DNA from: an uncultured Candidatus Saccharibacteria bacterium
GTDB taxonomy: Bacteria > Patescibacteriota > Saccharimonadia > UBA4664 > CAYXHD01
DNA length: 64,000 nucleotides
NCBI GenBank assembly: GCA_964585425.1
Contig: CAZPDI010000001.1
Location: 4,804-68,803, forward strand
Direction: 5' to 3'
In this document: positions 1 to 64,000 of the stretch, one piece after another
How positions within the stretch are numbered: the stretch's first letter is position 1
Layout of the letters: the number at the start of each line of letters is the position of its first letter
Notes under the pieces: generated by a model
What the model was told of the DNA's origin: nothing
Database searches by the model: none
The model's input: the letters and a program-made list of their open reading frames with translations, nothing else
Translations under genes and position numbers: made by a program

Positions 1-2
1 AG

Positions 3-113
3 TGGAGCTCCAACATTAGGGGTATGATCACCTTTGCCGACAGTAGTGAAGTTGAGTCTAAGCTACCGGCGGTTAAGCAAATTATTACACAATGGCTTAG
101 TATACCTGCATGA
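3..113 (+). CDS. 3' end of an unidentified CDS entering from the left window edge (partial)
   Basis: Frame is open from the window edge (..GMITFADSSEVESKLPAVKQIITQWLSIPA) and ends at TGA 111-113. No recognisable motif. Confidence 0.3.
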   Translation, partial: WSSNIRGMITFADSSEVESKLPAVKQIITQWLSIPA

Positions 114-200
114 TAAACTTGTAATAGATAACATAAGGAGGGTGCGTATGGCTAAATACGTAGATGGATTTGTGCTCGTAGTACCCAAGGGCAAACGAGC

Positions 201-647
201 ATGAGTGATGCAGATATGCGCAAAGACATGACGGTAGAACAATACCTCCAATCGCTTGAGGACGAGTCGCTTCAGGCTGATACCAAGCAGCTCATGGGGA
301 TCATGCAGAAAATCAGTGGCGAACAGCCAATATTTTACGGCTACGGTACTATTGGTTATGGCATATACAAATACGAGTATACTAGCGGCCGTAGGGGCGA
401 AGCTCATACTCTGGCCTTCTATCCGCGCAAGGGCAAGATAACCATTTACCTTATGGACGGCACTAAACGCTACTCAGAGCTACTAGCAAAACTAGGCACA
501 CACACTACCACTGGTTACTGCATTTATCTTAAGCGATTAAGCGATATTGACTTAGAGGTTTTAGAAAAAATTCTGCAGGAATCATACAACCATATACGCG
601 AGTTATCGGCGGCCGGGCCCATAGATCACATCTTGTGGCAAAAATAA
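201..647 (+). CDS. DUF1801/YdhG-like domain protein
   Basis: 148 aa. The pattern TVEQYLQSL..GYGTIGYGIYKYEYTSGRRGE..AFYPRKGKITIYL..KLGTHTTTGYCIYLKRLSDIDLEVLE resembles the DUF1801 family as I remember it. Confidence 0.55.
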   Translation: MSDADMRKDMTVEQYLQSLEDESLQADTKQLMGIMQKISGEQPIFYGYGTIGYGIYKYEYTSGRRGEAHTLAFYPRKGKITIYLMDGTKRYSELLAKLGTHTTTGYCIYLKRLSDIDLEVLEKILQESYNHIRELSAAGPIDHILWQK

Positions 648-709
648 GAATCTACATCTTGCACAACAATAGTACTTATGGTAATCTCAAGCTATCAGAC
701 AGGTAAAAA

Positions 710-1390
710 ATGCCATCAAAAAAGAAAAAGACTCAATTTAAGAACATCAAAAAGGGCTGGCTCCCCAGTAGCCGTAAGGCCAGATTTACACTTATCGGCT
801 TATTCGCCTTAATAATTGCCGCTGTCGGTTACGTCGCTATTCGACAAAGTTTTGCCTACTCTGGCTATTTTGTGTACTACAACCAAAAAGACTACCGCTG
901 GGCCAATAAGCCTTACCCTTATATTCCTGGCACTCGAGATCAATCGGACATTGCTATGTCACGCAGCGGCTGTGGGCCAACGGCCATGGCCATGGTAGCC
1001 AGTAGCCTTAGCCGGAGCGCTTCACCGCCCGACGTAGCCCTGTGGTATGGTAAGCGGTTTCACACCAGCGATGGAACCTTGACTAGCGTATATCCAACGT
1101 TCGCTCGAGACTATGGCCTAAAGCAGGCGTATCTGGGTAACTTTGCTAATGGGCAGGGTCGTCAAGCCGTTCAAAATAGACTCAAGATAAGCCGCTCACT
1201 AGTAATCGTTCATGCTGGTCCGGGCCTCTTTACCAGGGGCGGACACATCATCGTGCTGCGCGACTACAACCCCAGGACAAAGCAATACTTAATAGCTGAC
1301 CCTAATAACTCCAACAATAATCGCTGGTTTAGTGATCTTGATCTTATTCGTAACGGAAATCTGAACTACGCCTACGGATTTACCCGCTAA
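710..1390 (+). CDS. Membrane-anchored C39-like cysteine peptidase domain protein
   Basis: 226 aa with a basic N-terminus and one TM helix. SGCGPTAMAMV is the catalytic Cys motif typical of Peptidase_C39_2-like domains. Confidence 0.55.
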   Translation: MPSKKKKTQFKNIKKGWLPSSRKARFTLIGLFALIIAAVGYVAIRQSFAYSGYFVYYNQKDYRWANKPYPYIPGTRDQSDIAMSRSGCGPTAMAMVASSLSRSASPPDVALWYGKRFHTSDGTLTSVYPTFARDYGLKQAYLGNFANGQGRQAVQNRLKISRSLVIVHAGPGLFTRGGHIIVLRDYNPRTKQYLIADPNNSNNNRWFSDLDLIRNGNLNYAYGFTR

Positions 1391-1402
1391 CAAGTCGAGC
1401 TG

Positions 1403-3034
1403 CTAATTATGCGGCATGTGGTCGTAGAGATGCTCCATGCCGTAAGAATGGCGCAGTAGCTTCTTGGTCTGATCGGTGGTGACGCCAATCTTTTTACCGG
1501 GATTCATGATGTTGTGCGGATCAAAGAGCTTTTTAACTTCTACGAATACCTTATACACATCCTGTCCATACAGGTCTTTAAGATAGGGCGCGCGACTCAA
1601 GCCGTCGTTATGTTCACCGCAGGTACTACCGCCAAGACTGATGACCATTTTGTAATACTCATCAGCTAGCTTAAGAACCTTGGTGCGATCTGTGGCTTTA
1701 CTAACATCCATAAAGGGCTGTAAGTGCAGATTAGCGTCGCCGGCATGCCCCCAAACCGCAATATCCAACTTATACTTTTTAAGAAGTTTGTAGGTCCCCT
1801 CTAGGAGCTTCTTAATATTATGGAGCGGCACCACGCCGTCTTCAATGATTGGTAAGGCTTTTTGTTTGCCTTTGTTCATCCAGATTACGGCAGCAGCCGA
1901 GTGACGTATGCGCCAGAGTTGCTGTTGCTCATCTTTTTTAACCGACATGCGGTGACTACGTGCATAGTTTTCGAGTATCCTAATAGCCCGATGAGCTTTG
2001 GTTTGACGCACAACGCTCGAATGATTATCGAACTCACACAACAAGACAATCTTGGGTGTTGGCGAAGGAACTAAACCACGGATCATACTGGGATGGTTCT
2101 TTTGTAAGAACTCCAACAGATTCTTATCGACAAACTCTAGAGCACTAGGCTCGAGCTTAATGAGTTTACGGCACGCCGCGGCCATATGGTCAAGATCATC
2201 AAAAAAGCCAACGAGCAGCGTAGTGTGCGGGTTATAGATAGGCACACTTAATTGAGCCTCGGTAACGATACCAAGCGTACCTTGCGAACCAACGATCATC
2301 GGCGTCAGGTCAAAACTACCGTACTTACCGCGAACGCCCCATAGGTTGTAACCGGCAGCATTTTTGCTGGTATGAGGACGAGCTTTATTAAGTAATGATT
2401 GGTTCTTGGCAATGAGCTCATCGAGCTCTCGGTAGATTTTACCCTCAAGGTTCTGTTGCTGCTTTTTACGAGCCAGTCCAAGCGGTGTAAGGCGTTTCGT
2501 AGTAATGATTTCGCCATTACTGAGCACCACCTGTAGGCTGCGTACATACTCGCGGGTTGATCCGTACTTAATCGTTTTTTCGCCACAAGCATTATTGCCA
2601 ATGGCCCCGCCAATACTACTAAAGTTAATGCTCGATGGATATGGAGGCATAAAGCGATGATGGCTATGAAGCACCCGCTGCAATGATGCATAGTGGACGC
2701 CCGGCTGAACAATCACCAGGTTCTTATCGATTTCTTTAATATGATGCATGTGGGCCGGGAACACCAGGCTCACCCCTTCGCCCAGAGCACCACCAGATTG
2801 ATCGGTGCCGCGGCCACGAGCTGTAATGCCAATGGTTTTGCGCTTACTGCGGGCTTCTTCGTCTAAAATCTTGACCACTTCGCTCACATCCTTGGTACTT
2901 GTAGGGTATACTACCGCCTGAGGTGTTTGGGTAAAAATACTACCATCAACGGCAAAGTAATCACGAATGTTTTGATCGGTAAAAATATCGGCCTTGGTGG
3001 CTTTTTCGATTTTAGTAATAAGTTCTTTGCGCAT
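1403..3034 (-). CDS. FAD-linked oxidase (GlcD / D-lactate dehydrogenase family)
   Basis: 543 aa with an FAD_binding_4-like N-terminal region (VVYPTSTKDVSEVVKI..GRGTDQSGGAL) and an FAD-oxidase C-terminal region (GGSTCGEHNDGLSRAPYL). Confidence 0.8.
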   Translation of the reverse strand: MRKELITKIEKATKADIFTDQNIRDYFAVDGSIFTQTPQAVVYPTSTKDVSEVVKILDEEARSKRKTIGITARGRGTDQSGGALGEGVSLVFPAHMHHIKEIDKNLVIVQPGVHYASLQRVLHSHHRFMPPYPSSINFSSIGGAIGNNACGEKTIKYGSTREYVRSLQVVLSNGEIITTKRLTPLGLARKKQQQNLEGKIYRELDELIAKNQSLLNKARPHTSKNAAGYNLWGVRGKYGSFDLTPMIVGSQGTLGIVTEAQLSVPIYNPHTTLLVGFFDDLDHMAAACRKLIKLEPSALEFVDKNLLEFLQKNHPSMIRGLVPSPTPKIVLLCEFDNHSSVVRQTKAHRAIRILENYARSHRMSVKKDEQQQLWRIRHSAAAVIWMNKGKQKALPIIEDGVVPLHNIKKLLEGTYKLLKKYKLDIAVWGHAGDANLHLQPFMDVSKATDRTKVLKLADEYYKMVISLGGSTCGEHNDGLSRAPYLKDLYGQDVYKVFVEVKKLFDPHNIMNPGKKIGVTTDQTKKLLRHSYGMEHLYDHMPHN

Positions 3035-3123
3035 ATGCTTATTGTAGCAATTTGGCGACTGTTATGCGACAGTTCAGGGGAACATTTATACGAAAAATCC
3101 TTTGGGATGATCCTTGTTCAAAA

Positions 3124-3193
3124 AAACACTTTTTTGCTTATTGCAACTTTGTGGCATTAAGGGGGTCTTATCGCAACTAATTCGCAATAAGCA
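3124..3193. promoter_or_regulatory. Dual-box operator-like module upstream of the FAD-oxidase gene, homologous to the znuA/zur intergenic module
   Basis: Box 1 is TTATTGCAActTTGTGGCATTA (3137-3158) and box 2 is TTATCGCAActAATTCGCAATAA (3167-3189). An 11-bp perfect inverted repeat TTGCTTATTGC (3133-3143) / GCAATAAGCAA (3183-3193) is also present. About 80% identical by eye to 60241-60304. Confidence 0.5.
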
Positions 3194-3279
3194 AACAAGC
3201 CGTTTTTTAGATAGAACCCCGCCCCAGCCCCTGGCTTAAAGGCAAAAGATATGCTAGAATCTGCTAGTTACCCAACCAC

Positions 3280-3365
3280 GCGCGAGTGGTGGAATGGTAG
3301 ACACGCTGGCTTCAGGTGCCAGTGGGGGCAACCCCGTGGAGGTTCAAGTCCTCTCTCGCGCACCA
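3280..3365 (+). tRNA. tRNA-Leu (anticodon CAG), class II with long variable arm, CCA encoded
   Basis: Acceptor stem GCGCGAG/CTCGCGC. Anticodon stem CTGGC/GCCAG with loop TTCAGGT. Variable arm GGGGGCAACCCCGT. T arm GGAGG-TTCAAGT-CCTCT. Discriminator A followed by CCA. Confidence 0.9.
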
Positions 3366-3380
3366 TTTATGAATATTTAG

Positions 3381-5117
3381 TTACATACGCGGGACTAATG
3401 TACTGCGGACCGTCCAGTTTTGAACATTATAAAATCGATCGGCGGCAGTTATGATCTCGCCATCACTAATGCCCTGCACCGTTTCCTCGGTTACATACAG
3501 GTAGTTTGGCGTATAGAGCATAACTGCCGGATCATCGGCACTCCACGTGTCTAGGAAGCTTTTAAGGCGTACTTTGCGTACATTTGGGTCAGTGGTGGCG
3601 CGCGCCGAAACCAGGGCTTTATCGGCCACCGGGCTACTGTATTGTGCAACGTTTAAACCAGGAGCCTTAGCCTGCGAGGAATGCCAGTAGGGATACGGAT
3701 CTAAATCGGCACCGGCATTGAGCCCATACAACAACATGTCGTAATTACGGGGCGTAATATAACTACGCTGCAAGCTGGCGACGTCCAGAACCTCAACATC
3801 CAAAGCAATACCAACAGCAGACAACTGCTTAGTAAGACGCTCGGCGACTGCTTGATAATCATCATTCTGGGCAGTCACCATACTCAAGGTGAGCTGCTTT
3901 CCGTCCTTAGTTCGCACCGAATCGCCACTTTGTGTCCAGCCAGCCGAATCCAACAACTTTTTGGCTTCCTGGATATTCTGTTTAGGTATTTTGTAATCAC
4001 CGGCAGCTGGCAGCTGACTCGTCAAAGCTGGCACAACCAGCGGCTTAGCCTGATCCTGCAAAATAGATGAAATAATTTCTTGACGATCAACGGCCGCAGC
4101 GATGGCTGATCGAACGTTAACGTCGCTCAAAATTGGACTCTGATTCCTCAAGAATAAGGCGACTTCCTCGGGGATCGAAAGGGCATGTAACGTGGTGCCG
4201 CGACCATAGCTGGACCCCGAAGTATTTGCCGAGCGCGCCATACCCATAACTTGATGCTTGCGGAAAGCCGATTGCAGCTCCGCCTGGGTGGCATAGACGC
4301 GCAATACGATACTGTCCAACTTGGGCTTACCACGGAAGTAGTTAGCATTGGCCTGCAAGGTAACTGAGCCGTTTTCGGTATCAAAGTTAGTCACCGCAAA
4401 GGGCCCGCTCCCCACCGGTACCTGGTTAAAGTCGGAGACCCGCAAATCAGCGGCGGCCGTAGTCTTGAGTATGTGTTCCGGCAAAATGCCCACGGTGGTT
4501 GAGTTTAAAAACGCGTCGTAACGTACCGGCAGCGTAACTACCACGGTTGTCGCATTAGGCGTAGCAACCTCAACGCCCTTCCAGGCCGAGGCCATTGGCG
4601 ATCGCGTATCCGGATTTTGAATACGATTAATGGTAAACGCCACGTCGGCCGACGTGACCGGCTGATCATCCTGCCACTTAGCATTGGGCTGGAGCACAAA
4701 CGTATAGGTTCGCCCATCAGGACTTACCGTCCAGGATTTAGCTAGGTCACCCTCAATTTCGGCCTTATGGTTATAGCGAGTCAGGCCAGAGAACACTAGT
4801 CGCGCAGCATCGGCATTGGCGCCGCTATCTGCCAGAATTGGGTTGATGGTAGTAATGCTACCGGTTATACCCTCGGTATAGGTGCCGCCCGGCTGGCCAG
4901 CTAAACGTAAATAAAAACTGCGTAGGGACCTGAGCTGCAAAAAGCTCACGATGCTAATAAGGGCCACGACGCTCAGCCACAACACCGTCACGCGGCGCAC
5001 CGGCTTATTGTTCTTCCAAGGCGTTACGCCCTCATGTTGAACCCGCTCCCAAAAATGTCGAATAGTAAGCGACAAGCGCTCTCTGGTTCTATGTAGGGAT
5101 CGTGGCGTTAGCCCCAT
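3381..5117 (-). CDS. ABC transporter substrate-binding protein, family 5 (peptide/nickel type), membrane-anchored
   Basis: 578 aa with an N-terminal TM anchor. SBP_bac_5-like signature: LAKSWTVSPDGRTYTFVLQPNAKWQDDQPVTSADVAFT. Confidence 0.8.
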   Translation of the reverse strand: MGLTPRSLHRTRERLSLTIRHFWERVQHEGVTPWKNNKPVRRVTVLWLSVVALISIVSFLQLRSLRSFYLRLAGQPGGTYTEGITGSITTINPILADSGANADAARLVFSGLTRYNHKAEIEGDLAKSWTVSPDGRTYTFVLQPNAKWQDDQPVTSADVAFTINRIQNPDTRSPMASAWKGVEVATPNATTVVVTLPVRYDAFLNSTTVGILPEHILKTTAAADLRVSDFNQVPVGSGPFAVTNFDTENGSVTLQANANYFRGKPKLDSIVLRVYATQAELQSAFRKHQVMGMARSANTSGSSYGRGTTLHALSIPEEVALFLRNQSPILSDVNVRSAIAAAVDRQEIISSILQDQAKPLVVPALTSQLPAAGDYKIPKQNIQEAKKLLDSAGWTQSGDSVRTKDGKQLTLSMVTAQNDDYQAVAERLTKQLSAVGIALDVEVLDVASLQRSYITPRNYDMLLYGLNAGADLDPYPYWHSSQAKAPGLNVAQYSSPVADKALVSARATTDPNVRKVRLKSFLDTWSADDPAVMLYTPNYLYVTEETVQGISDGEIITAADRFYNVQNWTVRSTLVPRM

Positions 5118-5136
5118 AACATATCCTATCCGTTAC

Positions 5137-5358
5137 TTACTTCTTAGCCAGTAGACCGAGAATCAGCGACAGCACAAACACGACACCGCTAATGATAGTG
5201 AGGTTAAATACTACCTTTTCGGCTCCTCGTTTGTTTCTAAAATTTCCTGAGCTGCCACCAAAGGCATCACCCAAGCCGCTGCTTTGTTGCTGGAGTAAAA
5301 TCATAATCGTCATGATTATGGCCGATATTACGGTAATAGTGTAAAAGAATGTTTTCAT
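5137..5358 (-). CDS. secG: Preprotein translocase subunit SecG
   Basis: 73 aa with two TM segments and the central motif LLQQQSSGLGDAFGGSS typical of SecG. Confidence 0.7.
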   Translation of the reverse strand: MKTFFYTITVISAIIMTIMILLQQQSSGLGDAFGGSSGNFRNKRGAEKVVFNLTIISGVVFVLSLILGLLAKK

Positions 5359-5720
5359 GCTGTTGCCTTCTCCGATCTGTCATCTAATAAATAATTGACG
5401 CCCCAAATAATAATAACTGCCATTATGGCTGAGCGTACCGAGGTAATGGTGAACTTGGGATATAAAAAGGTTACCAGGTAGAGCATCAAGGCGTTAATCA
5501 CCAGCATAAACAGGCCGAGCGTCACGGCGATGAGCGGCAAGGTAAGCACGACGATCAAGGGGCGCAACAAGGCATTCACGATACTGAAGATGAGTGCCGC
5601 CCAGATGAGCACGCGTAATCGACCAGTATAATCAATACCGCTTAGCAGTGTAGCAGCAGCCCACAACCCTAAAAAGTTGACGATCCAGCGGAGTATAAAG
5701 CTTTTTGCGATGTAACTCAT
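5355..5720 (-). CDS. DUF360 / holin-family-4-like small membrane protein
   Basis: 121 aa with four hydrophobic segments. IVNALLRPLIVVLTLPLIAVTLGLFMLVINAL matches the DUF360 pattern. The 4-nt overlap with secG suggests an operon. Confidence 0.55.
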   Translation of the reverse strand: MSYIAKSFILRWIVNFLGLWAAATLLSGIDYTGRLRVLIWAALIFSIVNALLRPLIVVLTLPLIAVTLGLFMLVINALMLYLVTFLYPKFTITSVRSAIMAVIIIWGVNYLLDDRSEKATA

Positions 5721-5728
5721 TTTGCATT

Positions 5729-7228
5729 CTATTTTAGCATATTGGCGTCTAAATAGCCACGGAGAGCCTTGGCTTTGGCGGGGCCAATAACCTCTGCCAA
5801 TTGCTCACGAGTGGCCTCTTGAACACCTCGACCAGACCCAAAAGCCTTGACCAATTTTTTGCGCGTGGCCGGCCCAATGCCCGGCGCATCATCAAGAATT
5901 GATTTGGTCGCCCGCTTGCCACGCAACAGACTATGATACGTCACCGCAAAACGATGAGCTTCATCGCGTACGCGCTGTAGTAATTGTAAAACGTGCGAGC
6001 TTTCGGGTAGCAAAATGACTTCGAAATCAACATTAGCGTACACCCAGGCCTCATCTTCGTAATGTCCACGCCTATCAATAGCTACATCAGCTGTTCGGCG
6101 ACGAATAATTTCTTCTTCACGCTTAGCCAATCCAATGGCCGGGATGGTGATGCCGAGCTCGTCGAGTACGCCCAAGGCGGCACCAAGTTGCCCCTTACCG
6201 CCATCGATAAGTAGTAAATCGGGCTTCGGCCACGCAGTCAGGTTCTTGGCGCTAAAGCGTCGTCGCATAACTTCGCGCATGTGCCCAAAATCATCATTAC
6301 CCTTAAGTTGCATTTTAAAGCGCCGATACTCATCTTTATGCGGCACGCCATCGGTAAACACCACCATACTAGCAACATTGTCGCTACCCTGCATATGCGA
6401 GATATCATAGGCCTCGATACGCCGCGGTGCGCCCTTGAGTTGCAACCTGTCGGCTAACCCCACGAGAGCTTGATCGTTACGCAGATCAAACGCTTCATTT
6501 TCGCCAAAGATCATCTGCTTTTTAAAGCTCAGGAGCAACTGGAGCTTGTCGCGCAGCTGACCGGCCGCTTCGAACTCCTTCTTTTTTGCGGCTCGATCCA
6601 TATCCTTTTTTACCTGATCAATCAGCTTGGTGTGTTCGCCACGAAGATATAACTTGAGCTGACGGACCGTGCGCGCATATTCCGCTGGTGTAATGGCGTT
6701 TTCTTCGGGCCCCGGGCATAAGCCAAGGTGGAACTGCAAACAACCGCGAGCCGGCATGGTGCTATGAGTAACATACGGAAAGGCTTTACGTAGTATTTTA
6801 AGTGCTTGCCGTACACTGTAGCCATCACTAAACGGTCCATAATAGCTAGCACCGTCATCCAGCGGACGACGAACGTAGCTCAATACTGGATATACATCCT
6901 TACTAAGCCGCACATATTGCCAATGTTTGTCATCGCGCAAATCGATATTAAACTTCGGCATGTAGCGTTTTATAAACTCACTCTCTAAAAAGAGTGCTTC
7001 GACTTCACTATCAACCGTTATCCAGTCTGTCATCGCAATGTTCTGCAGCAGAACCAACGTCTTAGGATCACGATCTTTGCGAGTCTGGAAGTATGAGCTG
7101 ACACGGTTCTTAAGATTGGCGGCCTTACCAATATAAATAATCTTGCCCTTGGCGTCTTTGTGGAAGTAGACACCTGGTTGTTGCGGCAAGGTTTTAAGCT
7201 TATCTTTAAGTTTTTGACTAATTTCCAT
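5729..7228 (-). CDS. uvrC: Excinuclease ABC subunit C (short form)
   Basis: 499 aa with a GIY-YIG N-terminus (GVYFHKDAKGKIIYIGKAANLKNRV), a UVR motif (EFEAAGQLRDKLQLL), an endonuclease domain and a C-terminal HhH. Confidence 0.9.
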   Translation of the reverse strand: MEISQKLKDKLKTLPQQPGVYFHKDAKGKIIYIGKAANLKNRVSSYFQTRKDRDPKTLVLLQNIAMTDWITVDSEVEALFLESEFIKRYMPKFNIDLRDDKHWQYVRLSKDVYPVLSYVRRPLDDGASYYGPFSDGYSVRQALKILRKAFPYVTHSTMPARGCLQFHLGLCPGPEENAITPAEYARTVRQLKLYLRGEHTKLIDQVKKDMDRAAKKKEFEAAGQLRDKLQLLLSFKKQMIFGENEAFDLRNDQALVGLADRLQLKGAPRRIEAYDISHMQGSDNVASMVVFTDGVPHKDEYRRFKMQLKGNDDFGHMREVMRRRFSAKNLTAWPKPDLLLIDGGKGQLGAALGVLDELGITIPAIGLAKREEEIIRRRTADVAIDRRGHYEDEAWVYANVDFEVILLPESSHVLQLLQRVRDEAHRFAVTYHSLLRGKRATKSILDDAPGIGPATRKKLVKAFGSGRGVQEATREQLAEVIGPAKAKALRGYLDANMLK

Positions 7229-7229
7229 A

Positions 7230-7258
7230 TTGCCTATTATAGCTCATTATGATGTAAT
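7230..7258 (+). promoter_or_regulatory. Candidate sigma70-type promoter for the tandem small-protein pair
   Basis: TTGCCT (7230-7235), a 17-nt spacer, then TGTAAT (7253-7258). Confidence 0.35.
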
Positions 7259-7320
7259 CTATGCATCCGTCGAAACAGGGTGCGACGCGAAGCACTTTCT
7301 TACATAATCATCCAGGGGGA

Positions 7321-7596
7321 ATGATGAGTATCTCTACGAGTCGAGAAAACGTCATTCGCAGCGTGGCGCAACATTCGGCCGCCGAGCTCGAGCTCAAGGT
7401 ACTCGATGGCGGCGTAGATCAGTCGGGTGTCACCACATATGTACTGAAAAAAGTCACACTCGTCACGCCAAGTCTAGAAGAAGAGGAGCTTCTACTGCTG
7501 CTTATTAATCAGCAGCTTCGATGCGGTCTGTTCGTTACTGAACTCAGAATCTGTTACCCCATGACCTCGATGGTCAAGTTCATCAGCCTCAACTAG
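7321..7596 (+). CDS. Small hypothetical protein, paralog A of a tandem pair
   Basis: The start was moved to ATG 7321, which follows the SD AGGGGGA; the track ORF starts at 7261. It shares RENVI..AAELE..DQSGVT..LLL..NQQLRCGLFVT..YP..MV with the next ORF. Confidence 0.5.
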   Translation: MMSISTSRENVIRSVAQHSAAELELKVLDGGVDQSGVTTYVLKKVTLVTPSLEEEELLLLLINQQLRCGLFVTELRICYPMTSMVKFISLN

Positions 7597-7615
7597 TATC
7601 CAGGAGGTATGACAT

Positions 7616-7885
7616 ATGCCCGTTCCTGAAAAACGCGAAAACCTGATCCATACAATGGCTATGAATCTGGCTGCCGAGCTAGAGGAGGCTGCCGAAAGCA
7701 AGGCGGACCGATCAGGCCTAACCAGGCACTTGCTTAAAGGTCCAATGCATCAACCGGCCAATAATGATGAACTCGTGCTATTGAGAGATTCACTCAATCG
7801 ACAACTCCAATATGGTCTTTACATCACCTGTATGTACACCCTCTATCCAAATGGCTACATGGTAGATGTGATTTGCGTAAATTAA
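7616..7885 (+). CDS. Small hypothetical protein, paralog B of a tandem pair
   Basis: 89 aa behind the SD AGGAGG. It shares RENLI..AAELE..DRSGLT..LVLL..NRQLQYGLYIT..YP..MV with the previous ORF. A T6 run at 7928-7933 follows a GC-rich segment. Confidence 0.55.
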   Translation: MPVPEKRENLIHTMAMNLAAELEEAAESKADRSGLTRHLLKGPMHQPANNDELVLLRDSLNRQLQYGLYITCMYTLYPNGYMVDVICVN

Positions 7886-8003
7886 CGCCCTACTGCGCGA
7901 GCCTCCGCCGCCTGGTGGGGCGCTCGTCTTTTTTACAACAGATTATTGGATTTCGTGCGTAGGATTTAAGATAATTTTAAGATTTATTCCTTATTCTTGA
8001 TAT

Positions 8004-8204
8004 GTGAATACACAATTACTAGACGCAATGAGAATCATTATCAGAGAAGAGCTTAAACCGTTTTACTTGAGACTGGATGAACACGACTACAAACTCGATG
8101 CCATACTTGAGGCTTGGCAAATTCAAAAACGACACCAAAGCAAACTCGAAGATCATGAACATCGTATACGGCATATTGAGCATCGACTACCCGCTATCAG
8201 GTAA
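8004..8204 (+). CDS. Small charged helical hypothetical protein
   Basis: 66 aa with a GTG start in the track; ATG at 8028 is an alternative. The sequence is His/Glu/Lys-rich and coiled-coil-like, and lies directly upstream of nadD. Confidence 0.3.
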   Translation: MNTQLLDAMRIIIREELKPFYLRLDEHDYKLDAILEAWQIQKRHQSKLEDHEHRIRHIEHRLPAIR

Positions 8205-8222
8205 TCTGCTAAACTAATAGAT

Positions 8223-8693
8223 GTGAAACGCATCGGACTACTCTTTGGCTCGTTTAACCCATTGCATAATGGACATCTATTATTATCTGACTCTGCGCAA
8301 AAAAGTACCGAGCTCGATGAGGTCTGGTTTATAGTACAGCCTCAGAACAGCTACAAGCCCATTACGGAGTTATTAGATTATGACACACGTAAAAATCTGA
8401 TTATTACATCCGGTTTATATCTTTTTGAGCCCAAGACGAAAAATTATGCTCATTATATTCTTGAGACACTTAAAGAGATTAAAGGCGCTGACCTGACGCT
8501 CATTCTTGGCGAAGACCTATCGGCAAGCTTCCCCTATTGGGAGGATTACCACGAGATCAAAGAGTTGGCACAAGTGTATGAATCACCGCGCCTGGACGAT
8601 ATCTCATCCGGACTGGTTCGTGATCGCTTACAGGCCGGCCAGCCTATTGACCATCTGGTTCCACGCTCAGTAGCCGATTACCTTCGGCCGTAA
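8223..8693 (+). CDS. nadD: Nicotinate/nicotinamide-nucleotide adenylyltransferase-like (cytidylyltransferase fold)
   Basis: 156 aa with a GTG start. [17 protein letters not shown] is the (H/T)xGH nucleotidyltransferase motif in NadD context. Confidence 0.65.
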
Positions 8694-9879
8694 TGAGCAC
8701 GTCGTCTTCGATGCGGACACCTATCCCCTCTTCGGCGATATAAATACCCGGCTCACATGTCAGCACCATACCGGCTTCGAAGACTGCTTCACGACTGCCC
8801 ACGTCATGAGCGTCAAGACCTAAAAAGTGTTAGGTAATATGTTTAAAATAACGACGATAAGCTGGCCAACCTAGCTCACCTTCTAACTCATCGGCCTTTT
8901 CTAAAGTTTCAAATAATCCAATCTCAACCAACGTATTAGCCATGATCTGAGCCGCTTGGCGTTCAAATTCGTTGAATTTGACTCCTGGTTTCATCAAAGC
9001 TAATGCCTCTTGCTGGACCAATCGGACTGTATCTATAATCTGCTGTTGGCGTTCACTCAACTCATCAATCGAAAACGTTCGCGAGATATCCGCCGCATAA
9101 CCTTCGACTTCGACGCCGACATCAAACAAGACCAGATCACCCTTATTCATTTTAGTCGCATCTGGCTGATGATGAATAATACAGGTATTTTTGCCAAATG
9201 AGATAATAGGCGGGAAGGCTTGCTCATAGCCTCGCGCGCTACAAAATTTAATAAATTCGGCAGCTATTTCTCGCTCAGTAACCCCCACTTTCAACAATGA
9301 TTTGGCGTGAGCTATGGCTAGATGCGTCTCAGATATAGCCTGGGATATCACATCAACTTCTTCATCAGATTTAATCACGCGCAAATTTTCTATTTCGGGA
9401 TTGATCGCCGCCAACTCTACATCTGGATGAGATTCTTTGATCAGGTTCCATAACTGCCAAGCTGCTATCTGACTCACTGCAGTATCTGGCATGTCTATAT
9501 ACACAATTTGTGGCGAATCCTTCAGGAGCTTTGCTATCAGCTCATCTCGCTCTTTATACTCCTGGATCGAATCTATACCGCTCTGAGTCCTCAGTTCAGC
9601 AATCTGATTGCTACGCCCCTCCCAGACTGCCATAAAGGGATGGAGCTGTGTAATGTACAGCTCTTCAATAATACGCTCATCCTGGGTCTTTTTAAGCACC
9701 AAAATCGCATCTGGCTGACTGATACCGGTCAGATACAAAAAATTATTACTCTGCCGGAACGGATAGGTGGCGTCGGCAGTACGCTCAATCTCTGAATTAC
9801 CCGCCAGTATAAGCATACTATCTGGAGCCATAGTGGCCGCTATCTGTTGACGCCGATGTAGATAAGTCGCGCTATTCAT
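8644..9879 (-). pseudogene. pepP: Xaa-Pro aminopeptidase (M24B, PepP-like) interrupted by one in-frame TAA at 8830-8832
   Basis: The track ORF 8830..9879 ends ..YFKHIT*. The same frame continues [61 protein letters not shown] to TAG 8644-8646. That stretch carries the conserved M24 metal-ligand blocks (GLDxHD, EPG, RIED). Confidence 0.75.
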
Positions 9880-9906
9880 ACCTCTATACTACCATGTCAA
9901 AACCTA

Positions 9907-9936
9907 TTGACATTACTATCACTTGGGAAGATAATA
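9907..9936 (+). promoter_or_regulatory. Candidate promoter of GC-rich cassette 1a
   Basis: TTGACA (9907-9912), an 18-nt spacer, then ATAATA (9931-9936). A 5' stem-loop TGAGCGT/ACGCTCA at 9948-9966 follows. Confidence 0.5.
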
Positions 9937-9977
9937 TCACACATGTTTGAGCGTCTCTGACGCTCAGATAGAAACCC

Positions 9978-10318
9978 GACAAAGCCAACCTACTACCCCG
10001 AAAGAGGTCCCGTGACCAAAATCACGAACCGCAGCATCGCTCCTGCTGGCAGCATCTCCCAGATCGCTCAGCTCCACCAGGACGGAGAGATCGACCGCGA
10101 CCAGACCACTCAGGTGATCGAAGTGGTTGCGGAACATGCCGCAGAGGCGCCAAACACCTGTCCGCGCTGTCAGCGCGCCAACTGCCCAGTGACGAGGGGC
10201 GGCAACTGCCAGTTGCCAGACATGAAGGTGGTGGATCACCTGGTTCGTCAGCTGCAGACCTCCAACTGATCTCGAGTCGGTCCTATGGGATCGAGGGGCG
10301 ACGAGGCTTGGCTTTGTC
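9978..10318 (+). repeat. 11-bp perfect inverted repeat bracketing cassette 1a (leader versus 3' hairpin loop)
   Basis: GACAAAGCCAA at 9978-9988 and TTGGCTTTGTC at 10308-10318. The 3' copy lies in the loop and 3' arm of the hairpin GGGGCGAC(10295-10302)/GTCACCCC(10316-10323). Confidence 0.7.
10012..10269 (+). CDS. GC-rich ORFan, 85 aa, with a C-terminal Cys cluster (CPRCQRANCPVTRGGNC)
   Basis: GTG start 5 nt after the SD AAGAGG. GC3-rich codons. No recognisable family. Confidence 0.55.
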   Translation: MTKITNRSIAPAGSISQIAQLHQDGEIDRDQTTQVIEVVAEHAAEAPNTCPRCQRANCPVTRGGNCQLPDMKVVDHLVRQLQTSN

Positions 10319-10335
10319 ACCCCCTTATAAAATAG

Positions 10336-10364
10336 TTGACTTTACATGATTATTAAAGTATAGT
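10336..10364 (+). promoter_or_regulatory. Candidate promoter of GC-rich cassette 1b
   Basis: TTGACT (10336-10341), a 17-nt spacer, then TATAGT (10359-10364), inside an AT-rich 80-nt spacer between two GC-rich ORFs. Confidence 0.6.
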
Positions 10365-10403
10365 TATTGTCATGCTTGCATACGAAGTATGCGCGCACCT
10401 TAC

Positions 10404-11207
10404 GACAAAGCCAACAACTACACCGAAAGGGGTCCCGATGGGATCTTCTGGAATTCTGGGGTTTCCCAAGGCTGCACACCGCGCCCCCACCATCAGCGAG
10501 GGGTACCAGGAGTACGTCGAGGAGATGACCGGCCTGGCCGTGTGCATGATCTGCGATAGCGGAACATGCCCCGGCGCCAGTGGACGCGCTTGCCCCTATG
10601 AACTCGACGTCTGCACCGTCTGCTGGCAGCTCGACTGCATTAGCGTCTTCGGTCACGACTGCCCTTCGGAGGAACGCTGCAACAACTGCGGTCACCTCCG
10701 GAACGAATTCGGCCATTACAGCAACTGCTCAATGCCCACAATGAAGCTGTGCGACGAGTGCGGGAGCGCAACCTGTCGCGTCAACCCGCCAAAGGAAATG
10801 CGAGAGGAGTACCCGTCGGACTACAATCCGTACTGGGATGACCACCACAGCATCTTCGATACGCTGGGCTGCCTCTTGGGTAGCCCGATCAGCGAGGAAG
10901 AACGGATCGCGGAAGAGATCGCATCGTGTTGGGCTCCGCGCACCGACCAGATGTCCCGAGATCGAGTACGGCAACAGATGCTGAGAACATGGATTGATCG
11001 TGATCTGGACAAAGCAGCTGAGGAAGCTCAGCAGCGCGCCGACCAGATGTCCCAGTCCATGCATCAGCTCACCGAGCTTGCGGACGACTACGACGACGGA
11101 CTGATCTCCGAGAACGTGGTTCTGATGCTCCTCCGGGCTGATCATCGCGGTGTACGGCTCTCCGGGTGACCTTTGAGGGTCGGTGAGCGTCAAGGCTTGG
11201 CTTTGTC
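10404..11207 (+). repeat. Second copy of the same 11-bp inverted repeat pair, bracketing cassette 1b
   Basis: GACAAAGCCAA at 10404-10414 and TTGGCTTTGTC at 11197-11207. The 3' copy lies in the hairpin GGTGAGCGTC(11182-11191)/GTCACTCACC(11205-11214), whose 13-nt loop aAGGCTTGGCTTT is conserved. Confidence 0.7.
10438..11169 (+). CDS. GC-rich ORFan, 243 aa, Cys-rich N-terminal half (14 Cys, four CxxC pairs) and acidic helical C-terminal half
   Basis: The start was moved to ATG 10438, behind the SD GAAAGGGG; the track start 10372 lies in the promoter. CxxC pairs are CMIC, CTVC, CNNC and CDEC. No family recognised. Confidence 0.55.
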   Translation: MGSSGILGFPKAAHRAPTISEGYQEYVEEMTGLAVCMICDSGTCPGASGRACPYELDVCTVCWQLDCISVFGHDCPSEERCNNCGHLRNEFGHYSNCSMPTMKLCDECGSATCRVNPPKEMREEYPSDYNPYWDDHHSIFDTLGCLLGSPISEEERIAEEIASCWAPRTDQMSRDRVRQQMLRTWIDRDLDKAAEEAQQRADQMSQSMHQLTELADDYDDGLISENVVLMLLRADHRGVRLSG

Positions 11208-11275
11208 ACTCACCTAAGTGTATATACACGATAAATACATTTAGGTGAGTATTATTAAGATAAACACAACTTCTA

Positions 11276-11304
11276 TTGACAAATAGGGTTTAGTTTGCTA
11301 TACT
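11276..11304 (+). promoter_or_regulatory. Candidate promoter of GC-rich cassette 1c
   Basis: TTGACA (11276-11281), a 17-nt spacer, then TATACT (11299-11304). Confidence 0.65.
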
Positions 11305-11365
11305 TATGCGCAATCTGGTGGAACACCCATCCGATAGAACACAGACCACAACCCAAGGAAAGCCC

Positions 11366-12103
11366 ATGTCTCAGCTCGTCATCGTCCAGGGCCCCAAGCC
11401 CCGCACGTCCGCGGTGTCCGACAAGGATGCCCACAACCTCCGCCTCCAGGCGGACAAGGTGCTGGCCAGGCACCGCGGTGATCTCCCCCAGGAGATCGTC
11501 ACGCAGCTGACCAGCCCGATGCCCGGCATCGTGGGCATGGGACTGCACGACGCGGCCTCCTGGATCAAGCAGCGCACCGCCAACCTCAAGCTGCAGTACG
11601 TGCAGCAGCACCCCGACTGCGAGGCGGCCATGGCCCTCAAGACCCGAGTCGACAACGTCCTCAACGGCGAGTTCGGCGACAAGGTCAAAAAGAGCCTCGA
11701 CATGCGTGGTCAGCGCATCCTCGAGCTGGACCTGTACCAGATCTTGAGCACCGACCAGCTGAAGAGCTTCGCCCACTTCGTCAAGAAGGCCGAGGCAGTC
11801 GAGGGTCGCTTGCAGACCGAGAAGGCACGCAAGGCGGTGCCGGCCCAATCGCTCCAGATGCTGTTCCCGTCCAAGGAGAAGCGCGAGCGCAAGCCGAAGA
11901 AGGTCAAGCCGGCCTACGCCGGTCTCCCCGCACCGTCCACCGGGATCGTCACCGACTGGAAGAGCGACGTCGGCAGCGTCGGTGCCCCGAACCCCCAGGG
12001 TCCGGCGCCGGCACGCGGCGTCACCCTCCGCAAGTCCGACAAGGCTCGCGCCAAGGGAGTGAAGGGTGGTGGCGTCAAGACCCGTCCGGGGCGACGCAAC
12101 TGA
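11366..12103 (+). CDS. GC-rich ORFan, 245 aa, with a Lys/Arg/Pro/Gly-rich basic C-terminal tail
   Basis: The start was moved to ATG 11366, behind the SD AAGGAAAG; the track start is 11306. The tail reads KEKRERKPKKVKP..KARAKGVKGGGVKTRPGRRN. No family recognised. Confidence 0.55.
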   Translation: MSQLVIVQGPKPRTSAVSDKDAHNLRLQADKVLARHRGDLPQEIVTQLTSPMPGIVGMGLHDAASWIKQRTANLKLQYVQQHPDCEAAMALKTRVDNVLNGEFGDKVKKSLDMRGQRILELDLYQILSTDQLKSFAHFVKKAEAVEGRLQTEKARKAVPAQSLQMLFPSKEKRERKPKKVKPAYAGLPAPSTGIVTDWKSDVGSVGAPNPQGPAPARGVTLRKSDKARAKGVKGGGVKTRPGRRN

Positions 12104-12119
12104 CCAGTTGATCTGCGTT

Positions 12120-12153
12120 CCCCGAGTCATGACATCGTCGTCATGGCTCGGGG
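12120..12153 (+). terminator. GC-rich hairpin closing cassette 1c, convergent with the uvrA 3' end
   Basis: CCCCGAGTCATGAC-atcgtc-GTCATGGCTCGGGG forms a 14-bp stem with one G-U pair. No clear U tract follows. Confidence 0.5.
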
Positions 12154-12163
12154 GATCAACACT

Positions 12164-15016
12164 TTATGACTTATTAGAAAATATACGATTCAAGTAAATA
12201 CCGGTATGGCTGCCTTTTACTTTGGCGACTTTTTCGGGGGTACCTTCGGCTATAACGGTACCGCCACCAGCACCACCTTCGGGGCCCATGTCGACGAGCC
12301 AGTCGCTGGATTTGATGATGTCCAGATTATGTTCGATAATCAGCACTGAGTTACCAGTATCGACGAGACGGTTGAGAACCTGCAGGAGACGTCGGACGTC
12401 TTCGAAGTGCAGACCGGTAGTCGGTTCGTCGAGGATGTAGAGAGTTTTACCGGTGCTACGGCGGCTTAGCTCGGAGGCGAGTTTAATACGCTGAGCTTCG
12501 CCACCACTAAAGGTTGTGGCTGATTGACCGAGGTGAATATAGCCCAGGCCGACATCATTAAGGGTTTCGAACTTGCGGCGAATGGCTGGAATGTTTTCGA
12601 AGAACGCCACCGCTTCTTCGACAGTCATGTCCAAGACTTCGCTAATGTTTTTACCTTTATAACGAATTTCTAAGGCTTCACGGTTATAACGTTTGCCCTT
12701 ACATTCGTCGCAGGTTACATAAACGTCTGGCAAGAAGTGCATTTCGATCTTGATAATACCGTCACCACGGCAGACTTCGCAGCGCCCACCCTTGACGTTA
12801 AAACTAAAGCGCCCGGCTTTATACCCACGAATCTTGGCTTCGGGCGTGGATGCAAATAATTCACGAATGTTGCTAAAGACGCCAGTGTAGGTAGCCGGAT
12901 TAGATCGCGGTGTGCGACCGATTGGCGATTGATCAATACTGATGACTTTGTCCAGATTCTTGAGGCCTTCAATGTCATCGTGTTTGCCAGGAACATCGCC
13001 GGCTCGATGATATACTTGCGCGAGTTTCTTGGAAAGAATGTCGTTAATCAGGCTTGACTTACCAGAGCCCGACACACCGGTAACCGTCGTCATCATGCCC
13101 AGAGGCAATGATACATCGATGCCTTTAAGATTATGCTCGCGGGCATTTTTAATAACTAAGTGCTTGCCATTGCCTGGTCGGCGCTTTTTAGGTATCTCAA
13201 TTTTACGAGCACCACTAATGTACTGGCCGGTTAAACTTTCTTTAACTTTGGCAACTTCGTCTGGCGTACCGGCAGCCACCACGTTACCGCCGTGTTTACC
13301 AGCAGCTGGGCCGATATCGATCACGTAATCGGCCGTGCGGATAGTGTCTTCGTCGTGTTCGACGATAATGACGGTATTACCAAGATTGCGTAGACGCTCC
13401 ATGGTGACGATCAACCGATCATTGTCGCGTTGGTGCAGACCAATGCTTGGTTCGTCCAGGATGTAGAGTACGCCCATCAGACTGGAGCCAATTTGCGTAG
13501 CCAAACGAATACGCTGAGCCTCGCCACCAGCTAGGGTGTTAGCACTGCGATCAAGCGTAAGGTATTGCAGGCCAACATCCTGCAAAAAGCTCAGACGCGC
13601 GCAAATCTCTTTCATGATTTGTTTGGCAATCACTTGATCTTTTTCGCTAAGTTCCAAGCCATCGAAGAACTCTACAGCGTCGCCAATACTATAGGTTGTC
13701 ACATCCGCGATGTTTTTACCGTTGACGGTAACGGCCAACACTTCGGGCTTGAGGCGCTTGCCTTCACACACCGGACAAGGACGTTCGGCCATGTACTTTT
13801 CGATTTCCTTGCGCACAAAGTCACTATCGGTGTCATGATATCGTCGCTCCATATTGGGAATGACGCCCTCAAATGTTGACTGATAGGTACGGCCGCCTGG
13901 ACCGCGTACTGGAATCTTCTCGTCCCCTGTTCCGTACAAAATCGTCTTGAGGTCGTTGGGTTTCATGGCGTTTACGGGCGTATCAATACTAAATCTAAAC
14001 TTATTAGCCACACCATTGAGTAGTTTGGTATACCACGTCATCCGACTCGTAGTACGACTCCATGGGCGAATAGCTCCTTCGTTAATGCTGAGGCGACGAT
14101 TTGGGATGACAAGCTCAGGGTCAACTTCTAAGCGTATACCAAGTCCCGTACAGTGCGGGCAGGCACCATGCGGTGAGTTAAAACTAAAGTTACGGGGAGC
14201 AATTTCTGGAAAACTGATCTCGCGGTGCACCGGACAGGCAAAGTGCTCGCTAAAGTCTTTTTCTTCATCAGTATCCACAAAGTGAACCTTAACGATGCCG
14301 TCACCCAGGCCCAACGCTTGTTCCACCGATTCGCTCAATCGCTTAACGACATCTTCGGCAATAACCAATCGATCGACGATGGCCTCTACGGTGTGCTTTT
14401 TTTGTTTATCGAGATCCGGGAATTCATCAATATCATATAGAGTGCCGTTAACCCGCAAGCGCGAATACCCAGCTTTTTTAAGTTCTTGCACGACACCGCG
14501 ATGCTCGCCCTTTTTGTCGCTAACTACTGGCGCAATAATCATGATTTTAGAATCTTGCGGGGATTTCATGATTTGGCTCACAATTTGATCGGCCGATTGT
14601 TTGGTGACTTCGCGACCGCAGACGGGACAATGTGGCACGCCAACGCGCGCGTACAAAAGACGCAAATAATCATAAATTTCCGTAACGGTACCAACCGTAC
14701 TGCGCGGATTACGGCTCGACGATTTTTGATCAATAGAAATCGCTGGGCTCAGACCGTCAATTTGATCGACGTCTGGTTTTTCCATAAGACCCAAAAACTG
14801 CCGGGCGTAGGCACTTAGGCTCTCGACGTAACGGCGCTGACCTTCGGCATAAATGGTATCGAATGCCAAGCTAGACTTGCCTGATCCAGAAAGGCCAGTA
14901 ATAACGACCAGCTTATCGCGTGGAATCTCCACGTTAATATTTTTGAGATTATGCTCCCGGGCACCACGAACTACGATTTTGTCATGCATAACAGACGGTT
15001 CTCCACGGTGACTCAC
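12164..15016 (-). CDS. uvrA: Excinuclease ABC subunit A
   Basis: 950 aa with two ABC ATPase modules ([18 protein letters not shown]) and zinc-finger Cys clusters. The true start may be the internal Met at 14989. Confidence 0.95.
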
Positions 15017-15131
15017 ATGTCACGTTAGGCTCAAATTATACACAGTTTAGACGAACTTTACAAGTCTCTACAAGCGCTTTCAACAGATATAACTATGTCA
15101 AAAGTGTTCATTATGAATGACAATTTAGTTA

Positions 15132-15938
15132 TTACTTATTTGTAGCAAACTTTTCGTTATAGATGGCGCTGGCTCTATTCCCCATACGGTCTTGGATAGT
15201 TCGTAATTCTGTCCGAACGTCATCATTAACCTGTCGAATTTGTCGACGCACACCCTCGACCACATTCTGTCGTAGGTCCTGAGCAGATATGTCAAAACTG
15301 CTCCTATTACCAGCGTCAGTAATATCCAATGACCCCTGTTGAATTGCGGACAGTTGACTTGCGATAGCATCAATATCTTGTTCATACGAGTCAGCCGCAG
15401 AAGAAACTACAAATCGTAAATTATCTAATGCGCCGAACAATTGCGAATCATTATTACGATACGCTTGAGTATCGGTAGCTCGCAATAACGTGTCTGCACT
15501 GTCGCTGCCAAGTGTTTCGGTGACAAACAATTGTTTACGGACTTCTACGCTACCTGCCCTGGTATCCTTTGAAGGCTGATCTTTGTCAGGCTCCTCCATG
15601 TCTTTGACGGCGGTCTGAATTCGAGTAATTAAGCCTTTAATACTCGTTTCCAGTGAGGTACCATCTGCTAATTCTTGTAGTCGTGGCAATTCTTCGGCAG
15701 CTAACTTATGCAATGTGACGGCTTGCGCGGCGATCACCTCAGTAAACTGATTTACGTCATCTATTACTTGATTAAAATCATTTTGATACTCTCTGAGTAA
15801 GTCTTGGATCTTTTCTTCACTAAACTGGGTTACTTCTTCTGGGGCGGATTCAACAATAAGTTCGCTAGCGTCTACCGCTGGCGTTATTGCTTCGGAATGA
15901 TCTTCGTTTTCTGGTCCATTTGCTCCTTGTTCTGGCAT
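15132..15938 (-). CDS. Acidic helical hypothetical protein
   Basis: 268 aa, the longest ORF in the gap between uvrA and uvrB. No motif recognised. Confidence 0.45.
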   Translation of the reverse strand: MPEQGANGPENEDHSEAITPAVDASELIVESAPEEVTQFSEEKIQDLLREYQNDFNQVIDDVNQFTEVIAAQAVTLHKLAAEELPRLQELADGTSLETSIKGLITRIQTAVKDMEEPDKDQPSKDTRAGSVEVRKQLFVTETLGSDSADTLLRATDTQAYRNNDSQLFGALDNLRFVVSSAADSYEQDIDAIASQLSAIQQGSLDITDAGNRSSFDISAQDLRQNVVEGVRRQIRQVNDDVRTELRTIQDRMGNRASAIYNEKFATNK

Positions 15939-15941
15939 CTT

Positions 15942-17921
15942 CTATCTCCTTTTGGCTTTCTTTAATTCTTTTAAATCGGCAATTTGATCGCGCAACGCAG
16001 CAGCTTTTTCGAACTGTAAATTTTCTGCCGCAAGATCCATTTGAGCGGTCAGTTCTTTAATAAGGCGACCACGCTCTTCCTGAGGTATTTCTTTAGTGTT
16101 GAGCTTTTGAATATCTTCGACCTCAGCTTCTTTTTCGGCCTGCATACGTTCGGCCAATGCCTTCTTGATTCCAGCTGGCGTGATGCCATGCTCTTTATTA
16201 TAAGCCTCTTGTCGCTCACGACGTTCACGAGTAGTGGTGATGGCTCGGTCCATAGATCCGGTAATGTTATCGGCATACATAATTACGCGACCTTCGACGT
16301 GACGTGCCGCACGCCCCATGGTCTGGATCAAGGCTGATTCACTACGCAGGAAACCTTCTTTATCGGCATCCATAATAGCGACGAGTGACACTTCGGGCAG
16401 ATCAAGCCCTTCTCGGAGAAGGTTAATACCGACTAGGACGTCGTATACGCCTAGTCGCAGATCATGAAGAATATCAGTTCGATCCAAGGTATGTACTTCG
16501 CTGTGGAGGTACTGAACTTTAATACCTGCTTCTTTGAGGTACTCGGTTAAATCCTCGGCCATGCGCTTAGTAAGGGTAGTCACTAATACGCGCTCGTGTT
16601 TGGCGATTGTGTCGCGGATCTCGCCCATAAGGTCATCAATCTGGCCTTTGATTGGGCGGACATCGATTATCGGATCAAGAAGGCCGGTGGGGCGAATTTC
16701 TTGCTTGGCGATTTGTTTACTGACGCTCAGTTCGTAATCACTAGGCGTGGCCGATACATAGATAGCCTTGTTGATATGACGATCGAATTCGGCAAAGTTC
16801 AGTGGGCGGTTATCCAGGGCACTGGGCAGGCGGAAGCCATAATCAACCAAGGTAGTTTTACGAGCCCGATCACCATTAAACATACCGCGGACCTGCGGAA
16901 TCGTGATGTGACTTTCATCCACAAACATTAAAAAGTCGTCCGGGAAATAATCGAGCAAAGTTGCTGGCTGCTCACCGGCTTCGCGATCGCTTAAGTAACG
17001 CGAGTAGTTTTCGATACCACTCACAAAGCCAGTTTGCTCCAGCATCTCCACATCAAAATTAGTGCGCTGTTCAATGCGCTGGGCTTCGATCAGTTTACCT
17101 TCTTGTTTGAACTTAGCAACTTGAATCTCGAGATCAGCCTTAATATTGGTAATGGCATTACGCAGCTTTTCCTGGGGCGTTACAAAGTGTTTACCCGGAA
17201 AGACCTTGAGGTTATCGAGCTTCTTAACTACTTCGCCGGTGAGGGGGTCAACTTGTTTGATGTCGTCAACTTCATCGCCGAAGAACTCGACGCGATAAGC
17301 TGTTTCCTCGCCAATCGGAAAAATGTCGACATTGTCGCCACGTACGCGGAAGGTACCACGATGAAAGTCGGTATCGTTGCGCGTATATTGAATATCCGTC
17401 AGTTGGCGGAGCATTTTGTCACGCTTACGGGCAGTCCCTTTTTGGATATCCATGGTTAGAGCGGTATAGTCGGCTACATTTCCTAGACCATAAATACAAC
17501 TCACACTGGCGATAATAATGACATCCTTACGAGTCAACAAGCTCATGGTTGCGGCGTGACGCAGTCGATCAATTTCTTCGTTAATCGACGAATCTTTTTC
17601 GATAAAGGTATCACTACGAGCAATGTACGCTTCCGGCTGGTAGTAATCGTAGTAGCTCACAAAGTACTGTACAGCGTTATCTGGGAAGAATTGCTTAAAT
17701 TCGCTATACAGTTGGGCTGCCAATGTTTTATTGTGACACAGGACCAACGTGGGCTTTTGTTGATCTTGAATAATATTAGCCATCGTAAACGTCTTACCCG
17801 AGCCAGTTACACCGAGTAAGGTTTGGTCGCGATAATTCTTTTGCAAACCATCTACCAGCTCGCCGATCGCTCGGGGCTGATCACCAGTCGGTTTGTAATC
17901 ACTTTTAAGGGTAAACTTCAT
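15942..17921 (-). CDS. uvrB: Excinuclease ABC subunit B
   Basis: 659 aa with helicase motifs ([14 protein letters not shown]) and a C-terminal UVR motif ([15 protein letters not shown]). Confidence 0.95.
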
Positions 17922-17944
17922 ACCCTAAGTATAGCACTGTCCAG

Positions 17945-19036
17945 TTAGTCTTTACCTATACCCTTGAGCACTACAGCGGTTTTGATTCCATCCGGTAATG
18001 GTTCTCCCTCGTGTCCCATTTCTGCCCAACGCAGTTGCATTCTTTCCTCAATATGACTAAGTCTTTCAGTTTTATCTTGATATATATTTCTAAACGATTC
18101 AGGGTCAGGATCCATTTTTGAACGCAAAAAAGGTGATACCACCTCTACTGCCAGCACGACTTTTATATAGGATTTTTCAGTAACGAGCTGTAATAGCTTC
18201 TTTAAGTAAACAGTTTCAGTTGCATCGACGCGCAATGTATATGTTAAATCAGGATATTGAAGATGAAGCTGATCAATTTGCTGCAAAGTTTCGTCATAGG
18301 TTAAAGAGTTAACGTCATCATAAACAATCGTCTCTGCATCGCGTAGCCCGACCTCGTCTAGTATTAAAGCCTCAGCATAACCTCGGTAACTGTCGTTTTC
18401 ACCGGTTTGTCTACGTTGACTCTGTAATTCCCTGCTGCGTAAGGCACTCATCATGTCAACCGGAGGTTCGCCAGTTTGCAAGCTATCCCCAGTAGTATAA
18501 ACTGATCTGTTACTCACATCTTCTTTAAAAACAATTTCAACTGGCCCATAACTTTGTGCCAGATCCTGCTCCCCCAGTAGATCTACATCTTCTAAAAAAC
18601 CATGGATGATTTCTGATCCGTCCTCCTGTCGTAATCCATATTTTTCCTCATAATCTCGACGAACTTTTTGATATGAGTCCATATTGGTACGCGCTCCGCC
18701 CTGGGTTATACCGGTATCGAAGAAAGATTTGAGATCACCACCTGAGTCAATTAATTTGTTAAAATTTTCTCTCGAGATACGGTGTGCCACACGCACAAAC
18801 GGCTCACGCTCTTGAGCTCTTTCGATGATCGTTTTAGCTACTTCAGAATCTTTTATTCCCCACTGTCGAGAAAACCCTGCAACATCATCAGGATATGGCC
18901 GTTGGATTTCTTGAGCCCGCTTTTCGGCACGCTCATGTCGGCCAACAATGAGCATGCCGTGTAGCTCTTGATTAAAATCCGGATTAGCAGAATCTTGATC
19001 ACCAAGCAGATTGTTATCTTGAAGTGTCTCAACCAT
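17945..19036 (-). CDS. Hypothetical protein
   Basis: 363-aa ORF with backbone composition. No motif recognised. Confidence 0.45.
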   Translation of the reverse strand: MVETLQDNNLLGDQDSANPDFNQELHGMLIVGRHERAEKRAQEIQRPYPDDVAGFSRQWGIKDSEVAKTIIERAQEREPFVRVAHRISRENFNKLIDSGGDLKSFFDTGITQGGARTNMDSYQKVRRDYEEKYGLRQEDGSEIIHGFLEDVDLLGEQDLAQSYGPVEIVFKEDVSNRSVYTTGDSLQTGEPPVDMMSALRSRELQSQRRQTGENDSYRGYAEALILDEVGLRDAETIVYDDVNSLTYDETLQQIDQLHLQYPDLTYTLRVDATETVYLKKLLQLVTEKSYIKVVLAVEVVSPFLRSKMDPDPESFRNIYQDKTERLSHIEERMQLRWAEMGHEGEPLPDGIKTAVVLKGIGKD

Positions 19037-19048
19037 ACGTCAAGTATA

Positions 19049-19615
19049 TCACTTCAGTTTTCGGTAGCGGTGATCGACCATTTGTGTGAGGCGGGAAACG
19101 AGGGTAGCCGGGTCATCGTCAAAGATGATTCCGGAGCGATTCCGTTTAGCTGCCTTGAGTACGGTTTCGACGGCGTCAGTCATGCCGCCAGACCCGACAA
19201 GCACACCCACTGGTGTTTTTTCTTCCAACGCGATCATGAGTTCGTTGAGGGTTCCAAGCCGTCCGCCGACCATTATTAAGGCGTCGCTAGATCGGACCAG
19301 CAATACATCGCGCCCCATGTAGCCAAAGCCCGTGTAAATGATGCTGCCATAAGCATCGGTTGGTAACTTATATTTATTGCGATGATCAATGCGGCTGGTA
19401 GCCGGCGAAAAGCCCAGACTGGTGACATAGTTGCTATCCTGATCATGGGCGGCTTTGGCGGCATAGTACGGTAAGCCGGTGGTAGCACCAGTTACAACTA
19501 CATGGCCCTGCTGAACAATTTGTACGCCCACAGCCTTGGCCAAGCCTTTGGCCAAATTAACACCATCACCCTTGGCTGCGCCTGACACGCAAATATTGTA
19601 TTTAAGTTTGGCCAT
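19049..19615 (-). CDS. LOG / TIGR00725-family Rossmann-fold protein
   Basis: 188 aa. The VGGRLGTLNELMIALE motif (GGxGTxxE) is typical of the LOG/TIGR00725 superfamily. Confidence 0.6.
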   Translation of the reverse strand: MAKLKYNICVSGAAKGDGVNLAKGLAKAVGVQIVQQGHVVVTGATTGLPYYAAKAAHDQDSNYVTSLGFSPATSRIDHRNKYKLPTDAYGSIIYTGFGYMGRDVLLVRSSDALIMVGGRLGTLNELMIALEEKTPVGVLVGSGGMTDAVETVLKAAKRNRSGIIFDDDPATLVSRLTQMVDHRYRKLK

Positions 19616-20841
19616 TATAGTTCCTCCGGTTTAATAATTTCGTTATCTAGGCGCTCCAGAATCTGTTGCCGTAATACATCTGAGCCCATGTAGCGCGCAA
19701 AGACCTCGTTCCACAGACTTTCGCGAAAATGATAGCTATAGCGATCCTCAAAACTAACGCCGTTAGAGTAACCAAAGGCATTGTCTATAAGGTTAAAGCT
19801 AATGATACCGCCCTCCAGCTGCGTACCAATAAAATCCAGTCCTTGCCAAAATTTGAGCTGTGGATCGATATCAAACAATGCCTCATCTGCGGCCCGCCAA
19901 TGTAAGTCCTCGGGCTGAACATGCGGTTCAAAAATCTCGGGGTGCTGTTCGTCGCCGAGCTTGGCGAAGTAGCGCTGGATTACGCGCCAATGGACATGAT
20001 GATTGGCATGGATGGAGACCTTTGGCGTACCAGCGATCAAGGTCTTACTGAGTACCTCGCCAAAATTTTTCTTAGCCGAAATGAGCTTAAAGTAGGCGCT
20101 ATAGAGGCGAATCTCGTTATGATAATGCAGCAACATCGACAGTATCTTGAGTGGTGCGCCGGGCATGCGCTCCACCGTCATTGGCACCACACCAACTACC
20201 CCCATTTCTTTACTATGCGTTAAGTTATGAAGTTTTTTAGTTACAAAATGCTCGGCGACATCACCCCACTTGTGCGGATCAAAGACAATTACCTTAATCT
20301 GGCGCTCTTCAAAGTCGTCCGGCGTCATATGGTTATATATTTCGTTAAATTTATTAAGCCAGTCGGGAGTTTCGGCAAAGCGTAAGGCTACGAACAGCTC
20401 GGCAACATCCTCGTGTCGCAACAGGGTCTCGATGGAGTCGTACCCGAGTCGTCGCATGATTGTTGTGGGCGTAAACTCCGTAAGCAGCGTTTGAGCCACA
20501 GACTCCTTAAGCGCAAAACAAGTCCGCTCAATATTAGCCTGTTGCACCGTCTCGATGAGCTTTGGAATTAAGGTGGCCAACGTCTCGTCGTCTGGAGCCC
20601 CAACCACCTGCGCCAGTCGACGGTTATCATCTTTGGACCGCTGCATTAACGCCGCAAAGGCTTCTTGTGCAGTCGCTTGGGTAGTAAGGCCAAGTTCGGT
20701 CAAAACAGCGGCCGAGCGCGTGGCCAACTCCGCCAACAATTGTACGTCGGCACCAATGTGACCGCTGCGCTGCTCAAGCTCTTTGATGCTTTCGGTAAAT
20801 AACGGTTCTTTAGCTAGTAATAAATCTGCAAGCTTACTCAA
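19615..20841 (-). CDS. Hypothetical protein
   Basis: 408-aa ORF that overlaps the downstream gene by 1 nt, suggesting an operon. No motif recognised. Confidence 0.45.
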   Translation of the reverse strand: MSKLADLLLAKEPLFTESIKELEQRSGHIGADVQLLAELATRSAAVLTELGLTTQATAQEAFAALMQRSKDDNRRLAQVVGAPDDETLATLIPKLIETVQQANIERTCFALKESVAQTLLTEFTPTTIMRRLGYDSIETLLRHEDVAELFVALRFAETPDWLNKFNEIYNHMTPDDFEERQIKVIVFDPHKWGDVAEHFVTKKLHNLTHSKEMGVVGVVPMTVERMPGAPLKILSMLLHYHNEIRLYSAYFKLISAKKNFGEVLSKTLIAGTPKVSIHANHHVHWRVIQRYFAKLGDEQHPEIFEPHVQPEDLHWRAADEALFDIDPQLKFWQGLDFIGTQLEGGIISFNLIDNAFGYSNGVSFEDRYSYHFRESLWNEVFARYMGSDVLRQQILERLDNEIIKPEEL

Positions 20842-20848
20842 CGCAACC

Positions 20849-21817
20849 TCACAAACGAATGGTAGTTAGCTCAATGGGCTTGAGTTTTTGGGGCTTTAAA
20901 ATTCCCGCCTTAGCGCCATAGTGCTGCACCACCGACGTGGCGTTGGCGCTTGCAAAGGTTACCGCCTCGGCCAGACTACCGCCAGCTGCCAGAACCGCAA
21001 CGAATCCAGACCCAAAGGCATCGCCGGCGCCGGTTCTATCAATAACGTTAACTTTTTTATAGGCGCCAGCCTTATAAATTTTGTCGCTGTCGCTTACGTA
21101 CACGCCGCGAGGACCATCGGTAACCACTACGTAATGACAGGCGCCTATAGTGTTCAGCATCAATTCTTTCGTATCACGTATACCAAACAGTTCCTGTATC
21201 TCTTGGGCGTTACCAAGCAATACATCAATATCTGGCAATACGGCCCTAAGCTTTTTGGGCTTAGCTAGCTCCGCGCTACCCGGCGCCAAGGCAATCTTGA
21301 TGCTGCGGGTTTTGGCTTGCTTAATAAGTTGCTTTAGTACATCAAAGTTTCCGGCCAAGGAGGTGATGTACACCCAATCACCCTTAAAGCGATCCCATTT
21401 TATTTCTTTAGCCGACAGGTTGTGCGACGCCCCGCGGTAATTTAACACAACTCGTTCGCCGCTAGGAGCCACCAGTATTGTGGAGTACGACGTACCGTAC
21501 TTTTGATCCTGCATAGCCAGATCAACATTCACCCCTTCGCGCCGCAATACACGCACTATCTCGGCTCCAGCCGCATCGCTACCAATCTTGCCTAAAAAAC
21601 TCACATTAAATCCCTGGCGAGCAAAGGTTACCGCGGCATTGGTAGCACCACCCCCGGTGCTATGATACACATTATCAACCTCGACCTTAGCGCCTAGAGG
21701 GAACTGCTCAACCGTGGCTTTAGTGCGAACATCGCGCTTGGCGGTCAAAGACTTACCCGTTAAATAAACGTCCTGAACCGCCGCACCAACACAAATAATT
21801 TTAGATGCTGGCTTCAT
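20849..21817 (-). CDS. PfkB-family carbohydrate kinase (ribokinase-like)
   Basis: 322 aa with the N-terminal GGGATNAA motif and the C-terminal DRTGAGDAFGSGFV PfkB signature. Confidence 0.8.
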   Translation of the reverse strand: MKPASKIICVGAAVQDVYLTGKSLTAKRDVRTKATVEQFPLGAKVEVDNVYHSTGGGATNAAVTFARQGFNVSFLGKIGSDAAGAEIVRVLRREGVNVDLAMQDQKYGTSYSTILVAPSGERVVLNYRGASHNLSAKEIKWDRFKGDWVYITSLAGNFDVLKQLIKQAKTRSIKIALAPGSAELAKPKKLRAVLPDIDVLLGNAQEIQELFGIRDTKELMLNTIGACHYVVVTDGPRGVYVSDSDKIYKAGAYKKVNVIDRTGAGDAFGSGFVAVLAAGGSLAEAVTFASANATSVVQHYGAKAGILKPQKLKPIELTTIRL

Positions 21818-22833
21818 GAGCTGCTCTTTTCGGTATTAATTAACCACCGCCCCGATGATGATACATACACCACGGTATAGGTAAAGCTGGTGGTGTACTG
21901 ATCGGTGGTATTGGTTTCGCTGTTTTTATACTTATTAAGTACATTGACCTGCACCACGTATCCGGCATCACCAGACTTAGTGTTACTTACTACGCGATAA
22001 CTGGCTGGATAGGTATATTTTCGGCTATCGGCACTGATCTGGGAAAAGTTGTACTCACTGGCAAAGGCCGGCGTCATATAACGCTTCATTTTCGTTGCAT
22101 CACCCGAGATATAGCCGTCCATAAAGCCAGTGATACTTGACTCAACAAGCTGCTTGTCTAAAACGTCTTGTTCGGCCTGCTGCTTCTTAGTCTTTATTTC
22201 GGCAGCCGCTTTAGCCTTGGCTTCATCACTTAGTTTCTTAAGTGATTCCAAATACTCATCAACGTTAAACAGTGCCTGATTTACATCTTCGGTAAGGTAG
22301 GTTAAGTCTTTTTTAGTCTTGGCGGTTTGATCAGCAGCTTCATTCGATAACTTCTGGGCCTTTGCCAGATCATCTTCGGTAATAGCGGTGATGTCATCGC
22401 TCATACCAGCTATTTGTGAGGAATATGAACCCATTTTAGTAACGAAGGCGCCGTAGGAGTCGATGGCTCGTTTATCGTTAAGGAGTAATGGGATGAGGGA
22501 CAAACTAATTTTCTGATCCTTCATCGTGCTATCGAGTTTTCGCAGACTTGTGGCCAATACGCTAGTTTTTTCGAGGCTAGCATCGCCCTTAGTTATGCCG
22601 GCAATTTCATCAGATTGCACGGTTACGTCGTGCCAACCCTCGATAGTAAATTGCTTAGTGTAGCTCATGCGACGATTACGCCAGAATAAAAGACCCCCGA
22701 TGATAAGCAGTAAAATCAATCCGCCAGCAATCCAGGCATTGCGTTTATTAATATGCCGTTTAAGACCCGGCTTGGACGCTTGAGGCTCGACGGTACTTTC
22801 GACTTCTACCGCAGGATTTTCAGATTGTTCCAT
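21814..22833 (-). CDS. Membrane-anchored hypothetical protein
   Basis: 339 aa with one N-terminal TM helix (WIAGGLILLLIIGGLLFW), a coiled-coil middle section and a beta-rich C-terminus. Confidence 0.45.
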   Translation of the reverse strand: MEQSENPAVEVESTVEPQASKPGLKRHINKRNAWIAGGLILLLIIGGLLFWRNRRMSYTKQFTIEGWHDVTVQSDEIAGITKGDASLEKTSVLATSLRKLDSTMKDQKISLSLIPLLLNDKRAIDSYGAFVTKMGSYSSQIAGMSDDITAITEDDLAKAQKLSNEAADQTAKTKKDLTYLTEDVNQALFNVDEYLESLKKLSDEAKAKAAAEIKTKKQQAEQDVLDKQLVESSITGFMDGYISGDATKMKRYMTPAFASEYNFSQISADSRKYTYPASYRVVSNTKSGDAGYVVQVNVLNKYKNSETNTTDQYTTSFTYTVVYVSSSGRWLINTEKSSS

Positions 22834-22857
22834 GGTGTTCCTTATTTGTTATGCTTA

Positions 22858-23745
22858 TCATACCTTAGCTTGGCCAGTACTGCCAAATACGTCCATATGG
22901 GACTCTACGATATGCTGTATCGAGTCCTCAACGGGACCCATGAGCTTCATAACAGCGTACTCGTCGGGATTGGCCTTTAGCTGCTCTTCCAGTGTCGCCC
23001 GGAAGGCTCGACGCATCTCGGAGTTTATATTTATTTTGGTGACACCGATCTTGGCCGCATCCCGGAAGAAATGCGGTGGCGTGCCAGAACCACCGTGCAG
23101 TGAAATGTAGCAATCAATGCTATCGCGAATGGCTTGAAGCAATTGCAAATCAAGCTTTTTTGGCACGGGGTACAGGCCATGGAGATTACCAATACTGGCT
23201 GCTAACGTATCAATACCTGTAGCACGAACAAAAGCGGCTGCCTCCTCTGGTTTTGTAAATGTCTGCTTGACCTCATCATAGTTAATGGCTTCGGTGTGCA
23301 CATTAGAGCTGCCAGCAAAATAATGCATCTCGCTCTCCACCAGCGCACCAGTCTTGGTGGCATAATTAACGACTTGTTTTGTTTCTTTAACAATCTCATC
23401 ATACGTCGCATTGTGTCGCTCTTGAGAAATATCAATATGAATAAATTCAAAGCCGGCATCCACCGCCGCCATGGACGCTTCGACACTGGGCGAATGGTCC
23501 AAGTTAAGATACATTTCTATCTTGTATTCCTGCTTGTAGTTATCGACCATGTCACAAATATTTTGCAAGCCTATGGCCTGTACTTCGCCATGACTGACCT
23601 CAACTAAACAAGGAGCATTTTTGGCTTTGGCAGCTCGAGCAATCGCGACCAAAGTTTCTTGATTATCAATGTTAAACGCACCAAGAGCGTAATGATTAGC
23701 GCGTGCCCGTTTAAATGCCGCTCGAGCCTTATGTTGATTGGTCAT
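22858..23745 (-). CDS. fba: Class II fructose/tagatose-bisphosphate aldolase
   Basis: 295 aa with the motifs NLDHS, HIDIS and SLHGGSGTP typical of class II aldolases. Confidence 0.8.
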   Translation of the reverse strand: MTNQHKARAAFKRARANHYALGAFNIDNQETLVAIARAAKAKNAPCLVEVSHGEVQAIGLQNICDMVDNYKQEYKIEMYLNLDHSPSVEASMAAVDAGFEFIHIDISQERHNATYDEIVKETKQVVNYATKTGALVESEMHYFAGSSNVHTEAINYDEVKQTFTKPEEAAAFVRATGIDTLAASIGNLHGLYPVPKKLDLQLLQAIRDSIDCYISLHGGSGTPPHFFRDAAKIGVTKININSEMRRAFRATLEEQLKANPDEYAVMKLMGPVEDSIQHIVESHMDVFGSTGQAKV

Positions 23746-24725
23746 GAATTCTTCCTCTTGATTACTTCTTTGGCTGCCTGGGCAATATCAGCACTAGTTA
23801 ACTTATAATGTTTAAGGAGTTCTGTCGGTGCACCCGATTGTCCGAATTCGTCCTGCACACCAATACGGGTCAGTGGTGTTGGACGCTGCTCACCTAACAC
23901 CTCGGCCACGGCCCCGCCCAAACCCCCAGTTATCTGCGCTTCTTCGGCCGTAACCACCGCACCTGTTTTTCGAGCACTAGCAATAACCGTATGGCCATCT
24001 AACGGTTTGATGACGGCTGCATTTATTACCTCGGCTTCAATACCATCTTTGCTTAACTTGTCTGCTGCAACTAGTGCCTGATACACCATGGTTCCAGTAG
24101 CCACGATGGTCACATCTGTTCCTTGGCGATATACTTCGGCCTTACCAAACGTAAAAGGCGTGTCGGCAGTAGTTACGATAGGTGTAGCTTCGCGTGCCAA
24201 GCGGAGATAGGCCGGCTTAGCTGATTTGGCCAGTAGTTCTGTAGCCTTTTGAGCCTGAACCGAATCACAAGGAATAATCACCTGCATATTTGGTAAGGAT
24301 CGCATCAGCGCGATATCCTCGAGCATTTGATGCGTAGCGCCATCCGGACCAACACTAACACCAGCGTGAGAACCGACGATCTTAACGTTTACGTCATTCA
24401 ATGCAACGGTGGTACGAATCTGCTCCCAATTACGCCCCGGGCTAAAAGCAGCATAACTTGAAGTAAAGGGAATTTTACCCATAGCTGCCATACCGGCCGC
24501 CACGGTGACTAAGTTCTGCTCGGCAACTCCGACCTCAATAAAACGCTCAGGAAATTCTTTCGCGAAAGCATCCATTTTGGTACTTTCCGTTAAGTCTGCG
24601 CATAAGGCTACAACCTGCTTATTGTGCCTGGCGGCTTCGACTAAACCACGACCGAAACCCGCACGAATCGGTTCATACTTGAGTTCTGGCTGGAACAATT
24701 GAGGATTGAGATACATAGTACTCAT
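23742..24725 (-). CDS. Transketolase, C-terminal (pyrimidine-binding) subunit
   Basis: 327 aa, part of a split transketolase. FIEVGVAEQNLVTVAAGMA and GSHAGVSVGPDGATHQ are present. Confidence 0.85.
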   Translation of the reverse strand: MSTMYLNPQLFQPELKYEPIRAGFGRGLVEAARHNKQVVALCADLTESTKMDAFAKEFPERFIEVGVAEQNLVTVAAGMAAMGKIPFTSSYAAFSPGRNWEQIRTTVALNDVNVKIVGSHAGVSVGPDGATHQMLEDIALMRSLPNMQVIIPCDSVQAQKATELLAKSAKPAYLRLAREATPIVTTADTPFTFGKAEVYRQGTDVTIVATGTMVYQALVAADKLSKDGIEAEVINAAVIKPLDGHTVIASARKTGAVVTAEEAQITGGLGGAVAEVLGEQRPTPLTRIGVQDEFGQSGAPTELLKHYKLTSADIAQAAKEVIKRKNS

Positions 24726-25567
24726 TACTGGTGCTCCGATCTGATTTTACCGCCCAGGGTGCGCAGTTCATGAAGGGCTTTTTTGGCTTCATCAGCTACT
24801 GGCGGCTTACCATGCCAATGGAAATCATTTTCCATAAAGTCCACGCCTTTGCCCGGTACGGTATGTGCGATGATGACAGTCGGTCGAAGCGAGATACGCG
24901 CTGCAGTACAAGCATCGATGACAGATTGAACGTCATTGCCATCAATCTCTTGCACCGCCCAACCATTGGCCTTCCATTTATCAGCTAAGTTTTCGAGTGG
25001 CATGACTTGCTCGGTCGGGCCATCAATTTGGATATTATTACGATCGATTATGACCGTTACATTTTTAAGCTGGTATTTGCCGACGAACATAGCGGCTTCC
25101 CATACGTTGCCTTCGTCAAGCTCACCGTCGCCCATAATACAAAATACATGCCGCTTCGTGTTACAGTCGATGCGCAAGGCGGTTGCCATGCCGGCCGCCT
25201 GACTGAGGCCAGAACCCAGCGGGCCGCTGGTCGTCTCCAGGCCTGGCAGCTTCGTACGTTCCGGATGACCTTGCAAGCGACTGCCAAATTTACGCAATGT
25301 TTTTAACTCTTTTCGATCAAAATAGCCCGCTCGAGCCATAGCCGCATAACGCACTGGAGCCGTATGGCCATTACTTGTAATCAATAAATCGCGCTCTTCC
25401 CAGTCTGGCTTTTTTGGGTCATGATGGAGTACCTTAAAGTACAATGCAGCATAGATATCGGCCAATCCCAATGGTCCAGCGGAGTGGCCACTGCCAGCCT
25501 CGAGCAGCATAGTAATAATATCTTCCCGGATCCCATTGGCAGCTAGTTCGAGTTCCTGAATGCTCAT
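24725..25567 (-). CDS. Transketolase, N-terminal (TPP-binding) subunit
   Basis: 280 aa with SGHSAGPLGLADIYAALYF and GDGELDEGNVWEAAMF, the TPP-binding motifs. Confidence 0.85.
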   Translation of the reverse strand: MSIQELELAANGIREDIITMLLEAGSGHSAGPLGLADIYAALYFKVLHHDPKKPDWEERDLLITSNGHTAPVRYAAMARAGYFDRKELKTLRKFGSRLQGHPERTKLPGLETTSGPLGSGLSQAAGMATALRIDCNTKRHVFCIMGDGELDEGNVWEAAMFVGKYQLKNVTVIIDRNNIQIDGPTEQVMPLENLADKWKANGWAVQEIDGNDVQSVIDACTAARISLRPTVIIAHTVPGKGVDFMENDFHWHGKPPVADEAKKALHELRTLGGKIRSEHQ

Positions 25568-26139
25568 TCGCCCACCATCGATAAATACGCCGATCCAACG
25601 TACAGGACATCGGCATTCAACTCACCGACATTTTCGGGTGCTACGCCGCCATCGATCGAAACTTCGAGATCCGGATTAATAGCCCGAGCAGCCTCAATCT
25701 TAGGTAACTGAGCTTTATCCATCACCCCGCCGTAATGACCGAGTTTGCCAGTAAAGATCAGGGCGTGATCAGCTTGCTGTAATAAATTATCAGGCTGGCT
25801 TTCGGGCAAATAGGCCACGCCGGCATCAACGCCAAAAGACTGAATTTCCTCAATACATTTTGCGTGATCACCATCGGCTTCGGCATGAACAATCACGAGA
25901 TTAGGTTTTAAAGCTAATGCAGATTCGAGATGACTCAAAGGATCTTTAACCATTAAATGAAGATCTAACGCTACATCCTCGGGGACGTAGACTTGTGCAA
26001 GATTGATAGTTTTGGTCGGCGCAAAAACTCCATCACAGATGTCAACATGAATGCGTTTTGTATGAGGGATGAGCTTTTCCAGCCGATCATGGTACTCGCC
26101 CGGAGTCGTAGCCAGAATAGTTGGTACGATCTCAGCCAT
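25564..26139 (-). CDS. rpe: Ribulose-phosphate 3-epimerase-like protein (short)
   Basis: 191 aa. IVPTILA..IHVDICDGVFAP resembles the Rpe HvDvMDGhFVP motif, and the gene sits in pentose-phosphate context. Confidence 0.6.
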   Translation of the reverse strand: MAEIVPTILATTPGEYHDRLEKLIPHTKRIHVDICDGVFAPTKTINLAQVYVPEDVALDLHLMVKDPLSHLESALALKPNLVIVHAEADGDHAKCIEEIQSFGVDAGVAYLPESQPDNLLQQADHALIFTGKLGHYGGVMDKAQLPKIEAARAINPDLEVSIDGGVAPENVGELNADVLYVGSAYLSMVGE

Positions 26140-26587
26140 ATATGTCCTCGATCTCCTTGAGTCGTCGTTCGTATTTTGGATTGGTGCTGAATTCTTCTTC
26201 TAGCCACGCTTCGGCCACATCAAAGGCTTCTTGCCGCGTTAAAAAACGGGCCGGGATACACAGCACATTGCTATTGTTGTCCTGGCGAGTCTCGCGAGCT
26301 ACGGCAACATTCCAACATACTGCGGCGCGAATACCACGAACCCGATTTGCAGCTATGGCCATACCCTCGCCTGATCCACAGAGCAAGATGGCCCGTGCAT
26401 CATCGTCATCGCCAATTACTTGAGTAGCTGCGGCAAAAGCATATTGGGGGTAATCGTCTTGATCATCAAAGGTATCGGCGCCCAAATCTTTTACCTGGTA
26501 TCCGTTATGATGCAGGTGTTCGAGCAAAGCGTTCTTGTACTCAAAACCACCGTGATCGGCTGCTAAATAAATTGTTGATACTCCCAT
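26132..26587 (-). CDS. rpiB: Ribose-5-phosphate isomerase B
   Basis: The start was moved to Met14 (26587), giving MGVSTIYLAADHGGFEYKN..LLCGSGEGMAIAANR, typical of RpiB/LacA. Confidence 0.8.
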   Translation of the reverse strand: MGVSTIYLAADHGGFEYKNALLEHLHHNGYQVKDLGADTFDDQDDYPQYAFAAATQVIGDDDDARAILLCGSGEGMAIAANRVRGIRAAVCWNVAVARETRQDNNSNVLCIPARFLTRQEAFDVAEAWLEEEFSTNPKYERRLKEIEDIYG

Positions 26588-26594
26588 ATACCCC

Positions 26595-27611
26595 CTACGA
26601 TTTAAGACTTTGACCAGCCAGCGCAACCATCTCGACTAAGCGGTTAGAATATCCCCATTCATTGTCGTACCAAGCCACAACCTTTACGAGATTTCCACCG
26701 ACCACTTTGGTAAGTCCAAGGTCGACAATCGAAGAATGACTGTCACCAATAAGATCACTGGAGACCAATGGCTCGTTAGTCACGGCCAGGATGCCTTTAT
26801 AGCGATGTTCTTTGCTGGCAGCAATCAAGATTTCATTAACTTGCTCAACAGTAGTGTTCTTTTTTGACACCAAAGTAATGTCGCTCAAGCTCACTACTGG
26901 GGTTGGCACGCGAATACTTAACCCGTCAAATAAATCTTGGAGCTCGGGCACGGTCAGCGCGGCAGCCTTAGCGGCACCCGTAGTGGTTGGTACGATGTTT
27001 TCGGCAGCATTGCGACCCTCGCGCAGATCTTTGCTTGGACCGTCCTGCAGCGACTGGCTGGCAGTATAACTATGTACGGTGGTCATCATGGATTTTTCAA
27101 TACCGAGTTTCTCGCTTAATACCGCCATAACTGGCGCGATACAGTTAGTGGTACACGAGGCATTCGAAATGATTGCCTGATCATGACCAAGCTTGTCTTC
27201 GTTGGCGCCAAACACGAAGGTATCGTGGCTATGCTCGGTCTTTTCGGGCGCGCTCAATACCACCTTTTTAGCACCAGCATCAAGATGTAACTGCAAGTCC
27301 TCAGGCGTAGTAAAGCGACCGGAGCTCTCGATGACGACATCGATGCCAAGATCGGCCCACGGTAACTTGTTCGGCTCCTTCTCAGCTAAGACCTTAACGG
27401 GATGCTTATCGACGATCAGATGATCCTCGTCAAAGCTGACGTCATGACCATACGTTCCATAGTTTGAATCGTGCTTAAGTAGGTAAGCAAGAGTTTTAGT
27501 TTCACCTAAGTCGTTGATGGCAATAACTTGCATATCATCACGCGCGGCGGCGATTTTAAAGGCGTTGCGCCCAATGCGACCAAACCCATTTATAGCAATT
27601 TTTAGTTTCAT
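26595..27611 (-). CDS. gap: Type I glyceraldehyde-3-phosphate dehydrogenase
   Basis: 338 aa with INGFGRIGR, the SNASCTTNC active-site motif and WYDNEWGYS. Confidence 0.95.
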   Translation of the reverse strand: MKLKIAINGFGRIGRNAFKIAAARDDMQVIAINDLGETKTLAYLLKHDSNYGTYGHDVSFDEDHLIVDKHPVKVLAEKEPNKLPWADLGIDVVIESSGRFTTPEDLQLHLDAGAKKVVLSAPEKTEHSHDTFVFGANEDKLGHDQAIISNASCTTNCIAPVMAVLSEKLGIEKSMMTTVHSYTASQSLQDGPSKDLREGRNAAENIVPTTTGAAKAAALTVPELQDLFDGLSIRVPTPVVSLSDITLVSKKNTTVEQVNEILIAASKEHRYKGILAVTNEPLVSSDLIGDSHSSIVDLGLTKVVGGNLVKVVAWYDNEWGYSNRLVEMVALAGQSLKS

Positions 27612-27704
27612 AGAAGCGTCTTTCTTATGCTTCTATTGTACCCCGCTTATGGTTATTTTCTCAAGAGATACCAAAGCATGTTATACGGATTCGAGATGCG
27701 GTAT

Positions 27705-28223
27705 TTATCTAAGATTATCTACTGATTGAGACTGAACCCATATCGGTCCACCAGGGTACTTGTTGAATATATTCCCGTACACTAAATAACTAGCCTTAGT
27801 TGCGGTGAATTCTGCACTGCAATGTAGCTCAGTAGAAGTTCCGTATGTTTTAGTCGAAACGGCCCTCTTGCCAACATACTTGTAATTTAAATCGTACATT
27901 CGCATACTCAATTCTACCGTGGCCCGTCTGCCGCCCGACGCATAAGCACGCACACAGTATCTATATGTGCCACCCTTAGCTATTTTGACAAGCTTTGGCT
28001 CAAAGTCACTACTCTGCACTTCCTTACCCTCTGATATAGACATTTGCCGCTGCGTGCGCCAAAGGGAAACCCATGAGCTAGCGCTACTAAAGCGCACCAC
28101 CAGGGCACCAATGATTGCGACAGCCGCAATGCCGCCAACAATAAGCCATTTATTAACTTTCTTTTTTTGACCGGCTTTAAGTTTTGACTTAGTTACTGGT
28201 TTCTTTGTTGCCTTCGCAGCCAT
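27705..28223 (-). CDS. Membrane-anchored hypothetical protein
   Basis: 172 aa with a Lys-rich N-terminus, one TM helix and a beta-rich ectodomain. Confidence 0.45.
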   Translation of the reverse strand: MAAKATKKPVTKSKLKAGQKKKVNKWLIVGGIAAVAIIGALVVRFSSASSWVSLWRTQRQMSISEGKEVQSSDFEPKLVKIAKGGTYRYCVRAYASGGRRATVELSMRMYDLNYKYVGKRAVSTKTYGTSTELHCSAEFTATKASYLVYGNIFNKYPGGPIWVQSQSVDNLR

Positions 28224-28315
28224 AAGTGTTCCTTTGTTTTTATTTGATAAACCTTATGGTTACTTTATAGCGCGTTAACAGCACAGCGTCAAGTTTTTTA
28301 TTATCATTACGAAAG

Positions 28316-28915
28316 CTATTTGCGGACTAAATACTCAGGAATAACATCGGCTGCAAACTCTGGCAGTAAGTTTTTTCCGTAAAATAATCGACTAAAAGCT
28401 TCGGCCTCCCACTTGGCGCCGGTCAGAGCGTTGTGTGGATCAACTTCGTTGGGCAAACCTACATATTGGCAAATATAATGAGAATTAACCGCGCTCATAT
28501 TATTGTTTACCGGAATTCCTATGCCGCGTGCCATCATGTGTGCATAGACCACGCTATGCAGATCCAAGATGCGGTGACCAAGGTCCCAATCGATCTGGTT
28601 GCGACTAAAGGCGGCGTTAAGCATGGCCCAGTCGTTCCAAACGTTCTGACCAGCTAGCGTACGATCTTTGGCTTGATTGGCCCATTCTATAAATTGTTTA
28701 GCAAGCTCACCGAGTGTCGGTTTATTGGAATCTTTGATTTCTTCTTGGCTGAAGCCGTTGATCTGCATCGCGATCGGATCGGTGGTGGCCCAATCGGGCA
28801 ACTGACATTCACCATAAAACTCACGACTCGGATCATTCATATCTATTGCACCCAAGCTCAAAATGGCGTGCTTATTTGGATCTAAACCGCTAAATTCTCC
28901 ATCAACAACTATCAT
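28316..28915 (-). CDS. DEDD-type 3'-5' exonuclease-like protein
   Basis: 199 aa. VVDGEFSGLD matches the ExoI DxE motif, and later H/D motifs (DLHSVVYAH) are present. Confidence 0.55.
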   Translation of the reverse strand: MIVVDGEFSGLDPNKHAILSLGAIDMNDPSREFYGECQLPDWATTDPIAMQINGFSQEEIKDSNKPTLGELAKQFIEWANQAKDRTLAGQNVWNDWAMLNAAFSRNQIDWDLGHRILDLHSVVYAHMMARGIGIPVNNNMSAVNSHYICQYVGLPNEVDPHNALTGAKWEAEAFSRLFYGKNLLPEFAADVIPEYLVRK

Positions 28916-29496
28916 ACTTCTAGTTCCTTTCCTCTGAACTCGGGCAGCTGCATAAGTTCTTCGATCGAGTTTGCATTTTTAAATATGTCTGAATAATAAC
29001 GTAAACGCTGCTTAGCTCCAAGTGATTTGAACTCATCAAGGGTCATATATTCTACAACTATCTTCTCACCATTATCCATATTTTGATCAATTTGCTCATC
29101 AAAATCAGTTGCGACAAACGTATATACAAGCCAATCCACCTTATGAACCGGCGCCGATACGGTAACAAGTTTCCAGCTCTTAAATCGTAAGCCAGTCTCT
29201 TCGGCGAGCTCACGTTGCGCGGCCTGAAGTTCAGTTTCGGCCTCAACGTCGTGACGACCCGCCGGAATATCATAGAACTCTTTTGTGCCGGGCTGCTGCT
29301 CATGCACTACTACCAACTTATCGTCCTTAATAGCTATTACTTCAACGGTGTCAGGGCGCTTAAGCATCTCAAAGGTTTCGACGCTGCCATCAAACATGGT
29401 TTGTTGCCAGTGATATACATCAAAAATAACTCCATCAAAAACTTTCTGCGCCTTGTCCGGCAGGAGCTGTGCGTTCTCAGGAACAACCGTTCGCAT
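28912..29496 (-). CDS. NUDIX hydrolase
   Basis: 194 aa with a Nudix-box-like sequence: GRHDVEAETELQAAQRELAEETGL. Confidence 0.7.
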   Translation of the reverse strand: MRTVVPENAQLLPDKAQKVFDGVIFDVYHWQQTMFDGSVETFEMLKRPDTVEVIAIKDDKLVVVHEQQPGTKEFYDIPAGRHDVEAETELQAAQRELAEETGLRFKSWKLVTVSAPVHKVDWLVYTFVATDFDEQIDQNMDNGEKIVVEYMTLDEFKSLGAKQRLRYYSDIFKNANSIEELMQLPEFRGKELEV

Positions 29497-29500
29497 AGGT

Positions 29501-30028
29501 CTACTGTGCGGCTTCGATTGATTTCTTAATTACTTCGCGAGCTTCGGCGGCGTTGCCCCAGCCGTTAAAGCTAACTGGCGTACCTGCCCAATCCTTCTTC
29601 CAATCCTTGTAGTGAGTATAGAAATGCTCCACAACTTTTTTAAATTCTGGGCCAAGATCTTCTACTTCTTGTATGTGGCTCTTGCTAACATCATCTGCGG
29701 CTACACAAATGAGTTTTTCGTCACCTTCGCCATCATCAATCATATTAAGCACGCCAATGGCGCGAGCCGGAACAACGATACCGGCTGGAACAGATTCGTC
29801 AATTATCACTAAGGCGTCGAGTGGATCGCCGTCATCACAAAGCGTTTCTGGCACATACCCATAATCGGCCGGATAGCCAAGAACTGTTCCGTTTACACGA
29901 TCAAGCGTGATCATGCCCGTTTCTTTATCCATTTCGTATTTGTTGCGACTACCTTTTTGAATTTCGATAATAACGTTGATTTCGTCTGGGGCGTTTTTGC
30001 CCGGACCAATGTGGGTGTGATGACTCAT
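29501..30028 (-). CDS. ppa: Inorganic pyrophosphatase (family I)
   Basis: 175 aa with NVIIEIQKGSRNKYE, YGYVPETLCDDGDPLDALV and the DDGEGDEK motifs. Confidence 0.9.
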   Translation of the reverse strand: MSHHTHIGPGKNAPDEINVIIEIQKGSRNKYEMDKETGMITLDRVNGTVLGYPADYGYVPETLCDDGDPLDALVIIDESVPAGIVVPARAIGVLNMIDDGEGDEKLICVAADDVSKSHIQEVEDLGPEFKKVVEHFYTHYKDWKKDWAGTPVSFNGWGNAAEAREVIKKSIEAAQ

Positions 30029-30088
30029 ATAAGCTTCCTTTTATCTGGTTAGATTATAGCAAAGCCGGCACATTTGCACCACAATTAC

Positions 30089-30117
30089 TTGATTAAATAT
30101 TACTTTTATAGTAGAGT
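30089..30117 (+). promoter_or_regulatory. Candidate promoter of GC-rich cassette 2
   Basis: TTGATT (30089-30094), a 17-nt spacer, then TAGAGT (30112-30117). Confidence 0.45.
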
Positions 30118-30181
30118 TTGCTTATTCTTTTACAATCTAGCTAATCAGCCCACCACAACCAAACAAACAAAGGAGCGAGCG

Positions 30182-30556
30182 ATGATCACATGTGAAGTGC
30201 AGGACCAGGCTGGCGGGAAGTCCACGAGCGTCATCACCCTCGGTGATGCCCTGGCTGCCGTTGCCTACCTGATCGGCATCAGCGGGAACTCCCAGCTTGA
30301 GTACCACGAGCTGATCGAGGGCCAGTCGTTGACCATCATCTCGGAAGGACATGCCCTCGTTGGGCAGATCGAGATGCCGGACTTCGAGGAGGAGGAGCCC
30401 TACTTCGGCCTGATGTACACCTTCTCCAGCAACGGCGATCGCGACTTCGAGCTGTTCAGCCTGCTGGTTCTGCCGGCAATGTTGCTGAACCTGCAGCAAT
30501 GCGAACCGCAGGTGATCATCGAGCTCGAGCGGATGCGCCAACCGGTGACCGCCTGA
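30182..30556 (+). CDS. GC-rich ORFan, 124 aa, acidic
   Basis: The start was moved to ATG 30182, behind the SD AAAGGAG and a CA-rich leader; the track start 30074 lies in the AT-rich promoter. No family recognised. Confidence 0.55.
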   Translation: MITCEVQDQAGGKSTSVITLGDALAAVAYLIGISGNSQLEYHELIEGQSLTIISEGHALVGQIEMPDFEEEEPYFGLMYTFSSNGDRDFELFSLLVLPAMLLNLQQCEPQVIIELERMRQPVTA

Positions 30557-30573
30557 GGTTGCGGTGAGTAGGC

Positions 30574-30595
30574 CAGGTTCCCTCCGGGGAATCTG
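30574..30595 (+). terminator. Hairpin with C(UCCG)G tetraloop closing cassette 2
   Basis: CAGGTTCCC-tccg-GGGAATCTG forms a 9-bp stem with one G-U pair. No U tract. It is convergent with the HAD gene. Confidence 0.45.
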
Positions 30596-30630
30596 TGCCG
30601 ACCACCGGCTGATTGGCTAGATAAAAAGAT

Positions 30631-31191
30631 TTATGATAAAAGTTTTTGAACTTGCGAGATCGAGGTATACAGCTCGGCTTGTAAGCCGGCTCGCAGGGCG
30701 CCGTCGACGTTGGCTTGGCGATCATCAAAGAATATAACATCTTGAGCCTCAAAACCTAATTGCTGTACAGCATACTGGTAAATACGAGCATCGGGCTTCA
30801 TCATATTTAATTCACCCGAAATAAAGATTTGATCAAAATGCCGAGTAATACCATGACCTTCCATATACGGCCGTAAGCTTGAGCCATCATTAGAAAGCAC
30901 GGCGGTTTTTATTCCCTTTTGTCGCAACTGATCAATGACTGCCAGCAAGGGGTGGTTGATAGCTACTTCGTTTTTAAGCTCCTGCTTAACAACCGAAACG
31001 GGACGTCCCACCCCGGCGGCTAATGCTTCGAAATACTGGTCTAGGCTAATCTCGTCCAGATCAATTTTGCGAGATGCCTCTTTTACCACATCATGGATGT
31101 CAGGATGTTGCGCTACTTGGTTTTCGGCCCAAATAATAACTTCGTCCGTTTGGATAACGCCATAAAAATCAAAGATGGCCGCTTTAATCAT
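30631..31191 (-). CDS. HAD-superfamily hydrolase (subfamily IA-like)
   Basis: 186 aa with AAIFDFYGVI (motif I), LSND (motif II) and FFDD (motif IV). Confidence 0.7.
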   Translation of the reverse strand: MIKAAIFDFYGVIQTDEVIIWAENQVAQHPDIHDVVKEASRKIDLDEISLDQYFEALAAGVGRPVSVVKQELKNEVAINHPLLAVIDQLRQKGIKTAVLSNDGSSLRPYMEGHGITRHFDQIFISGELNMMKPDARIYQYAVQQLGFEAQDVIFFDDRQANVDGALRAGLQAELYTSISQVQKLLS

Positions 31192-32144
31192 GAGATATGA
31201 TGCGAGGCCAACCAGCGCTCGGCGTCAATGGCCGCCATGCAACCCGAACCGGCCGAAGTAACTGCCTGACGATATTCGTGGTCTTGCACGTCGCCAGCAG
31301 CAAATACACCCTCGACGTTCGTCATGGTGCCGTGATGCGTTTTGATATAGCCATTTTCCAGCAGATGAATCTGATCGGCAAAGAGCTCGGTATTTGGTCG
31401 ATGGCCAATAGAATAAAAGAGTCCTTGGAGCGGCATCTCCGTGTATTCATTGGTGTGATTATTGTGGAGCTTGGCCGCGGTGAGCTCAGGCTTACCAATA
31501 AGTTCTTTGACTTCGGTATTCCAATGGAATTCTATCTTTTCATTGGCTTTGGCGCGATCCTGCATAATCTGGCTGGCGCGCAAGTGGTTGCCGCGCACGA
31601 AAACATTTACCTTAGTGGCAAATTTGGTAAGGAATACTGCCTCCTCCATGGCGGCGTCACCACCACCAACAATACCAACTTCTTTACCAGTAAAGAAGAA
31701 CCCGTCGCAGGTGGCACAAGTACTCAAGCCGTGACCAATCATCTCGTCTTCGCGGTCCAGACCAAGCATAATAGACTTGGCACCAGTCGAGATGATAATA
31801 GCTTCGGATTGAAACTCTTTATCGCCCACCCATACCCTAAACGGACGCTTGCTAAAGTCGACCTTGGTAACATCTTCGGTTAAGAAGTCGACATCAAAGC
31901 GTTGAGCTTGCTTACGCATAGTACTCATAAGCTCGGGGCCAAGAATACCATTTTCGAAACCCGGATAATTTTCTACTTCCGTCGTCCACATTAACTGACC
32001 GCCCGGCAAATTGCCTTGTGGGCCAGCGCCACCACCCTCGATAACCAAGGGCTTGAGCGCTGCTCGACCGGTATAAATGGCAGCTGTCAGACCGGCAGGG
32101 CCGGAACCTATGATTATTACTTTGCGGGTGGTGTTGCCTGTCAC
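31188..32144 (-). CDS. trxB: Thioredoxin-disulfide reductase
   Basis: 318 aa with IIGSGPAGLTAAIY, the CATCDG redox-active motif and GGGDAAMEEA. Confidence 0.9.
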   Translation of the reverse strand: MTGNTTRKVIIIGSGPAGLTAAIYTGRAALKPLVIEGGGAGPQGNLPGGQLMWTTEVENYPGFENGILGPELMSTMRKQAQRFDVDFLTEDVTKVDFSKRPFRVWVGDKEFQSEAIIISTGAKSIMLGLDREDEMIGHGLSTCATCDGFFFTGKEVGIVGGGDAAMEEAVFLTKFATKVNVFVRGNHLRASQIMQDRAKANEKIEFHWNTEVKELIGKPELTAAKLHNNHTNEYTEMPLQGLFYSIGHRPNTELFADQIHLLENGYIKTHHGTMTNVEGVFAAGDVQDHEYRQAVTSAGSGCMAAIDAERWLASHHIS

Positions 32145-32401
32145 TACGCCAGACCTAGTGCTGCATCAATTTTAGGCTTATCGAAGCCAAGGATGTGAAC
32201 ATCGTCTTTACCATCCTGGGCAATAACAGTAAAGGGTACACCCATTTGGCCACTGAGTTCAATCATCTCTTTGGCTTTGTCCTGATCAAGGTCGACCATG
32301 ACGTCCTCAAAAGCAATGCCCTTCTCGGCCAAATACTCTTTTTCCTTCTTGCAGAAACCGCACCAAGTTGTGCTGTAAATTGTGATTTTTGGCTTACTCA
32401 T
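32144..32401 (-). CDS. Glutaredoxin-like (NrdH/Grx family) protein
   Basis: 85 aa. ITIYSTTWCGFCKKEKEYL carries the CxxC motif. The gene is adjacent to trxB. Confidence 0.75.
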   Translation of the reverse strand: MSKPKITIYSTTWCGFCKKEKEYLAEKGIAFEDVMVDLDQDKAKEMIELSGQMGVPFTVIAQDGKDDVHILGFDKPKIDAALGLA

Positions 32402-32638
32402 AATTGTTTTCCTCCTATTCCCATTGTAGCAAACATGTCAAATAATGTAAGTGGCTAACATATTGCTTTGTGGTTATTTTGAGCGGCGAACAACCAGCCA
32501 TGTATGACTACCTACCCCCGCGGGTAACCATCTACGGCTGGCAGCTCGCACCTCAAACACTCACCTGTTTCTAGAATAACAAATTTAGTGACGCGGGGCT
32601 AGGAGTGGTATACAATACATGCATAACGAGGATGGAAG

Positions 32639-33031
32639 ATGCTCAAAGATTTTAAAAAGTTTTTACTCCGTGGCAATGTAGTTGATCTAGCTGTTGGTAT
32701 TGTCGTTGGTGCCGCCTTTACGGCCGTAGTTAACAGTTTTGTAACCGCCTTTATTAACCCACTGCTTGGTATATTCTTGGGTAAAACTGATTTCTCTAAG
32801 GTCGTGTTTACCCTTGGGAAAACCACCTTCCCCATCGGCGTGTTTATTAGTTCGCTGATTTCGTTTGTAATTATCGCCAGCGTCATCTTCTTCTTTGTCA
32901 TTACCCCAATTAATAAACTGATGATGGCAGCGCAGCGCAAAGAAGACAAAAAAGAAGCCGAGGAAATCAAGACTGATGCCGCAATACTAGAAGAGTTAAA
33001 ACAGATCAACAAAACGCTAGCTAAAAAGTAG
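32639..33031 (+). CDS. mscL: Large-conductance mechanosensitive channel
   Basis: 130 aa. MLKDFKKFLLRGNVVDLAVGIVVGAAFTAVVNSFV is the canonical MscL N-terminus. Confidence 0.9.
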   Translation: MLKDFKKFLLRGNVVDLAVGIVVGAAFTAVVNSFVTAFINPLLGIFLGKTDFSKVVFTLGKTTFPIGVFISSLISFVIIASVIFFFVITPINKLMMAAQRKEDKKEAEEIKTDAAILEELKQINKTLAKK

Positions 33032-33034
33032 CTG

Positions 33035-34966
33035 TTATTTAATTAGATTCAGCGCGTCGCCGCGAACAACCAGATCAGAGACCTTGGCCAAGGCTGATTG
33101 CTCATCATACACAATCTTGCAGGCCGATAGCGCAGTTACCCTGTGGTCATCTGCCTTATAGCAGGTGCCGCTTTCGAACTTACCGTCGCCAGGGTTAGTA
33201 TAGAGTACATCGTTAGTCTCGATTATTTCTATAGACCCAGCGGTATTGCGTCGTATTGCTACTGGCTTACGTGGACTTAAGAGGTCCTGACCAAGCATGG
33301 TCCGTGGCGTTTTGATGCCTAATAACCCCAGGATTGTTGGGGCGTAATCCAAATGACTGGCCGGTGCATCATCCTGAACAATAATGCTACTACCTGGAAC
33401 ATGCACGATCAGCGGAACATTTTCGCCATTGGTAAAGAACGTTTTTTGATCAAAGGCGTCGAGACCGCGGAACTTAGCAAAACCCTTGTCGTTTTCGCTA
33501 CTCATAAAAGCACGGTGATCGCCGTAGAGTGCAAAGATGCTGCTGTCGTACAGGCCGTTGGCTTTGAGTTTATCGATCAACAGACCCACCTGCTTATCGA
33601 CGTAGGCCAGACTTTGAATGTAGTTGATCTGGAACTGACTTAAACCTTCGGTACCCTTAATGCCGAGCACTTGCTCATCTTTAGGTATATCAAACGGCGT
33701 ATGCGAGGTAAGCATGGTTAGCTGGGCGTAGAATGGCTGCGGTAACTTGGTAAGGTACGGCACGCTCTGTTCCACGAACTCTTTGTCGCTCAAGCCCCAA
33801 CCAATAGGCTTGGTGACTTTATAAGAATTTATATCGTAATACTTTTGCCATCCAAGATAAGGATAGGCTACATTGCGATTCCAAAACGTAGCAGCGTCGC
33901 CATGGAAGACATTCGTGCTATAACCGGCATCACGCAGGAGCTCAGGCAAGCCAGCATAATCGTGCGTAGGATACTCAAAGAAGGCGACTCGATCCATGGT
34001 AGGTAAGAGTGAGTTCTGCGTCTCAAACTCACCATCAGCGGTGCGGCCGGTGCTCACTTGATCATGATATTTAGAATAATAGGCACTTTCTTTAACCAGC
34101 TTATTGAGGTTTGGCGTGATCTCTTGACCCTGGATGCTTCGACCAATCGCAAAGGCCTCGTATGATTCGAGCTGGACGGCGATCACGTTTTTACCCTTGG
34201 CGATACCAAAATTTGGACCAGGCTGCTGCTCGGGCGATCGACCCTTAGCCCACTGGGTAATATAGGTTTTATCGGCCTCGCTAATGCCGCGGGAGCTGGT
34301 GAAGTAGCGATAGGTATCGAGCACCGAGTACATATGCACGCCGACTTTAGCTACCATAGTACTGTTGTCGTATGGCACCTCCAGCAACTCGCGCAAACCG
34401 CCGTGCTTGCGCCGCTCTAGGCTCAGCATGCCGCCAAAGGCTATTACAAAAACAAGACCCACGCCCACCAAGGCGATGAGTCGGGTGCGCAAACGATAGC
34501 GCGGCTGTGGCTTTTTGCGATCAATGAACCAATACCACAGCGCAATTATTGGAAGCATGGCCACAAACACTAGTAGAATGGGTGATATTTTTACCTTAAT
34601 CGAATCGCCAACCGAACCAACATACATTACGTACCGGAGTGCCGAACCACGAATAAAGGTGTTAAACGAAAGGAAGTAAATAAATTGGGCAACAAATAAT
34701 AACTCAGCCAGAAATGCGGCAACACTCAGCCAAACATAGCGCCCGCGTCGATACAAGACGACGGCCGGACCAAATAAAAAGATACCAATGGCCAAGGCAG
34801 CAATAGTTCGTTGCCGCGATACCAAACCAGATATGTCCAGCCAACTATTAAATAAATGAGTCTGAACCACAAACACAAATATAAGAATAACCGGCAGCGA
34901 CCATTGCTGACGGGCAGCCCAAACTTTAATGGCGAGCCTTTTTGCCCCCCGAACGATATTTGTCAT
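33035..34966 (-). CDS. LTA synthase family protein (membrane sulfatase-fold, LtaS-like)
   Basis: 643 aa with five N-terminal TM helices and an extracellular sulfatase-like domain (LESYEAF..TADGEF..LTSHTPF). Confidence 0.7.
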   Translation of the reverse strand: MTNIVRGAKRLAIKVWAARQQWSLPVILIFVFVVQTHLFNSWLDISGLVSRQRTIAALAIGIFLFGPAVVLYRRGRYVWLSVAAFLAELLFVAQFIYFLSFNTFIRGSALRYVMYVGSVGDSIKVKISPILLVFVAMLPIIALWYWFIDRKKPQPRYRLRTRLIALVGVGLVFVIAFGGMLSLERRKHGGLRELLEVPYDNSTMVAKVGVHMYSVLDTYRYFTSSRGISEADKTYITQWAKGRSPEQQPGPNFGIAKGKNVIAVQLESYEAFAIGRSIQGQEITPNLNKLVKESAYYSKYHDQVSTGRTADGEFETQNSLLPTMDRVAFFEYPTHDYAGLPELLRDAGYSTNVFHGDAATFWNRNVAYPYLGWQKYYDINSYKVTKPIGWGLSDKEFVEQSVPYLTKLPQPFYAQLTMLTSHTPFDIPKDEQVLGIKGTEGLSQFQINYIQSLAYVDKQVGLLIDKLKANGLYDSSIFALYGDHRAFMSSENDKGFAKFRGLDAFDQKTFFTNGENVPLIVHVPGSSIIVQDDAPASHLDYAPTILGLLGIKTPRTMLGQDLLSPRKPVAIRRNTAGSIEIIETNDVLYTNPGDGKFESGTCYKADDHRVTALSACKIVYDEQSALAKVSDLVVRGDALNLIK

Positions 34967-34968
34967 GC

Positions 34969-36009
34969 TTATAGCTTATCCTGTTCGGGTGGGTTAGTAA
35001 ATATTGTGGCAGCCTGCTCTTGTATCGCTCGGTAGCTACGACCCACTGGCACGAGGTTACCGTTGGCGCCGCTGGTAAGCAATCCACCGGGTGCCGTGGA
35101 TAATACCCATCGTATAGGTTCGCCAGTTTTTTGCGACCACATCCAGGCCAAACGCACCATATTAGGGCCGCTAATATCAGTATCCATGCCAGTGCGCAGA
35201 GCATTGCTGACGGCCGCCGCACTTACCGGATTGAGCCAAACACGCGGCTGAACGAGCTTGGCCATTAATAAGGAAATCACTTCTTGCTGACGCGCCGCTC
35301 GACCAAAATCATTACCACACGTCCCCTTACGGCAGCGGGTGTACTCCAGGGCGCGGGCGCCATCCATGTGTTGCAAACCGGGCTGAATATTTATGCCGCA
35401 CGAACGATATTCATTATCGGCACACGGATATTCGTTATCGATCAAGGCCTCTTTAACATCGACGTCTATGCCACCGACAGCATCAACCAGTTTACTCAAT
35501 CCACTAAAGTTAGTTACTACCGTGTAATCAATCGGTAGATCTAAAAATTCACTAACGGTTTGTGTTGCCAACTTACTCCCGCCCAGCGCGTTAGCATTGT
35601 TAATCTTACGATAACCATAACCCGGGATATTCGCCTCGGTGTCGCGTGGGATACTAATAGTCGCCACTTGTTTAGTAGCCTTATTAAAACTCACAACCAT
35701 AATGCTGTCGCTTAATTCTTGGCCGGCATGGCCAGGATCACCTTTACCGAGAATAAGTACATTAGTGCGTCCGTTGTTATCGGCTGATAATCCGGCCGGA
35801 TCAAACGGCTTACTACTGACGCCCCGCAGAGTATGGATACCAAACCAACCCAGGGCAACGGCCGAAAGTATAATAATAGCCAAGAGCGCCAGGAAAAATC
35901 GTTTTACCCAGCGCCACGGCGAACTGCCTGCCGACTGCAATTTGCGTCGGTTTTCCTCTTCTTCTATCTGTCGTAAGTAATCATCGGGGCTCTGCATATG
36001 TGCTGCCAT
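34969..36009 (-). CDS. LytR-CpsA-Psr (LCP) family protein
   Basis: 346 aa with one TM helix. NVLILGKGD..SDSIMVVSFN..SIPRDT..INNANALGG is the LCP signature. Confidence 0.8.
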   Translation of the reverse strand: MAAHMQSPDDYLRQIEEEENRRKLQSAGSSPWRWVKRFFLALLAIIILSAVALGWFGIHTLRGVSSKPFDPAGLSADNNGRTNVLILGKGDPGHAGQELSDSIMVVSFNKATKQVATISIPRDTEANIPGYGYRKINNANALGGSKLATQTVSEFLDLPIDYTVVTNFSGLSKLVDAVGGIDVDVKEALIDNEYPCADNEYRSCGINIQPGLQHMDGARALEYTRCRKGTCGNDFGRAARQQEVISLLMAKLVQPRVWLNPVSAAAVSNALRTGMDTDISGPNMVRLAWMWSQKTGEPIRWVLSTAPGGLLTSGANGNLVPVGRSYRAIQEQAATIFTNPPEQDKL

Positions 36010-36034
36010 ACCCCCATTATACTCCTATTAACGG

Positions 36035-36457
36035 TTATTTGTGGCTATGCTTCTCCCAGCGCTGCTCACGGCGATCTTGGAACTTATCGAGCTTAGCGAG
36101 TCGAGCGGCGATCTCTTTTTCGCCAACACCATCGGCCTTCCAGGTGGCAATTAATTCATCTTTAACCTTCTGGCTAAACTGAATGGGCGTTAAACCGGCA
36201 TCTTTGACCAGCTGATCAAGCTTCTTGGTACCACGCGCCTCTTTAAACTGCTCGATGGTCATCCCCAGAGCCTTAGCCTCGGCAGCTTTAAGCCCCACTC
36301 GCCAGGCCGGAGCCTTACGTTGGATGCTGGCATGACGATGCGTGGGCGCGCCATCAGCCGCACTGGCCATAGCTGGCGTCATTACCATACCTACGGCGAC
36401 AGCCGAGGTAACGATTCCGGTGGCTATTCGTTTGTAACGCTTGCGTTGTTTCTTCAT
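36035..36457 (-). CDS. Secreted small hypothetical protein
   Basis: 140 aa with a signal-peptide-like N-terminus (..AVAVGMVMTPAMASAADG) and a Lys/Glu-rich helical body. Confidence 0.45.
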   Translation of the reverse strand: MKKQRKRYKRIATGIVTSAVAVGMVMTPAMASAADGAPTHRHASIQRKAPAWRVGLKAAEAKALGMTIEQFKEARGTKKLDQLVKDAGLTPIQFSQKVKDELIATWKADGVGEKEIAARLAKLDKFQDRREQRWEKHSHK

Positions 36458-36483
36458 TGGGCAACCTCCTTGTTACCTCTGTA

Positions 36484-36996
36484 CTACAACGCTGGCGGTA
36501 AGTTTCTTTCGTTTTGAATCGACCTTGGTATAGGTTGCTCGTAAAAAGGACGGAACGGTCCTTGGCGCTGCAAATCGCGATTAATTGAGCTACGCGACAG
36601 ACCGGATCCTAGGCAAATCACAAAGACGATTACCCCTAAGACAATGCTCCACTCTGGCAAATTTCTGGCATAATGCGAGCGATGGCGGAGCAGGTAAATC
36701 ACCCCGGCGATAGATAAAGCAGCGATAAGCAAGAAGCCCAGCGGCAAATGATGCACATCAAAATAATAGCGGCCAAGCAGCCACGGCTTAAGTCCGCTGC
36801 GCGCAATCTCAAAACGTAGTACAGCCAAGTTAACTGCATAAATGCCAACTACCAGCGTAAAGGCTAATGCCGCCGCAAAGCCGGTACTAAGCAAGGCAAA
36901 ATACCAGTCGGCATGCATGCGCACCTGTCCGTCCTTGATCTGGTCGAGAACCTGATTGCTAATGGTTGGTTGTTTACTTGTTCTTTTATTACTCAT
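36484..36996 (-). CDS. Membrane protein, putative anti-sigma factor partner of the ECF sigma
   Basis: 170 aa with about four TM segments. It overlaps the 3' end of the ECF sigma gene by 4 nt. The function is inferred from position only. Confidence 0.4.
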   Translation of the reverse strand: MSNKRTSKQPTISNQVLDQIKDGQVRMHADWYFALLSTGFAAALAFTLVVGIYAVNLAVLRFEIARSGLKPWLLGRYYFDVHHLPLGFLLIAALSIAGVIYLLRHRSHYARNLPEWSIVLGVIVFVICLGSGLSRSSINRDLQRQGPFRPFYEQPIPRSIQNERNLPPAL

Positions 36997-37580
36997 GGCG
37001 ACACTCCCTGCGATGACAATAATGTTCTCATCTGCTCCTTAGCTCGACGGATGCGAGTAGCAACGGTATTGATTGGTAATTCTAGAATATCAGCAATTTC
37101 TTGGTAGCCATAGCCTTCTACCAGATTCAATAATAATGGCTCACGATACTTCGGCTGCAGTTCTTTAAACGATAATCGCAAGTTTTCGCCGAGTAGCTTC
37201 TGATCAGCCTCATCGGCCAGCGTATCGGGTACCGAAAACTCTGGCAGCGAATCAATCACCTGATCATCGGGTATGGCCACATAGCGCTTATTCTTTTTGG
37301 CGACGTTAATGGCCGTGTTATGAGCAATACGGTATATCCAGGCACTAAAGCTGTACTTGGGTTTATAGCTACGCAAGTTGGTGTAGGCCTTAATAAACGT
37401 CTCTTGTACCACGTCGGCACTGGCGTAATCCCCGCCCAATACGTAGGTCACATAGCGCAATAACTTGGCCTCATAGCGCTGCATAAGCTCTCCGTACACC
37501 TCAAGATCCCCGGCGATAACCTGGGCTACAAGATCGGCATCGCTGGCGGTCTGATGTTTGCTCATACGCCTATTATACAA
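36993..37580 (-). CDS. ECF-type RNA polymerase sigma-70 factor
   Basis: 195 aa with region 2 (DVVQETFIKAY) and region 4 (GYGYQEIADILELPINTVATRIRRAKEQM). Confidence 0.85.
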   Translation of the reverse strand: MYNRRMSKHQTASDADLVAQVIAGDLEVYGELMQRYEAKLLRYVTYVLGGDYASADVVQETFIKAYTNLRSYKPKYSFSAWIYRIAHNTAINVAKKNKRYVAIPDDQVIDSLPEFSVPDTLADEADQKLLGENLRLSFKELQPKYREPLLLNLVEGYGYQEIADILELPINTVATRIRRAKEQMRTLLSSQGVSP

Positions 37581-37606
37581 CCGTGGACGACAAAAACTTT
37601 CAGAAA

Positions 37607-38416
37607 TTAGGCGCTGGCAATATTGCGGCGAGCAAAGACTATGCCACCAATAATGAGCAGAACAATTGATGCAGCCACCATTATTGCGACGTGACTGTAA
37701 TTTAACCCTTTGATCAGTACGTTCTCGGAACCATAGTAATAATAGACCGAAAGTTTATCATACGGTTTGAGGGCTTCGACGCCAGCGGCCATAGCGTTTA
37801 AGAAATATCCGGAAACCGCCAATATGCTGCTGACGGCAATGGCGATGCTACGCTTACCGAATATCGCGGCCACGGCATAGGTTAAGGAGAGGAAGAAGAC
37901 GAGGAAGAGCCAGACGTTAGCGGTGGCGGCAATAACCTTAAATACATCGAGGCTTAGGCCTTGTTGCCAGAGGCTGATACCTAAACCAATACACAAGCCC
38001 ACCATCAGTAAGGCAAAGATAATAACGGGGGCGATCCACTTACTAAGATACACTCGGGTGCGACTAACTGGTGCAGCCAGGAGGGTTTGCAGGGTGCCAT
38101 CTTCTTCTTCGGTAGCCAAACCAATACCCAGCATAATGCCCAGCACGGCGGCAATCATTGGCATGGTTTTACCAAAGATTTGTGAGCCAAAATACCCGGG
38201 CACGGTATTAAAGTCGCCACTCAAGCCGGCAATACTCTTGAGTGCCGGTGGCAGCGTCTGGAACTGCTGGTTGATAACGTCGCTACTGCCAAAGGTGCTG
38301 TAAAACACGCCGACAAACCAGGCGAGGAAGGCGAAGCCCAGGAACCAGCCGAGCAAGAACCAGCGTCGATCATATAGGGTTTTAGTAATTACACCGTGTG
38401 GCTTATACTTACTCAT
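37607..38416 (-). CDS. ABC-2 type transporter permease
   Basis: 269 aa with about six TM segments. It overlaps the upstream ABC ATPase gene by 4 nt. Confidence 0.6.
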   Translation of the reverse strand: MSKYKPHGVITKTLYDRRWFLLGWFLGFAFLAWFVGVFYSTFGSSDVINQQFQTLPPALKSIAGLSGDFNTVPGYFGSQIFGKTMPMIAAVLGIMLGIGLATEEEDGTLQTLLAAPVSRTRVYLSKWIAPVIIFALLMVGLCIGLGISLWQQGLSLDVFKVIAATANVWLFLVFFLSLTYAVAAIFGKRSIAIAVSSILAVSGYFLNAMAAGVEALKPYDKLSVYYYYGSENVLIKGLNYSHVAIMVAASIVLLIIGGIVFARRNIASA

Positions 38417-39303
38417 TTGATTTCTCCGTACAGCTTCATAAATACTTCTTCGAGCTCCAGCTCACGGTTGGATATGCTAACAACTTCATACTTACTGAGT
38501 GCTTTTAAGAATTCGCTAACATTGCCAGTAACGGTGCACGTCATGACATTGTCTTCAAAATGTATATCCTTCATACTCTTAAACGATTTAAAGGCGTCAT
38601 GGGCTGGCTCTTTGGCAAAACGCACTTCGAATTCCTGTAATGAAGATTGGCGAAGCTTATTAACGGTGCTGACTTCGGCCAATTCGCCGCCCCGGATAAA
38701 GCCGACGCGATCACAAACCTTTTGGACCTCACTTAAGTTATGACTACTCATAAAGGTGGTGCCGCCATTAGCTTGATGATCGGCCAGTAACTCATAAAAT
38801 GCCTCTTGCATCAATGGGTCTAGCCCAGTAGTTGGCTCATCCATAATAAGCAGCTGCGGTTTGTGCATCATGGCAGCAATCAAACCAATCTTTTGTTTGT
38901 TGCCGCGCGAGAGGTGCTTGATGCGCGGTCGCAAATCGGCCTGTAGCTTACTGGCCAAGATGGCAATCTGACCACTCTCCACATCGCCATGGAGGTTTGC
39001 CATGTAGCCGATGTATTGCTCAGCCCGCAAATTATCGTACATACTCATATCCCCGGCCAAGTAGCCGATGTGCTTGTGGAGCTCTTTATAATCTTGTACC
39101 GAATCATATCCCAAGATTTTAATCGAGCCGGAAGTAGGATGTATCAAATTCAACATGGCGCGTATAGCAGTAGTTTTACCAGCACCGTTTGGCCCTAAAA
39201 ACCCGAAAATCTCTTTTTCTTTAAAGGTCAGGTTTATGTCTTTAAGCGCAGTCAGGTTACCGAATTGCTTGCATAAATCCTTAATTTCTACCGCATACTT
39301 CAT
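38413..39303 (-). CDS. ABC transporter ATP-binding protein
   Basis: 296 aa with Walker A GPNGAGKTT, signature LSRGNKQK and Walker B LLIMDEPTTGLD. Confidence 0.9.
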   Translation of the reverse strand: MKYAVEIKDLCKQFGNLTALKDINLTFKEKEIFGFLGPNGAGKTTAIRAMLNLIHPTSGSIKILGYDSVQDYKELHKHIGYLAGDMSMYDNLRAEQYIGYMANLHGDVESGQIAILASKLQADLRPRIKHLSRGNKQKIGLIAAMMHKPQLLIMDEPTTGLDPLMQEAFYELLADHQANGGTTFMSSHNLSEVQKVCDRVGFIRGGELAEVSTVNKLRQSSLQEFEVRFAKEPAHDAFKSFKSMKDIHFEDNVMTCTVTGNVSEFLKALSKYEVVSISNRELELEEVFMKLYGEIK

Positions 39304-39315
39304 ATGCTTATTGTA

Positions 39316-39942
39316 CTACCAGTCGAAGTATTTCTCAATTTCGGCATGCAGTACGGCTAACGGATCTTGATCATCCGTATGCTTAGCATCTTCCGGGGCA
39401 GCAGCATCGGCTTTATTCTTTGGCTTAGCCTTGGGTCGCTTCTTTTTATAGGCCAAGGTGCTTTTGAGGTTGTTCATAAAATGGAGGTAAGGCTCAAACA
39501 TTTCTTCTTTATACAGGGCCGAGTATTTATTTCGATTCGGTATGATGAGCGTTTCAAGCTTGTCTTGTTCTATAAAGTACTTCACCAAGCACTGGAAGTC
39601 GCCGTCACCGCTTATCACAATTGCTTTATCGTATTTGTCATAATCTATCATGGCCTGCAGCACCAGCTCGGCGTCACAGTTACCCTTGGTGGTGCCGTCT
39701 TTATGCTCGATAGTCGGTTTATAAATACATACAAAACCGGCCGCCTCCAAGGTGTTATAGAGGTCTTCGTGCCCCTCAATAAAACCCACAAAAATATAGG
39801 CCTTCACCACGTTGTAATTTTCGGCTAGATAGGCTCGGAAACGCTTATGATCAAGCGGCCAGCCCATTTCGCGAATGGAGAGGTTGAGGTTTTGACTATC
39901 GATAAATGCATAATTGCCGAGCTGGTCGGTCTTGGGTTCCAT
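39316..39942 (-). CDS. NYN-domain (LabA/DUF88-like) protein with a Lys-rich C-terminal tail
   Basis: 208 aa. FIDSQNL..GNCDAELV..ISGDGDFQCLV matches the LabA-like NYN pattern. The tail reads KKKRPKAKPKNK. Confidence 0.65.
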   Translation of the reverse strand: MEPKTDQLGNYAFIDSQNLNLSIREMGWPLDHKRFRAYLAENYNVVKAYIFVGFIEGHEDLYNTLEAAGFVCIYKPTIEHKDGTTKGNCDAELVLQAMIDYDKYDKAIVISGDGDFQCLVKYFIEQDKLETLIIPNRNKYSALYKEEMFEPYLHFMNNLKSTLAYKKKRPKAKPKNKADAAAPEDAKHTDDQDPLAVLHAEIEKYFDW

Positions 39943-39977
39943 GCAAAGATTGTATCACATACAGCCCCTCATTGCTA

Positions 39978-40006
39978 TTGCATTATGTCGCAAAATATGA
40001 TTAAAT
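39978..40006 (+). promoter_or_regulatory. Candidate promoter of GC-rich unit 3a
   Basis: TTGCAT (39978-39983), a 17-nt spacer, then TTAAAT (40001-40006) with TG two nt upstream. The aaatNtgaTTAAAT block is shared with the unit 3b promoter. Confidence 0.5.
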
Positions 40007-40040
40007 AGTATGGTTCTGCTACCTATCCCTAAGGATTCCA

Positions 40041-40415
40041 ATGAATGCACCTGCCCGTCCCATGCCCGACATCACCGATGTGGAGCTGACCAAGAAGATC
40101 ATCGATGAACGTGTGAAGCACCACAACCTGCGCCATGAAGATGGTGAAGCGATCTGGATGGTAGTCACGGCCATCGGTCATGCCATCAAGATCGGTGATC
40201 CTCAGTACAGCCCGATGATCGACCGCAACGTCACGGGGCTGCGCAACGAGGCGAGGCCAGGCGAAGTTCCGGTCATCTTGCTGTCCGACCTGAACCGCAT
40301 CTTCTGTGACGACACGTTGATACGCGAGCTGCAGCGGGTGTTCCCGAGCATCGTCAATGATGCGGCGCGCGTTGCCTGCTGGAAGTTCCGCAACTGCATG
40401 TACGGATGCGACTGA
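40041..40415 (+). CDS. GC-rich ORFan, 124 aa (variable partner of module copy 1)
   Basis: ATG follows the SD TAAGGA. GC3-rich codons. It ends in the junction GAC TGA TC ATG. Confidence 0.55.
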   Translation: MNAPARPMPDITDVELTKKIIDERVKHHNLRHEDGEAIWMVVTAIGHAIKIGDPQYSPMIDRNVTGLRNEARPGEVPVILLSDLNRIFCDDTLIRELQRVFPSIVNDAARVACWKFRNCMYGCD

Positions 40416-40417
40416 TC

Positions 40418-40627
40418 ATGCGCCTTCGGATCCCCTGGCGCAAGCAAACCGTGCCGCCGCCACCCGCGACTGTCGCGATGAAGGCTGCGCCCCTGGTGCC
40501 GCCACCTCATCGCCGGATGACGGCCGAAGAACGCGCTGCGTGCTGCCAAGATCAGAGGAAGATCAAGCTGCGTGCTGCCAAGCGTTGTCGGCGCAAGGCC
40601 CGAAAGCGCCGACTGCGCAACAAGTAA
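40418..40627 (+). CDS. Pro-rich / strongly basic mini-protein, 69 aa (conserved partner, copy 1)
   Basis: The start was set at ATG 40418, matching the paralog junction TGATCATG; the track start is 40406. It shares the core VAMKxAPLxPPPxRRMTAEERAA and a K/R tail with ORF 42234..42467. Confidence 0.55.
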   Translation: MRLRIPWRKQTVPPPPATVAMKAAPLVPPPHRRMTAEERAACCQDQRKIKLRAAKRCRRKARKRRLRNK

Positions 40628-40647
40628 CCCCCGTGAGGCGGATCGCC

Positions 40648-40680
40648 GAAAGGTCCCTCTTGCGGGGGATCTTTCGTTAT
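40648..40680 (+). terminator. Terminator hairpin, divergent copy of the conserved island-3 terminator
   Basis: GAAAGGTCCC-tcttgcg-GGGATCTTTC followed by GTTAT. Confidence 0.55.
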
Positions 40681-40687
40681 GGTGATA

Positions 40688-40716
40688 TTGATTTATACCT
40701 GTAAATGTGATTAAAT
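40688..40716 (+). promoter_or_regulatory. Candidate promoter of GC-rich unit 3b
   Basis: TTGATT (40688-40693), a 17-nt spacer, then TTAAAT (40711-40716) with upstream TG. Confidence 0.5.
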
Positions 40717-40750
40717 TTCCCTATTCCGTTTCGAGTCCAAAGGAGAGACC

Positions 40751-40984
40751 ATGACGGACGCACATGCCACGGCCGTCTCCACGGTCTATTTTTGGCTCGA
40801 GTACGAGTTGGGTATCGATAATCCTGATCACGTTGAACTGACCATGATTATCGAGAATGGCTGGCTGCGCTATCGGTGCCCGGCCCACGACATCACCCCG
40901 CTTGAAATCGCCCGCCTCGAAGCTGCCTGCCGGCACCACGCCCATTCTCTTGAAGTGCACCTGAACCTGGAGGTTCAATCATGA
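40751..40984 (+). CDS. GC-rich ORFan, 77 aa
   Basis: ATG follows the SD AAAGGAGAG. ATGA overlap at 40981-40984 couples it to the next ORF. Confidence 0.5.
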   Translation: MTDAHATAVSTVYFWLEYELGIDNPDHVELTMIIENGWLRYRCPAHDITPLEIARLEAACRHHAHSLEVHLNLEVQS

Positions 40985-41733
40985 TTGTCCACAAGCACGA
41001 CATCGATACCGCAGCTCGTCTGGCCGCCAAAGAGCGGTTCATGAACGAGTCATGGCTGGATGATCGCAAGGTGCGATCATGGTTCGCTTGGCTCGGTATC
41101 CGTCCTGACGGTCATCAAGCATTGCGCATCTTGCGCGCTGTGCATGCCACGGCTGCCACCGTGCGTGAGTACAAGATCCACCATCGCCACACGCGCTTCG
41201 GTCGAACGATGCGCCTGCAGCGCCGGCTCCCACCGTGGCCCGCCAAGTACGCGGATACCCCGGTCATCAATGCCGCGCAGATGCTGCTGGTGACTCAGCG
41301 CACGGACTACATCCACCTCACGGAGCTGACGCGACCAATTACGGGTACCAGTTATCGGCACGGCGACAATCGACGCGTCGATATGGAAACGTGCAAGATG
41401 TTCCTGGAGAACGTGCAGAGCAAGTTCATGCGCGAAGCCGTTTGGTCAGATGAGTTGGTATGTATCGAGAGCTTTGCGCGGCTCGGCCTGACGCCCGATG
41501 AGCTGCTGGTGGCCGAGATGGCTCTGATCCGTCTGATGAGTAGGTATCGGCACGAAAAGGGGCTTACCTGGTATCTGATGCCGACCTATGGCAGCCGGAG
41601 CCGCCGCTTGCACACCCTCACCATGGGTGATTTCTTGAACATCACCCGATTTCTCCAACCCAACTATGGCGACACCGACATGGAGTTTCTCATGACGCTG
41701 GCCGATCGTCTGCGTTCGCGACTTGCGACCTGA
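40981..41733 (+). CDS. GC-rich ORFan, 250 aa, Arg/His-rich
   Basis: Translationally coupled to the 77-aa ORF. No motif recognised. Confidence 0.55.
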   Translation: MIVHKHDIDTAARLAAKERFMNESWLDDRKVRSWFAWLGIRPDGHQALRILRAVHATAATVREYKIHHRHTRFGRTMRLQRRLPPWPAKYADTPVINAAQMLLVTQRTDYIHLTELTRPITGTSYRHGDNRRVDMETCKMFLENVQSKFMREAVWSDELVCIESFARLGLTPDELLVAEMALIRLMSRYRHEKGLTWYLMPTYGSRSRRLHTLTMGDFLNITRFLQPNYGDTDMEFLMTLADRLRSRLAT

Positions 41734-41753
41734 TCTCGACACATACCCTCGCG

Positions 41754-41796
41754 GGGGCTTTTCTACGGAAAGGTCCCTGCGGGGGATCTTTCGTTT
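41754..41796 (+). terminator. Conserved 43-nt terminator element, copy A
   Basis: The element reads GGGGCTTTTCTACGGAAAGGTCCCTGCGGGGGATCTTTCGTTT. It contains the mini-hairpin CTTTTC-tacg-GAAAGG plus a 10-bp stem GAAAGGTCCC/GGGATCTTTC and a T-rich tail. Confidence 0.65.
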
Positions 41797-41801
41797 ATAG
41801 C

Positions 41802-41830
41802 TTGCAATATCAATACTTTAAATGTATAAT
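41802..41830 (+). promoter_or_regulatory. Candidate promoter of GC-rich unit 3c
   Basis: TTGCAA (41802-41807), a 17-nt spacer, then TATAAT (41825-41830) preceded by TG. Confidence 0.65.
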
Positions 41831-41859
41831 TTGTAAATCCGTACGACCAAGGAGTACCC

Positions 41860-42231
41860 TTGACCGAAGCCAATACCCTACCCAAGGCCGATGCCAGCGT
41901 CAAGCTGTCCGACGACATCATCGCAAGCTGCTACGAGGGCTGCGATCCCCGTGAGTCCGATCGAGCTCGCGGCTGCATCGCCGCCCTCAAGGACCTGCTA
42001 CGGCTCGCCGAGAAGACGCCGAACGACGCGCGCTACCAGGAGATCCGGGAGTTCGACGCCGACACCCTGACCGTTGGCCAGTTCATCACCCTGATGTACC
42101 TGCCGGCGATGTCGCCGAATCAGCCCCGCCAGCTGATGCGCAACGTGCGTAGCAACTGGGGGCGACTCAACCAGCGAGTTCTCATCGAGCTGCGAGACAA
42201 GCTGGATGAGCGCTACGAGCCCCAGGACTGA
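41860..42231 (+). CDS. GC-rich ORFan, 123 aa (variable partner of module copy 2)
   Basis: TTG start 5 nt after the SD AAGGAG. It ends in the same GAC TGA TC ATG junction as 40041..40415, but the two proteins show no visible similarity. Confidence 0.5.
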   Translation: MTEANTLPKADASVKLSDDIIASCYEGCDPRESDRARGCIAALKDLLRLAEKTPNDARYQEIREFDADTLTVGQFITLMYLPAMSPNQPRQLMRNVRSNWGRLNQRVLIELRDKLDERYEPQD

Positions 42232-42233
42232 TC

Positions 42234-42467
42234 ATGGGCATCTGGAACTCTCGGCGCAAGAAGACGACACCACCGCCACCTCCTCCTGCACCTCCTCCGC
42301 CGCCCGCGGCTGTCGCGATGAAGACTGCACCACTGGCGCCGCCACCGCGTCGCCGAATGACGGCCGAAGAACGCGCCGCTCTCAAGCTGCCCAAAGTGAA
42401 GGCCCGGCAGCGCCTGGCCAAGAACCGACGCGCCAAGGTCAGGAAGCGCAAGCACAAGAAGTCCTGA
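42234..42467 (+). CDS. Pro-rich / strongly basic mini-protein, 77 aa (conserved partner, copy 2)
   Basis: Paralog of 40418..40627. It contains PPPPPPAPPPPPAAVAMKTAPLAPPPRRRMTAEERAA and the tail KARQRLAKNRRAKVRKRKHKKS. Confidence 0.6.
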   Translation: MGIWNSRRKKTTPPPPPPAPPPPPAAVAMKTAPLAPPPRRRMTAEERAALKLPKVKARQRLAKNRRAKVRKRKHKKS

Positions 42468-42479
42468 TCGCGCCCCTGT

Positions 42480-42523
42480 GGGGACTTTTCTACGGAAAGG
42501 TCCCTGCGGGGGATCTTTCGTTT
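42480..42523 (+). terminator. Conserved 44-nt terminator element, copy B
   Basis: The element reads GGGGACTTTTCTACGGAAAGGTCCCTGCGGGGGATCTTTCGTTT. It is identical to copy A except for one inserted base. Confidence 0.65.
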
Positions 42524-42534
42524 TTAAATGAGAA

Positions 42535-42558
42535 AGACCCAGGATTTCTCCTAGGTCT
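42535..42558 (-). terminator. Hairpin with GAAA tetraloop terminating the minus-strand 143-aa cassette
   Basis: On the minus strand: AGACCTAGGA-gaaa-TCCTGGGTCT, a 10-bp stem with one G-U pair, followed by TTCTCATTT. Confidence 0.55.
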
Positions 42559-42603
42559 AGGGGCCAGGGATTCGACTACCCTGCACCCCCATCCACAACC
42601 TGT

Positions 42604-43035
42604 TCACGCCTGCATATCAGGCGGCAAGGTGAAGGCGTCAGGGTACGAGATGACCAGATCATTATCGTTCAACGGATAGATCGCGCCCCAGTCCGTAAGC
42701 ACGAACCGTTCGCAGAACGTCTGATCCACAGCACGAGCATACGCTGGTATATCACGCAGATCGTCTTTCGTCAGCTCTTGCCCCCAGTAAAAGGTCCCTT
42801 TGTCATGAGAGTTGTGAGTAACGACCTTGTCATCAGGACATATGAATGTGTAGATCTCTGTGAAATCAAAGCCGATAGCCCCTTGCTGGTGCTTAACCCC
42901 GAGAGGGTCACGGCCTGCCGTGACGATGGCATCAACTCGAGACAACACGCCAGTCGGGTATATGTAGCGAGCCACCAACAACTTGGTGGCGACCACGTCG
43001 ATGTGCTTGGTCTGGCTTTCACCCTCGGTATCCAT
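42604..43035 (-). CDS. ORFan, 143 aa, intermediate GC, own promoter and terminator
   Basis: ATG follows the leader ..CCAACCAACGAAGGGG, which carries the SD. No motif recognised. Confidence 0.5.
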   Translation of the reverse strand: MDTEGESQTKHIDVVATKLLVARYIYPTGVLSRVDAIVTAGRDPLGVKHQQGAIGFDFTEIYTFICPDDKVVTHNSHDKGTFYWGQELTKDDLRDIPAYARAVDQTFCERFVLTDWGAIYPLNDNDLVISYPDAFTLPPDMQA

Positions 43036-43076
43036 GATGCGCCCCTTCGTTGGTTGGACTTGAAAAGGATAGTTGC

Positions 43077-43105
43077 ATAATACTCCCGGCAGTTCACTGC
43101 CGCAA
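43077..43105 (-). promoter_or_regulatory. Candidate promoter of the 143-aa cassette
   Basis: On the minus strand: TTGCGG (43105-43100), a 17-nt spacer, then TATTAT (43082-43077). Confidence 0.45.
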
Positions 43106-43119
43106 GAGTAAGCGGTTTA

Positions 43120-43545
43120 CTAGAGCCCCTCTATAAATGTCTCGATAAAGCTATTCAGCTTGCTGCCAACTCGAGTAATGATCGAGTCTCGCTCCAAAAT
43201 CTTGGGCTTAGCTATTAATGTAGCGGCAATCTCATTGCGGCGTGGCTTGCGGCCAGTGAATAAGTAATCGTTAATCAGTTTTTGCAATTCATCGGTCATT
43301 AGACCTTCTTCAACACACATGGCCTCAAAAGCTTTAGCGCGCTCGACATTCCAGAACGAATCAAACTCACCAGCTACATCTTCAGGATTCTCGATCTTGG
43401 GTAGCGATCGGGCAATAAATTTCTCAATCAGCTCGCGCTTGCTACGCAGCACGGCATTGCCCATAAGCGTGTTATTAAGATTATCGATTATCTGAGCTTT
43501 TTTTGATCTTCCGACATAACCCCTCGCTTTGTGTCTATTGTACAC
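43120..43545 (-). pseudogene. hsdR: Fragment resembling the C-terminal domain of a type I restriction enzyme R subunit (EcoR124-type HsdR)
   Basis: 141 aa. LRSKRELIEKFIARSLPKI..FDSFWNVERAKAFEAMCVEEGL..LINDYLFTGRKP..KLNSFIETFIEGL matches my memory of the HsdR C-terminal domain. The helicase and nuclease body is absent. Confidence 0.55.
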
Positions 43546-43577
43546 GTTTTCTTCTAATGTTTATATCTGTCGCCATC

Positions 43578-43606
43578 TTGACATATCGCTTGTGCTAGCA
43601 TATTAT
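43578..43606 (+). promoter_or_regulatory. Strong orphan promoter in the hsdR-fragment / NYN intergenic gap
   Basis: TTGACA (43578-43583), a 17-nt spacer, then TATTAT (43601-43606). Confidence 0.6.
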
Positions 43607-43612
43607 ACGTAT

Positions 43613-43690
43613 ATCCAATGGTTGTACCATTCAACTGTCGGGGAATTACATCCGAGAGCGACCTTCTTTAAAGAGGGTCGTTATTTTTTT
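43613..43690 (+). ncRNA. Candidate small RNA of about 78 nt (promoter to intrinsic terminator, no convincing ORF)
   Basis: Downstream of the promoter above lie an internal hairpin AATGGT-tgt-ACCATT and a terminator CGACCTTCT-ttaa-AGAGGGTCG (43659-43680). The run TTATTTTTTT follows. Confidence 0.4.
43659..43690 (+). terminator. Intrinsic terminator (plus-strand orientation)
   Basis: A 9-bp stem with one G-U pair, loop TTAA, then TTATTTTTTT. It overlaps the stop codon of the minus-strand NYN gene. Confidence 0.6.
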
Positions 43691-44229
43691 GCGCGGTACA
43701 CCAGCGGCTTGCCCCAAATATCCTCACTTATTCTCAAAATATCAATGTAGCCATCGCCCCCTGTAAGAAGTTCACTAGATACATTATTTTTAGATGATAC
43801 AATATATACTTTTTTATCACGATTGCGGATAAAACTCACAAGTTCGAGGAAGTCTGAGTCGCCACTAAACAGGACGGCCACATCGTACGAATTGACTAGG
43901 GCTACAGCATCAATGGTAAGCTCAACATCCATATTACCCTTTTCAATAATTAATCCACTACCAGTTTTTATCTGCTTGAGTGGTTTTTTGCGGACTATAT
44001 ATCCCATTCTTTTTTGCAGTGCAGTGTAGAAAGAATGCTTATTCGAAACACTATACTCTCGAGTACCAACCTCGGGATAGGCATCATAATAGTAAATCTC
44101 TAATACACTTGCATGGTATTTTACTTTCAGATAGTTTTTGAGTTTTTTCATATCTAAAAGAACCCCTTTGGTCTTTTGGGCCTGCCAGAGATTAGAGGCA
44201 TCAATAAAAACGTGAACTCTTTTATTCAT
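43681..44229 (-). CDS. NYN-domain (LabA/DUF88-like) protein
   Basis: The start was moved to Met19 (44229). VHVFIDASNL..GNMDVELT..FSGDSDFLELV matches the LabA-like NYN pattern. Confidence 0.65.
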   Translation of the reverse strand: MNKRVHVFIDASNLWQAQKTKGVLLDMKKLKNYLKVKYHASVLEIYYYDAYPEVGTREYSVSNKHSFYTALQKRMGYIVRKKPLKQIKTGSGLIIEKGNMDVELTIDAVALVNSYDVAVLFSGDSDFLELVSFIRNRDKKVYIVSSKNNVSSELLTGGDGYIDILRISEDIWGKPLVYRAKK

Positions 44230-44393
44230 ATCATTAATTATACGGTATTTGTTCGGTATTAGTCGAGGCCGTAATGTCCCCACCGTGTCCGTTCTTCAAA
44301 GTGGGGTTTTTGAGCTCGAGAAAGTCGATGATGGGTTGGATACCTACCTTGGCCGAAGTAGTAACTTCTAGGCCTTTATCATTTATGTAGTGC

Positions 44394-44422
44394 TTGCTTT
44401 TTTATAAGTTTTATGCTAGTAT
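44394..44422 (+). promoter_or_regulatory. Candidate promoter of GC-rich cassette 4
   Basis: TTGCTT (44394-44399), a 17-nt spacer, then TAGTAT (44417-44422). Confidence 0.45.
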
Positions 44423-44457
44423 ATACGCATCTTGGCCGTCTAGCAAAAGGAAACATC

Positions 44458-44868
44458 ATGCCAAGCGCACAGACCATCCTCCCTCTGACCGCCGAACAGG
44501 TGGCCATGCCCGTGACCGCTGCCATCCTCACCACGGAGGACATCATCGGCGACCACGGGAGGTACCCGAAGGACATCGCTCACAGCTTGTCCACCATCTG
44601 CGAGTTCCTGCAGGAGGTCAAGCGGGAGGTCAAGCAGAGTCCAAGGGCCTACCTCGGCTGGTTGGAGTTGGCGGATGAGAACGGGGTGCGCTTCAGCGAG
44701 CGCGATTACCCCAGCATCACCGCAGGGTTCCTCCTGGCCGTGATGGAATCCAGCGCCGCCTGGGGCACCGTGATGAAGCACGGTCCGGAGGACTACTGCT
44801 TCGAGCAGCTGAACATGCTGAGGACGGCGGTCTACGCCCTCCTCTTCAAGCGGTCGCTGGCTGGCTGA
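44458..44868 (+). CDS. GC-rich ORFan, 136 aa
   Basis: The start was moved to ATG 44458, behind the SD AAAAGGAAA; the track start 44413 lies in the promoter. No motif recognised. Confidence 0.55.
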   Translation: MPSAQTILPLTAEQVAMPVTAAILTTEDIIGDHGRYPKDIAHSLSTICEFLQEVKREVKQSPRAYLGWLELADENGVRFSERDYPSITAGFLLAVMESSAAWGTVMKHGPEDYCFEQLNMLRTAVYALLFKRSLAG

Positions 44869-44893
44869 GGTTCTTCCTCCGCCAGCACCACGC

Positions 44894-44940
44894 CCCACTC
44901 GGGGTCTTCTACGGAAGACTCCGAGTGGGTTTTTCGTTTA
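44894..44940 (+). terminator. Intrinsic terminator with C(UACG)G tetraloop closing cassette 4
   Basis: CCCACTCGGGGTCTTC-tacg-GAAGACTCCGAGTGGG forms a 16-bp stem with one G-U pair, followed by TTTTTCGTTTA. It is convergent with typA. Confidence 0.75.
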
Positions 44941-44944
44941 TGCC

Positions 44945-46777
44945 TTACTTTTTGTTATTAGCGGCGCGCTTGCGCATGGAGGGGTTGAGTTCGCGTTTGC
45001 GGAGGCGGAGACTCTTGGGTGTGACTTCCAATAGCTCGTCGTTTTCCAGGAAGTCGATGCATTGTTCGAGGCTAAAAATAGTGTGTGGCGTGAGGCGGAC
45101 AGTGCCGTCACTGGATGAGCTACGCATGTTAGTGAGGTGTTTTTCTTTACAGACATTCATTTCCATATCGTCACCGCGGCTGTTGAGACCGACGATCTGA
45201 CCAGCGTAGACTTTGACGCCAGGACCAACGTACATGGTGCCGCGTTCTTCGGCCATTTGCAGGGCGTACGGCGTGGTCGTGCCAGTTTCGAAGGCAATCA
45301 GGGCACCGTTACGAAGTTGCTGCAGGGCGGGACCTTGCGGTTCGTAACCAACCATCAAGCTGTTCATGATAATTGTGCCCTTAGTGGCAGTTACTAAGAC
45401 GTTTCGAAGACCAAGTAAGGCTCGGGTTGGGAGTTCGTACACCAGTTTAGTGACGCCAGCGGCGTTGGCGAACTGCTCTTTAACGGTGGCGCGGCGTTGG
45501 CCAAGCTCCATTTGGACGGCACCGACGTATTCGGCCGGAACTTCGATGATGAGCTCTTCGATTGGCTCCATGGTCTTGCCGTTTTCTTGCTTGGTAACAA
45601 CTTGCGGGCGGCCAACTTCTAGCTCGTATCCTTCGCGGCGCATAGTTTCGATGAGCACCGACAGGTGTAGTTCGCCACGACCACTAACTAAATTGCCAAT
45701 TCCGCTGGGCTCGACACGCAGGCCAATATTGGTCTCCAGTTCTTTTTCGAGCCGTTCACCGATTTGACGGCTGGTAGTAAACTCACCTTCTAGACCCTTG
45801 AATGGACTAGTGTTTGGTCCTAGGTAAATCTGCAATGTTGGAGCTTCGATTTCCAGCACTGGTAGAGCTTCGGGCTGTTCGGCATCAGCAATGGTTTCAC
45901 CAATCTTGGCGTTAGCAATACCAGTAAGCTGGATAATCTCACCAGCAATGGCGCTGTCCACCGGATACTTGCTCACGCCTTGGCTGGCAAACACGCCATC
46001 AACTTTGGCTTTAGATTGCTTACCGTCTTTATCGATAAGGGTAACAGCATCACCAGTTTTAACACTACCGCGGGTAATGCGACCAACAGCGTATTTACCC
46101 TTAAATGAATCATACGAGAGAGCAGTGACAAGCATCTGGAAAGGCTTATCGAGCTCTACGTCTGGCGCAGGAATATCGTTCTTAATGGCAGTAAAGATTA
46201 CCTCCAGGTTAGCATCTTCTTCGGGATTAGCTGGCACCCCGGCCCAAGCTTTACCGGCGCGACCAATGGCGTAATAAATTGGGTAAAAGAGTTGATCTTC
46301 GTGCACGGCCAGCTCGAGGAAGAGGTCAGCTAATTCTTCTTCGACTTCGGCAATACGACTACCTGGCTTATCAATTTTGTTAATAACAACGATAGGCTTG
46401 AGACCCATGGCAAGTGCCTTAGAAAGCACAAACTTAGTTTGTGGCATCGGACCTTCTTGGGCGTCGACTATCAGTAAACAGCCGTCTGCCATATTAAGGG
46501 TTCGCTCTACCTCACCACCAAAGTCGGCGTGTCCAGGCGTATCGATAATATTAATGCGGATATCATCGTGCTGCACGGCCGTAACTTTAGCGGTAATAGT
46601 AATACCGCGCTCGCGCTCTTGGTCGCCACTATCCATGATCAGTTCTTGACCCATCTCGGCCTGGTTATCACGAAAGATTTTTGACTGCTTTAACAGGCCA
46701 TCTACCAGGGTAGTTTTACCGTGATCGACGTGAGCAATAATAGCAATATTACGAATGTTTTTTGGATCTTGTTGCAT
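44945..46777 (-). CDS. typA: Translational GTPase TypA/BipA
   Basis: 610 aa with [33 protein letters not shown] and NKID, plus the TypA-specific C-terminal domain. Confidence 0.95.
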
Positions 46778-46883
46778 TAAAAAACGCCTCCCCGGCGTGC
46801 TAGGTATTATTAGAGTAATTATAGCATAAATATCCTAAATATCATACAATTAGACAGTTCGCCCATCTACTAAAGGGGAAGTA

Positions 46884-47258
46884 GTGCACCTCACTAATCC
46901 AAGTCGCCGCCGAACTGATTCTGACGTGGTCATGCTGGTTCGTACGCCAGGTGGCCACCTGGCTGTGCTGGTCTTTACTGCTACAGCCCGTGGACAACGC
47001 CTTCGTCTGGATAGTCAAACATGGAATGGTGTGACGTTTGACGATATGGATGACGCCATCAAAGCGCTCCAGGAAACGGCCGACGCTCACTTGATTACCG
47101 AGAACAACCGTGTGACGGACACGTTGCTTCATGCCAATCCATTGGATTCGCACTTCTTCTTGATGGAGCCCTGGGATCACAAACGCTTCATCGAAGCGAT
47201 CAAACGGGATGGTCTGTTCGATTGTCAGCGTCCGGTGTTCACACCCGTCACCCGCTGA
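46884..47258 (+). CDS. ORFan, 124 aa, moderately GC-enriched
   Basis: GTG start follows the SD AAAGGGGAAG. No motif recognised. Confidence 0.45.
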   Translation: MHLTNPSRRRTDSDVVMLVRTPGGHLAVLVFTATARGQRLRLDSQTWNGVTFDDMDDAIKALQETADAHLITENNRVTDTLLHANPLDSHFFLMEPWDHKRFIEAIKRDGLFDCQRPVFTPVTR

Positions 47259-47269
47259 TTTCAGTAGCA

Positions 47270-47320
47270 CCCACCTACGACAAGCCCACCGCTGGTTGTA
47301 GGTGGGCTTCGTCGTTTATA
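47270..47320 (+). terminator. Hairpin region with two alternative pairings after the 124-aa ORFan
   Basis: CCCACCTAC (47270-47278) can pair with GTAGGTGGG (47298-47306). Alternatively ACGACAAGCCCACC (47277-47290) pairs with GGTGGGCTTCGTCGT (47301-47315). TTTATA follows. Confidence 0.45.
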
Positions 47321-47326
47321 AGGTTA

Positions 47327-48412
47327 TTAGATGTTGTAGACAGGTTTGCCGAGAGCACGACCAACGGCTTGCGTAAGAGCACCCATGCCCATAATGTACA
47401 CCGCCATACCGGCAAAGATATTTAGCACCGGTACGAGATAAACCAGCAAGACTACGAGTGAACCGACGGCCATGATTACTAGCGGCTGATGCGAGTCTTG
47501 CAGTAATTTTCGACCGACAACGTAGGCTACCACCGGCCCAGACAAAATGCCAGCTCCTGCCCATACTATTCCAAGCAACAGAGCTAATGGAATGCCGACT
47601 ATTGTTACCAGGAGCAAGACCAAGACAAAAGGAAGTAAAAAGGTGGTTATGAGGCCAATGGCCAAGGTTTTGCTAGGTTTGGTTAGCACCAACTCCGCTA
47701 ACCCATTAAAGCGACGAGGAGCTACTATCACCAGCAGCATAGCAGTAATGAACATCATTAAATTAATGAAGAACAAGAAGCCCAGCCCAGCTTTAGGCGC
47801 GCTCTCTTTTGCTGATTCCTTGGCTTTGTTGTCTGGCGATTTGACCTGATTTACGGTTCCGTCCACCGAACCGGCGGAGACTGTTAAGTCATCGGTGCGG
47901 GCATCGAAATTACGAGCAACGTTGCCGGTAACTGTAACGGTAGCCCCGGCAGCATAAGCATCACGCGCTAGATTACCGGCTACCAAAACACTGGATCCGG
48001 CCAGTGTGGCGTCACCGCCAATTTTGGCATCTGGTTCAACGCTAACACTCTGGCCGGCTAGACTAATGGCACGCTGCACAGTGCCCGCTATACTCACGCT
48101 TTGGCCCGCAGCTCTGACACTGCCGTTAACCGTACCGCCGATTCTCACCTCTTGACCGGCGCACATCACATCGCCGTTAACCGTGCCGGTAACAAATACC
48201 GTTTTACCTGCACAAAATACATCGCCGTTAACTGTGCCCGCAATAGTAACGGTACTACCGGTAACAAATAAACTATGATCCACCACTTCCGTCGGTGATA
48301 CGACTGTATTGGTTCCAGATCGATATGGTTGATTGGCTGCTACAGCTACGCCGCCAAAGACAAAAATAGCCAACACCGCTGTAAGTGTCGACGTGAATGC
48401 TAATCGCTTCAT
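47327..48412 (-). CDS. Bactofilin-like (polymer-forming, DUF583-type repeats) protein fused to a polytopic membrane domain
   Basis: 361 aa with a signal/TM N-terminus, repeated GTVNGDV / G.V.G.V beta-helix units and about four C-terminal TM helices. Confidence 0.6.
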   Translation of the reverse strand: MKRLAFTSTLTAVLAIFVFGGVAVAANQPYRSGTNTVVSPTEVVDHSLFVTGSTVTIAGTVNGDVFCAGKTVFVTGTVNGDVMCAGQEVRIGGTVNGSVRAAGQSVSIAGTVQRAISLAGQSVSVEPDAKIGGDATLAGSSVLVAGNLARDAYAAGATVTVTGNVARNFDARTDDLTVSAGSVDGTVNQVKSPDNKAKESAKESAPKAGLGFLFFINLMMFITAMLLVIVAPRRFNGLAELVLTKPSKTLAIGLITTFLLPFVLVLLLVTIVGIPLALLLGIVWAGAGILSGPVVAYVVGRKLLQDSHQPLVIMAVGSLVVLLVYLVPVLNIFAGMAVYIMGMGALTQAVGRALGKPVYNI

Positions 48413-48436
48413 AATGCTCCTGCCCTTATAGTTGTA

Positions 48437-49159
48437 TCATACGCCCGCATTACGGCGCTTGGCAAGCCACATTTTTCGCTCTTGGGAGTTAAAATGTTCA
48501 ATGGCATAACGCAAGGTTGTTCGTGGCATAGTCGCAGCATGTTTTTGTAAAAAATCACGTAACAAATTGGGGTCGACTCGCTTACCCATTTCGCGTAACA
48601 TCCAACCGACGGCTTTATGCATTAAGTCTTGTTTATCATTGATGAGCAGTTCGGCAATTTCGAGGGTTGGACCAGGCTCACCCTTAGTGAGGTAATAATG
48701 GGTGGCGATCATGGCGATGCGCCGCTCCCACATATTTGAAGAGGCGGCGAGGTCCGGCAGTACTTTCGAGTTGGGATACGCAAAGAGATATCCCCCAACG
48801 ATTTGCCGGGCGCTACTATCGACGATATCCCAGTTATTTATATGCGCGGTATTTGCCAAATAGAAATCATATATAATTTTTTGTTGCTGGGTGGCGCCGC
48901 GTTCAAATTGCTTAACGAGTATGATGACGGCTAATAATCGATCTTCGTGCCAAGTACTTTGCAGCAATTTCTTTATCTCAGACAATGACAAATCTTTTCC
49001 AGTTTTGGCCACCTTACGAATATTCGGTACCGTCACGCCAATAAATTCATCGCCTTCGCCATACTCACCCGGTCCAGTCTTAAAAAAATGTGGAAAAAAG
49101 GCGGCCTTTTCTGGGTTAACATAGTCGAGCAATAATTGATGTAAAGACTCGGCGCTCAT
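48437..49159 (-). CDS. DNA alkylation repair protein (AlkD/AlkC-like HEAT-repeat glycosylase family)
   Basis: 240 aa. PEKAAFFPHFFKTGPGEYGEGDEFIGVTVPNIRKVAK..WHEDRLLAV is typical of this family as I remember it. Confidence 0.65.
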   Translation of the reverse strand: MSAESLHQLLLDYVNPEKAAFFPHFFKTGPGEYGEGDEFIGVTVPNIRKVAKTGKDLSLSEIKKLLQSTWHEDRLLAVIILVKQFERGATQQQKIIYDFYLANTAHINNWDIVDSSARQIVGGYLFAYPNSKVLPDLAASSNMWERRIAMIATHYYLTKGEPGPTLEIAELLINDKQDLMHKAVGWMLREMGKRVDPNLLRDFLQKHAATMPRTTLRYAIEHFNSQERKMWLAKRRNAGV

Positions 49160-49188
49160 ACTACACTCTTAATACGTTAAAAATCATT

Positions 49189-50709
49189 TTAGCTAAACAA
49201 ACTCGGTTGCGTGCCGGCAGTTCCCCTGGTTATTTCATCGAGCACTTCGTAAATGCGCACCATGGCCAAGGTATCGAGCGCACAATAGACCAGCAAATCA
49301 TCGAAAACCTTTTGCGCCTCATCGGCCGGCATGTCGCCAAACACCGCACGCATGTATGAACCTTGGGCATCACCACCATTTTGAATACCAAGTTCTTTAT
49401 AGCTTAAATCAGGTGCCAACACTGGTAGGACATTTTTAATACTGGCACTGCCCATAAAACGGGAGTCAACATAGAGCTGTTGCTGGAAGGGATCGATGAG
49501 ATCAACCACACGAGCATTTAGATCAAGCAAGAAGTCGGCGTGCTCCGGGAACATCTCGGCCATTTCGCTGTGGCGCCCGCATTCGAACGCTTTATACCAT
49601 ACGGCGATACTACCAGTAGGGCCAATATCGCGCTTGAGCTGCTCAATGAGTGGCGGCATGGGATTACTCTGCTCCGTCCATAAAAATTCGGTGTGACGCA
49701 ACTCTTGGCCCGGCGCATCAAGAATATGCAAACTGTACTGCATAGGAATTTGCTGATACGGCTTGGTGCCGTCGTATAGTGGCACCGCATCGGCCGCCGT
49801 TTCGTAATCTAAAAAGTAAATTGGGAATTGGATGGTTTGCATAAATTTAGCGATGGCTGGGGCGTCGATGCGCACCTCTCCACTCTTGGTGGTAGCGATT
49901 TGCATTTGCTGAGCCGGCGCCAGCGTACTAATAATCTCCGCGGGTACGTCTTGGATTTTAGTAACTCCGGCGGCCTCCAGCTGCTCAATAAGTTTTGGAT
50001 TCAACCGAGCGAGATTAAGGATGCTGTCAGTCGGCACTTCGCCTTTGAGTTTCTTGTAAATAGGCATCCAATCAAAATAGCCACCATAACTTGCCAGTCG
50101 CGGTGACAAGCTTGGACAATCCGGACTTAGAATCACGTCAAAGGCTTCTTGGACTTTAGCGTCCATGGCCAACATTGTATTATGTACGTCATCAGTCACA
50201 TCGGTGATGCTAGTGAGAGCCATAACATCGATATCACCATTCCGCACATACTGACCATTAACATGGACCACGGCAGTTTTGCGCACCCGATAGCCGCAAG
50301 CCTCTATGGTACGCTTTTGGAATGCCAGATCCCAGGTGTGATCCGGCTTGGCTTTGGTACTAACTTTAATTTCATAAATATCAAACTCATCACCGCCGAC
50401 GCGAACCATGACATCGGTTAAGCAAGCCGTGTTATCAGGCGCCGTGAATTTGGCCTGAAATAATGTTTGAGCGCCAGTCGCCAATAAACGCGCCGTGACT
50501 CGATCCTTTTCGAAGTAATCACCAGTGATGCGTTGACCATCACTAAACAGTTGCTCGGCAAGAGCTTCGAAGCGAAAGCCCATATCAAAAAGAGCTTGGG
50601 TATTAGCATCAATCGGCGGCAGCTTATTGGGCTCAAACTTTTTAAGCCACAACCAAGCCGGGTGTTTTAAAAATACCATAAAGTCAGATTTAGAAAGTTG
50701 ACGTGCCAT
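49189..50709 (-). CDS. DUF2779-like protein (putative PD-(D/E)xK nuclease N-terminus plus exonuclease-like C-terminus)
   Basis: 506 aa. The N-terminus LSKSDFMVFLKHPAWLWLKK resembles the DUF2779 family start. The assignment is from memory only. Confidence 0.45.
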   Translation of the reverse strand: MARQLSKSDFMVFLKHPAWLWLKKFEPNKLPPIDANTQALFDMGFRFEALAEQLFSDGQRITGDYFEKDRVTARLLATGAQTLFQAKFTAPDNTACLTDVMVRVGGDEFDIYEIKVSTKAKPDHTWDLAFQKRTIEACGYRVRKTAVVHVNGQYVRNGDIDVMALTSITDVTDDVHNTMLAMDAKVQEAFDVILSPDCPSLSPRLASYGGYFDWMPIYKKLKGEVPTDSILNLARLNPKLIEQLEAAGVTKIQDVPAEIISTLAPAQQMQIATTKSGEVRIDAPAIAKFMQTIQFPIYFLDYETAADAVPLYDGTKPYQQIPMQYSLHILDAPGQELRHTEFLWTEQSNPMPPLIEQLKRDIGPTGSIAVWYKAFECGRHSEMAEMFPEHADFLLDLNARVVDLIDPFQQQLYVDSRFMGSASIKNVLPVLAPDLSYKELGIQNGGDAQGSYMRAVFGDMPADEAQKVFDDLLVYCALDTLAMVRIYEVLDEITRGTAGTQPSLFS

Positions 50710-50789
50710 GTTATTAGTATAGCAGTGGGAGCACCTAGGTTAAAAACAACTTTTCTGGTTATTGCGACTAATTCGCAGTAAGTAAAAAT

Positions 50790-51470
50790 CTACTTTTTTA
50801 GAGTCCTCTGGAACAAACGATGCCAGCGCCAAAACGCACCAATACCCTTAATGGTGGTAGCCGTATGATTACCAACATTGTAGCGATGCACCTTCATGCC
50901 AGGTAAAGCCGTAATAAGTAACTCGGTATTAGTAGGCGGAATAACAGTGTCTTTTTGTGAATAGATCAGATACACCGGACGCCCATCAAGCAACCCCATA
51001 TCTTTGAGCGGTTCGACCGGACTTAGCTCTTGTGAAAGCTGCGTGAAATCATAACCATTCTTTGTATATGCTGGTTTAAAAGATTTGCCGGCCGGGCTCT
51101 TCCAGATAAATCGCGCAATTGAACCACGAGCTGTCACTAAGGCGGCGGCTCGCAATTGTGGCGTATGCTTGAGCGCGTACAGTGCACTCTCGGAGCCTAA
51201 CGAGTTCCCCATCGTGTAGGACGGAATATCTTTTGGCAAGGTTGCAAGCGTAGCGGCGATATCGCGCTGAACAGCCTCAATCTGCCCAACGTAGGCCATA
51301 ATGTTAGAGGATACTACCGTTTGCGAATCCAGCACATAGGCATAGACTCGGTAGCCGAGCAGTCGCATCATCCAGTAGGCTGGCAGATAGGTGCCAATCC
51401 TCGTACGGTAGCCACCGATAAAAAAGATGACGCGACGCCTGGACAAACCAAACTGGCGCCGCTCAAACAT
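50790..51470 (-). CDS. Alpha/beta hydrolase fold protein
   Basis: 226 aa with the nucleophile elbow GNSLGS and a length and pattern consistent with a small alpha/beta hydrolase. Confidence 0.5.
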   Translation of the reverse strand: MFERRQFGLSRRRVIFFIGGYRTRIGTYLPAYWMMRLLGYRVYAYVLDSQTVVSSNIMAYVGQIEAVQRDIAATLATLPKDIPSYTMGNSLGSESALYALKHTPQLRAAALVTARGSIARFIWKSPAGKSFKPAYTKNGYDFTQLSQELSPVEPLKDMGLLDGRPVYLIYSQKDTVIPPTNTELLITALPGMKVHRYNVGNHTATTIKGIGAFWRWHRLFQRTLKK

Positions 51471-53113
51471 TAGTGACCGGCCATGGCTTTCTCATCTTTT
51501 TCGAGGTTCTGGACGTTGGGCAATTGTGTCGAGAGACCAAGGGCAATCAGCACAAATACCGACATCAAAGCAAGGGCCGTCTTGTTGGCATCAACAGTTG
51601 CCTGATGAGCAATAGTAACCATTTCTTTAGCAATTATCGGGTTGGTTTTACTGCTCTGCTTTTCGGTCCCAAACTGAATTTCGCCAGCATGACCAGCGAC
51701 AGCCTGAACTACAGCAGCTTTGGCTGGATCGGGAATGACCTTACTATCCTTAATACCGGTGGTGAGATTGGTAGCGATGCTGCTTAAAACTACAGCGCCA
51801 ATAATAGCCGAGCCCAGCGTTGAGCCGACATTACGCAGAGTATTATTAACACCCGAAGCTTCACCAGATTGCTGGACGCTCACGGCAGACAACGTGAGGT
51901 TAGAAATCATACCCATCACAAAGCCCATACCAATGCCATAGACGAAGAGCATGGGGGCCATGTCCATAACACCAACCGAAGGTGTCAAAGTAGCCCGCAA
52001 CCACAAGGTACTAGCGATACTAATCGCCAAACCAATCTGAATAATGCGCTTTGGCGTAAGTTTTTTACGTAATGCGATTGAACCAGGCGCGCCTAAGAAA
52101 ATACCCAGTGGTAAGGGCAAGAGAGCCAAGCCAGTATGGAAGGCATCCAAACCGAGAACACCCTGCAAGAAGACCGGCAGCGCAAAGAACAACCCGACTT
52201 GACCAAGCGAAAGTACCGAAACTACTACGCTACCACTCACAAACTGCTTGTTTTTAAACAAACTCATGCTCACTAACGGCGTCTTACCAATTTTTTCCTG
52301 ATGGAACTGCCAACGCACGAACAAGAACAGGACGAATAAACCAAAGGCAATAGCGAGCGGAACTGGCGATAATCCAAACGGTGTGGCGCTGTTACCAAAG
52401 ATCGCAAAGTTCTGCGTTGCCCTCCACCAGCCATAGGTACTGGTTTCGATAAAGCCATAGACCAACCAGAATAAACCGACGGCCGAAAGCAATACGCCAA
52501 GTATATCTAACTCGGCTTTTTCCTCGGTGTCGCGTGATTCTTTAACAAAGAGAACGGTACCCACAACTAATACGGCGGCGACAAAAATATTAATCAGGAA
52601 CGCCCAGCGCCAGGTGTAATTGGTGCCGAGCCAGCCCCCAAGGATTGGCCCAATGGCGGCACTGGCAGCAGCCATGCTCCCCCACACACCAAACGCAATG
52701 GCGCGATCTTTGCCTTTATAGGTAGCTACTAATAGCGAGGCGGTGGCTGGCATCATTAGGGCTGCACCAATACCCTCGATGATCGACTCGCCGGCTAGCA
52801 ACATCGGGAATCCATTGGCGGCTGCTGCCATGCCAGAACCAATGGCAAACAAAATTGCGCCCAGCATAAACATCTTTTTACGGCCGTAGAGATCGCCCAA
52901 ACGGCCACCAGTAATGGTAAAGGCTGCCAAGGTTAAAGAATATGCAGCGATTACCCACTGCAAGTTTTGAACCGTTGTATTAAGATCACTAATAATAGCC
53001 TTAATCGATACGTTCAAAATAGTGGTATCAATAATAATAATGGACAGCGCCAGCGCTAAGACGACAAGTGGTATCCACTTGCGCACGCCGGACATAATTC
53101 TACTTTTTGTCAT
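51470..53113 (-). CDS. MFS transporter, DHA2 (14-TMS, EmrB/QacA-like) family
   Basis: 547 aa with about 14 TM segments and the motif GGRLGDLYGRKKMF. Confidence 0.8.
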   Translation of the reverse strand: MTKSRIMSGVRKWIPLVVLALALSIIIIDTTILNVSIKAIISDLNTTVQNLQWVIAAYSLTLAAFTITGGRLGDLYGRKKMFMLGAILFAIGSGMAAAANGFPMLLAGESIIEGIGAALMMPATASLLVATYKGKDRAIAFGVWGSMAAASAAIGPILGGWLGTNYTWRWAFLINIFVAAVLVVGTVLFVKESRDTEEKAELDILGVLLSAVGLFWLVYGFIETSTYGWWRATQNFAIFGNSATPFGLSPVPLAIAFGLFVLFLFVRWQFHQEKIGKTPLVSMSLFKNKQFVSGSVVVSVLSLGQVGLFFALPVFLQGVLGLDAFHTGLALLPLPLGIFLGAPGSIALRKKLTPKRIIQIGLAISIASTLWLRATLTPSVGVMDMAPMLFVYGIGMGFVMGMISNLTLSAVSVQQSGEASGVNNTLRNVGSTLGSAIIGAVVLSSIATNLTTGIKDSKVIPDPAKAAVVQAVAGHAGEIQFGTEKQSSKTNPIIAKEMVTIAHQATVDANKTALALMSVFVLIALGLSTQLPNVQNLEKDEKAMAGH

Positions 53114-53136
53114 AAAACTACCTCGTTTTATTTACG

Positions 53137-53586
53137 TTATTTACAGTCTTTGTCGGCGCCACAACTGTGAGCCAACTTTTTGAGCAGCACCAAGAGCTCG
53201 GTAATGTCTTGGTCACTTAAACCGGCCAGTAACTCTACAATGTGACCGTGTGCAGCCAATCGCAAACCCTCGACCTTCTTTTTACCGGCTACCGTTAAAC
53301 GCACATCGACGACTCGACGGTCCTCGGTTGAAGCCTCACGACTCACAAGCTCCATTTGTACCAAACCTTCGGTTAGCTGGGTAGCGGCACTGCTGCTAAT
53401 ACCCAACAGCTCGGCCATCAGCTTAATGGTAGCTGACTCGCGGCAACTCAAAAGATGCAGGGCTTCGGCTTGAGGGCGGCTCAAGCCTTGCGACGCTGCC
53501 GAGCTAGCCTTAATCGGCAGCACCTGGCGTTGCACCATGGCCATGACTTGCATGTATTCTTTTACGAGTTCTTCGCGCTTGGTCAT
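53137..53586 (-). CDS. MarR-family transcriptional regulator
   Basis: 149 aa with a winged-helix pattern (LSRPQAEALHLLS..TIKLMAELLGISSSAATQLTEGLVQMELVSR..DRRVV). It lies upstream of the MFS gene. Confidence 0.8.
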   Translation of the reverse strand: MTKREELVKEYMQVMAMVQRQVLPIKASSAASQGLSRPQAEALHLLSCRESATIKLMAELLGISSSAATQLTEGLVQMELVSREASTEDRRVVDVRLTVAGKKKVEGLRLAAHGHIVELLAGLSDQDITELLVLLKKLAHSCGADKDCK

Positions 53587-53646
53587 GTAATTATGTTAGT
53601 TTCTTAATTAATTACTGTCAAGCGCATGAGGGTGCAAAACGCCCTA

Positions 53647-54582
53647 TTATTTAGTAAAGTAGGTGGTCTTTACCAGGGTATAGACTTTTGATCCCAGCGG
53701 GATAAGCAACAATACGATGCCGAGCCCAAGCAAGTAATAGGTTTGGCTGTTAAAGGTGGCAATGAAGGCGTTGTAGACATTTTCTACGACGATACGCAAG
53801 TTCTGCTGGTTGACCTGAGCCAATACTGGCGGCTTAAACAATGGACCGACCAAGAGTGCCAGCAAGCCTGCGGTTGAGACAGCGATACCCTGCCCGACCA
53901 GTAACTTGTTAGTTGGATAGCGTTTTTTCACATGTGGCCAGACCAGCAAGAAGAGCGCCAACAGGAAGGCTAATGGTGCTACAAAGGTCAGCACTACACC
54001 AGCCTGATAGAATGATGGGATCTTATCGATATTTTTAAAGATAGTAATAGTGTCAGGTACTTGATCAACCTTAACTACCGCTTCATCCTTATTAGCCAAG
54101 GTCAGCAACTTGGTAATGGTGGTTTTGATACCGCTTAGATCATAGGTGATTGGCTCTGGTCGCTTAGAGGTAAACAAGATCTGCACTTTACCCACTACGG
54201 CATTCAGAGCATTCTGCGCTTGCTGAGTATTAAGCAATCCAGCAATAAAGTTGGTGGCTGGCTCGGCCACTACGGCACGAGCGGCTGGCTGGCTTTGCAA
54301 AGCGGTATCGACAATTTCGCCAGCTAGCGCATTACGGCTGCTTTGCGAGAGTAGTGCTTGACTGGTTACCGTAGTAAACTCCTTGGTATCAAACATCGTA
54401 CGGTTCACCCAAATAGCTGAGTTCGCCACTACTAAAAGCAGCGCAGCCAAGATGGTACTTAGAATAAAATTACGCTTCTTATGTGATTTCTTAGTTGGCG
54501 CAGCAACCGTCTGGCTGGCAACGGACTGAGTTTTTTTCTTTACAGGTGTTTTTGTTGTCTTCTTAGGTGCGGTCCTTGCCAT
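53647..54582 (-). CDS. Membrane hypothetical protein
   Basis: 311 aa with a Lys-rich N-terminus and TM helices at the N- and C-terminal parts. Confidence 0.45.
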   Translation of the reverse strand: MARTAPKKTTKTPVKKKTQSVASQTVAAPTKKSHKKRNFILSTILAALLLVVANSAIWVNRTMFDTKEFTTVTSQALLSQSSRNALAGEIVDTALQSQPAARAVVAEPATNFIAGLLNTQQAQNALNAVVGKVQILFTSKRPEPITYDLSGIKTTITKLLTLANKDEAVVKVDQVPDTITIFKNIDKIPSFYQAGVVLTFVAPLAFLLALFLLVWPHVKKRYPTNKLLVGQGIAVSTAGLLALLVGPLFKPPVLAQVNQQNLRIVVENVYNAFIATFNSQTYYLLGLGIVLLLIPLGSKVYTLVKTTYFTK

Positions 54583-54611
54583 AACAAATCCTTTTCTTGC
54601 TTTATAGCGCT

Positions 54612-54639
54612 ATTATACATCTATTTTCATAAATTGCGA
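54612..54639 (-). promoter_or_regulatory. Candidate promoter of the backbone gene 53647..54582; its sequence is repeated upstream of pyrC
   Basis: On the minus strand: TCGCAA-tttatgaaaatagatg-TATAAT, with a 16-nt spacer. Confidence 0.45.
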
Positions 54640-54642
54640 GCT

Positions 54643-54672
54643 GGCGCCGAGCGAGTCTTCCCGCCCGGCGCC
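54643..54672 (-). terminator. GC hairpin after pyrC
   Basis: GGCGCCG (54643-54649) pairs with CGGCGCC (54666-54672), a 7-bp GC stem 17 nt after the pyrC stop. No U tract. Confidence 0.45.
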
Positions 54673-54688
54673 AATCTCATGCTGCTGG

Positions 54689-55771
54689 CTACCCTGTCCA
54701 GCGCTGACGCTGCAGATCCTCTACCTGCCAACGCAACGTTTGTCCCGCCCGGAATGGCACCACCCCGCCGATCTCTTCAGGCACAGCCCAGGGGATCCTC
54801 GACAACAACACATAATTGTCGTCTTGTGGGGGCTCGACGCCGTAGAACTTGCAACCAGCAATGGAGACAAACTGCTCCAGCCTCTCCGGCCAGTCCTCCA
54901 GACCACTGTCCTCGAACAGTTCCGCCAGCACCGGCAGAGCAACTGGTCCGGAATACACGCCGTTGTTAGGCTTTGCCTTCAGCTTGTCCTCGATTCGATG
55001 AGGCGCCGAGTCGCTACCGAAGAAGATCTTGGGCGGATCACCCGGCTTGACACTGAGCATCGCAGCCAAGATGGCTTGACGATCTTCCTCGGTCTTGGCT
55101 CGCGGCAAACAGGCATGATGCGGCTGATCGATGACACCATCGTGCTCAACGTCATTAATGGTCAAGCATGGATGATGAGCCGTGATGGTGGCAGCGACGT
55201 TGGCCGGCAGCTCCATGATGAGGTTGATGGCATCGGCAGAAGAGACGTGCTCGAAGACGATTCGCAGACCCGGGAATGCCTCATGCACCTCCATGAACAG
55301 CTCGAGGAACATCTGCTCAGCATGAGCGAGATCGTCGGTTGAGACTTCGCCGTGCACGTTAAGCACGACATCAAGCTCCTGCATCACTTCAAATACTGGC
55401 CACCCGTCGTGGATATCCCGCAAACCAAAACCCGAATGAGTCGTGGTGTTGTACGGATAATACTTGACCGAACAGAATCCGTTGCGACGTTCGTACATCA
55501 GACGGATGATCGCTTCATCAGTGTCTGGCGTGAGGTACAAGGTCGGCCACAAGTTCACCATGTTCAGGCCTTTCAGCCCTGCCTGCACCTCTTGCAGATA
55601 GTGGAACGCATGCATAGCGTCACTTACTGGCACCGGGTTGAGGTTTGGCATGAGCAAGGCGTAATGGAGATGACCAATGCTGGGACGAACAACATCTTTC
55701 AGCAGACGTCCTTGACGAACATGAACGTGCCAATCGCTCGGACGACGCATCTTGAGTGCCAAGTAGGGCAT
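54689..55771 (-). CDS. pyrC: Dihydroorotase, short homodimeric (E. coli-like class II) type, GC-rich
   Basis: 360 aa. Motifs line up with E. coli PyrC as I remember it: KMRRPSDWHVHVRQG, MPNL, VKYYPYNTTT (carboxylated Lys position), HGEV, VFEHVSS, ATITAHH, FFGSDSAPH, FYG, VPFRAGQTLRW. Confidence 0.85.
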   Translation of the reverse strand: MPYLALKMRRPSDWHVHVRQGRLLKDVVRPSIGHLHYALLMPNLNPVPVSDAMHAFHYLQEVQAGLKGLNMVNLWPTLYLTPDTDEAIIRLMYERRNGFCSVKYYPYNTTTHSGFGLRDIHDGWPVFEVMQELDVVLNVHGEVSTDDLAHAEQMFLELFMEVHEAFPGLRIVFEHVSSADAINLIMELPANVAATITAHHPCLTINDVEHDGVIDQPHHACLPRAKTEEDRQAILAAMLSVKPGDPPKIFFGSDSAPHRIEDKLKAKPNNGVYSGPVALPVLAELFEDSGLEDWPERLEQFVSIAGCKFYGVEPPQDDNYVLLSRIPWAVPEEIGGVVPFRAGQTLRWQVEDLQRQRWTG

Positions 55772-55839
55772 GGTGAGTCCTTTCGGGACGTTGTGAGTGA
55801 ACGAACAAAGGTGTGCCTAAGCACACCTCCATAACCATT

Positions 55840-55867
55840 ACTATACACTATTATTCATAAATTGCGA
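55840..55867 (-). promoter_or_regulatory. Candidate pyrC promoter, near-duplicate of the 54612-54639 promoter
   Basis: On the minus strand: TCGCAA-tttatgaataatagtg-TATAGT. The shared string is GCTCGCAATTTATGAAnAATAGnTGTATA. A leader hairpin AGGTGTGC-ttag-GCACACCT follows. Confidence 0.45.
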
Positions 55868-55871
55868 GCGT

Positions 55872-55901
55872 CTGGGCCAGGGGAACTCTCCCCCGGCCCA
55901 G
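55872..55901 (-). terminator. GC hairpin after the pyrE-like gene
   Basis: CTGGGCCAGGGGA-actc-TCCCCCGGCCCAG forms a 13-bp stem with one mismatch. No U tract. Confidence 0.45.
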
Positions 55902-55923
55902 CGCGAACCGTTGAATACGGGGC

Positions 55924-56583
55924 TCAGGCTGCGAGTAACTGGACCCAGCCACCCTCGTACTGCGGGTTGACCTCATCGCGGTAGTGGGCACCGTGACCCA
56001 GCGCACCATCGACAACAATGGGCTTGCCAGCTTCACAGAGCGGACAAGCTTCGGCGTCGTAGGACGCGAAGTCCACGTGCGTCAGCTGCTCCAACCGGGG
56101 AACTCCGATGGCGTCAGCCTCCACACCGCCTCGGTTGCAGACGGCACTGATGCCGATCACCTCACCACCACAGGCTTCGATGGCCGCGCAGGTGCCCTGA
56201 ACCGAACTGCCAGTGGTCAGCAGATCCTCGATCACGAGAACGCGTTTGTTCTGCAGGTGCTGCGGGAAGCTCAGGCGATCGACCACGAAGTTGTTGCCCT
56301 CCTTGTCGGCCCACAGGCCAGGCACACGAAGACCCTTCTTGTGCAGTAGCCAGTTCGAGGCAGTGCTGGTGAGCGCCACGCCACCGGTTGCCGGTGATGC
56401 GACAACATCGAAACCGCCGTCGAATGGTCTGAGGAGATCCGAGACGATCTGGCTGAGCATCACTGGATCAGCGAAGATCGGGTCCATGCAGATGTAGCCC
56501 TCACCGTGTCCACCCTTCTTGTACACGAAGTGGTTGTCGAGAAAGACGGCTCCGACCTTCTGGAGGTACTCGAGAATGTCCAT
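55924..56583 (-). CDS. pyrE: Type I phosphoribosyltransferase, probable orotate phosphoribosyltransferase, GC-rich
   Basis: The start was moved to Met14 (56583), behind the SD AGGAA. The PRPP-binding motif is RVLVIEDLLTTGSS. The position between pyrC and pyrF supports the call. A C-terminal CPLCEAGKP motif is present. Confidence 0.6.
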   Translation of the reverse strand: MDILEYLQKVGAVFLDNHFVYKKGGHGEGYICMDPIFADPVMLSQIVSDLLRPFDGGFDVVASPATGGVALTSTASNWLLHKKGLRVPGLWADKEGNNFVVDRLSFPQHLQNKRVLVIEDLLTTGSSVQGTCAAIEACGGEVIGISAVCNRGGVEADAIGVPRLEQLTHVDFASYDAEACPLCEAGKPIVVDGALGHGAHYRDEVNPQYEGGWVQLLAA

Positions 56584-56631
56584 GTGCGTTCCTAACGTGA
56601 GACGAATGCGCCAACTGGTCACATCCGAATT

Positions 56632-56660
56632 ATTATCCTATTCATAAAAGTTATTTACAA
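56632..56660 (-). promoter_or_regulatory. Candidate promoter of the pyrE-like gene
   Basis: On the minus strand: TTGTAA-ataacttttatgaatag-GATAAT, with a 17-nt spacer. It shares TTTATGAATAG with the two promoters downstream. Confidence 0.45.
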
Positions 56661-56675
56661 GCATAAGTGTGTCGC

Positions 56676-56736
56676 CGGACGGGTGGGCAAAAAGTTTACA
56701 GTCCGAAGACCTTCTTCCTCCTCGCCCACCCGTCCG
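56676..56736 (-). terminator. Long hairpin after pyrF
   Basis: A perfect 13-bp stem joins CGGACGGGTGGGC (56676-56688) and GCCCACCCGTCCG (56724-56736), with a 35-nt loop that contains an inner mini-hairpin. Confidence 0.45.
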
Positions 56737-56742
56737 AGCATG

Positions 56743-57675
56743 TCAGGCCGCCAGGCGAACTCGCTCGATGGTCTCGTGCATGTTGGAGGCCTCAGCTTCC
56801 GACGCCTCAGCCGGAGCCAGACCCTCGTACTGCTGGTTGTCGTGAGCATGGGTGATGCCGCTCGAGGAGTTGATGGCGATGCCAGCCTGCTGGCTGTTGT
56901 GTCCGTTCTGGTAGGCGGCTGCAGCGTCACCGCCCTGCTTGTTTCCTACCCCAGGGATCAGGATCGGAACCTGCTCGCCAACACAACGACGAACGTTGGC
57001 AAGGTCGTCGATGGACTCGGGACTTGCGCCGGCCACCACACCGACGTTGCCTCGCTTGTTCCAGCCCTCCAGGCTGGCGACGTTCTGTGCGACTCGCTCG
57101 TACAGGAAGCCCTCCATAGTCACGCCCATGAGGGTTGACGAGCAGGTATCAAGCTTCTGGAACTCCTCGGCGCCAGGGTTGGATGTACGAGTCAGTACGA
57201 AGACCCCCTTGTCGCCACGGTCCAGCCACGGGGCCATGGCCTGTGCACCCATGTAGTTGTGGACGGTGACTGCATCAGCTCCGCAGACGTCGTAGGCGAA
57301 CGAGGCGTAGGTGTCATTGGTCGCTCCGATGTCGCCGGCCTTGAGGTCAAGGATCTTGACGACATCTGGCGCGTGGGTACGCATGTGCTTGAAGAGCAAC
57401 TCCAATGCCTGGATGCCTTCATGGCCATGCTTGAGGTAGAACCCCAAGTTGGGTTTCATCCAGCCGACTTTGCCGGCCAGGGCCTCGACGATCGGGAACA
57501 AGAAGGTGGTGAGCGTACCGCAGATGCTGGCCCGCTGGAAGCCCTCCGGGATGCGTGTGATCACCGGATCATCCTCGCGATAGGTGCTCTTGAGCGTTGG
57601 GTCGAGACCGGCGCAGACTGCACGGTGCTGCCCGGCGTTCAAGGCCACGAGCTCCGAAAAGCTGAGGTCGGACAT
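56743..57675 (-). CDS. pyrF: Orotidine 5'-phosphate decarboxylase, subfamily 2 (long form), GC-rich
   Basis: The start was moved to Met7 (57675), behind the SD GGAGAGGAG. Motifs are MKPNLGFY, the LDLKAGDIGATN signature (DxKxxDIxxT) and PGVGNKQGGD. Confidence 0.8.
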   Translation of the reverse strand: MSDLSFSELVALNAGQHRAVCAGLDPTLKSTYREDDPVITRIPEGFQRASICGTLTTFLFPIVEALAGKVGWMKPNLGFYLKHGHEGIQALELLFKHMRTHAPDVVKILDLKAGDIGATNDTYASFAYDVCGADAVTVHNYMGAQAMAPWLDRGDKGVFVLTRTSNPGAEEFQKLDTCSSTLMGVTMEGFLYERVAQNVASLEGWNKRGNVGVVAGASPESIDDLANVRRCVGEQVPILIPGVGNKQGGDAAAAYQNGHNSQQAGIAINSSSGITHAHDNQQYEGLAPAEASEAEASNMHETIERVRLAA

Positions 57676-57778
57676 GTCAGACTCCTCTCCCATCTGACGA
57701 TGAGATAGATTCGTGCGACCGAATTAGCCACATCCATATTAGTATGGTTTCTGGGACGCTTAAGAGCAAGCGTAAGAG

Positions 57779-58597
57779 TTATTTACTGCGCAACCGTGCG
57801 ATGACAAAGCGAGCGAGGAAGTAAATGAGGAAGCTAAGGAATGTTACAAAAACACTTGGCTTAATAGTTCCGCTGGCTAAGCTCAGGAGTACACCCCCAG
57901 CTCCGGCAACGAAGGCAAAGCCAACGGAAAGACTAGCGACCATGGCGGGTCTGGCCGATAAACGCATAGCGGCAGCGGCTGGTGTAATGGCTAAACTTAA
58001 GACGAGTAGGGTGCCGACGATTTGGGCCGCGGCAGTTACGGTCAGCGCCAAGAGGATCAAGAACGCTATACCAAGCGCACGAACTGGCACGCCACGAGCA
58101 GCGGCGACCTGCGGGTCAATCGAAGCAAACTGTAATGGTCGATACATAATAATGAGGCCCACGATGACGAGCACACAAATTCCTATTAAGAATCCGAGTT
58201 GCGTGGCACTTACGCCATATACATTACCAAAGAGGATGTTGGTCGCCGCGGTGGCGAAGCCACGATAATAACTCAGGAACAACACGCCAAGCCCAAGCCC
58301 AAAGGCCAAGATGACGCCAATGGATGAATCACGTTCTTTTTCACGCACGCCAAGTAAACCGATTGATACGGCGACGATAAGTGCGCCAATAATTGAGCCA
58401 AGCGGCGCATTATTGAGGAACAATAGTCCGGCGGCCGCACCAGTAAAGGCCAGTTCGCTAATGCCATGCACCGCAAACGCCATGCTGCGACGAATCACAA
58501 AAGGGCCCACCAGACCACAAATCATGGCAATGATGGTTGCCGCCAATAAAGCGTGTTGCGCAAAGGGCTGACCTAAATAGAATAGGAAGTTATTCAT
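57779..58597 (-). CDS. znuB: Metal (Zn/Mn) ABC transporter permease, ABC-3 family
   Basis: The start was moved to Met32 (58597), which overlaps the znuC stop. The protein has about eight TM segments in ZnuB/TroD-like context. Confidence 0.8.
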   Translation of the reverse strand: MNNFLFYLGQPFAQHALLAATIIAMICGLVGPFVIRRSMAFAVHGISELAFTGAAAGLLFLNNAPLGSIIGALIVAVSIGLLGVREKERDSSIGVILAFGLGLGVLFLSYYRGFATAATNILFGNVYGVSATQLGFLIGICVLVIVGLIIMYRPLQFASIDPQVAAARGVPVRALGIAFLILLALTVTAAAQIVGTLLVLSLAITPAAAAMRLSARPAMVASLSVGFAFVAGAGGVLLSLASGTIKPSVFVTFLSFLIYFLARFVIARLRSK

Positions 58598-59330
58598 GAT
58601 GCCCTCCCAGTGCCTCGGCGTGTAAACTATCTTCGGCGCCAAGCACCACCATGCGACCGTGGATATTGAGCACTTCGACGGGTGAGCCATACAGCTTACT
58701 CAGGGTCTTAGTTGTCAGGATTTCCTCAGGCGTGCCTAGCAACCACTTCTGCCCCACTAAATATAAAACCTTATCAACCATTGGCAGAATCGGATTAATG
58801 TCGTGCGTCACAAATACCACCGCCGTATTATGTTTGGTACGACGTTCATTAATGAGATTGCTGACGATTTGCTGTTGCGTTAAATCGAGCGAAAGCAGCG
58901 GCTCGTCACATAGCAAAATACTTGGATCTTCAACTAAGGCCTGGGCCACACGCAATCGCTGTTGCTGACCACCACTCAGGGTGCCGAGCGGTTTGTGCGC
59001 AAACTCTTCGGCACCGACGGCTTTAATTGCCTTATCGACGGCCGTCTTCTTGCCTAAGCCTACACCATACTTATGGCCATCTAAACCAAATCGCACTAAG
59101 TCGTAGCCGCGAATGGCGGTGTCATCATCAAAGCCACGGTGCTGCGGAATGTAGCCAATACACTGATCGGCGTGATTTTCTAACAGGCGTTTTAACAAGC
59201 TCGTCTTGCCCGACCCGTTTGGCCCCAGCACCACCAAAAACTCACCGGGCTCTATATTAAGATTAAGATTTTGCCAAAGCTTATGCTCGCCAAATTGCAA
59301 GCTAACGTTCTTTAAGGAAATGAGACTCAT
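58590..59330 (-). CDS. znuC: Metal ABC transporter ATP-binding protein
   Basis: 246 aa with Walker A GPNGSGKTS, signature LSGGQQQR and Walker B ILLCDEP. Confidence 0.85.
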   Translation of the reverse strand: MSLISLKNVSLQFGEHKLWQNLNLNIEPGEFLVVLGPNGSGKTSLLKRLLENHADQCIGYIPQHRGFDDDTAIRGYDLVRFGLDGHKYGVGLGKKTAVDKAIKAVGAEEFAHKPLGTLSGGQQQRLRVAQALVEDPSILLCDEPLLSLDLTQQQIVSNLINERRTKHNTAVVFVTHDINPILPMVDKVLYLVGQKWLLGTPEEILTTKTLSKLYGSPVEVLNIHGRMVVLGAEDSLHAEALGGHHE

Positions 59331-60226
59331 AATGCCCCTAGTATGGCACTAAGTTGTTGCATTTGCCAGGTCTGAAAGTTCTTAACCTTGGGAATCGTTT
59401 CGCTGACCCCTACTACCGCTACGCCGGCTTGCTGGGCAGTCTTTTGCAACTGCTCCGTGACATCATTTACCGCCTGATTGTTATAGAGGAGTACTTTTAC
59501 CTGCCCCGACTTTAATACTGCTTCGAATGCTTGTATTTGCTGTGGGGTTGGCTCACTGCCGTTTTCGACCGATTGCGAAAAGCCAGTCGGAGTTTTGTCG
59601 GTCAAACCAAGATCCTCGATCAAATAGCCGGCCACTCGTTCGGTATAGGCCACGCCGCCATTCACCTGAGTAATTTTGCTGGTTAATTTTTGCATATCGG
59701 CAATAAAGTTTTGAGTGTTTGCCTTATAGCTGATCTCGTGCTCTGGGTCAATTGCAATCAGGTCATTCTGGATGGCTAAGGCCACCTCCTGGATGCGCGG
59801 CAGATCATACCAGAGATGCGGGTTATCATCCTGGTTGGATTTAAGAACTTCGCTGACATTGAGTATTGTTTTATCATTTTGTGGAGCCGCCTCTAAGAGC
59901 TTGTCCATAAACTCGTCGTAGCCCAGACCATTAACTATGATGAGCTGGGCAGATCCTAGCTGCGAGGCAGTTTTAGCGTCGGACTCAAATAAGTGCGGAT
60001 CAGCTTCGGGGTCGCTTAATATAGAAGTAACTTCGACATGCTCGCCACCTACCTGGGCCGCAATATCACCCCAAACGTTGGTGCTCGCAACGATTTGAAC
60101 TTTATTACTATCGTGCGCAACTTGATTCTTTGACTGCAAATATACCACCCCCCATATAAAGAATAGGGCCGATATAAGCATGGCGGCGCCGAGAGCAAAT
60201 GTTCGTTTTTTCGATATATGTGACAT
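59327..60226 (-). CDS. znuA: Metal ABC transporter substrate-binding protein (ZnuA/TroA family)
   Basis: The start was moved to ATG 60226; the track GTG at 60244 lies inside the operator module. The protein has a TM/signal N-terminus and the motifs DPHLFE and NPHLWYD. Confidence 0.8.
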   Translation of the reverse strand: MSHISKKRTFALGAAMLISALFFIWGVVYLQSKNQVAHDSNKVQIVASTNVWGDIAAQVGGEHVEVTSILSDPEADPHLFESDAKTASQLGSAQLIIVNGLGYDEFMDKLLEAAPQNDKTILNVSEVLKSNQDDNPHLWYDLPRIQEVALAIQNDLIAIDPEHEISYKANTQNFIADMQKLTSKITQVNGGVAYTERVAGYLIEDLGLTDKTPTGFSQSVENGSEPTPQQIQAFEAVLKSGQVKVLLYNNQAVNDVTEQLQKTAQQAGVAVVGVSETIPKVKNFQTWQMQQLSAILGAL

Positions 60227-60240
60227 GTCTTTAAAATAAA

Positions 60241-60304
60241 ACACCTTTTTGCTTATTGCAAATTTGTCGCATTAGTGATATCTTATTGCAACAAAGTCGC
60301 ATTA
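60241..60304. promoter_or_regulatory. Dual-box operator-like module in the divergent znuA / zur promoter region (candidate Zur boxes)
   Basis: Box 1 is TTATTGCAAatTTGTCGCATTA (60253-60274) and box 2 is TTATTGCAAcaAAGTCGCATTA (60283-60304). Each is an imperfect palindrome, TATTGCAA..TCGCATTA. The boxes overlap TTGCAA -35-like hexamers on both strands. Confidence 0.55.
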
Positions 60305-60321
60305 ACGAAAGATTAATAAAA

Positions 60322-60765
60322 ATGAAGTCGGACCTACACGTCTACCTCTTAAATCATAAAAAACGCTTAACTCCCTCTAAGGAGCTCGTTTTTGAGCTAC
60401 TCAATAATCACCAGGCAATTACAATCAATGAGCTCTATTCCAAAGTTTCGAAGCAGATGGACAGGGCGACCATGTACCGTATCCTGCAACAATTTTATGA
60501 GCTTAAAGTTATTAAGGACGTAGTTATAAATGGCGTACGCAAGATTGAGTTAGCCGACTACTTTAACAGCCATCACCATCATTTAATTTGCGGCAGATGT
60601 GGCAACGTAGTAAACATTAACGACATGAAACTTGAGCAATACCTTAAGCGGCTTGCTCTCGTTAATAAATTTGTGCATGTATCACATAGTTTTGAAATTG
60701 TCGGTCTATGCCCCACTTGCCGACCACAACCTACCGCTGACTTGCCTTGGGCGGGCGTAGAATAA
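60322..60765 (+). CDS. zur: Fur-family metalloregulator, probably Zur
   Basis: The start was moved to ATG 60322. The protein has a winged helix (RATMYRILQQF), HHHH and two CxxC pairs (CGRC, CPTC). It is divergent from znuABC. Confidence 0.75.
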   Translation: MKSDLHVYLLNHKKRLTPSKELVFELLNNHQAITINELYSKVSKQMDRATMYRILQQFYELKVIKDVVINGVRKIELADYFNSHHHHLICGRCGNVVNINDMKLEQYLKRLALVNKFVHVSHSFEIVGLCPTCRPQPTADLPWAGVE

Positions 60766-61513
60766 GTATACTAGTACGCTTCTTGTATTCTTTATAAGCA
60801 GGGTTACTTCCCCACTTTTTATCGGCGGATTTCTCTAATATGGGTATCCCCGAAGCAAAGATAAGTGTGCCGGCAATGGCCAGGGGGCTGATTAAACCTA
60901 TGAGTCTTTCAAGATTTGTAAGCGATACGAAGAGCGTGATGTACATACCAACCCATACCGTGATTTCACCAAAATAGTTTGGATGACGTGACCAGCTCCA
61001 CAAGCCCTCTTGGATCCATTTGCCTTTATTCTTTGCGTTCTGGGTAAACCGAAACTTTTGTATGTCGGCTACCGCTTCTACAACAAAGCCAAAGGCCCAG
61101 ATTAAGAATCCGAGGACTGCCACGTAACCCAAGGTGACATTGGTTTTTTGGAGCGCAAACAATAATGGCAGCAAGACCACCCAGGCAACGATGGCCTGGA
61201 GCACCCAAAAGCGGCCGAGTAACCAAAAGCTATTGCGCCAGGCATCAAAGCGCTGATCACGGCCAGTTTTTTGGATGCGATACAGCAAGAAGCCACCCAG
61301 TCGGAATGCCCAAACAGCCACCATACCGGTCACCAATAAACGCTGCAAGGTTGCATCACCGCTCAAGTAACCAAACATAGCTAAGACAAAAAAGCTCAGA
61401 GCGTAAGCCGCGTCGGTCAATTTATCGGTCTTAAATGTATAGGCGATTAAAAATAAAACAATGTTGATTCCGAGCGAATAAAGCAGGGCATTGAGTAAAT
61501 AGTATGATGTCAT
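60731..61513 (-). CDS. DUF1295 / steroid-5-alpha-reductase-like membrane protein
   Basis: 260 aa, polytopic, with the WSWSRHPNYFGE motif typical of the DUF1295/ICMT-like superfamily. Confidence 0.6.
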   Translation of the reverse strand: MTSYYLLNALLYSLGINIVLFLIAYTFKTDKLTDAAYALSFFVLAMFGYLSGDATLQRLLVTGMVAVWAFRLGGFLLYRIQKTGRDQRFDAWRNSFWLLGRFWVLQAIVAWVVLLPLLFALQKTNVTLGYVAVLGFLIWAFGFVVEAVADIQKFRFTQNAKNKGKWIQEGLWSWSRHPNYFGEITVWVGMYITLFVSLTNLERLIGLISPLAIAGTLIFASGIPILEKSADKKWGSNPAYKEYKKRTSILILRPPKASQR

Positions 61514-61549
61514 AATTGCAGTTTACCATAAGTAGGTTACAATGAAGAT

Positions 61550-61948
61550 ATGGAATTTATAAAACTCTACGTACTAAGCTTTTTGTGCTTCTTGGGCCTC
61601 GACTCGTTATGGCTAACTAAGGTTTCGCCAAAACTCTATAAAGAACAAATTGGCCACCTGATGGCCGACAAGCCTAACCTAGGAGCGGCTGGACTTTTTT
61701 ATCTGATCTATATTACCGGGCTGGTTGTTTTTGTAGTGCAGCCAGCCGTACAAAAAGAATCAATTATGTATGCCGCCAGCCGCGGCGCATTGTTTGGGTT
61801 GGTCGCCTATGCCACCTTTGACCTTACAAGTTTAGCGGTTCTTAAAAACTGGCCGGTCAAGATAACGGTAATTGACCTCATTTGGGGATCGGTACTAACT
61901 GCCAGCGTCTGTGCCCTGGCCAGCTTCTTAGCCTTACGCGTTAAATAG
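61550..61948 (+). CDS. DUF2177-like small membrane protein
   Basis: 132 aa with four TM segments. The N-terminus MEFIKLYVLSFLCFLGLDSLWL resembles DUF2177 as I remember it. Confidence 0.45.
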   Translation: MEFIKLYVLSFLCFLGLDSLWLTKVSPKLYKEQIGHLMADKPNLGAAGLFYLIYITGLVVFVVQPAVQKESIMYAASRGALFGLVAYATFDLTSLAVLKNWPVKITVIDLIWGSVLTASVCALASFLALRVK

Positions 61949-61956
61949 GACCAACT

Positions 61957-62445
61957 ATGGAGATTGCCAAGAACCAATATATCCGCACCATCATCTTTGC
62001 GGTCGAAGACAGCTTGGTTTCGACCACCGGCCTGATTGCCGGTATTAGCGTCGGCGTCAACAACAAGGCCGTGGTCATCGTGAGCGGTATCGTGGCTATT
62101 GCCGTAGAGGCCATCAGTATGGGTGCCAGTCAGTATATTAGCGATGACGCCATCGAGCAAGCCATTAAAAAGCGTGGTGACAGCCAAGCGTTTAAGGATG
62201 GGCTTCTTATGCTGGCCTCGTACTTTGCAGCCGGCCTCATCCCGCTCCTGCCAGTGGTGTTCTTTACCTATCCAACATCCCTTTACTTTTCGGTGCTCTT
62301 CGCCCTGGTGGGCTTAATAATTCTGGGTTATGTAAAAAGCAGGGTGCTACGCACCAACCCCCTACGTGGTGCCGTAAAAGTCGTCGTAGTTGGTGGTTTA
62401 GCCACCATACTCGGCATCATCGTTGGGCTTATCTTTAAGATTTAA
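61957..62445 (+). CDS. VIT1/CCC1-family (iron/manganese) transporter-like protein
   Basis: 162 aa. IIFAVEDSLVSTTGLIAGIS and AVEAISMGASQYIS match the VIT-family pattern. Confidence 0.6.
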   Translation: MEIAKNQYIRTIIFAVEDSLVSTTGLIAGISVGVNNKAVVIVSGIVAIAVEAISMGASQYISDDAIEQAIKKRGDSQAFKDGLLMLASYFAAGLIPLLPVVFFTYPTSLYFSVLFALVGLIILGYVKSRVLRTNPLRGAVKVVVVGGLATILGIIVGLIFKI

Positions 62446-63458
62446 GCTTCTAGATTGCGGTGTTTAAGAAGAACATTAATGGTTTCTTTGCACGTGGCCG
62501 CCACCGGAATAGCCAGCAGCGTACCTAGCACACCAGCAATCGCCGCGCCAATTAAAACTGCAATTAGCACCGTTAGTGGCGAAATATCAACTTTTTTAGA
62601 GTAGACAAGTGGATTCAGTACGGCATTTTCGAGCTGGACGTAGACGATGGTGAAGGCCACAAAAATAGCAGCCACCCAGGCTTGCCCAGAAAGCAAGGCT
62701 ACGACGGCGATCAAGATGGCGGCCATAGTCGAGCCAACCAGCGGGATCAAATCCAGCAACGCAGCAATGAGGCCTAAAATCAAGAAATAAGGATTGCCCA
62801 ATATCCAGAGAAGCAAGCCACTAGCCACGCCGTACATCATGCTTAGTAAAAAGTTGCCGACGACATAGCCGTTAATAATGCCGTAGACTTTACTGCCAAG
62901 CTCACTCACATCCTTGCGCATAGCAAGGGGCGTCAGCCGAGCTACCGTTTGTTTGATGCTCTTGCCCTCAAGGGTCATAAAGAACATTAGGGCAATAATG
63001 GTCACAAAGGCTACCACAATTTGCACGGTGCTACTCACCAGCGAGACCACCACGCCGCTCAACTGACCAAAGGAGTTGGCAATTTGATTGGCATTAGTCT
63101 TAATGGTATCTGCCCACGGCAAACCAGCAATCACCTGCTCGGCTTTGGCGGTAAGCTCCGGAAGATTAGCGGCAAGATTAGCAGCCTGCTGCGCTACTGG
63201 CGTAAACAGCGCCCAAGCCAAAGCAAAACTAGCTCCACAAAAAACAACTAACAGTAAAAAGGTGGCCAGGCCAATACTCTTTTTGGGCATAAATCGCTGC
63301 AACCAATGAACAATTGGGTTAATGGCAACCGCTAAAAACGCCGCAATGCCAACCCATACCAGGGGCGTACGAGCCAGAAATGCTAAATACAATACGATGG
63401 CTAGCCCTAGCGTAACACCAACTTTTTTTACAAAGGGAGCAATTGATTGATCAGTCAT
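62442..63458 (-). CDS. AI-2E family transporter (PerM/UPF0118)
   Basis: 338 aa, polytopic. LIAALLDLIPLVGSTMAAI matches the family signature. Confidence 0.7.
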   Translation of the reverse strand: MTDQSIAPFVKKVGVTLGLAIVLYLAFLARTPLVWVGIAAFLAVAINPIVHWLQRFMPKKSIGLATFLLLVVFCGASFALAWALFTPVAQQAANLAANLPELTAKAEQVIAGLPWADTIKTNANQIANSFGQLSGVVVSLVSSTVQIVVAFVTIIALMFFMTLEGKSIKQTVARLTPLAMRKDVSELGSKVYGIINGYVVGNFLLSMMYGVASGLLLWILGNPYFLILGLIAALLDLIPLVGSTMAAILIAVVALLSGQAWVAAIFVAFTIVYVQLENAVLNPLVYSKKVDISPLTVLIAVLIGAAIAGVLGTLLAIPVAATCKETINVLLKHRNLEA

Positions 63459-63471
63459 GCCGAATCCTCAT

Positions 63472-64000
63472 TTAAAATAATATCTTAACTTTAGCATTTG
63501 CTACCAAAATACCAACCATAACGGCACTAAATCCGACCATAAAACTCAGGTTCGAGACCGCCAATTGCGCAAAGGCTACTGCCACGCTGGCCGCAAAGAC
63601 ACTCGGAAACACCAATCCACCACGATACCCAAGCGCCTTACTCCAGGCAATAGCTAAAATTTTGATGCCAAATATCCAGGCCAGACCAACATAGCCCAAT
63701 GATGCAGCTTGTTGAATCATGGGTGCTATGGCTTGATTTCCGGTAAACTGCACCAGCGGGCCGCCAAATAGGTAAAGTGCCGACAAACCAGTCCCAGCCA
63801 AAAGTGCCCTGCCCCACCAGGAGCCACTCGTCACAAACTCAAAGTCATTAACGAATACCCGATGAGCAATGGCTATAAGATGCGTTATCGCAAAACCTAC
63901 CGCCACCAACAAGACGCAAGCCAAGACAGCTGCCGAATCGGGACTTGCTACATGGCTGGGCAAGCTTACGTAGGCTGATCCATCGATCAGCTGCAGCGTA
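63472..64000 (-). CDS. C-terminal part of a ClC-type chloride channel-like membrane protein (partial; the frame stays open to the window edge)
   Basis: YRGGLVFPSVFAASVAVAF resembles the ClC GGxFxP motif. The reading frame upstream of the track TTG start (63963) remains open to position 64000. Confidence 0.45.
   Translation of the reverse strand, partial: TLQLIDGSAYVSLPSHVASPDSAAVLACVLLVAVGFAITHLIAIAHRVFVNDFEFVTSGSWWGRALLAGTGLSALYLFGGPLVQFTGNQAIAPMIQQAASLGYVGLAWIFGIKILAIAWSKALGYRGGLVFPSVFAASVAVAFAQLAVSNLSFMVGFSAVMVGILVANAKVKILF

Follow-up and report, generated by a model that had tools for sequence, protein, structure and literature searches.

Complementarity between the mRNA leader and one arm of a 3′ hairpin in two adjacent orphan-gene cassettes of a Saccharibacteria chromosome

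Two adjacent cassettes, 1a and 1b, in the 64,000-nt stretch of Saccharibacteria DNA analyzed here (the window) carry the 11-mer GACAAAGCCAA in their leaders and its exact reverse complement 3′ of their open reading frames (ORFs). Because the leader exactly matches one strand of a 3′ hairpin, both mRNAs are probably able to close on themselves. The explanation favored here, with a probability of about 0.5, is that the 11-mers pair with each other as the two halves of a long-distance 5′UTR-3′UTR RNA helix in competition with a local hairpin, in the manner of hok tac/fbi or aapA1. The direct results are the sequences, their conservation, the strand-specific G·U hairpins, the calculated thermodynamic advantage of the long-range helix, and a second cassette of the same design. 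To our knowledge, long-range 5′-3′ pairing in bacterial mRNAs has been documented for only a handful of messages, mostly those of type I toxins, and we know of essentially no exploration of post-transcriptional control in Patescibacteria or Saccharibacteria.

Organization of the cassettes

The chromosome is G1-like, with 48% GC. The genome is dotted with small promoter-equipped orphan cassettes (58-67% GC, GC3 0.73-0.90), and such cassettes are gained, lost, and replaced between close relatives. Cassettes 1a and 1b consist of the following parts, whose promoters and terminators are consensus matches only; a neighbor in the same island, cassette 1c, is given last.

9907-9935, + strand: promoter 1a, TTGACA-17-GATAAT, 11/12 consensus matches, conserved in relatives L103 and L104
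9945-9969, + strand: 5′-terminal stem-loop of 1a, GUUUGAGCGUC-UCU-GACGCUCAGAU, beginning ~3 nt past the predicted start site
9977-9989, + strand: leader 13-mer CGACAAAGCCAAC of 1a, core 9978-9988 complementary to 10308-10318
10012-10269, + strand: ORF1a, 85 aa, GTG start, GC3 0.76, orphan
10277-10294, + strand: small 3′ hairpin of 1a, from folding, common to L103
10295-10323, + strand: hairpin A of 1a, loop UUG at 10308-10310, 3′ arm at 10311-10318
10336-10364, + strand: promoter 1b, TTGACT-17-TATAGT, 10/12 consensus matches
10373-10397, + strand: 5′-terminal stem-loop of 1b, core GCAUAC-GAA-GUAUGC, from folding
10403-10415, + strand: leader 13-mer CGACAAAGCCAAC of 1b, core 10404-10414 complementary to 11197-11207
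10438-11169, + strand: ORF1b, 243 aa, 16 Cys, GC3 0.73, orphan
11182-11214, + strand: hairpin A of 1b, loop at 11197-11199, 11-mer at 11197-11207
11208-11250, + strand: hairpin B, ACUCACCUAAGUGUAU...AUACAUUUAGGUGAGU, then UAUUAUU, overlapping the outer 3′ arm of hairpin A
11276-12160, + strand: cassette 1c, promoter 11276-11304, ORF 11366-12103, palindromic terminator 12107-12160

The leader 13-mer lies ~32-35 nt from the transcript start in a single-stranded, A/C-rich stretch, and is followed by the Shine-Dalgarno sequence (SD), which in ORF1a is GAAAGAGG at ~9999-10006. The 86-nt leader of 1a folds with z=-5.2; its 5′ stem, which has a stronger form on the + than on the - strand, is kept in L103 through G·U changes, and its 3′ arm differs in L104. 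An in-frame ATG of ORF1b at 10372 coincides with the predicted transcription start. At the other end, hairpin A does not have the makeup of a canonical intrinsic terminator, being followed by CUUAUAAAA in 1a and by UAAGUGUAU in 1b, and the terminator scan did not call it. Hairpin B, the arms of which are changed in L104 with pairing kept, is probably the real terminator. Both strands of the complementarity fall within the predicted transcripts, as the preliminary description of this DNA had supposed.

ORF1a and ORF1b encode hydrophilic products (GRAVY ~-0.5; maxima of 0.22 and 0.95, respectively, in a 19-aa Kyte-Doolittle window) without a transmembrane segment, and neither has a homologue among 5.8 billion proteins. 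They had been described as unrelated to each other, which is nearly so: BLASTP aligns them at E=0.006 over a C-x2-C...NC-x-[LM]P-x-MK stretch. The cassette ORFs (ten per scan; that of cassette 4, described below, was included only in the PADLOC and NCBIfam scans) matched nothing in Pfam, PHROGs, PADLOC, or NCBIfam, and a tblastn search against 50,697 phage records gave no matches. AlphaFold models of ORF1c (pLDDT 57) and ORF1b (pLDDT 41) were too poor for fold searching, and nothing relevant was found in the literature on GC-rich cassettes in Saccharibacteria. Two further kinds of candidate reading frame were set aside: antisense ORFs beginning at GTGACAAAGCC, which do not have a coding-type GC3 pattern, and a 16-codon ORF in the 3′ UTR of 1a, the ATG of which is lost in L103.

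Copies of the motif and their background

The four sites reported earlier for the 11-mer are all exact: GACAAAGCCAA occurs on the + strand at 9978-9988 (1a) and 10404-10414 (1b), and its reverse complement at 10308-10318 (1a) and 11197-11207 (1b). The identical blocks exceed 11 nt, extending to the 13-mer CGACAAAGCCAAC in the leaders and to the 17-mer AGGCTTGGCTTTGTCAC at the 3′ ends. In the window, 11 matches to GACAAAGCCAA with at most one mismatch were counted, versus 1.5 expected, and none of 100 shuffles reached that count. A lone perfect 11-nt inverted repeat is nevertheless common background and not a rarity, with 27 such repeats spaced 50-1300 nt apart in the window versus 15.6 +/- 3.8 in block shuffles; the significance of the present ones stems from the four copies, their equivalent positions in the UTRs, and the conservation seen in relatives. 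The 11-mer has a fifth exact copy, at 32271 on the - strand, that lies within a glutaredoxin gene and is probably there by chance, since the orthologue in L109 does not have it. An apparent homology between the small 3′ hairpin of 1a (CCTATGGGATC) and the start region of 1b (CCGATGGGATC) is at chance level for 11-mers with one mismatch.

In ~140 kb of loci from Saccharibacteria relatives (L007, L008, L102-L116), the 10-mer is confined to the cassette locus. The wider search proposed at the outset has thus had a divided outcome: the motif is kept at syntenic loci of relatives, and exact-motif scans of IMG/VR and JGI metagenomes found no copy beyond this lineage. In those scans the leader pattern had 0 matches, and the 6 IMG/VR and 93 JGI metagenome matches to AGGCTTGGCTTTGTCAC were discarded, as they lie in unrelated DNA with neither a hairpin context nor an upstream leader. 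Searched against Rfam 15 at gathering score, the window gave a single match, a tRNA at 3280-3362, and an E-value search of 9880-12200 returned only sub-threshold eukaryotic miRNA and snoRNA noise.

Hairpin A and the competing long-range helix

The outer stems of hairpin A are as first described, GGGG/CCCC in 1a and GGTGAG/CTCACC in 1b, and what they enclose is different from the 13-nt conserved loop that had been proposed. Folding gives a near-continuous stem with G·U pairs and a UUG triloop, namely GGGG.GACGAGGC-UUG-GCUUUGUC.CCCC in 1a and GGUGAG.G.CAAGGC-UUG-GCUUUG.C.CUCACC in 1b. The 11-mer, which as TTGGCTTTGTC covers 10308-10318 in 1a, makes up the triloop and the 3′ arm. Opposite it, the 5′ arm is a degenerate version of the leader, with G in place of A, and its pairing with the 3′ arm accordingly relies on weaker G·U pairs. 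As the 11-mer is a stem arm and not a loop, pairing with the leader must displace the 5′ arm and cannot take the form of a loop kiss.

The idea of a conserved loop on a covarying stem likewise gives way to that of a conserved stem arm, with covariation that is modest and mostly one-sided: among five sequences, only 2/15 pairs change on both sides. Variation is limited to the 5′ arm (GACGAGGC, GUCAAGGC, GGCGAGGC, GGCAAGGC), where nearly all changes turn a G·U pair into A-U or a mismatch into a pair. In the alignment, 92% of cells are paired, versus at most 53% when the partners are slid. Such variation of the 5′ arm only is, as read from these sequences, what would be expected if the 3′ arm had two partners. 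On the sense strand each hairpin gains 2-12 kcal/mol in stability over its antisense counterpart, which marks the structures as RNA features of the + transcript.

The duplex between the leader and the hairpin region is predicted at -21.5 to -32.6 kcal/mol, versus -16.8 to -18.3 kcal/mol for hairpin A. In partition-function folds of full-length 1a, 1b, L103, and L104 transcripts, each leader:3′-arm pair has P=0.86-1.0 and the local hairpin ~0, and the predicted helix holds across four different ORF bodies, although folding at equilibrium gives too much weight to long-range helices and leaves kinetics and translating ribosomes out of account. The panhandle first suggested from the letters alone is thus also what thermodynamic models of the whole transcripts predict, and in the modeled 1b fold hairpin B stacks on it. 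The SD is partly paired in the minimum-free-energy fold of 1a; its partner differs between variants, and its sequestration is not predicted consistently among them. Duplex energies of whole UTRs were abandoned as uninformative, because long GC-rich sequences always score well, and were replaced by a 14-nt window scan.

Conservation at the pepP-uvrA locus

Relatives yielded syntenic pepP-[cassette]-uvrA loci; their housekeeping DNA is 92-94% (L102/L103) or 70-79% (L104-L106) identical to that of the window. The ORFs of the cassettes between pepP and uvrA are different or hyper-diverged there: the L103 allele of ORF1a, also 85 aa long, has only its first 19 aa in common with ORF1a, and the relatives' loci also hold an unrelated 101-aa ORF. 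Alleles stay similar through the SD and as far as codons 5-19, and become similar again from the stop codon onward. No change is seen in the leader 13-mer among 1a, 1b, L102/L103, and L104/L106, although neighboring leader positions differ, and the 16-17 nt of the 3′ arm plus loop contain one change among the variants, in the loop. Divergence is found in the remainder of the leader, the promoter spacer, the 5′ hairpin, and the flanking UTR. In L104 the eleventh leader:3′-arm pair is A×C.

In agreement with the earlier view, 1a and 1b are not a simple recent duplication, and the leader/3′ pair is kept around different ORFs in relatives. This conservation is that of three independent leader lineages and five hairpin variants only. 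With leader and 3′ arm both invariant, their mutual pairing is therefore without support from covariation, and on sequence grounds the invariance would fit recognition by a sequence-specific protein, or a DNA site, equally well.

The number of cassettes at the locus is 0 in L008, where uvrA and pepP are 19 bp apart, 1 in L111, 3 in the window, and 2 in others. A scan of GTDB genomes with pepP as the query yielded one distant relative, L008, which represents an empty site. Cassette 1b corresponds to an 889-bp segment that the window and L007 have and that L102/L103 and the outgroup L104/L106 do not. At either end, the junction of this 889-bp indel falls within a copy of hairpin A, and the copies have an identical 17-nt core in common.

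A second cassette of the same design

The same layout recurs in cassette 4, whose parts are listed here.

30126-30150, + strand: 5′ arm of cassette 4, core ATCTAGCTAATCAGCC at 30135-30150, extension TCTTTT at 30126-30131
30182-30556, + strand: ORF4, 124 aa, GC3 0.75, orphan
30564-30630, + strand: terminator-like hairpin of cassette 4 at 30564-30606, then 3′ arm GGCTGATTGGCTAGAT at 30607-30622 and AAAAGA

The 5′/3′ helix of cassette 4 is 16 nt long with one G·U pair, is extendable to ~25 nt, and joins the extreme 5′ end to the sequence directly behind the terminator hairpin. The complementarity amounts to -24.6 kcal/mol, a value equaled in 0/100 shuffles, and the helix has P ~1 in the predicted fold. 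The 3′ region is unchanged in L109 and L110 except that one G·U pair of the hairpin has become A-U. By eye, the promoter matches the consensus at only 8/12 positions, and the scan did not call it. Judged from its sequence and modeled fold, cassette 4 is an independent second case, with the same 5′/3′ design built from unrelated sequence 20 kb away.

The design is not shared by all cassettes. Leader/3′ complementarity was found neither in the five other cassettes of the window (1c, 2a, 2b, 2d, and 3; 14-nt scan) nor in those of L111 and L116 (inspection by eye). It is therefore not a general requirement, and its extension into a rule for all GC-rich cassettes was rejected in favor of the 1a/1b family and cassette 4.

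Proposed mechanism and alternative explanations

In the favored explanation, the transcript would consist of a protective 5′ stem-loop, the 13-mer, the SD, a GC-rich orphan ORF, and hairpin A, whose 3′ arm (GCUUUGUC) and UUG loop would offer the leader a perfect Watson-Crick complement. Hairpin A would form first, during transcription; in the finished RNA, the leader would displace its 5′ arm, and the closed panhandle could then stack on terminator hairpin B. The closed form may shield both ends from nucleases, and, as with hok (tac/fbi) and aapA1, it may keep translation of the mRNA low until processing or opening occurs.

It is also conceivable, if rather unlikely, that two separately useful elements are present that do not pair in vivo, with the complementarity a historical by-product such as an inverted copy of the leader. 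The leader would then act in translation or stability or serve as an operator, and hairpin A would be an ordinary 3′ stabilizer or terminator. The invariance of both blocks is predicted by sequence-specific recognition and is not required by RNA pairing alone; 11-nt inverted repeats are, as counted above, common background, and most other cassettes work without such complementarity. On the other hand, exact complements of 10-11 nt in every lineage would be a demanding coincidence for independent blocks. Moreover, the 5′ arm of hairpin A is free to change and the 3′ arm is not, and the latter is thus under an extra constraint. The recurrence of the 5′/3′ design in cassette 4, with unrelated sequence, also argues for pairing.

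That the inverted 11-mers or the whole of hairpin A act at the DNA level, as recombination sites for insertion and deletion or for turning the ORF around against a promoter that stays fixed (phase variation), appears unlikely. Such a role is retained because the 889-bp cassette indel is bounded by two hairpin A copies, and the proposal that the repeats are the DNA termini of a mobile cassette survives to that extent; the 11-mers themselves do not bound the variable DNA, and the motif was found nowhere else. The locus does gain and lose cassettes, the inverted repeats do not enclose the promoters, 4-nt direct repeats adjoin the 11-mers in 1a (ACCC) and L104 (ACTC), and the repeats of cassette 4 coincide with the boundary between GC-rich and AT-rich DNA. 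However, the flanking 4-mers mismatch in 1b and L103, and dispersed copies, as expected of a MITE or of a transposon with terminal inverted repeats, were seen neither in the ~140 kb of related loci nor in the IMG/VR and JGI scans. No recombinase, transposase, or integrase is recognizable in the list of window ORFs or in a Pfam scan of 10 unassigned ORFs. Perfect 11-nt inverted repeats flank ORF1a and ORF1b as they would in an inverton, yet a single ORF orientation is found in all recovered assemblies that span 1a-type cassettes or cassette 4 (L007, L102-L104, L106, L109, and L110). The hairpins depend on G·U pairing, which has no role in DNA, and ordinary homologous recombination, or a tandem duplication, could account for the indel.

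Pairing in trans or between neighbors, whereby a 3′UTR fragment with hairpin A would act on sibling leaders or a 1a-1b read-through RNA would form, is highly doubtful: the 11-mer pair is common to both cassettes, every leader matches every 3′ arm (the 1b core 10404-10414 also complements 10308-10318, only 85 nt upstream), and read-through is plausible because hairpin A of 1a has neither a U-tract nor a hairpin B behind it, but relatives with a single 1a-type cassette keep both elements and thus do without a sibling, neither a promoter nor a processing signal for a separate small RNA can be seen, and Rfam gave no match to the cassettes.

Comparison with known systems

Long-distance 5′-3′ helices of ~11 bp lock the aapA1 and hok mRNAs (PMC5416894; PMC9841398). 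The full-length hok mRNA is closed by a helix that joins its 5′ UTR to its 3′ end (PMC9841398). The self-closure predicted for 1a and 1b resembles it in the exact complement of 10-11 bp, in the competing local (metastable) partner of one strand, and in the small self-contained transcription unit. Nevertheless, the ORFs of 85 and 243 aa are hydrophilic and devoid of a transmembrane segment, unlike the hydrophobic membrane toxins of under ~60 aa encoded by type I systems; there is no overlapping mok-like frame, and the 5′ arm of hairpin A, which would act as the competing partner, sits at the 3′ end, whereas the hok partner is at the 5′ end. In aapA1 of Helicobacter pylori, an 11-bp end-pairing helix in an mRNA of ~250 nt stabilizes the transcript, acts as a terminator, and is reopened by 3′ processing (PMC5416894). 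Its length and position are very similar to those of the helix proposed here. However, the toxin of aapA1/IsoA1 is a 30-aa peptide, and the cassette ORFs are larger and unrelated; the 1a and 1b helices are not followed by a U-tract, and termination would more likely occur through hairpin B. No antisense RNA gene, as in hok and aapA1, was found: the sole promoter-like site on the - strand, at 10373-10346, is a weak 9/12 match absent from single-cassette relatives. The 3′ UTRs of icaR in S. aureus and hbs in B. subtilis pair with their own 5′ UTRs, tuning translation and RNase access; in icaR, the 3′ UTR segment pairs with the SD itself, whereas the helix proposed here is 10-20 nt upstream of the SD.

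Among DNA elements, integron attC arrays have in common with the present cassettes small, unrelated, often orphan ORFs that are each followed by an imperfect hairpin, a cassette number that varies between strains, and a cassette start that complements part of the 3′ hairpin. In contrast to integron cassettes, which are promoterless and adjoin an intI integrase with attI and Pc, the cassettes described here carry their own sigma70-like promoter (10-11/12), no integrase is recognizable among the listed window ORFs, and hairpin A (GGGGCGACGAGGCTTGGCTTTGTCACCCC) contains neither RYYYAAC nor GTTRRRY and is a G·U-dependent structure of only ~30 nt. Phage morons are promoter-gene-terminator units of deviant composition between resident genes. 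Cassettes 1a and 1b are similarly autonomous, with a promoter, an ORF, and a terminator, and their composition is unlike that of their surroundings, but they lie between uvrA and pepP in a bacterial chromosome and not in a prophage, they have no phage homologues, and morons are not defined by 5′/3′ complementarity.

Implications

A wider reading, which is speculative and stands at long odds, is that Saccharibacteria harbor a class of autonomous, horizontally exchanged “expression cassettes” that frame hyper-variable GC-rich orphan ORFs. Each unit, its ORF lying antisense between housekeeping genes, would bring a consensus promoter, a 5′ stem-loop, and UTRs that make the mRNA self-closing; the conserved UTRs would lock or stabilize the message until processing, like that of a type I toxin, and might also serve as homology arms for ORF swaps in naturally competent cells. 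Host-like (actinobacterial) codon usage would be kept across lineages while the ORFs change fastest in the genome, and for that reason their products could be arms-race factors directed against the bacterial host or its phages.

Independently of the wider reading, self-closure of the 1a and 1b mRNAs would place a known principle of 5′-3′ pairing in Saccharibacteria, on larger orphan genes that are not toxin-like. Some Saccharibacteria strains are now cultivable and transformable, and the competition between a perfect leader and a G·U-weakened arm, together with the overlapping terminator hairpin, would make a cheap and clear experimental target. The way in which the mRNAs of these cassettes are handled may provide a first handle on the purpose of the cassettes themselves.

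Genomic setting of the cassettes

The GC content of the window, 48%, fits the 47 +/- 3% reported for the G1 group (PMC7427843), and its genes lie mainly on the - strand. The elements of cassettes 1a and 1b are neighboured by uvrC, a peptidase M24 (pepP-like) gene, uvrA and uvrB. Among 185,579 species representatives, the sole relative of pepP was found in an uncultured Candidatus Saccharibacteria, with 56% identity. Near-identical public contigs exist (L007, 99.8%; L107, 100%), and the window sequence is therefore natural. The pepP-like gene, which is a single gene of 395-411 aa in relatives, is broken into two ORFs in the window (8830-9879 and 8644-8802, -); this split (8644-9879, -) comes from a frameshift or a sequencing error, or else marks a pseudogene.

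8830-9879, - strand, pepP
12164-15016, - strand, uvrA

The gap between these two genes holds three + strand units of 55-67% GC (1a, 1b and 1c), each composed of a sigma70-like promoter (10-11/12 matches in a consensus promoter scan), a leader with an SD, an ORF and, downstream of it, a hairpin. Their ORFs have a GC3 of 0.73-0.90, compared with 0.43-0.51 in host genes, a strong coding signature of the kind that high-GC donors show. In protein searches ORF1a and ORF1b had no homologues and are orphans, and ORF1c had few. ORF1b harbors an internal 20-nt direct repeat (10938-10957 and 11034-11053, GCGC[A/G]CCGACCAGATGTCCC) that encodes a repeated (T/A)DQMS motif.

Syntenic loci were obtained from the contigs of ORF1c homologues and from contigs reached via cluster members of neighbouring host proteins. 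Their content varies, which identifies the island as an insertion with changing cassette content.

Content of the uvrA-pepP interval in related loci
L008: no cassette; genes 19 bp apart, co-directional
L111/L112: one 1c-type cassette
L104/L106 (70-79% DNA identity): 1a-type and 1c-type cassettes
L102/L103 (92-94% DNA identity): 1a-type and 1c-type cassettes
L105 (70-79% DNA identity): contig begins within the 1a-type ORF; hairpin A and 1c-type cassette retained
Window and L007: 1b in addition to 1a- and 1c-type cassettes

Leader and hairpin A

The preliminary description placed an 11-mer in the leaders of 1a and 1b and its reverse complement behind their stop codons. All four positions are exact, and the identical blocks are in fact longer (CGACAAAGCCAAC in the leaders, AGGCTTGGCTTTGTCAC behind the ORFs), the leader similarity carrying on via ACTAC, CCGAAAG and GGTCCCG up to the start codon. 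While the description thus held for the sequence, it did not for the structure: instead of a 13-nt loop, RNA folding gives this 3' hairpin, hairpin A, a nearly continuous, G·U-containing stem with a UUG triloop (GGGG.GACGAGGC-UUG-GCUUUGUC.CCCC in 1a, GGUGAG.G.CAAGGC-UUG-GCUUUG.C.CUCACC in 1b). A search for DNA-type complements cannot reveal the G·U pairs. The 11-mer TTGGCTTTGTC consists of the triloop and the 3' arm. The 5' arm (GACGAGGC in 1a) repeats the leader sequence GACAAAGC except that G stands in place of A, which makes the leader a stronger, all-Watson-Crick competitor for the 3' arm.

An ATG lies exactly 7 nt past the -10 box in 1a (9943), 1b (10372) and L104 (~6829), within a CATG that is invariant across the leader alignment. 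In 1a and L104 it starts a mini-ORF of 5-8 codons that lies within the 5' hairpin, whereas the ATG at 10372 shares the reading frame of ORF1b; translation from this ATG may be leaderless. A - strand hairpin behind a gene at ~47290-47330 (CGACGAAGCCCACC...GGTGGGCTTGTCG) matches the leader 13-mer at 11/13 positions, probably by coincidence.

Conservation among related loci

From the promoter through the 5' hairpin and the leader to codon 19, the 1a-type cassette of L103 is ~98% identical to that of the window; similarity to ORF1a then fades to nothing and is abruptly back at the stop codon. In L104 the ORF encodes an unrelated 101-aa protein that has only its first five codons, VT(K/D)IT, in common with ORF1a. 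The leader 13-mer is identical in all 1a-type loci compared with a leader, and the loci differ around it (ten nucleotides upstream, 6 of ~10 positions downstream). Likewise, the 3' arm GCTTTGTCAC is identical across the compared loci, variation being confined to the 5' arm and loop of hairpin A. The single loop change of L104 cuts the leader complement from 11 to 10 nt.

Variants of the 5' arm and loop of hairpin A
1a: GGGGCGACGAGGC-TTG
1b: GGTGAGCGTCAAGGC-TTG
L102/L103: GGGTGGCGAGGC-TTG
L104/L106: GGGTGGCAAGGC-CTG
L105: GAGTGGCAAGGC-CTG

Across these five variants 92% of cells are paired, a share that does not exceed 53% when partners are slid; variation affects one side in three pairs and both sides in two. 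Small as the sample is, this pattern supports a selected hairpin A. An invariant arm opposite a drifting one indicates a second constraint on the 3' arm, and its most evident candidate source is the leader, itself invariant and an exact complement.

The 1c-type terminator is a long palindrome (window 12107-12160, L104 8262-8315, L111 14915-14975) with clear two-sided covariation (CATGAC/GTCATG, CGTGAC/GTCACG, CACGAC/GTCGTG).

A proposed model of long-distance pairing

Several results, the invariance of one hairpin arm among them, favour a role in RNA over one in DNA. The 5' hairpins, hairpin A, hairpin B and the hairpin of cassette 4, a separate GC-rich unit, are more stable by 2-12 kcal/mol on the sense strand because of their G·U pairs, and hairpin changes between relatives are from G·U to A-U or from G-C to G·U. 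Hairpin A is a conserved, sense-strand-specific hairpin with an invariant 3' arm and an invariant complementary leader. The long-range helix is predicted to be thermodynamically preferred over the local hairpin, with -21.5 to -32.6 kcal/mol for leader plus opened hairpin region and -16.8 to -18.3 kcal/mol for hairpin A. In partition functions of the predicted full transcripts of 1a, 1b, L103 and L104, which span four different ORF bodies and are equilibrium predictions, not measurements, each leader:3'-arm pair has P=0.86-1.0 and the local hairpin ~0.

11208-11250, hairpin B, terminator candidate behind 1b; arms changed yet pairing in L104, U-rich stretch follows

When hairpin B is included in the fold, it starts at the very point where the panhandle helix stops. 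With its first 3-6 nt, hairpin B overlaps the 3' side of the outer stem of hairpin A, so that opening of A favours B. We propose, with a probability of about one half, that hairpin A would form co-transcriptionally and that, in the completed RNA, the leader:3'-arm helix would take over. The closed RNA, bounded by the 5' stem-loop and by hairpin B, would be shielded from end-dependent RNases, and it may be translationally damped until opened or trimmed.

Alternative explanations

That leader and hairpin A are two separate elements that do not pair with each other is unlikely, given the second constraint to which the 3' arm appears subject.

A DNA-level element is a still more doubtful reading. 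Cassette 1b is an 889-bp indel with both ends within hairpin A copies, which makes hairpin A at least a recombination breakpoint; outgroup comparison shows the single-cassette state to be ancestral. The 4-mers adjoining the inverted 11-mers form direct repeats in 1a (ACCC...ACCC, 9974-9977 / 10319-10322) and L104 (ACTC...ACTC, 6853-6856 / 7228-7231) but are mismatched in 1b (TTAC/ACTC) and L103 (ACCC/ACTC), and may be duplication-like or due to chance. However, no recombinase was recognisable in the ORF list of the window or by a Pfam scan of 10 unassigned ORFs, ORF orientation was the same in every assembly recovered, dispersed copies of the motif were absent from the ~140 kb of related loci fetched, none in the leader and hairpin context turned up in IMG/VR or JGI metagenomes, and allele boundaries lie inside the ORF rather than at the 11-mers. 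Ordinary homologous recombination is sufficient for the 1b indel and its breakpoints. Judging from sequence identity, cassettes are readily exchanged among these cells: segment 11193-11931 is 99% identical to L102/L103, compared with 92-94% for housekeeping genes. With 30029-30640 versus L109/L110 taken in, cassette DNA is 98-99% identical between lineages that have housekeeping genes at only 92-94%, and the ORF1a body and ORF1c C-terminus are replaced outright. Together these patterns suggest that cassettes were exchanged recently and that their alleles are mosaic.

Pairing in trans or with a neighbouring cassette is quite improbable. Finally, perfect 11-nt inverted repeats spaced within 1.3 kb are nothing unusual (27 in the window, 15.6 +/- 3.8 in shuffles), but four copies at equivalent UTR positions, conserved in relatives, are unusual, and pure chance is a negligible explanation.

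Other cassettes

All window cassettes were scanned for helices between leader and 3' UTR; apart from the 1a/1b family, cassette 4 alone stood out. It has ppa on one side and a gene for a HAD hydrolase on the other.

30089-30630, cassette 4
30135-30150, 5' arm, ATCTAGCTAATCAGCC
30182-30556, + strand, orphan 124-aa ORF, GC3 0.75
30607-30622, 3' arm, GGCTGATTGGCTAGAT

The 16-nt complementarity, with one U·G, is extendable by TCTTTT/AAAAGA (16-25 nt in total) and joins the extreme 5' end to the sequence directly behind the terminator hairpin. Its helix reaches -24.6 kcal/mol, a value equalled by 0/100 shuffles (best -19.0), and has P ~1 in the full-length fold, where the terminator-like hairpin sits at a junction within a long 5'UTR:3'UTR duplex. 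The 5' arm starts ~2 nt past the start site implied by an 8/12 promoter recognised by eye and uncalled by the scan. Cassette 4 is 98% identical to its counterpart in a 93%-identity relative, with unchanged repeats; the complementarity coincides with GC-rich/AT-rich boundaries. No comparable complementarity was found in 1c, 2a, 2b, 2d or 3, nor, by eye, in the L111/L116 cassettes. The design is recurrent, not universal.

More GC-rich orphan cassettes (GC3 0.67-0.89) occupy the + strand at 40000-42530 and 44400-44935, flanked by NYN-domain genes and an HsdR C-terminal fragment. Three terminators form one family (GGAAAGGTCCCTGCGGGGGATCTTTCGTTT), small Pro/Arg/Lys-rich ORFs at 40406-40627 and 42234-42467 are paralogous, and the ORFs had no match in Pfam, PHROGs, PADLOC or NCBIfam. 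L116 carries a promoter-equipped GC-rich 154-aa cassette (4870-5540, -) between a PfkB gene and an unannotated 339-aa ORF downstream of an aldolase gene; the corresponding window locus is empty, and cassette insertion thus occurs at many sites. The dihydroorotase-like, pyrE-like and pyrF-like genes at 54689-57693 (-), with a GC3 of 0.66-0.78 against a host average of ~0.5, probably represent pyrimidine synthesis genes that were acquired.

Relation to known systems

Two mRNAs come closest to the predicted pairing: hok, which folds back on itself through tac/fbi (PMC9841398), and aapA1, in which an 11-bp 5'-3' helix makes the message more stable, keeps it from being translated and acts as terminator (PMC5416894). 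Unlike type I toxin-antitoxin systems, the cassettes have long and hydrophilic ORFs, and they are not assigned to that class. The promoter scan made no antisense RNA gene evident, its only - strand site being a weak 9/12 match at 10373-10346. On the features tested, the element also fell outside integron attC sites, invertons, MITEs and canonical terminators. By analogy, the pairing would work like a hok/aapA-type long-distance interaction, yet it belongs to neither family.

The leader/hairpin A feature is real, conserved and lineage-restricted, and is best seen as a new form of bacterial 5'UTR-3'UTR long-distance pairing in the GC-rich orphan cassettes of Saccharibacteria. The pairing principle is already known; what is new and testable is the setting in which it occurs, the decoy arm weakened by G·U pairs and the biology of these enigmatic cassettes.

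Follow-up and report, generated by a model that had tools for sequence, protein, structure and literature searches.

A conserved inverted repeat bracketing an acidic ORFan cassette in Saccharibacteria and its possible role as a 5′/3′ mRNA clamp

To our knowledge, functional 5′–3′ pairing of bacterial mRNAs has been described for only a few individual genes. The type I toxin mRNAs, hok and aapA1 among them, are closed at full length by a 5′–3′ long-distance interaction; their products are small hydrophobic toxins, an antisense RNA serves as partner, and the pairing holds the mRNA in a translationally inert state. In the RNase III stems of rRNA operons and phage T7, flanking sequences pair into a long duplex that brackets a unit within a longer transcript. 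At the DNA level, mobile insertion cassettes, pdif modules and integron cassettes are small promoter-plus-ORF or ORF-only modules bracketed by inverted repeats, and the integron attC site is a contiguous element of 57–141 bp that follows the ORF and is delimited by R″ (RYYYAAC) and R′ (GTTRRRY). Pairing between untranslated regions is described for hbs of Bacillus subtilis, where a 14-bp 5′/3′-UTR interaction modulates cleavage by RNase Y (Braun, Durand and Condon 2017, PMC5737220), and for icaR of Staphylococcus aureus, where the 5′–3′ UTR duplex is a substrate of RNase III (Ruiz de los Mozos et al. 2013, PMC3868564).

The locus compared with these systems lies in a 64-kb stretch of DNA from an uncultured Candidatus Saccharibacteria bacterium (the whole stretch is called the window). 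The original prediction for this DNA had described, between ppa and a HAD hydrolase gene, an acidic ORF with promoter hexamers, a CA-rich leader, a hairpin after the stop codon (CAGGTTCCC-TCCG-GGGAATCTG) and a 14-bp inverted repeat formed by CTAGCTAATCAGCC (30137–30150) and GGCTGATTGGCTAG (30607–30620) with one U·G pair. All of these are present; the ORF was confirmed at 124 aa with a pI of 4.05 and 19 D+E versus 4 K+R. The coordinates of the repeat were right and the true repeat is longer, since a repeat search of the window gave arms of 16 nt (30135–30150 and 30607–30622; 94% complementary, with 15 Watson–Crick pairs and one U·G). Complementarity runs on inward as CACCACAACC/GGTTGCGGTG and outward as UCUUUU/AAAAGA. 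The repeat was confirmed, both as real and as conserved. The parts of the cassette and its edges, with the arms designated H1 and the inner and outer extensions H2 and H0, are the following.

30054–30077, minus strand: relic of the original HAD 3′ end, kept beside ppa, and left edge of the insert; aligns with the HAD 3′ ends of the empty sites L143, L145, L147 and L149
30089–30117, plus strand: putative cassette promoter, TTGATT (30089–30094), 17-nt spacer and TAGAGT (30112–30117), read from the sequence; outside the left arm, inside the insert
30126–30131, plus strand: H0 5′ strand UCUUUU, pairing with 30624–30629 in the MFE fold of 30125–30630
30135–30150, plus strand: H1 5′ arm ATCTAGCTAATCAGCC, from the repeat search, covariation and folds; pair probability 0.99
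30151–30160, plus strand: H2 5′ strand CACCACAACC, pairing with 30557–30566 in the MFE fold; two pairs with compensatory changes
30161–30181, plus strand: unpaired CA-rich linker with the Shine–Dalgarno sequence AAGGAG (30170–30175), from sequence and fold; a similar linker in every cassette
30182–30556, plus strand: ORF of 124 aa, acidic; GC 0.60, GC3 0.84
30557–30566, plus strand: H2 3′ strand GGTTGCGGTG, directly after the stop codon, from fold and covariation
30568–30602, plus strand: P3, GC-rich hairpin (loop UCCG) that branches off between H2 and H1, from the fold and the RNAalifold consensus
30607–30622, plus strand: H1 3′ arm GGCTGATTGGCTAGAT, from the repeat search, covariation and folds
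30624–30629, plus strand: H0 3′ strand AAAAGA, from the MFE fold
30631–30648, minus strand: replaced C-terminal HAD codons (..QKLLS and stop) and right edge of the insert, from occupied versus empty sites

On the minus strand of the left edge, TGCTATAAT is, from its sequence, likely the extended −10 box of ppa. The putative cassette promoter agrees with the consensus at 8/12 positions and was not called by a consensus scan; the aligned promoters of relatives are stronger (TTGACA/TAATAT in L009-A, TTGACT/TAATAT in L140-X and TTGACA/TAAGAT in L137), and wherever a cassette has its own promoter, 16–19 nt separate the −10 box from the 5′ arm. A terminator scan of 29950–30720 called no intrinsic terminator on the plus strand: downstream of P3 come GACCACC and the 3′ arm, with no U run, and because no U-tract follows the helix, the 3′ end of the transcript may lie further downstream. 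In searches with Rfam 15 only a tRNA reached the gathering threshold in the window, and nothing credible was returned for 30029–30640 at E up to 10.

Five relatives with an empty HAD–ppa site (L143, L145, L147, L149 and L224) bore out the earlier view of the cassette as an inserted island, and the comparison with relatives lacking the insert that had been proposed as a check placed the inserted DNA at ~30077–30645 (alignment of empty and occupied site junctions). The arms are set back from the ends of the insert by ~58 nt and ~25 nt, and the promoter lies outside them, so they are not terminal inverted repeats, one of the two explanations originally offered. By the same five empty sites no target-site duplication flanks the arms, their flanks (TCTTTTACA and AAAAAGA) being mutually complementary and not direct repeats. 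At the end of HAD the occupied sites have TTATGATAA[AC]AG in common, and the empty sites have different, longer ends. HAD length (186 aa versus 189 aa) was dropped as a proxy for occupancy, as L224 has a 186-aa HAD and yet an empty site. The neighbouring genes are ppa, NUDIX, HAD, trxB, glutaredoxin and mscL, and the site is polymorphic: lineages that carry the insert (six) and lineages that lack it (five) are interspersed in terms of Ppa, TrxB and HAD identity. Occupied sites contain one or two cassettes, and L137 has one framed in the same way at another locus. Where cassettes stand in tandem, a 3′ arm has a second possible local partner in the 5′ arm that follows. Identity between the window and the relative L001 is mosaic, so ordinary homologous recombination would be enough to spread the insertion, and its presence or absence at the site probably spreads in this way. 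At the left junction the ppa leader (TGGTTTGAT-TATAG) is similar to the 3′ arm plus flank (TGGYTAGAT-TATAG); a direct repeat of ~14 nt links this leader with the end of the 3′ arm, and the likeness hints at a DNA-level origin. Among the called genes of L001 there was no transposase or recombinase domain within 10 kb and no integrase domain in 20 kb, and an integron cassette was rejected on the latter result. An attC site was likewise rejected: the arms enclose the ORF at a distance of 456 nt from each other, and attC-type geometry and core motifs are absent (the window arms ATCTAGC and GCTAGAT are each one base off the attC cores, and GTTAGAT occurs only in some relatives).

The chance expectation of the repeat depends on the search space. 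Inverted repeats of 14 nt with at most one mismatch and a spacing of 100–800 nt occur at six places in the 64-kb window; for 16 nt under the same limits two places were found where ~0.5 are expected (hand calculation), so that window-wide the repeat alone is without significance. Locally, the match is significant: when the 153-nt upstream region was compared with the 74-nt 3′ UTR, the best 16-mer had 15 matches, and the maximum in 2000 shuffles was 14, reached twice (P < 0.001). The original prediction was to be abandoned if a 13/14 match proved ordinary and further examples elsewhere in the genome were lacking; such a match is indeed unremarkable in 64 kb, but the same frame does bracket cassettes in relatives. 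The decisive evidence for the repeat is comparative, its arms being conserved with compensatory changes in other genomes.

The bipartite frame is present as a single copy in the window, was found in at least five other Saccharibacteria assemblies, and brackets seven distinct cassettes (window, L009-A, L009-B, L137, L140-X, L140-Y and L141). Across these seven, 26 pairs were scored, and 96.2% of cells were paired versus 18–37% in slid controls. Compensatory double changes were seen in 5/26 pairs (7 cells), and none of 500 shuffles reached the observed covariation score; the seven sequences are not phylogenetically independent and their alignment was built by hand around the arms. Substitution paths ran G-C/G·U/A-U at one pair and U·G/C-G at another, and non-Watson–Crick positions on the sense strand comprised eight G·U-type versus three A·C-type cells; the two paths are of the kind expected in RNA evolution. 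Covariation could be mimicked if two repeats bound by one recombinase changed in concert, or if recombination homogenized them. H2 contains A·C mismatches. Mean column identity is 84% in the frame versus 19–27% amino-acid identity of the proteins, and by this measure the frame is far better conserved than the protein that it encloses; the arms are nearly identical between cassettes. H0 is weakly conserved, with a comparable extension in L137. P3, in an RNAalifold consensus of nine sequences, has nine pairs changed on both sides and on that alignment covaries strongly. The second cassette of L140 is without a promoter and follows the first by 20 nt, yet has its own arm pair. L144 has lost most of its 5′ arm yet retains an intact 3′ arm; there, as read from the sequence, the 3′ linker carries a C-to-T substitution that newly allows six base pairs, GCCAGU with ACUGGC.

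Scans of sequence collections with the 5′ arm gave 42 metagenome and 10 viral matches, of which only L102 and L107 were genuine, the rest being without a 3′ partner. The 3′-arm scan of viral sequences (IMG/VR) gave 74 chance-like matches, which scored 24–26 bits in the covariance model versus 56–92 for real elements, and by arm scans and covariance model IMG/VR contained no copy of the frame. The covariance model found no further copies at ~40 other Saccharibacteria ppa loci.

Full predicted transcripts were closed at their ends in 8/8 MFE folds, with 15–16 of the 16 H1 pairs formed at pair probabilities of 0.93–1.00. The transcript start and 3′ end used here are predicted, with promoter-like hexamers 16–19 nt upstream of the 5′ arm. 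For the window transcript the MFE was −230.9 kcal/mol (z = −7.3), and the 5′UTR–3′UTR duplex had −41.7 kcal/mol versus −22 ± 4 for controls. H2 forms in 4/8 MFE folds, the alternative being local GGUGG/CCACC pairing. The Shine–Dalgarno sequence at 30170–30175 is unpaired in both MFE and centroid structures, and the pairing does not overlap it. Complementary segments of the predicted 5′ and 3′ UTR are maintained in evolution, and the other explanation originally offered, transcript-end pairing, gains support from the covariation, the sense-strand G·U bias, the spacing from the −10 box and the end-closing folds. On this modelling the arms most likely let both ends of a small, unusually GC-rich mRNA pair with each other. 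From the comparative evidence we lean, with some reserve, towards the inverted repeat being the core of a conserved bipartite RNA frame, a 5′/3′ mRNA clamp that protects or processes the ends of the transcript.

In such a clamp, both arms would be transcribed and the extreme 5′ end of the sense transcript would pair with its extreme 3′ end: UCUUUU with AAAAGA in H0, the 16-nt 5′ arm with the 16-nt 3′ arm in H1, and CACCACAACC with GGUUGCGGUG just past the stop codon in H2. Together with P3, which stands between the two 3′ strands, this pairing would form a three-way junction closing an mRNA of ~500 nt, the Shine–Dalgarno sequence staying in the unpaired CA-rich linker. The clamp may shield both transcript ends from 5′-end-dependent and 3′-exonucleolytic decay, or may set the ends through double-strand-specific cleavage, and would hold the ribosome-binding site away from the GC-rich coding body. 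A fast-evolving acidic ORFan would in this way have an expression module complete in itself. With its promoter, the module is an insertion–deletion polymorphism at the HAD–ppa junction, probably spread between strains by homologous recombination.

The same helix, as a quasi-continuous duplex of ~26–32 bp, might act instead as a substrate of RNase III, either cutting polycistronic or read-through RNA into monocistronic units, in the manner of phage T7 early mRNAs or rRNA precursors, or triggering decay in the manner of icaR; we regard this as a credible minority reading. H1 and H2 amount to 26 bp stacked on a continuous 5′ strand, which falls within the usual size of an RNase III substrate, and L140 holds two framed cassettes in one apparent transcription unit. 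The 5′–3′ pairing of icaR does make an RNase III substrate (PMC3868564), but in the cassette the Shine–Dalgarno sequence is outside the duplex, unlike in icaR, and the observations suit cleavage and protection alike. If the arms worked as DNA, they could serve a small non-autonomous cassette (mobile insertion cassette, pdif-type or attC-like) as sites of recombination or transposition, or be homology handles for swapping and stacking cassettes. The intermixed occupied and empty lineages, the one or two cassettes per site, the same frame at another locus in L137, the direct repeat between ppa leader and 3′ arm and the near-identity of arms in different cassettes would all suit such a role. It is nevertheless rather unlikely, given that the promoter and the replaced HAD end lie outside the arms, that the arm flanks are complementary and lack a target-site duplication, that the called genes near the L001 cassette include no transposase or recombinase, and that the window holds one copy and IMG/VR none. 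Moreover, a sense-strand G·U bias and a hairpin on one arm only are unexpected for protein-bound repeats, and homologous recombination suffices for the spread.

An inverton, in which an invertase would flip the ribosome-binding site and ORF relative to a fixed promoter for ON/OFF phase variation, would account for a promoter outside the arms, an ORF between them and the 456 nt that separate them, and recombination between the arms would keep them co-evolving. We consider it very improbable: the ORF is in the ON orientation in 9/9 independently assembled occupied loci, the called genes of L001 include no invertase nearby, the complementarity continues as H2 and is interrupted by a hairpin on one side only, and most of one arm is lost in L144. 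Equally little credence is given to a functionless by-product, either left over from the duplication or rearrangement behind the insertion or a chance match. The two 15/16 repeats seen window-wide against ~0.5 expected, and the resemblance of the 3′ arm to the ppa leader, speak for it, but it is disfavoured by arms that stayed conserved while the enclosed protein diverged, by the compensatory changes and by the local shuffle test.

The ORF belongs to a family of 6–8 members among 1.8 billion representatives, with a GC3 of 0.80–0.93 in genomes of ~48% GC, and is weakly constrained (omega 0.67). Neither it nor its relatives matched Pfam, PHROGs, PADLOC, NCBIfam, a PDB profile search or, by tblastn, phage records. 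AlphaFold on a five-sequence alignment gave a mean pLDDT of 54, which is too low for a fold search. Rare, acidic, weakly constrained and of persistently foreign base composition, these proteins are plausible candidates for host interaction or conflict in Saccharibacteria.

The 5′/3′ complementarity had been proposed as a theme repeated from another GC-rich island of the window, island 1; it is common to the island 1 cassettes 1a and 1b and absent from the other GC-rich cassettes of the window, and the AGCCAA that islands 1 and 2 were said to have in common is present and trivial. TTATGA, which recurs after several cassettes, was rejected as a signal, being, as read from the sequence, the reverse complement of the Ser-stop that ends convergent genes. 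Literature searches on Saccharibacteria cassettes or GC islands yielded nothing relevant. A broader reading, to which we give little weight, is that the frame is a portable expression chassis of soil Saccharibacteria (promoter, end-to-end clamp, CA-rich open ribosome-binding site and GC hairpin) for rapidly diversifying genes with host-like codon usage and a GC3 of 0.8–0.9, the frames doubling as handles by which cassettes are exchanged and stacked at hot spots. Composition and clamp would then be selected together, since GC3 is high despite protein divergence to ~20% identity. If this were so, the mRNA might be exceptionally nuclease-resistant or, more speculatively, RNA or product might be adjusted to function in the epibiont's GC-rich actinobacterial host, and RNA structure with homologous recombination would underlie an integron-like outcome. 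Apart from this reading, the pairing appears as a modular, evolutionarily maintained frame in an episymbiotic phylum that has barely been studied; the frame marks a small hypervariable locus and may offer a simple natural design for a self-insulated expression cassette. Saccharibacteria are now open to genetic manipulation.

Among the known systems, the cassettes are like the inverted-repeat-bounded modules in their varying number at a hot spot and in the bracket itself, but here the arms are inside the insert, no target-site duplication flanks them and no recombinase was recorded nearby in L001. The tandem arrangement of L140 is similar to the rRNA and T7 stems; those, however, bracket rRNAs or are local intergenic hairpins, and processing of the cassette is only proposed. 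In contrast to hok and aapA1, the product of the cassette looks soluble, is acidic and has 124 aa, no antisense gene turned up at the locus and the ribosome-binding site is open. With icaR the cassette has 5′–3′ UTR pairing in common, but the icaR 3′ UTR pairs with the Shine–Dalgarno region and blocks translation (PMC3868564), whereas in the predicted fold of the cassette this sequence is unpaired in the CA-rich linker. With hbs, too, it has 5′/3′-UTR pairing in common, which in hbs modulates ribonuclease access (PMC5737220); that predicted for the cassettes is longer (~26–32 bp with H2 and H0 counted), extends to the predicted ends of the transcript, carries a branching hairpin and forms a portable frame common to paralogous cassettes in several genomes.

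The ORF, promoter-like hexamers, leader, hairpin and inverted repeat of the original prediction were all found at their predicted positions in island 2; the repeat, put there at 14 bp, is real and was extended by repeat search to 16-nt arms (15 Watson-Crick pairs and one U.G).

Features of island 2 and its flanking genes
29501-30028, minus strand: ppa, flanking the ORF on one side
30135-30150, plus strand: 5' arm, ATCTAGCTAATCAGCC
30182-30556, plus strand: ORF, 124 aa, pI 4.05, 19 acidic and 4 basic residues
30607-30622, plus strand: 3' arm, GGCTGATTGGCTAGAT
30631-31191, minus strand: HAD hydrolase gene, flanking the ORF on the other side

Against random expectation, by which the original prediction was to be judged, the repeat taken alone hardly exceeds chance window-wide, and its support comes from a local shuffle test and from other genomes. 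Inverted repeats of 14 nt (≤1 mismatch, 100-800 nt spacing) were found at six places in the window and those of 16 nt (≤1 mismatch) at two, the second within uvrA; the calculated expectation for the 16-nt class is ~0.5 per 64 kb. The uvrA coding region carries an 18-nt inverted repeat with 1 mismatch (12747-12764/13369-13386), the sole other of its class in the window and probably a chance match. In a local comparison of the 153-nt upstream region with the 74-nt 3' UTR, the best 16-mer had 15 matches (maximum in 2000 shuffles 14, reached twice), and the 5'UTR-3'UTR duplex energy was -41.7 kcal/mol versus -22 ± 4 for mismatched or shuffled partners. The observation is confirmed and not due to chance; what we regard as the decisive evidence is the comparison with sequences from other genomes.

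Cassettes with the same frame in related Saccharibacteria assemblies
L001-L003: cassette nearly identical to the window's
L009: same HAD-ppa site, two cassettes in tandem
L140: two cassettes, the second promoter-less and beginning 20 nt past the first
L141/L142: one cassette
L144: one cassette
L107: 5' part of the cassette only, cut by the contig end
L137 (= L102, L136, L138, L139): cassette at a different genomic site

Each cassette consists, in order, of an AT-rich promoter, the 5' arm 16-19 nt past the -10 box, CACCACAACC, a CA-rich linker containing AAGGAG, an ORF (124-164 aa, GC3 0.80-0.93), GGTTGYGGTG directly past the stop codon, a GC-rich hairpin, the linker GACCACC and the 3' arm. Mean column identity of the frame is 84%, and the proteins within are just 19-27% identical. 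In L144 (4560-4640, minus strand) most of the 5' arm is deleted and the promoter adjoins the remnant GCCAGTT; a C-to-T change in the 3' linker (CACTGGC) restores a 6-bp match to this remnant, and the remaining 3' arm is intact and partnerless. Beside the L137-type cassette, on the opposite strand, L102/L136 carry a second small GC-rich ORF (640-860, minus strand) with a promoter-like sequence of its own and a canonical intrinsic terminator (GC hairpin, then T run), the product being Cys-rich and about 50-60 aa long.

The predicted window transcript (30125-30630) folded with an MFE of -230.9 kcal/mol (z = -7.3 versus dinucleotide shuffles).

Elements of the MFE structure
30126-30131 with 30624-30629: outer helix
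30135-30150 with 30607-30622: arm helix
30151-30160 with 30557-30566: inner helix (H2)
30568-30602: hairpin (P3)

AAACAAACAAAG, 5' of the start codon, is unpaired in this structure. The MFE folds of all eight full-length cassettes contained 15-16 of the 16 arm pairs (pair probabilities 0.93-1.00); H2 was present in four of the eight and alternates elsewhere with local GGUGG/CCACC pairing. No Rfam family matched. For covariation, seven distinct cassettes were aligned in blocks (5' block, 3' strand of H2, 3' arm), and the 26 proposed pairs were paired in 96.2% of cells versus 18-37% when the partner was shifted by 1-3 columns. Both sides had changed in five pairs (7 cells).

Doubly changed pairs
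Arm position 6: G-C / G.U / A-U
Arm position 10: A-U to C-G
Arm position 15: C-G to U-A
H2: two pairs

The observed covariation score and number of doubly changed cells were reached by none of 500 shuffles. Non-Watson-Crick cells on the sense strand were of G.U type in 8 cases versus A.C type in 3, an excess in keeping with base pairing of the sense RNA, on counts that are small and non-independent. Between the two 3' strands, P3 has nine pairs with compensatory changes.

The source was assigned to Candidatus Saccharibacteria by its Ppa relatives (best matches, MAGs at 70-76% identity). GC content is 0.49 in the window and 0.60 in the ORF, and GC3 is 0.84 in the ORF and 0.43-0.44 in ppa and HAD. 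The ORF is without annotated relative in Pfam, PHROGs, PADLOC, NCBIfam, PDB and phage records, exhaustive searches of 1.8 billion representative proteins gave a family of only 6-8 members, and its structure was predicted at low confidence (mean pLDDT 54). Between the window and L001 the ORF has dN 0.032, dS 0.048 and omega 0.67, and ppa, HAD and trxB have dN 0.010-0.023, dS 0.18-0.51 and omega 0.03-0.06. The indel separating the two ORF copies is in frame. The ORF thus counts as coding, under weak constraint or diversifying, and from its low dS the tract seems to have been shared recently. High GC3 is common to all family ORFs (window, L009, L137, L140, L141, L144) despite their deep protein divergence, the host genomes having ~46-50% GC. 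Long-resident neutral genes should instead have shifted towards the genomic composition; selection on the RNA, or repeated import, may maintain it.

Comparison with relatives without the insert, as proposed in the original prediction, gave its boundaries. In five relatives (L143, L145/L146, L147/L148, L149, L224) the site is empty, with 24-26 nt from HAD to ppa. Junction alignment showed that occupied sites keep, beside ppa, a remnant of the former HAD 3' end (window 30054-30077), which probably includes the ppa extended -10 box, and that the HAD C-terminus is replaced (..QKLLS*); the inserted DNA is therefore about 30077-30645. Arms as mobile-element ends, put forward originally as terminal inverted repeats of an inserted element, were rejected: they are set back from the insert's ends by ~58 nt and ~25 nt, the promoter is beyond the left arm, and there is no target-site duplication at the arms, since their flanks are mutually complementary and not direct repeats. 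The 3' arm end and flank (TGGYTAGAT-TATAG) are similar to the left-junction ppa leader (TGGTTTGAT-TATAG), a likeness that may be a trace of the insertion's origin.

Lineages with and without the insert are interspersed: Ppa of L107 (occupied) is 94-96% identical to that of three empty-site genomes, TrxB of L143 (empty) is 94% identical to that of the two-cassette L009, and three gene identity matrices are mutually discordant. Identity of the window to L001 is a mosaic (about 34% to 100% per 100-column bin), which over 27000-34000 suggests frequent homologous recombination in the lineage. Within this region 100% tracts (30935-31334) adjoin 83-90% tracts, and ~27680-28040 and 28938-29540, the latter spanning a NUDIX gene, reach only 34-72% identity, as if divergent alleles had been swapped in. 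In L001, no gene called within 10 kb has a recombinase or transposase domain on record, and searches of IMG/VR did not recover the frame. Given the intermixed lineages, the mosaic and these two negative results, ordinary homologous recombination between strains would be the simplest account of cassette gain, loss and stacking.

The 5'/3' complementarity originally proposed as common to islands 1 and 2 is real and limited to some cassettes, being present in 1a and 1b of island 1, with different arms, and absent (duplex energies, folds) from 1c and every cassette of islands 3-5.

Other GC-rich islands of the window
9900-12165, plus strand: island 1, three GC-rich ORFan cassettes, each with an AT-rich promoter, GC3 0.73-0.90
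10012-10269, 10438-11169 and 11366-12103, plus strand: ORFs of island 1
56743-57693, minus strand: OMP decarboxylase-like (island 5)
55924-56622, minus strand: orotate phosphoribosyltransferase-like (island 5)
54689-55771, minus strand: dihydroorotase-like (island 5)

Cassettes 1a and 1b share an arm pair, GACAAAGCCAAC at 9980 and 10405 with GGCTTGGCTTTGTC at 10306 and 11195, which closes the transcript in MFE folds; their duplex-energy z-score is only about -2. Each has a small 5' hairpin, and 1c instead ends in a long hairpin (12104-12160). Islands 3 and 4 (40010-42530 and 44432-44945, plus strand) are GC-rich ORFan units with promoters of their own and a ~54-nt 3' element (..GGGSCTTTTCTACGGAAAGGTCCCTGCGGGGGATCTTTCGTTT) repeated at 41746 and 42473, with diverged copies near 40640 and 44901, that could form two mutually exclusive hairpins. 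ORFs 40406-40627 (73 aa) and 42234-42467 (77 aa) are proline-rich, very basic duplicates (87% identity over 86 nt). The three genes of island 5 (54640-57745, minus strand; GC3 0.66-0.78), pyrimidine-synthesis-like by reading of their translations, each have an AT-rich promoter-like spacer and a 3' hairpin, and look like horizontally acquired genes laid out as single-gene units.

Taken together, the feature appears from sequence comparison to be a conserved, covarying 5'-3' closing helix built into a modular frame that encloses a rare ORFan family at a hypervariable Saccharibacteria site. We favour, at somewhat better than even confidence, an end-to-end mRNA clamp: both predicted transcript ends would be buried in a ~26-32 bp duplex with a branching hairpin, leaving the ribosome-binding site in the unstructured CA-rich linker, and the message would be expected to be stabilised, with defined ends, and insulated from its surroundings. 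That the same helix serves instead as an RNase III-type signal for processing or decay seems to us unlikely; of these two roles, processing is the one that the promoter-less second cassette in L140 speaks for. Rather less probable is action of the arms at the DNA level, as recombination sites or handles. Little credence is given to an inverton, orientation being identical in nine of nine assemblies, and equally little to a relic without function.

The helix belongs to a known kind, the 5'/3'-UTR interaction, of which it is a new variant. The two nearest documented cases are hbs of B. subtilis, where a 14-bp interaction between the UTRs modulates RNase Y cleavage (PMC5737220), and icaR, where 5'-3' pairing makes an RNase III substrate and masks the Shine-Dalgarno sequence (PMC3868564), which in the predicted fold of the window cassette is, by contrast, unmasked.

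Follow-up and report, generated by a model that had tools for sequence, protein, structure and literature searches.

Two dissimilar acidic genes in a soil Saccharibacterium (Candidatus Saccharibacteria; the host was placed from bipA loci) are each followed, two nucleotides after their stop codon, by a small gene for a strongly basic, proline-rich protein, and the two small proteins resemble each other. This raises the question of what kind of genetic unit joins one type of small protein to unrelated partners, and what such a pair might do. We analyzed a stretch of 64,000 nucleotides, referred to here as the window, in which the region from 39.97 to 42.52 kb consists of three GC-rich cassettes in a row (3a, 3b, and 3c). 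Each cassette has its own sigma70-like promoter, a Shine-Dalgarno (SD) site, one or two ORFs, and an intrinsic terminator with a long hairpin. The ORFs and coordinates that the initial annotation had given for units 3a and 3c were reproduced in our ORF recheck, and the ATGA overlap that it had placed in unit 3b is present. The features of the three cassettes are as follows.

39972..40006, forward strand: promoter of cassette 3a, TTGCTA-18-TATGAT or TTGCAT-17-TTAAAT (from a consensus scan and the sequence)
40031-40035, forward strand: SD AAGGA of cassette 3a, after the promoter
40041..40415, forward strand: o124, 124 aa, acidic (pI 6.1), ORFan, first gene of cassette 3a
40410..40420, forward strand: junction o124/mini3a, GAC TGA TC ATG (o124 stop, 2 nt, mini3a start)
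40418..40627, forward strand: mini3a, 69 aa, pI 12, 33% K+R, 13% P
40454..40539, forward strand: shared 86-nt block, mini3a copy, 87% identical to 42294-42379
40642..40681, forward strand: terminator T1, hairpin GAAAGGTCCC..GGGGGATCTTTC, then a GTT tail; fold z = -3.4
40688..40745, forward strand: promoter of cassette 3b, TTGATT-17-TTAAAT, including SD AAGGAG at 40740-40745
40751..40984, forward strand: o77, 77 aa, acidic ORFan, first gene of cassette 3b
40981..41733, forward strand: o250, 250 aa, basic (pI 10), ORFan, ATGA-coupled to o77
41746..41795, forward strand: terminator T2 (terminator scan), 18-bp hairpin, UACG loop, ATCTTTCGTTT tail; fold z = -6.9
41802..41854, forward strand: promoter of cassette 3c, TTGCAA-17-TATAAT, 10/12 matches, including SD AAGGAG at 41849-41854
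41860..42231, forward strand: o123, 123 aa, TTG start, acidic (pI 5.1), ORFan, first gene of cassette 3c
42226..42236, forward strand: junction o123/mini3c, GAC TGA TC ATG; identity to the related genome L084 breaks off precisely here
42234..42467, forward strand: mini3c, 77 aa, pI 12, 31% K+R, 21% P
42294-42379, forward strand: shared 86-nt block, mini3c copy, pairing with 40454-40539
42473..42522, forward strand: terminator T3, 18-bp hairpin, UACG loop, 91% identical to T2; z = -5.9

The array adjoins bipA and lies in a strain-variable accessory hotspot beside restriction-modification remnants; its neighbors are NYN-domain genes, ABC transporter genes, an ECF sigma factor gene, an HsdR fragment, and bipA itself. 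The base composition of the cassettes is foreign to the host genome: GC3 of the long cassette ORFs is 0.67-0.84 (0.77 for o124 and 0.84 for o123) vs 0.36-0.56 in host genes (n = 5 measured). All seven cassette-like units that we noted are on the strand opposite to nearly all housekeeping genes, and such units occur in tandem arrays as well as singly between housekeeping genes of the Saccharibacteria chromosome. The terminator hairpins of the array have perfect 16-18 bp stems, UACG loops, and T-rich tails, with fold z-scores between -3.4 and -6.9. The T1 hairpin motif is seen again at 41768 and 42495, and T2 and T3 form repeat family D4.

The first genes of cassettes 3a and 3c are unrelated by every comparison that we made. 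As the initial annotation had stated, o124 and o123 show no similarity, neither by BLASTP nor in a shuffled Smith-Waterman comparison (z = 0.3) or a profile-profile comparison (probability 0.1%). Both are predicted to be all-alpha (AF2 pLDDT 64 for o124 and 68 for o123). Homologs of o124 are found in the related genomes L084 (39% aa) and L085 and, as a C-terminal fragment, in L003, whereas o123 matches P0010 in L084 (78%) and a distant tandem-repeat homolog in L004. What the two cassettes share is an order of charge, with upstream partners of pI 5.1-6.1 and mini-proteins of pI 12. The module, an acidic ORF to which a basic mini-ORF is closely coupled, occurs twice, each time with a different and unrelated first gene.

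The coupling itself is identical in both cases. Both mini-ORFs begin at the same GACTGATCATG junction, as previously described, and the exact 11-mer occurs at these two sites and nowhere else in the window; with one mismatch allowed, the window contains 4 matches vs 1.04 expected. We regard the junction as a putative termination-reinitiation site, at which translation of the mini-ORF would be coupled to that of the upstream gene. A second in-frame ATG lies upstream of the mini3a start, at 40406.

The mini-proteins are paralogs with a shared core, as had been claimed: mini3a and mini3c align with 29/47 identities (E = 2e-13), and at the DNA level the 86-nt block (repeat family D1) encodes ...PPPA(T/A)VAMK(A/T)APL(V/A)PPP(H/R)RRMTAEERAA. 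Two further members from related contigs bring the family to four, all on short contigs from three or four genomes. All four have a pI of about 12, an invariant R-M-T-x-x-E-R-A motif, and the same layout: an N-terminal Trp and basic cluster, a Pro tract, PP-(R)-R-M-T-x-x-E-R-A, and a K/R tail. The Pro-rich mini-proteins are probably unstructured.

Mini-ORFs of this kind might be non-functional frames that happen to stay open in an untranslated 3' region rich in GC and poor in stop codons, with the 86-nt block a duplicated piece of non-coding DNA. Gene callers skipped mini3a and mini3c, and in L003 only an upstream-extended version of the frame was called; two other frames of the region, one antisense and one sense, are open as well, GC1/2/3 of 0.65/0.63/0.71 does not tell the frames apart, and dN/dS among the members is fairly high (0.35-0.62). 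However, all four frames start at a stop-NN-ATG junction and stay open until just before the terminator, despite ~45% nucleotide identity and several indels. In the RMTxxERA core, codon variation is mostly synonymous, and the invariant Arg is written with four different codons; within the 86-nt block, 7 of the 11 differences fall at third codon positions of the mini-ORF and leave the amino acid unchanged. An RNA-level explanation of the block finds no support either, since its fold is not significant and Rfam gave no match. Furthermore, the 8-residue RMTxxERA window has 6 invariant positions across the four members and none of 300 composition-preserving shuffles exceeded 4, so that the core is not mere Pro/Arg low complexity. 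We consider an origin by chance improbable; judged by these sequence patterns, the mini-ORFs are real coding genes that form a family of paralogs, and their core is conserved.

To place this family, we searched widely for relatives. Protein, genome, metagenome, viral, plasmid, and PDB searches yielded none, nor did a word search over 5.8 billion clusters, DNA-pattern scans of genomes, viral contigs, and metagenomes, or the inspection of 80 other Saccharibacteria bipA loci. The initial annotation had proposed profile searches for wider homologs, and an exhaustive HMMER profile search of 1.84 billion representatives returned only two Pro-rich artefacts; the annotation's statement that neither partner can be assigned to a family agrees with our database searches, which gave no match. 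Protein databases may be blind to relatives because callers skip mini3a and mini3c, and mini3a is absent as a called gene from public collections, but the DNA-level scans were negative too. As far as these searches reach, the mini-ORF family is confined to a narrow Saccharibacteria lineage.

Comparison with related genomes revealed how the modules vary. Between the window and L084, DNA identity is ~85% through the terminator, promoter, and o123, and ~45% from CTGATCATG onward. Accordingly, o123 is 76% identical to its L084 ortholog at the protein level by alignment (78% by BLASTP; dS 0.39, omega 0.33), whereas the mini-protein behind it is only 37% identical. The o124 homolog in L084, which shares the promoter ATGATTAAATAGTAT(A/G)GTTC with cassette 3a, ends in TGATC followed by a terminator, without a mini-ORF. 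The breakpoint at the junction, the L084 cassette without a mini-ORF, and the 37% vs 76% identity together indicate that the mini-ORF is an optional, fast-evolving or swappable 3' module; it behaves as a separately exchangeable unit whose breakpoint lies exactly at the stop/start junction. The initially proposed pattern of a conserved mini-protein with a hypervariable partner therefore applies inside this genome only and is reversed between genomes, where the upstream partner is not always variable: o123 is kept in L084 and its mini-protein has diverged. Since positional orthologs of the mini-protein are far less alike than the two copies within this genome, the likeness of mini3a and mini3c is best attributed to a recent duplication, or to gene conversion, of a 3' module that can be exchanged.

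Whole cassettes vary as well. Cassette order and content differ among L003, L084, and L086. Identity between the window and L003 starts abruptly in the last ~35 nt of mini3a and stops within the following promoter, at its -35 element. DNA identity is 91.5% for the cassette block vs 81-83% for the backbone. The promoter of cassette 3b is ~97% identical in L003 (read from the alignment), and L086 has the same promoter and SD sequence. In the comparison with L003, dS is 0.08 for o77 and 0.27 for o250 vs 0.95 for bipA, with omega about 0.29 (dN/dS 0.29 for o77 and 0.285 for o250). For metK, dS between L003 and L084 is saturated, and the window lacks a metK gene that could be compared directly. In L084, o77 has a 54% homolog and a 132-aa gene is homologous to the N-terminal half of o250. 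That the only cassette open to direct comparison has diverged less between genomes than the core genes beside it suggests horizontal exchange, although the low cassette dS could stem in part from codon-usage constraint in GC3-rich genes and not from recent transfer. Whole cassettes appear to be traded horizontally with breakpoints in shared terminator/promoter sequence; we found no recombinase, transposase, or specific recombination site for cassette mobility. Taken together, we think it probable, with some reserve, that the locus consists of self-contained foreign cassettes, two of which carry an optional, exchangeable, and fast-diverging basic mini-ORF coupled at UGA-UC-AUG.

Such cassettes recall several known systems. 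Like phage morons, each unit is an autonomous series of promoter, SD, ORF(s), and terminator with a composition sharply off that of its flanks, and its content varies among close relatives and is apparently exchanged horizontally. Unlike morons, the units have no prophage context and no phage homologs (no phage genes surround the array, and phage records and viral contigs gave no match), and they occur in tandem arrays or singly between Saccharibacteria housekeeping genes, on the opposite strand. Integron arrays likewise line up small co-oriented genes, most of them ORFans, in an order and content that vary between strains, with a conserved imperfect hairpin at the end of each unit, and two-gene cassettes of the toxin-antitoxin type are common in integrons. 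However, there is no IntI integrase or attI near the array and none among the 28 window ORFs scanned with Pfam (less than half of ~72 ORF candidates). The hairpins read as intrinsic terminators with T-rich tails, and every cassette has its own promoter and SD, in contrast to promoterless cassettes expressed from Pc. No RYYYAAC / GTTRRRY cores of attC sites were recognized by eye, and the boundaries ...GGGGGATCTTTCGTT(A/T)(T/A)... do not fit GTTRRRY. Nor does the 86-nt block resemble the product of a diversity-generating retroelement: its 11 differences are of mixed types (G/T, A/G, C/A, T/C, and others) and not adenine-only, and no reverse transcriptase was found among the ORFs scanned.

What the pair does can be approached from its charge. 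A polycationic mini-protein would bind a polyanion (nucleic acid or the ribosome), and the acidic upstream protein would act with it or buffer it, so that the two would make up a conflict-type accessory module; this reading is no more than tentative. The initial annotation had compared the pair with toxin-antitoxin and with effector/adaptor systems. The latter is pure speculation. The former would make the acidic upstream protein an antitoxin and the basic mini-protein a toxin, one toxin type being paired with unrelated antitoxins. The geometry of type II operons is indeed found, with two small co-oriented genes 2 nt apart at TGA-TC-ATG, putative translational coupling, and a single promoter and terminator. 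The acidic-then-basic order agrees as well and recurs in the ATGA-coupled cassette 3b, and the variable, defence-type island holds restriction-modification genes or remnants. In contrast, family membership and obligate pairing do not hold. Searches of Pfam, NCBIfam, PADLOC, and PHROGs matched neither the mini-proteins nor the upstream proteins to any family of toxins, antitoxins, or defence proteins, and neither partner belongs to a recognised fold such as the RHH/HTH/AbrB DNA-binding domains of antitoxins; the supposed toxin is Pro-rich and probably disordered, evolves faster than the supposed antitoxin, and is missing after the o124 homolog in L084; and the two "antitoxins" have no detectable common feature with which to bind one toxin. 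We therefore view a type II toxin-antitoxin function as rather unlikely.

The basic tails invite two further interpretations. The mini-proteins have a net positive, K/R-rich C-terminal tail, and a positive charge at the C-terminus is an established transport signal of VirB/D4 substrates. Type IV secretion systems (T4SS) are widespread in Patescibacteria and their substrates are not known (PMC12102498). The cassette proteins could be exported to the host bacterium, with the mini-protein as a C-terminal-type signal, escort, or adaptor for this T4SS, and, as is common in effector repertoires, the genes are restricted to a lineage, evolve fast, and are traded horizontally. But no T4SS or coupling-protein gene is among the 28 Pfam-scanned ORFs, most cassettes of the same design have no mini-ORF or basic tail, and no signal or motif fits a known substrate class; we consider export improbable. 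More improbable still is a reading in which the cassettes are traded, host-directed factors of an epibiotic Saccharibacterium and the mini-protein serves as a removable part for export or cell entry that can be plugged in behind different cargo genes at UGA-UC-AUG; it would then be a T4SS signal or escort based on charge, or else a cell-penetrating carrier. The mini-proteins also resemble arginine-rich-motif peptides of the lambda N and HIV Rev/Tat type in being small, of very high pI, and probably disordered, with an Arg-rich, helix-prone segment (RRRMTAEERA...); they may resemble lambda N in sequence. The mini-genes lie directly upstream of the highly conserved 16-18 bp hairpins between cassettes, and a lambda-N-like RNA-binding regulator could act on hairpin termination or read-through between cassettes. 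Against this, the same hairpin type follows cassettes without a mini-ORF (T2, after o250, is nearly the same as T3), and the hairpins behind the four mini-ORFs differ from each other. Rfam gave no match, homology to arginine-rich-motif peptides was not detectable, and no dedicated RNA target was identified; moreover, the basic tract is C-terminal and not N-terminal as in N proteins. We give this regulator little credence.

Like other Patescibacteria, Saccharibacteria live attached to a bacterial host, and most strain-specific genes of these organisms are uncharacterised. The locus described here is a cleanly modular way to carry accessory genes in a reduced genome, in which the single cassette that allows direct comparison differs less from species to species than the core genome does, and in which unrelated cassettes carry a small polycationic gene joined on at a fixed stop/start junction. 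If the export-module reading were true, secreted-effector pairs would be built here in a new manner, and the first candidate Patescibacteria T4SS substrates would be at hand. If the cassettes are conflict or host-interaction genes, they would be concrete candidates for study in the few cultivable Saccharibacteria; otherwise, they remain a well-described lineage-specific ORFan family. The mini-ORFs were missed by standard callers and exemplify a class of small proteins that is invisible to protein databases.

The three units lie in a 2.6 kb island with a GC content of ~58%, compared with ~47-48% for the genome, and GC3 is 0.67-0.84 in the long ORFs of the island vs. 0.36-0.56 in the five host genes measured. 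The sequence and the ORF list bear out all coordinates of the initial annotation, including the coupling of the two genes of unit 3b:

40041-40415, forward strand: o124, upstream ORF of unit 3a
40418-40627, forward strand: mini3a, 69 aa
40751-40984, forward strand: o77, first ORF of unit 3b
40981-41733, forward strand: o250, second ORF of unit 3b, coupled to o77 by an ATGA overlap
41860-42231, forward strand: o123, upstream ORF of unit 3c, TTG start
42234-42467, forward strand: mini3c, 77 aa

The promoters of the three units are AT-rich and sigma70-like (TTGCAT/TTGATT/TTGCAA, 17 nt, TTAAAT/TATAAT). Each unit further contains an AAGGA(G) Shine-Dalgarno site and one or two ORFs, and closes with a long hairpin whose downstream tail, (A)TCTTTCGTT(T), is conserved. 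The terminators T2 and T3 of units 3b and 3c form 18-bp stems with a UACG tetraloop, and terminator fold z-scores range from -3.4 to -6.9. Since every unit has its own predicted promoter, Shine-Dalgarno site, ORFs and terminator, 3a, 3b, and 3c can be read directly from the sequence as independent promoter-to-terminator cassettes, i.e., three transcription units and not one operon. A common C-terminal motif, L(T/S)(V/M)GxF..., suspected by eye in many cassette ORFs, was unsupported by family HMMs.

In both 3a and 3c, the upstream gene and the mini-ORF meet at the junction GAC TGA TC ATG, an exact 11-mer found at no other site in the 64 kb. As the initial annotation had proposed, mini3a and mini3c are paralogs, aligning over 47 residues with 62% identity (E = 2e-13), and GC3 is 0.71 in each. 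They have in common an 86-nt DNA block that is 87% identical; read in the mini-ORF frame, 7 of its 11 differences fall at third positions and are synonymous. The upstream proteins o124 and o123 had been described as dissimilar, and BLASTP, shuffle-calibrated alignment, and profile-profile comparison likewise detected no hidden homology between them, though their predicted helix layouts are alike. The observed arrangement is real and not due to chance.

Relatives of these genes are carried by five short contigs. Contigs L001 and L002 are identical to the window. Contig L085 is 96% identical to it, except that the first ~40 residues of o124 are rewritten (L085 234-611 vs. window 40041-40415), a case of localised mosaicism within the upstream gene. 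Contig L003 contains a diverged o124-like C-terminus (z = 5.7), then GTC TGA CC ATG and a third mini-protein, followed by cassette 3b at 86-95% amino acid identity and a different 166-aa cassette. The cassette order of contig L084 is unlike that of the window: a 132-aa unit, an o77-like gene with a 132-aa gene, an o123-like pair, and an o124-like gene. Here, the o123-like gene (78%) is linked through GCC TGA TC ATG to the fourth mini-protein (84 aa), whereas the o124-like gene (39%) ends in AAC TGA TC and leads directly into a terminator without any mini-ORF. In contig L086, 3b is preceded by a different cassette that lacks a mini-ORF. The closest species representative, L004, encodes beside bipA a 424-aa ORF (4679-5953, reverse strand, 63-65% GC) with 2-3 tandem o123-like helical domains (phmmer E = 2e-5, database of 11,540 ORFs), so that the o123 family occurs as a single domain as well as in repeat form.

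The four mini-proteins comprise 69-84 aa, have a pI of 11.8-12.0, and are rich in Lys and Arg (31-38%) and Pro (12-21%). Common to all of them are M1, an early Trp with basic residues behind it, a PP pair, the motif R-M-T-x-x-E-R-A, and scattered basic positions. This core is not a mere product of composition: an 8-residue window holds 6 invariant positions, compared with a maximum of 4 in 300 composition-preserving shuffles. The invariant Arg preceding Met is encoded by CGG, CGA, CGC, and AGG in the four members and the second Arg by CGC, CGC, CGT, and CGA; such codon variation for an invariant residue fits selection acting on the protein. In addition, all four ORFs start at stop-NN-ATG and stay open almost to the terminator, closing a few nucleotides short of it, although nucleotide identity is only ~45% and several indels occur. 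A structured RNA is rejected on fold z-scores of -1.5 and +0.6 for the conserved block, neither of them significant, and a search of Rfam with the block gave no match. Neither a programmed frameshift nor a fusion by UGA read-through finds support in the sequence: inspection by eye showed no slippery site, the intact long host ORFs under code 11 argue that UGA is a stop, and the zero frame past the UGA misses the mini-ORF frame. The codon variation, the motif conservation, the open frames, and the lack of an RNA signal strongly argue that the mini-ORF is coding, and the mini-proteins represent a lineage-restricted family of tiny polycationic proteins.

The initial annotation had described a conserved mini-protein with a hypervariable upstream partner. 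Between genomes, however, this relationship is reversed: comparing the window with L084, amino acid identity is 76% for o123 but 37% for the mini-protein, while mini3a and mini3c within the window are 55% identical. At the DNA level, the two are ~85% identical over the terminator, the promoter, and the whole o123 ORF through CTGATCATG, whereas past CTGATCATG identity falls to 40-45% across the entire mini-ORF. Relative to L003, high identity starts abruptly in the final ~35 nt of mini3a, continues through the terminator, the promoter, and cassette 3b, and is lost at the -35 element of the promoter that follows. These comparisons, along with the o124 homolog that has no mini-ORF, show that the mini-ORF is an optional 3' module which is either separately exchangeable or very fast-evolving, and that the stop/start junction forms its 5' boundary. 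The similarity of mini3a and mini3c within one genome is most readily accounted for by a recent duplication or by gene conversion. Stop codons in a C-TGA-TC context are common to many cassette ORFs, in the window at 40413-40417, 41731-41735, 42229-42233, 42465-42469, and 10267-10271, and in L084 at 1671-1675 and 2427-2431, including the o124 homolog without a mini-ORF. It looks as if the mini-ORF had been inserted right behind TGATC.

Comparison of substitution rates between the window and L003 shows that cassette 3b is closer between the genomes than the flanking core genes. For bipA (97% amino acid identity), dS is 0.95 with an omega of 0.03, and the flanking backbone is 81-83% identical at the DNA level. 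By comparison, the cassette 3b block is 91.5% identical, with dS values of 0.08 for o77 and 0.27 for o250 (omega ~0.29 for both), low values to which codon bias may contribute. For o123, window vs. L084 gives a dS of 0.39 and an omega of 0.33; metK is saturated between L003 and L084 and missing from the window, hence o123 has no direct core-gene yardstick. The two mapped breakpoints fall in common terminator/promoter sequence or in the mini-ORF 3' end. Cassette order, too, differs from genome to genome. These patterns suggest that co-occurring Saccharibacteria exchange cassettes horizontally through homologous recombination, the co-occurrence being deduced from the origin of L084 and L001 in adjacent SRA runs.

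The array is placed between an NYN-domain gene and bipA, an interval which also holds a 143-aa ORFan, a C-terminal fragment of a type I restriction enzyme, a second NYN gene, and another cassette. The fragment is a 141-aa ORF (43120-43545, reverse strand) that matches only the C-terminal end of the enzyme (PADLOC REase_I, E = 1.7e-5) and is probably the remnant of a lost restriction-modification system. The same interval encodes Vsr, Dcm, and a putative endonuclease in L003, two N6/N4 methyltransferases in L084, and other GC-rich ORFans in L004. The interval is therefore a strain-variable hotspot of accessory or defence-type character. A BipA protein scan returned 80 loci, mostly from Candidatus Saccharibacteria or Saccharimonadales MAGs (best 93% identical), and the other 79 Saccharibacteria bipA loci contain none of these genes and no terminator motif. 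Where GC-rich islands occur at other Saccharibacteria bipA loci, they proved to consist of ordinary genes rich in Ala and Gln, as seen at least in locus L020. Elsewhere in the window, three ORFs resembling pyrC/pyrE/pyrF by eye from their translations (54689-57693, reverse strand) have a GC3 of 0.66-0.78, well over the 0.36-0.56 of the five host genes, and may therefore be horizontally acquired. A 76-nt AT-rich direct repeat with TTGCTTATTGCAAC...CGCAA motifs occurs at 3120-3195 and 60235-60310, 57 kb apart and with 80% identity.

Stand-alone units of similar design are also found in the window beyond the 3a-3c array:

10.0-12.1 kb, forward strand: three ORFs with their own common UTR elements
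30182-30556, forward strand: cassette-like unit between ppa and a HAD hydrolase gene, ORFan
44458-44868, forward strand: cassette-like unit abutting the bipA stop, ORFan
46884-47258, forward strand: cassette-like unit, ORFan, only modestly GC-rich

The last three lie between housekeeping genes; a putative promoter-like sequence precedes each of them, and they end in hairpin terminators. The seven cassette-like units noted are all on the forward strand, while the housekeeping genes at 1.4-60 kb are almost all on the reverse strand. The L003 homolog of the 46884-47258 unit (66% amino acid identity) carries an additional second gene, 115 aa long and ATGA-coupled, which the window lacks, so that here, too, a downstream partner is optional. 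Two GC-rich cassettes at 9978-10318 and 10404-11207 (forward strand; ORFs at 10012-10269 and, Cys-rich, at 10372-11169) are each enclosed by 11-12 nt inverted repeats, with GACAAAGCCAAC in the 5'UTR and CTTGGCTTTGTC in the terminator loop, and both 5'UTRs carry CCGAAAG(A/G)GGTCCC immediately before the start codon. The repeats could serve in pairing of the mRNA 5' and 3' ends or be the terminal inverted repeats of a mobile cassette. Their terminator has a third, weaker copy at 50328-50367. The ORFan at 11366-12103 (forward strand, GC3 0.87, whole-protein pI 10.3) has a Pro/Lys/Arg-rich C-terminus of ~90 aa and may represent an analogue, in fused form, of the mini-protein; HMMs show no similarity between the two.

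Neither the mini-proteins nor their partners had been assigned to a family, in agreement with our searches of Pfam, PHROGs, PADLOC, and NCBIfam, which yielded no significant match for the six ORFs or their neighbors. Profile searching from the mini-proteins, as the initial annotation had advised, recovered no relatives in public protein collections: an exhaustive comparison of the two-mini-protein HMMER profile with 1.84 billion representatives returned just two artefactual matches, to low-complexity Pro-rich stretches of long proteins. A word-index search of 5.8 billion clusters found no relative of mini3c. The corresponding search with o250 retrieved only itself and an 86% relative, and the o123 profile only itself and a 78% relative. 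The mini-ORFs are absent from the gene calls of the public collection, so protein databases are partly blind to them; DNA scans are independent of gene calling. Scans with the mini-protein DNA pattern of 185,579 species genomes, IMG/VR, and JGI metagenomes were empty, as were terminator-motif scans of metagenome and viral collections. Searches of phage and plasmid records (blastn and tblastn), scans of viral collections using o250 or the profiles of o123 and o124, and a PDB sequence search with the mini-protein gave no match, and a full-text literature search found no title or abstract describing such cassettes or the mini-protein.

The observation of the initial annotation holds; its interpretation, which likened the arrangement to toxin-antitoxin or effector/adaptor pairs, is only partly right. 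The pairs resemble type II toxin-antitoxin operons in geometry and charge order but differ from them in family membership and in lacking obligate pairing. Integron arrays are similar in their co-oriented ORFan cassettes with terminal hairpins; here, however, no integrase was found nearby, attC core sites are lacking on inspection by eye, and each cassette has its own promoter, and the integron reading was rejected. Phage morons are likewise autonomous units of foreign composition, but the present cassettes lie outside any phage. Testing for a phage or prophage setting came out against it, and Pfam scans of 28 of the ~72 window ORF candidates detected neither an integrase or transposase nor any phage or T4SS gene. 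A diversity-generating retroelement (DGR) is excluded by the mixed substitution types in the repeat copies.

Each mini-ORF starts 2 nt past the upstream stop, and the SD-like motifs preceding it vary or are weak: 3c has AGGA, and 3a just GGA at a distance of 11 nt from the start. Together with the independence of the cassettes, this suggests translation by termination-reinitiation, which would tie synthesis of the mini-protein to translation of the acidic upstream protein. As a tentative guess, the polycationic and probably disordered mini-protein might bind a polyanion (nucleic acid or the ribosome); equally speculatively, its acidic partner might cooperate with it or buffer it, the pair forming an accessory module of the conflict type. 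Overall, the sequence comparisons argue that the mini-gene is portable and is added at the 3' end of expression cassettes which, in Saccharibacteria, resemble morons and appear to be exchanged horizontally, and there is a small chance that it could mark host-directed effectors.
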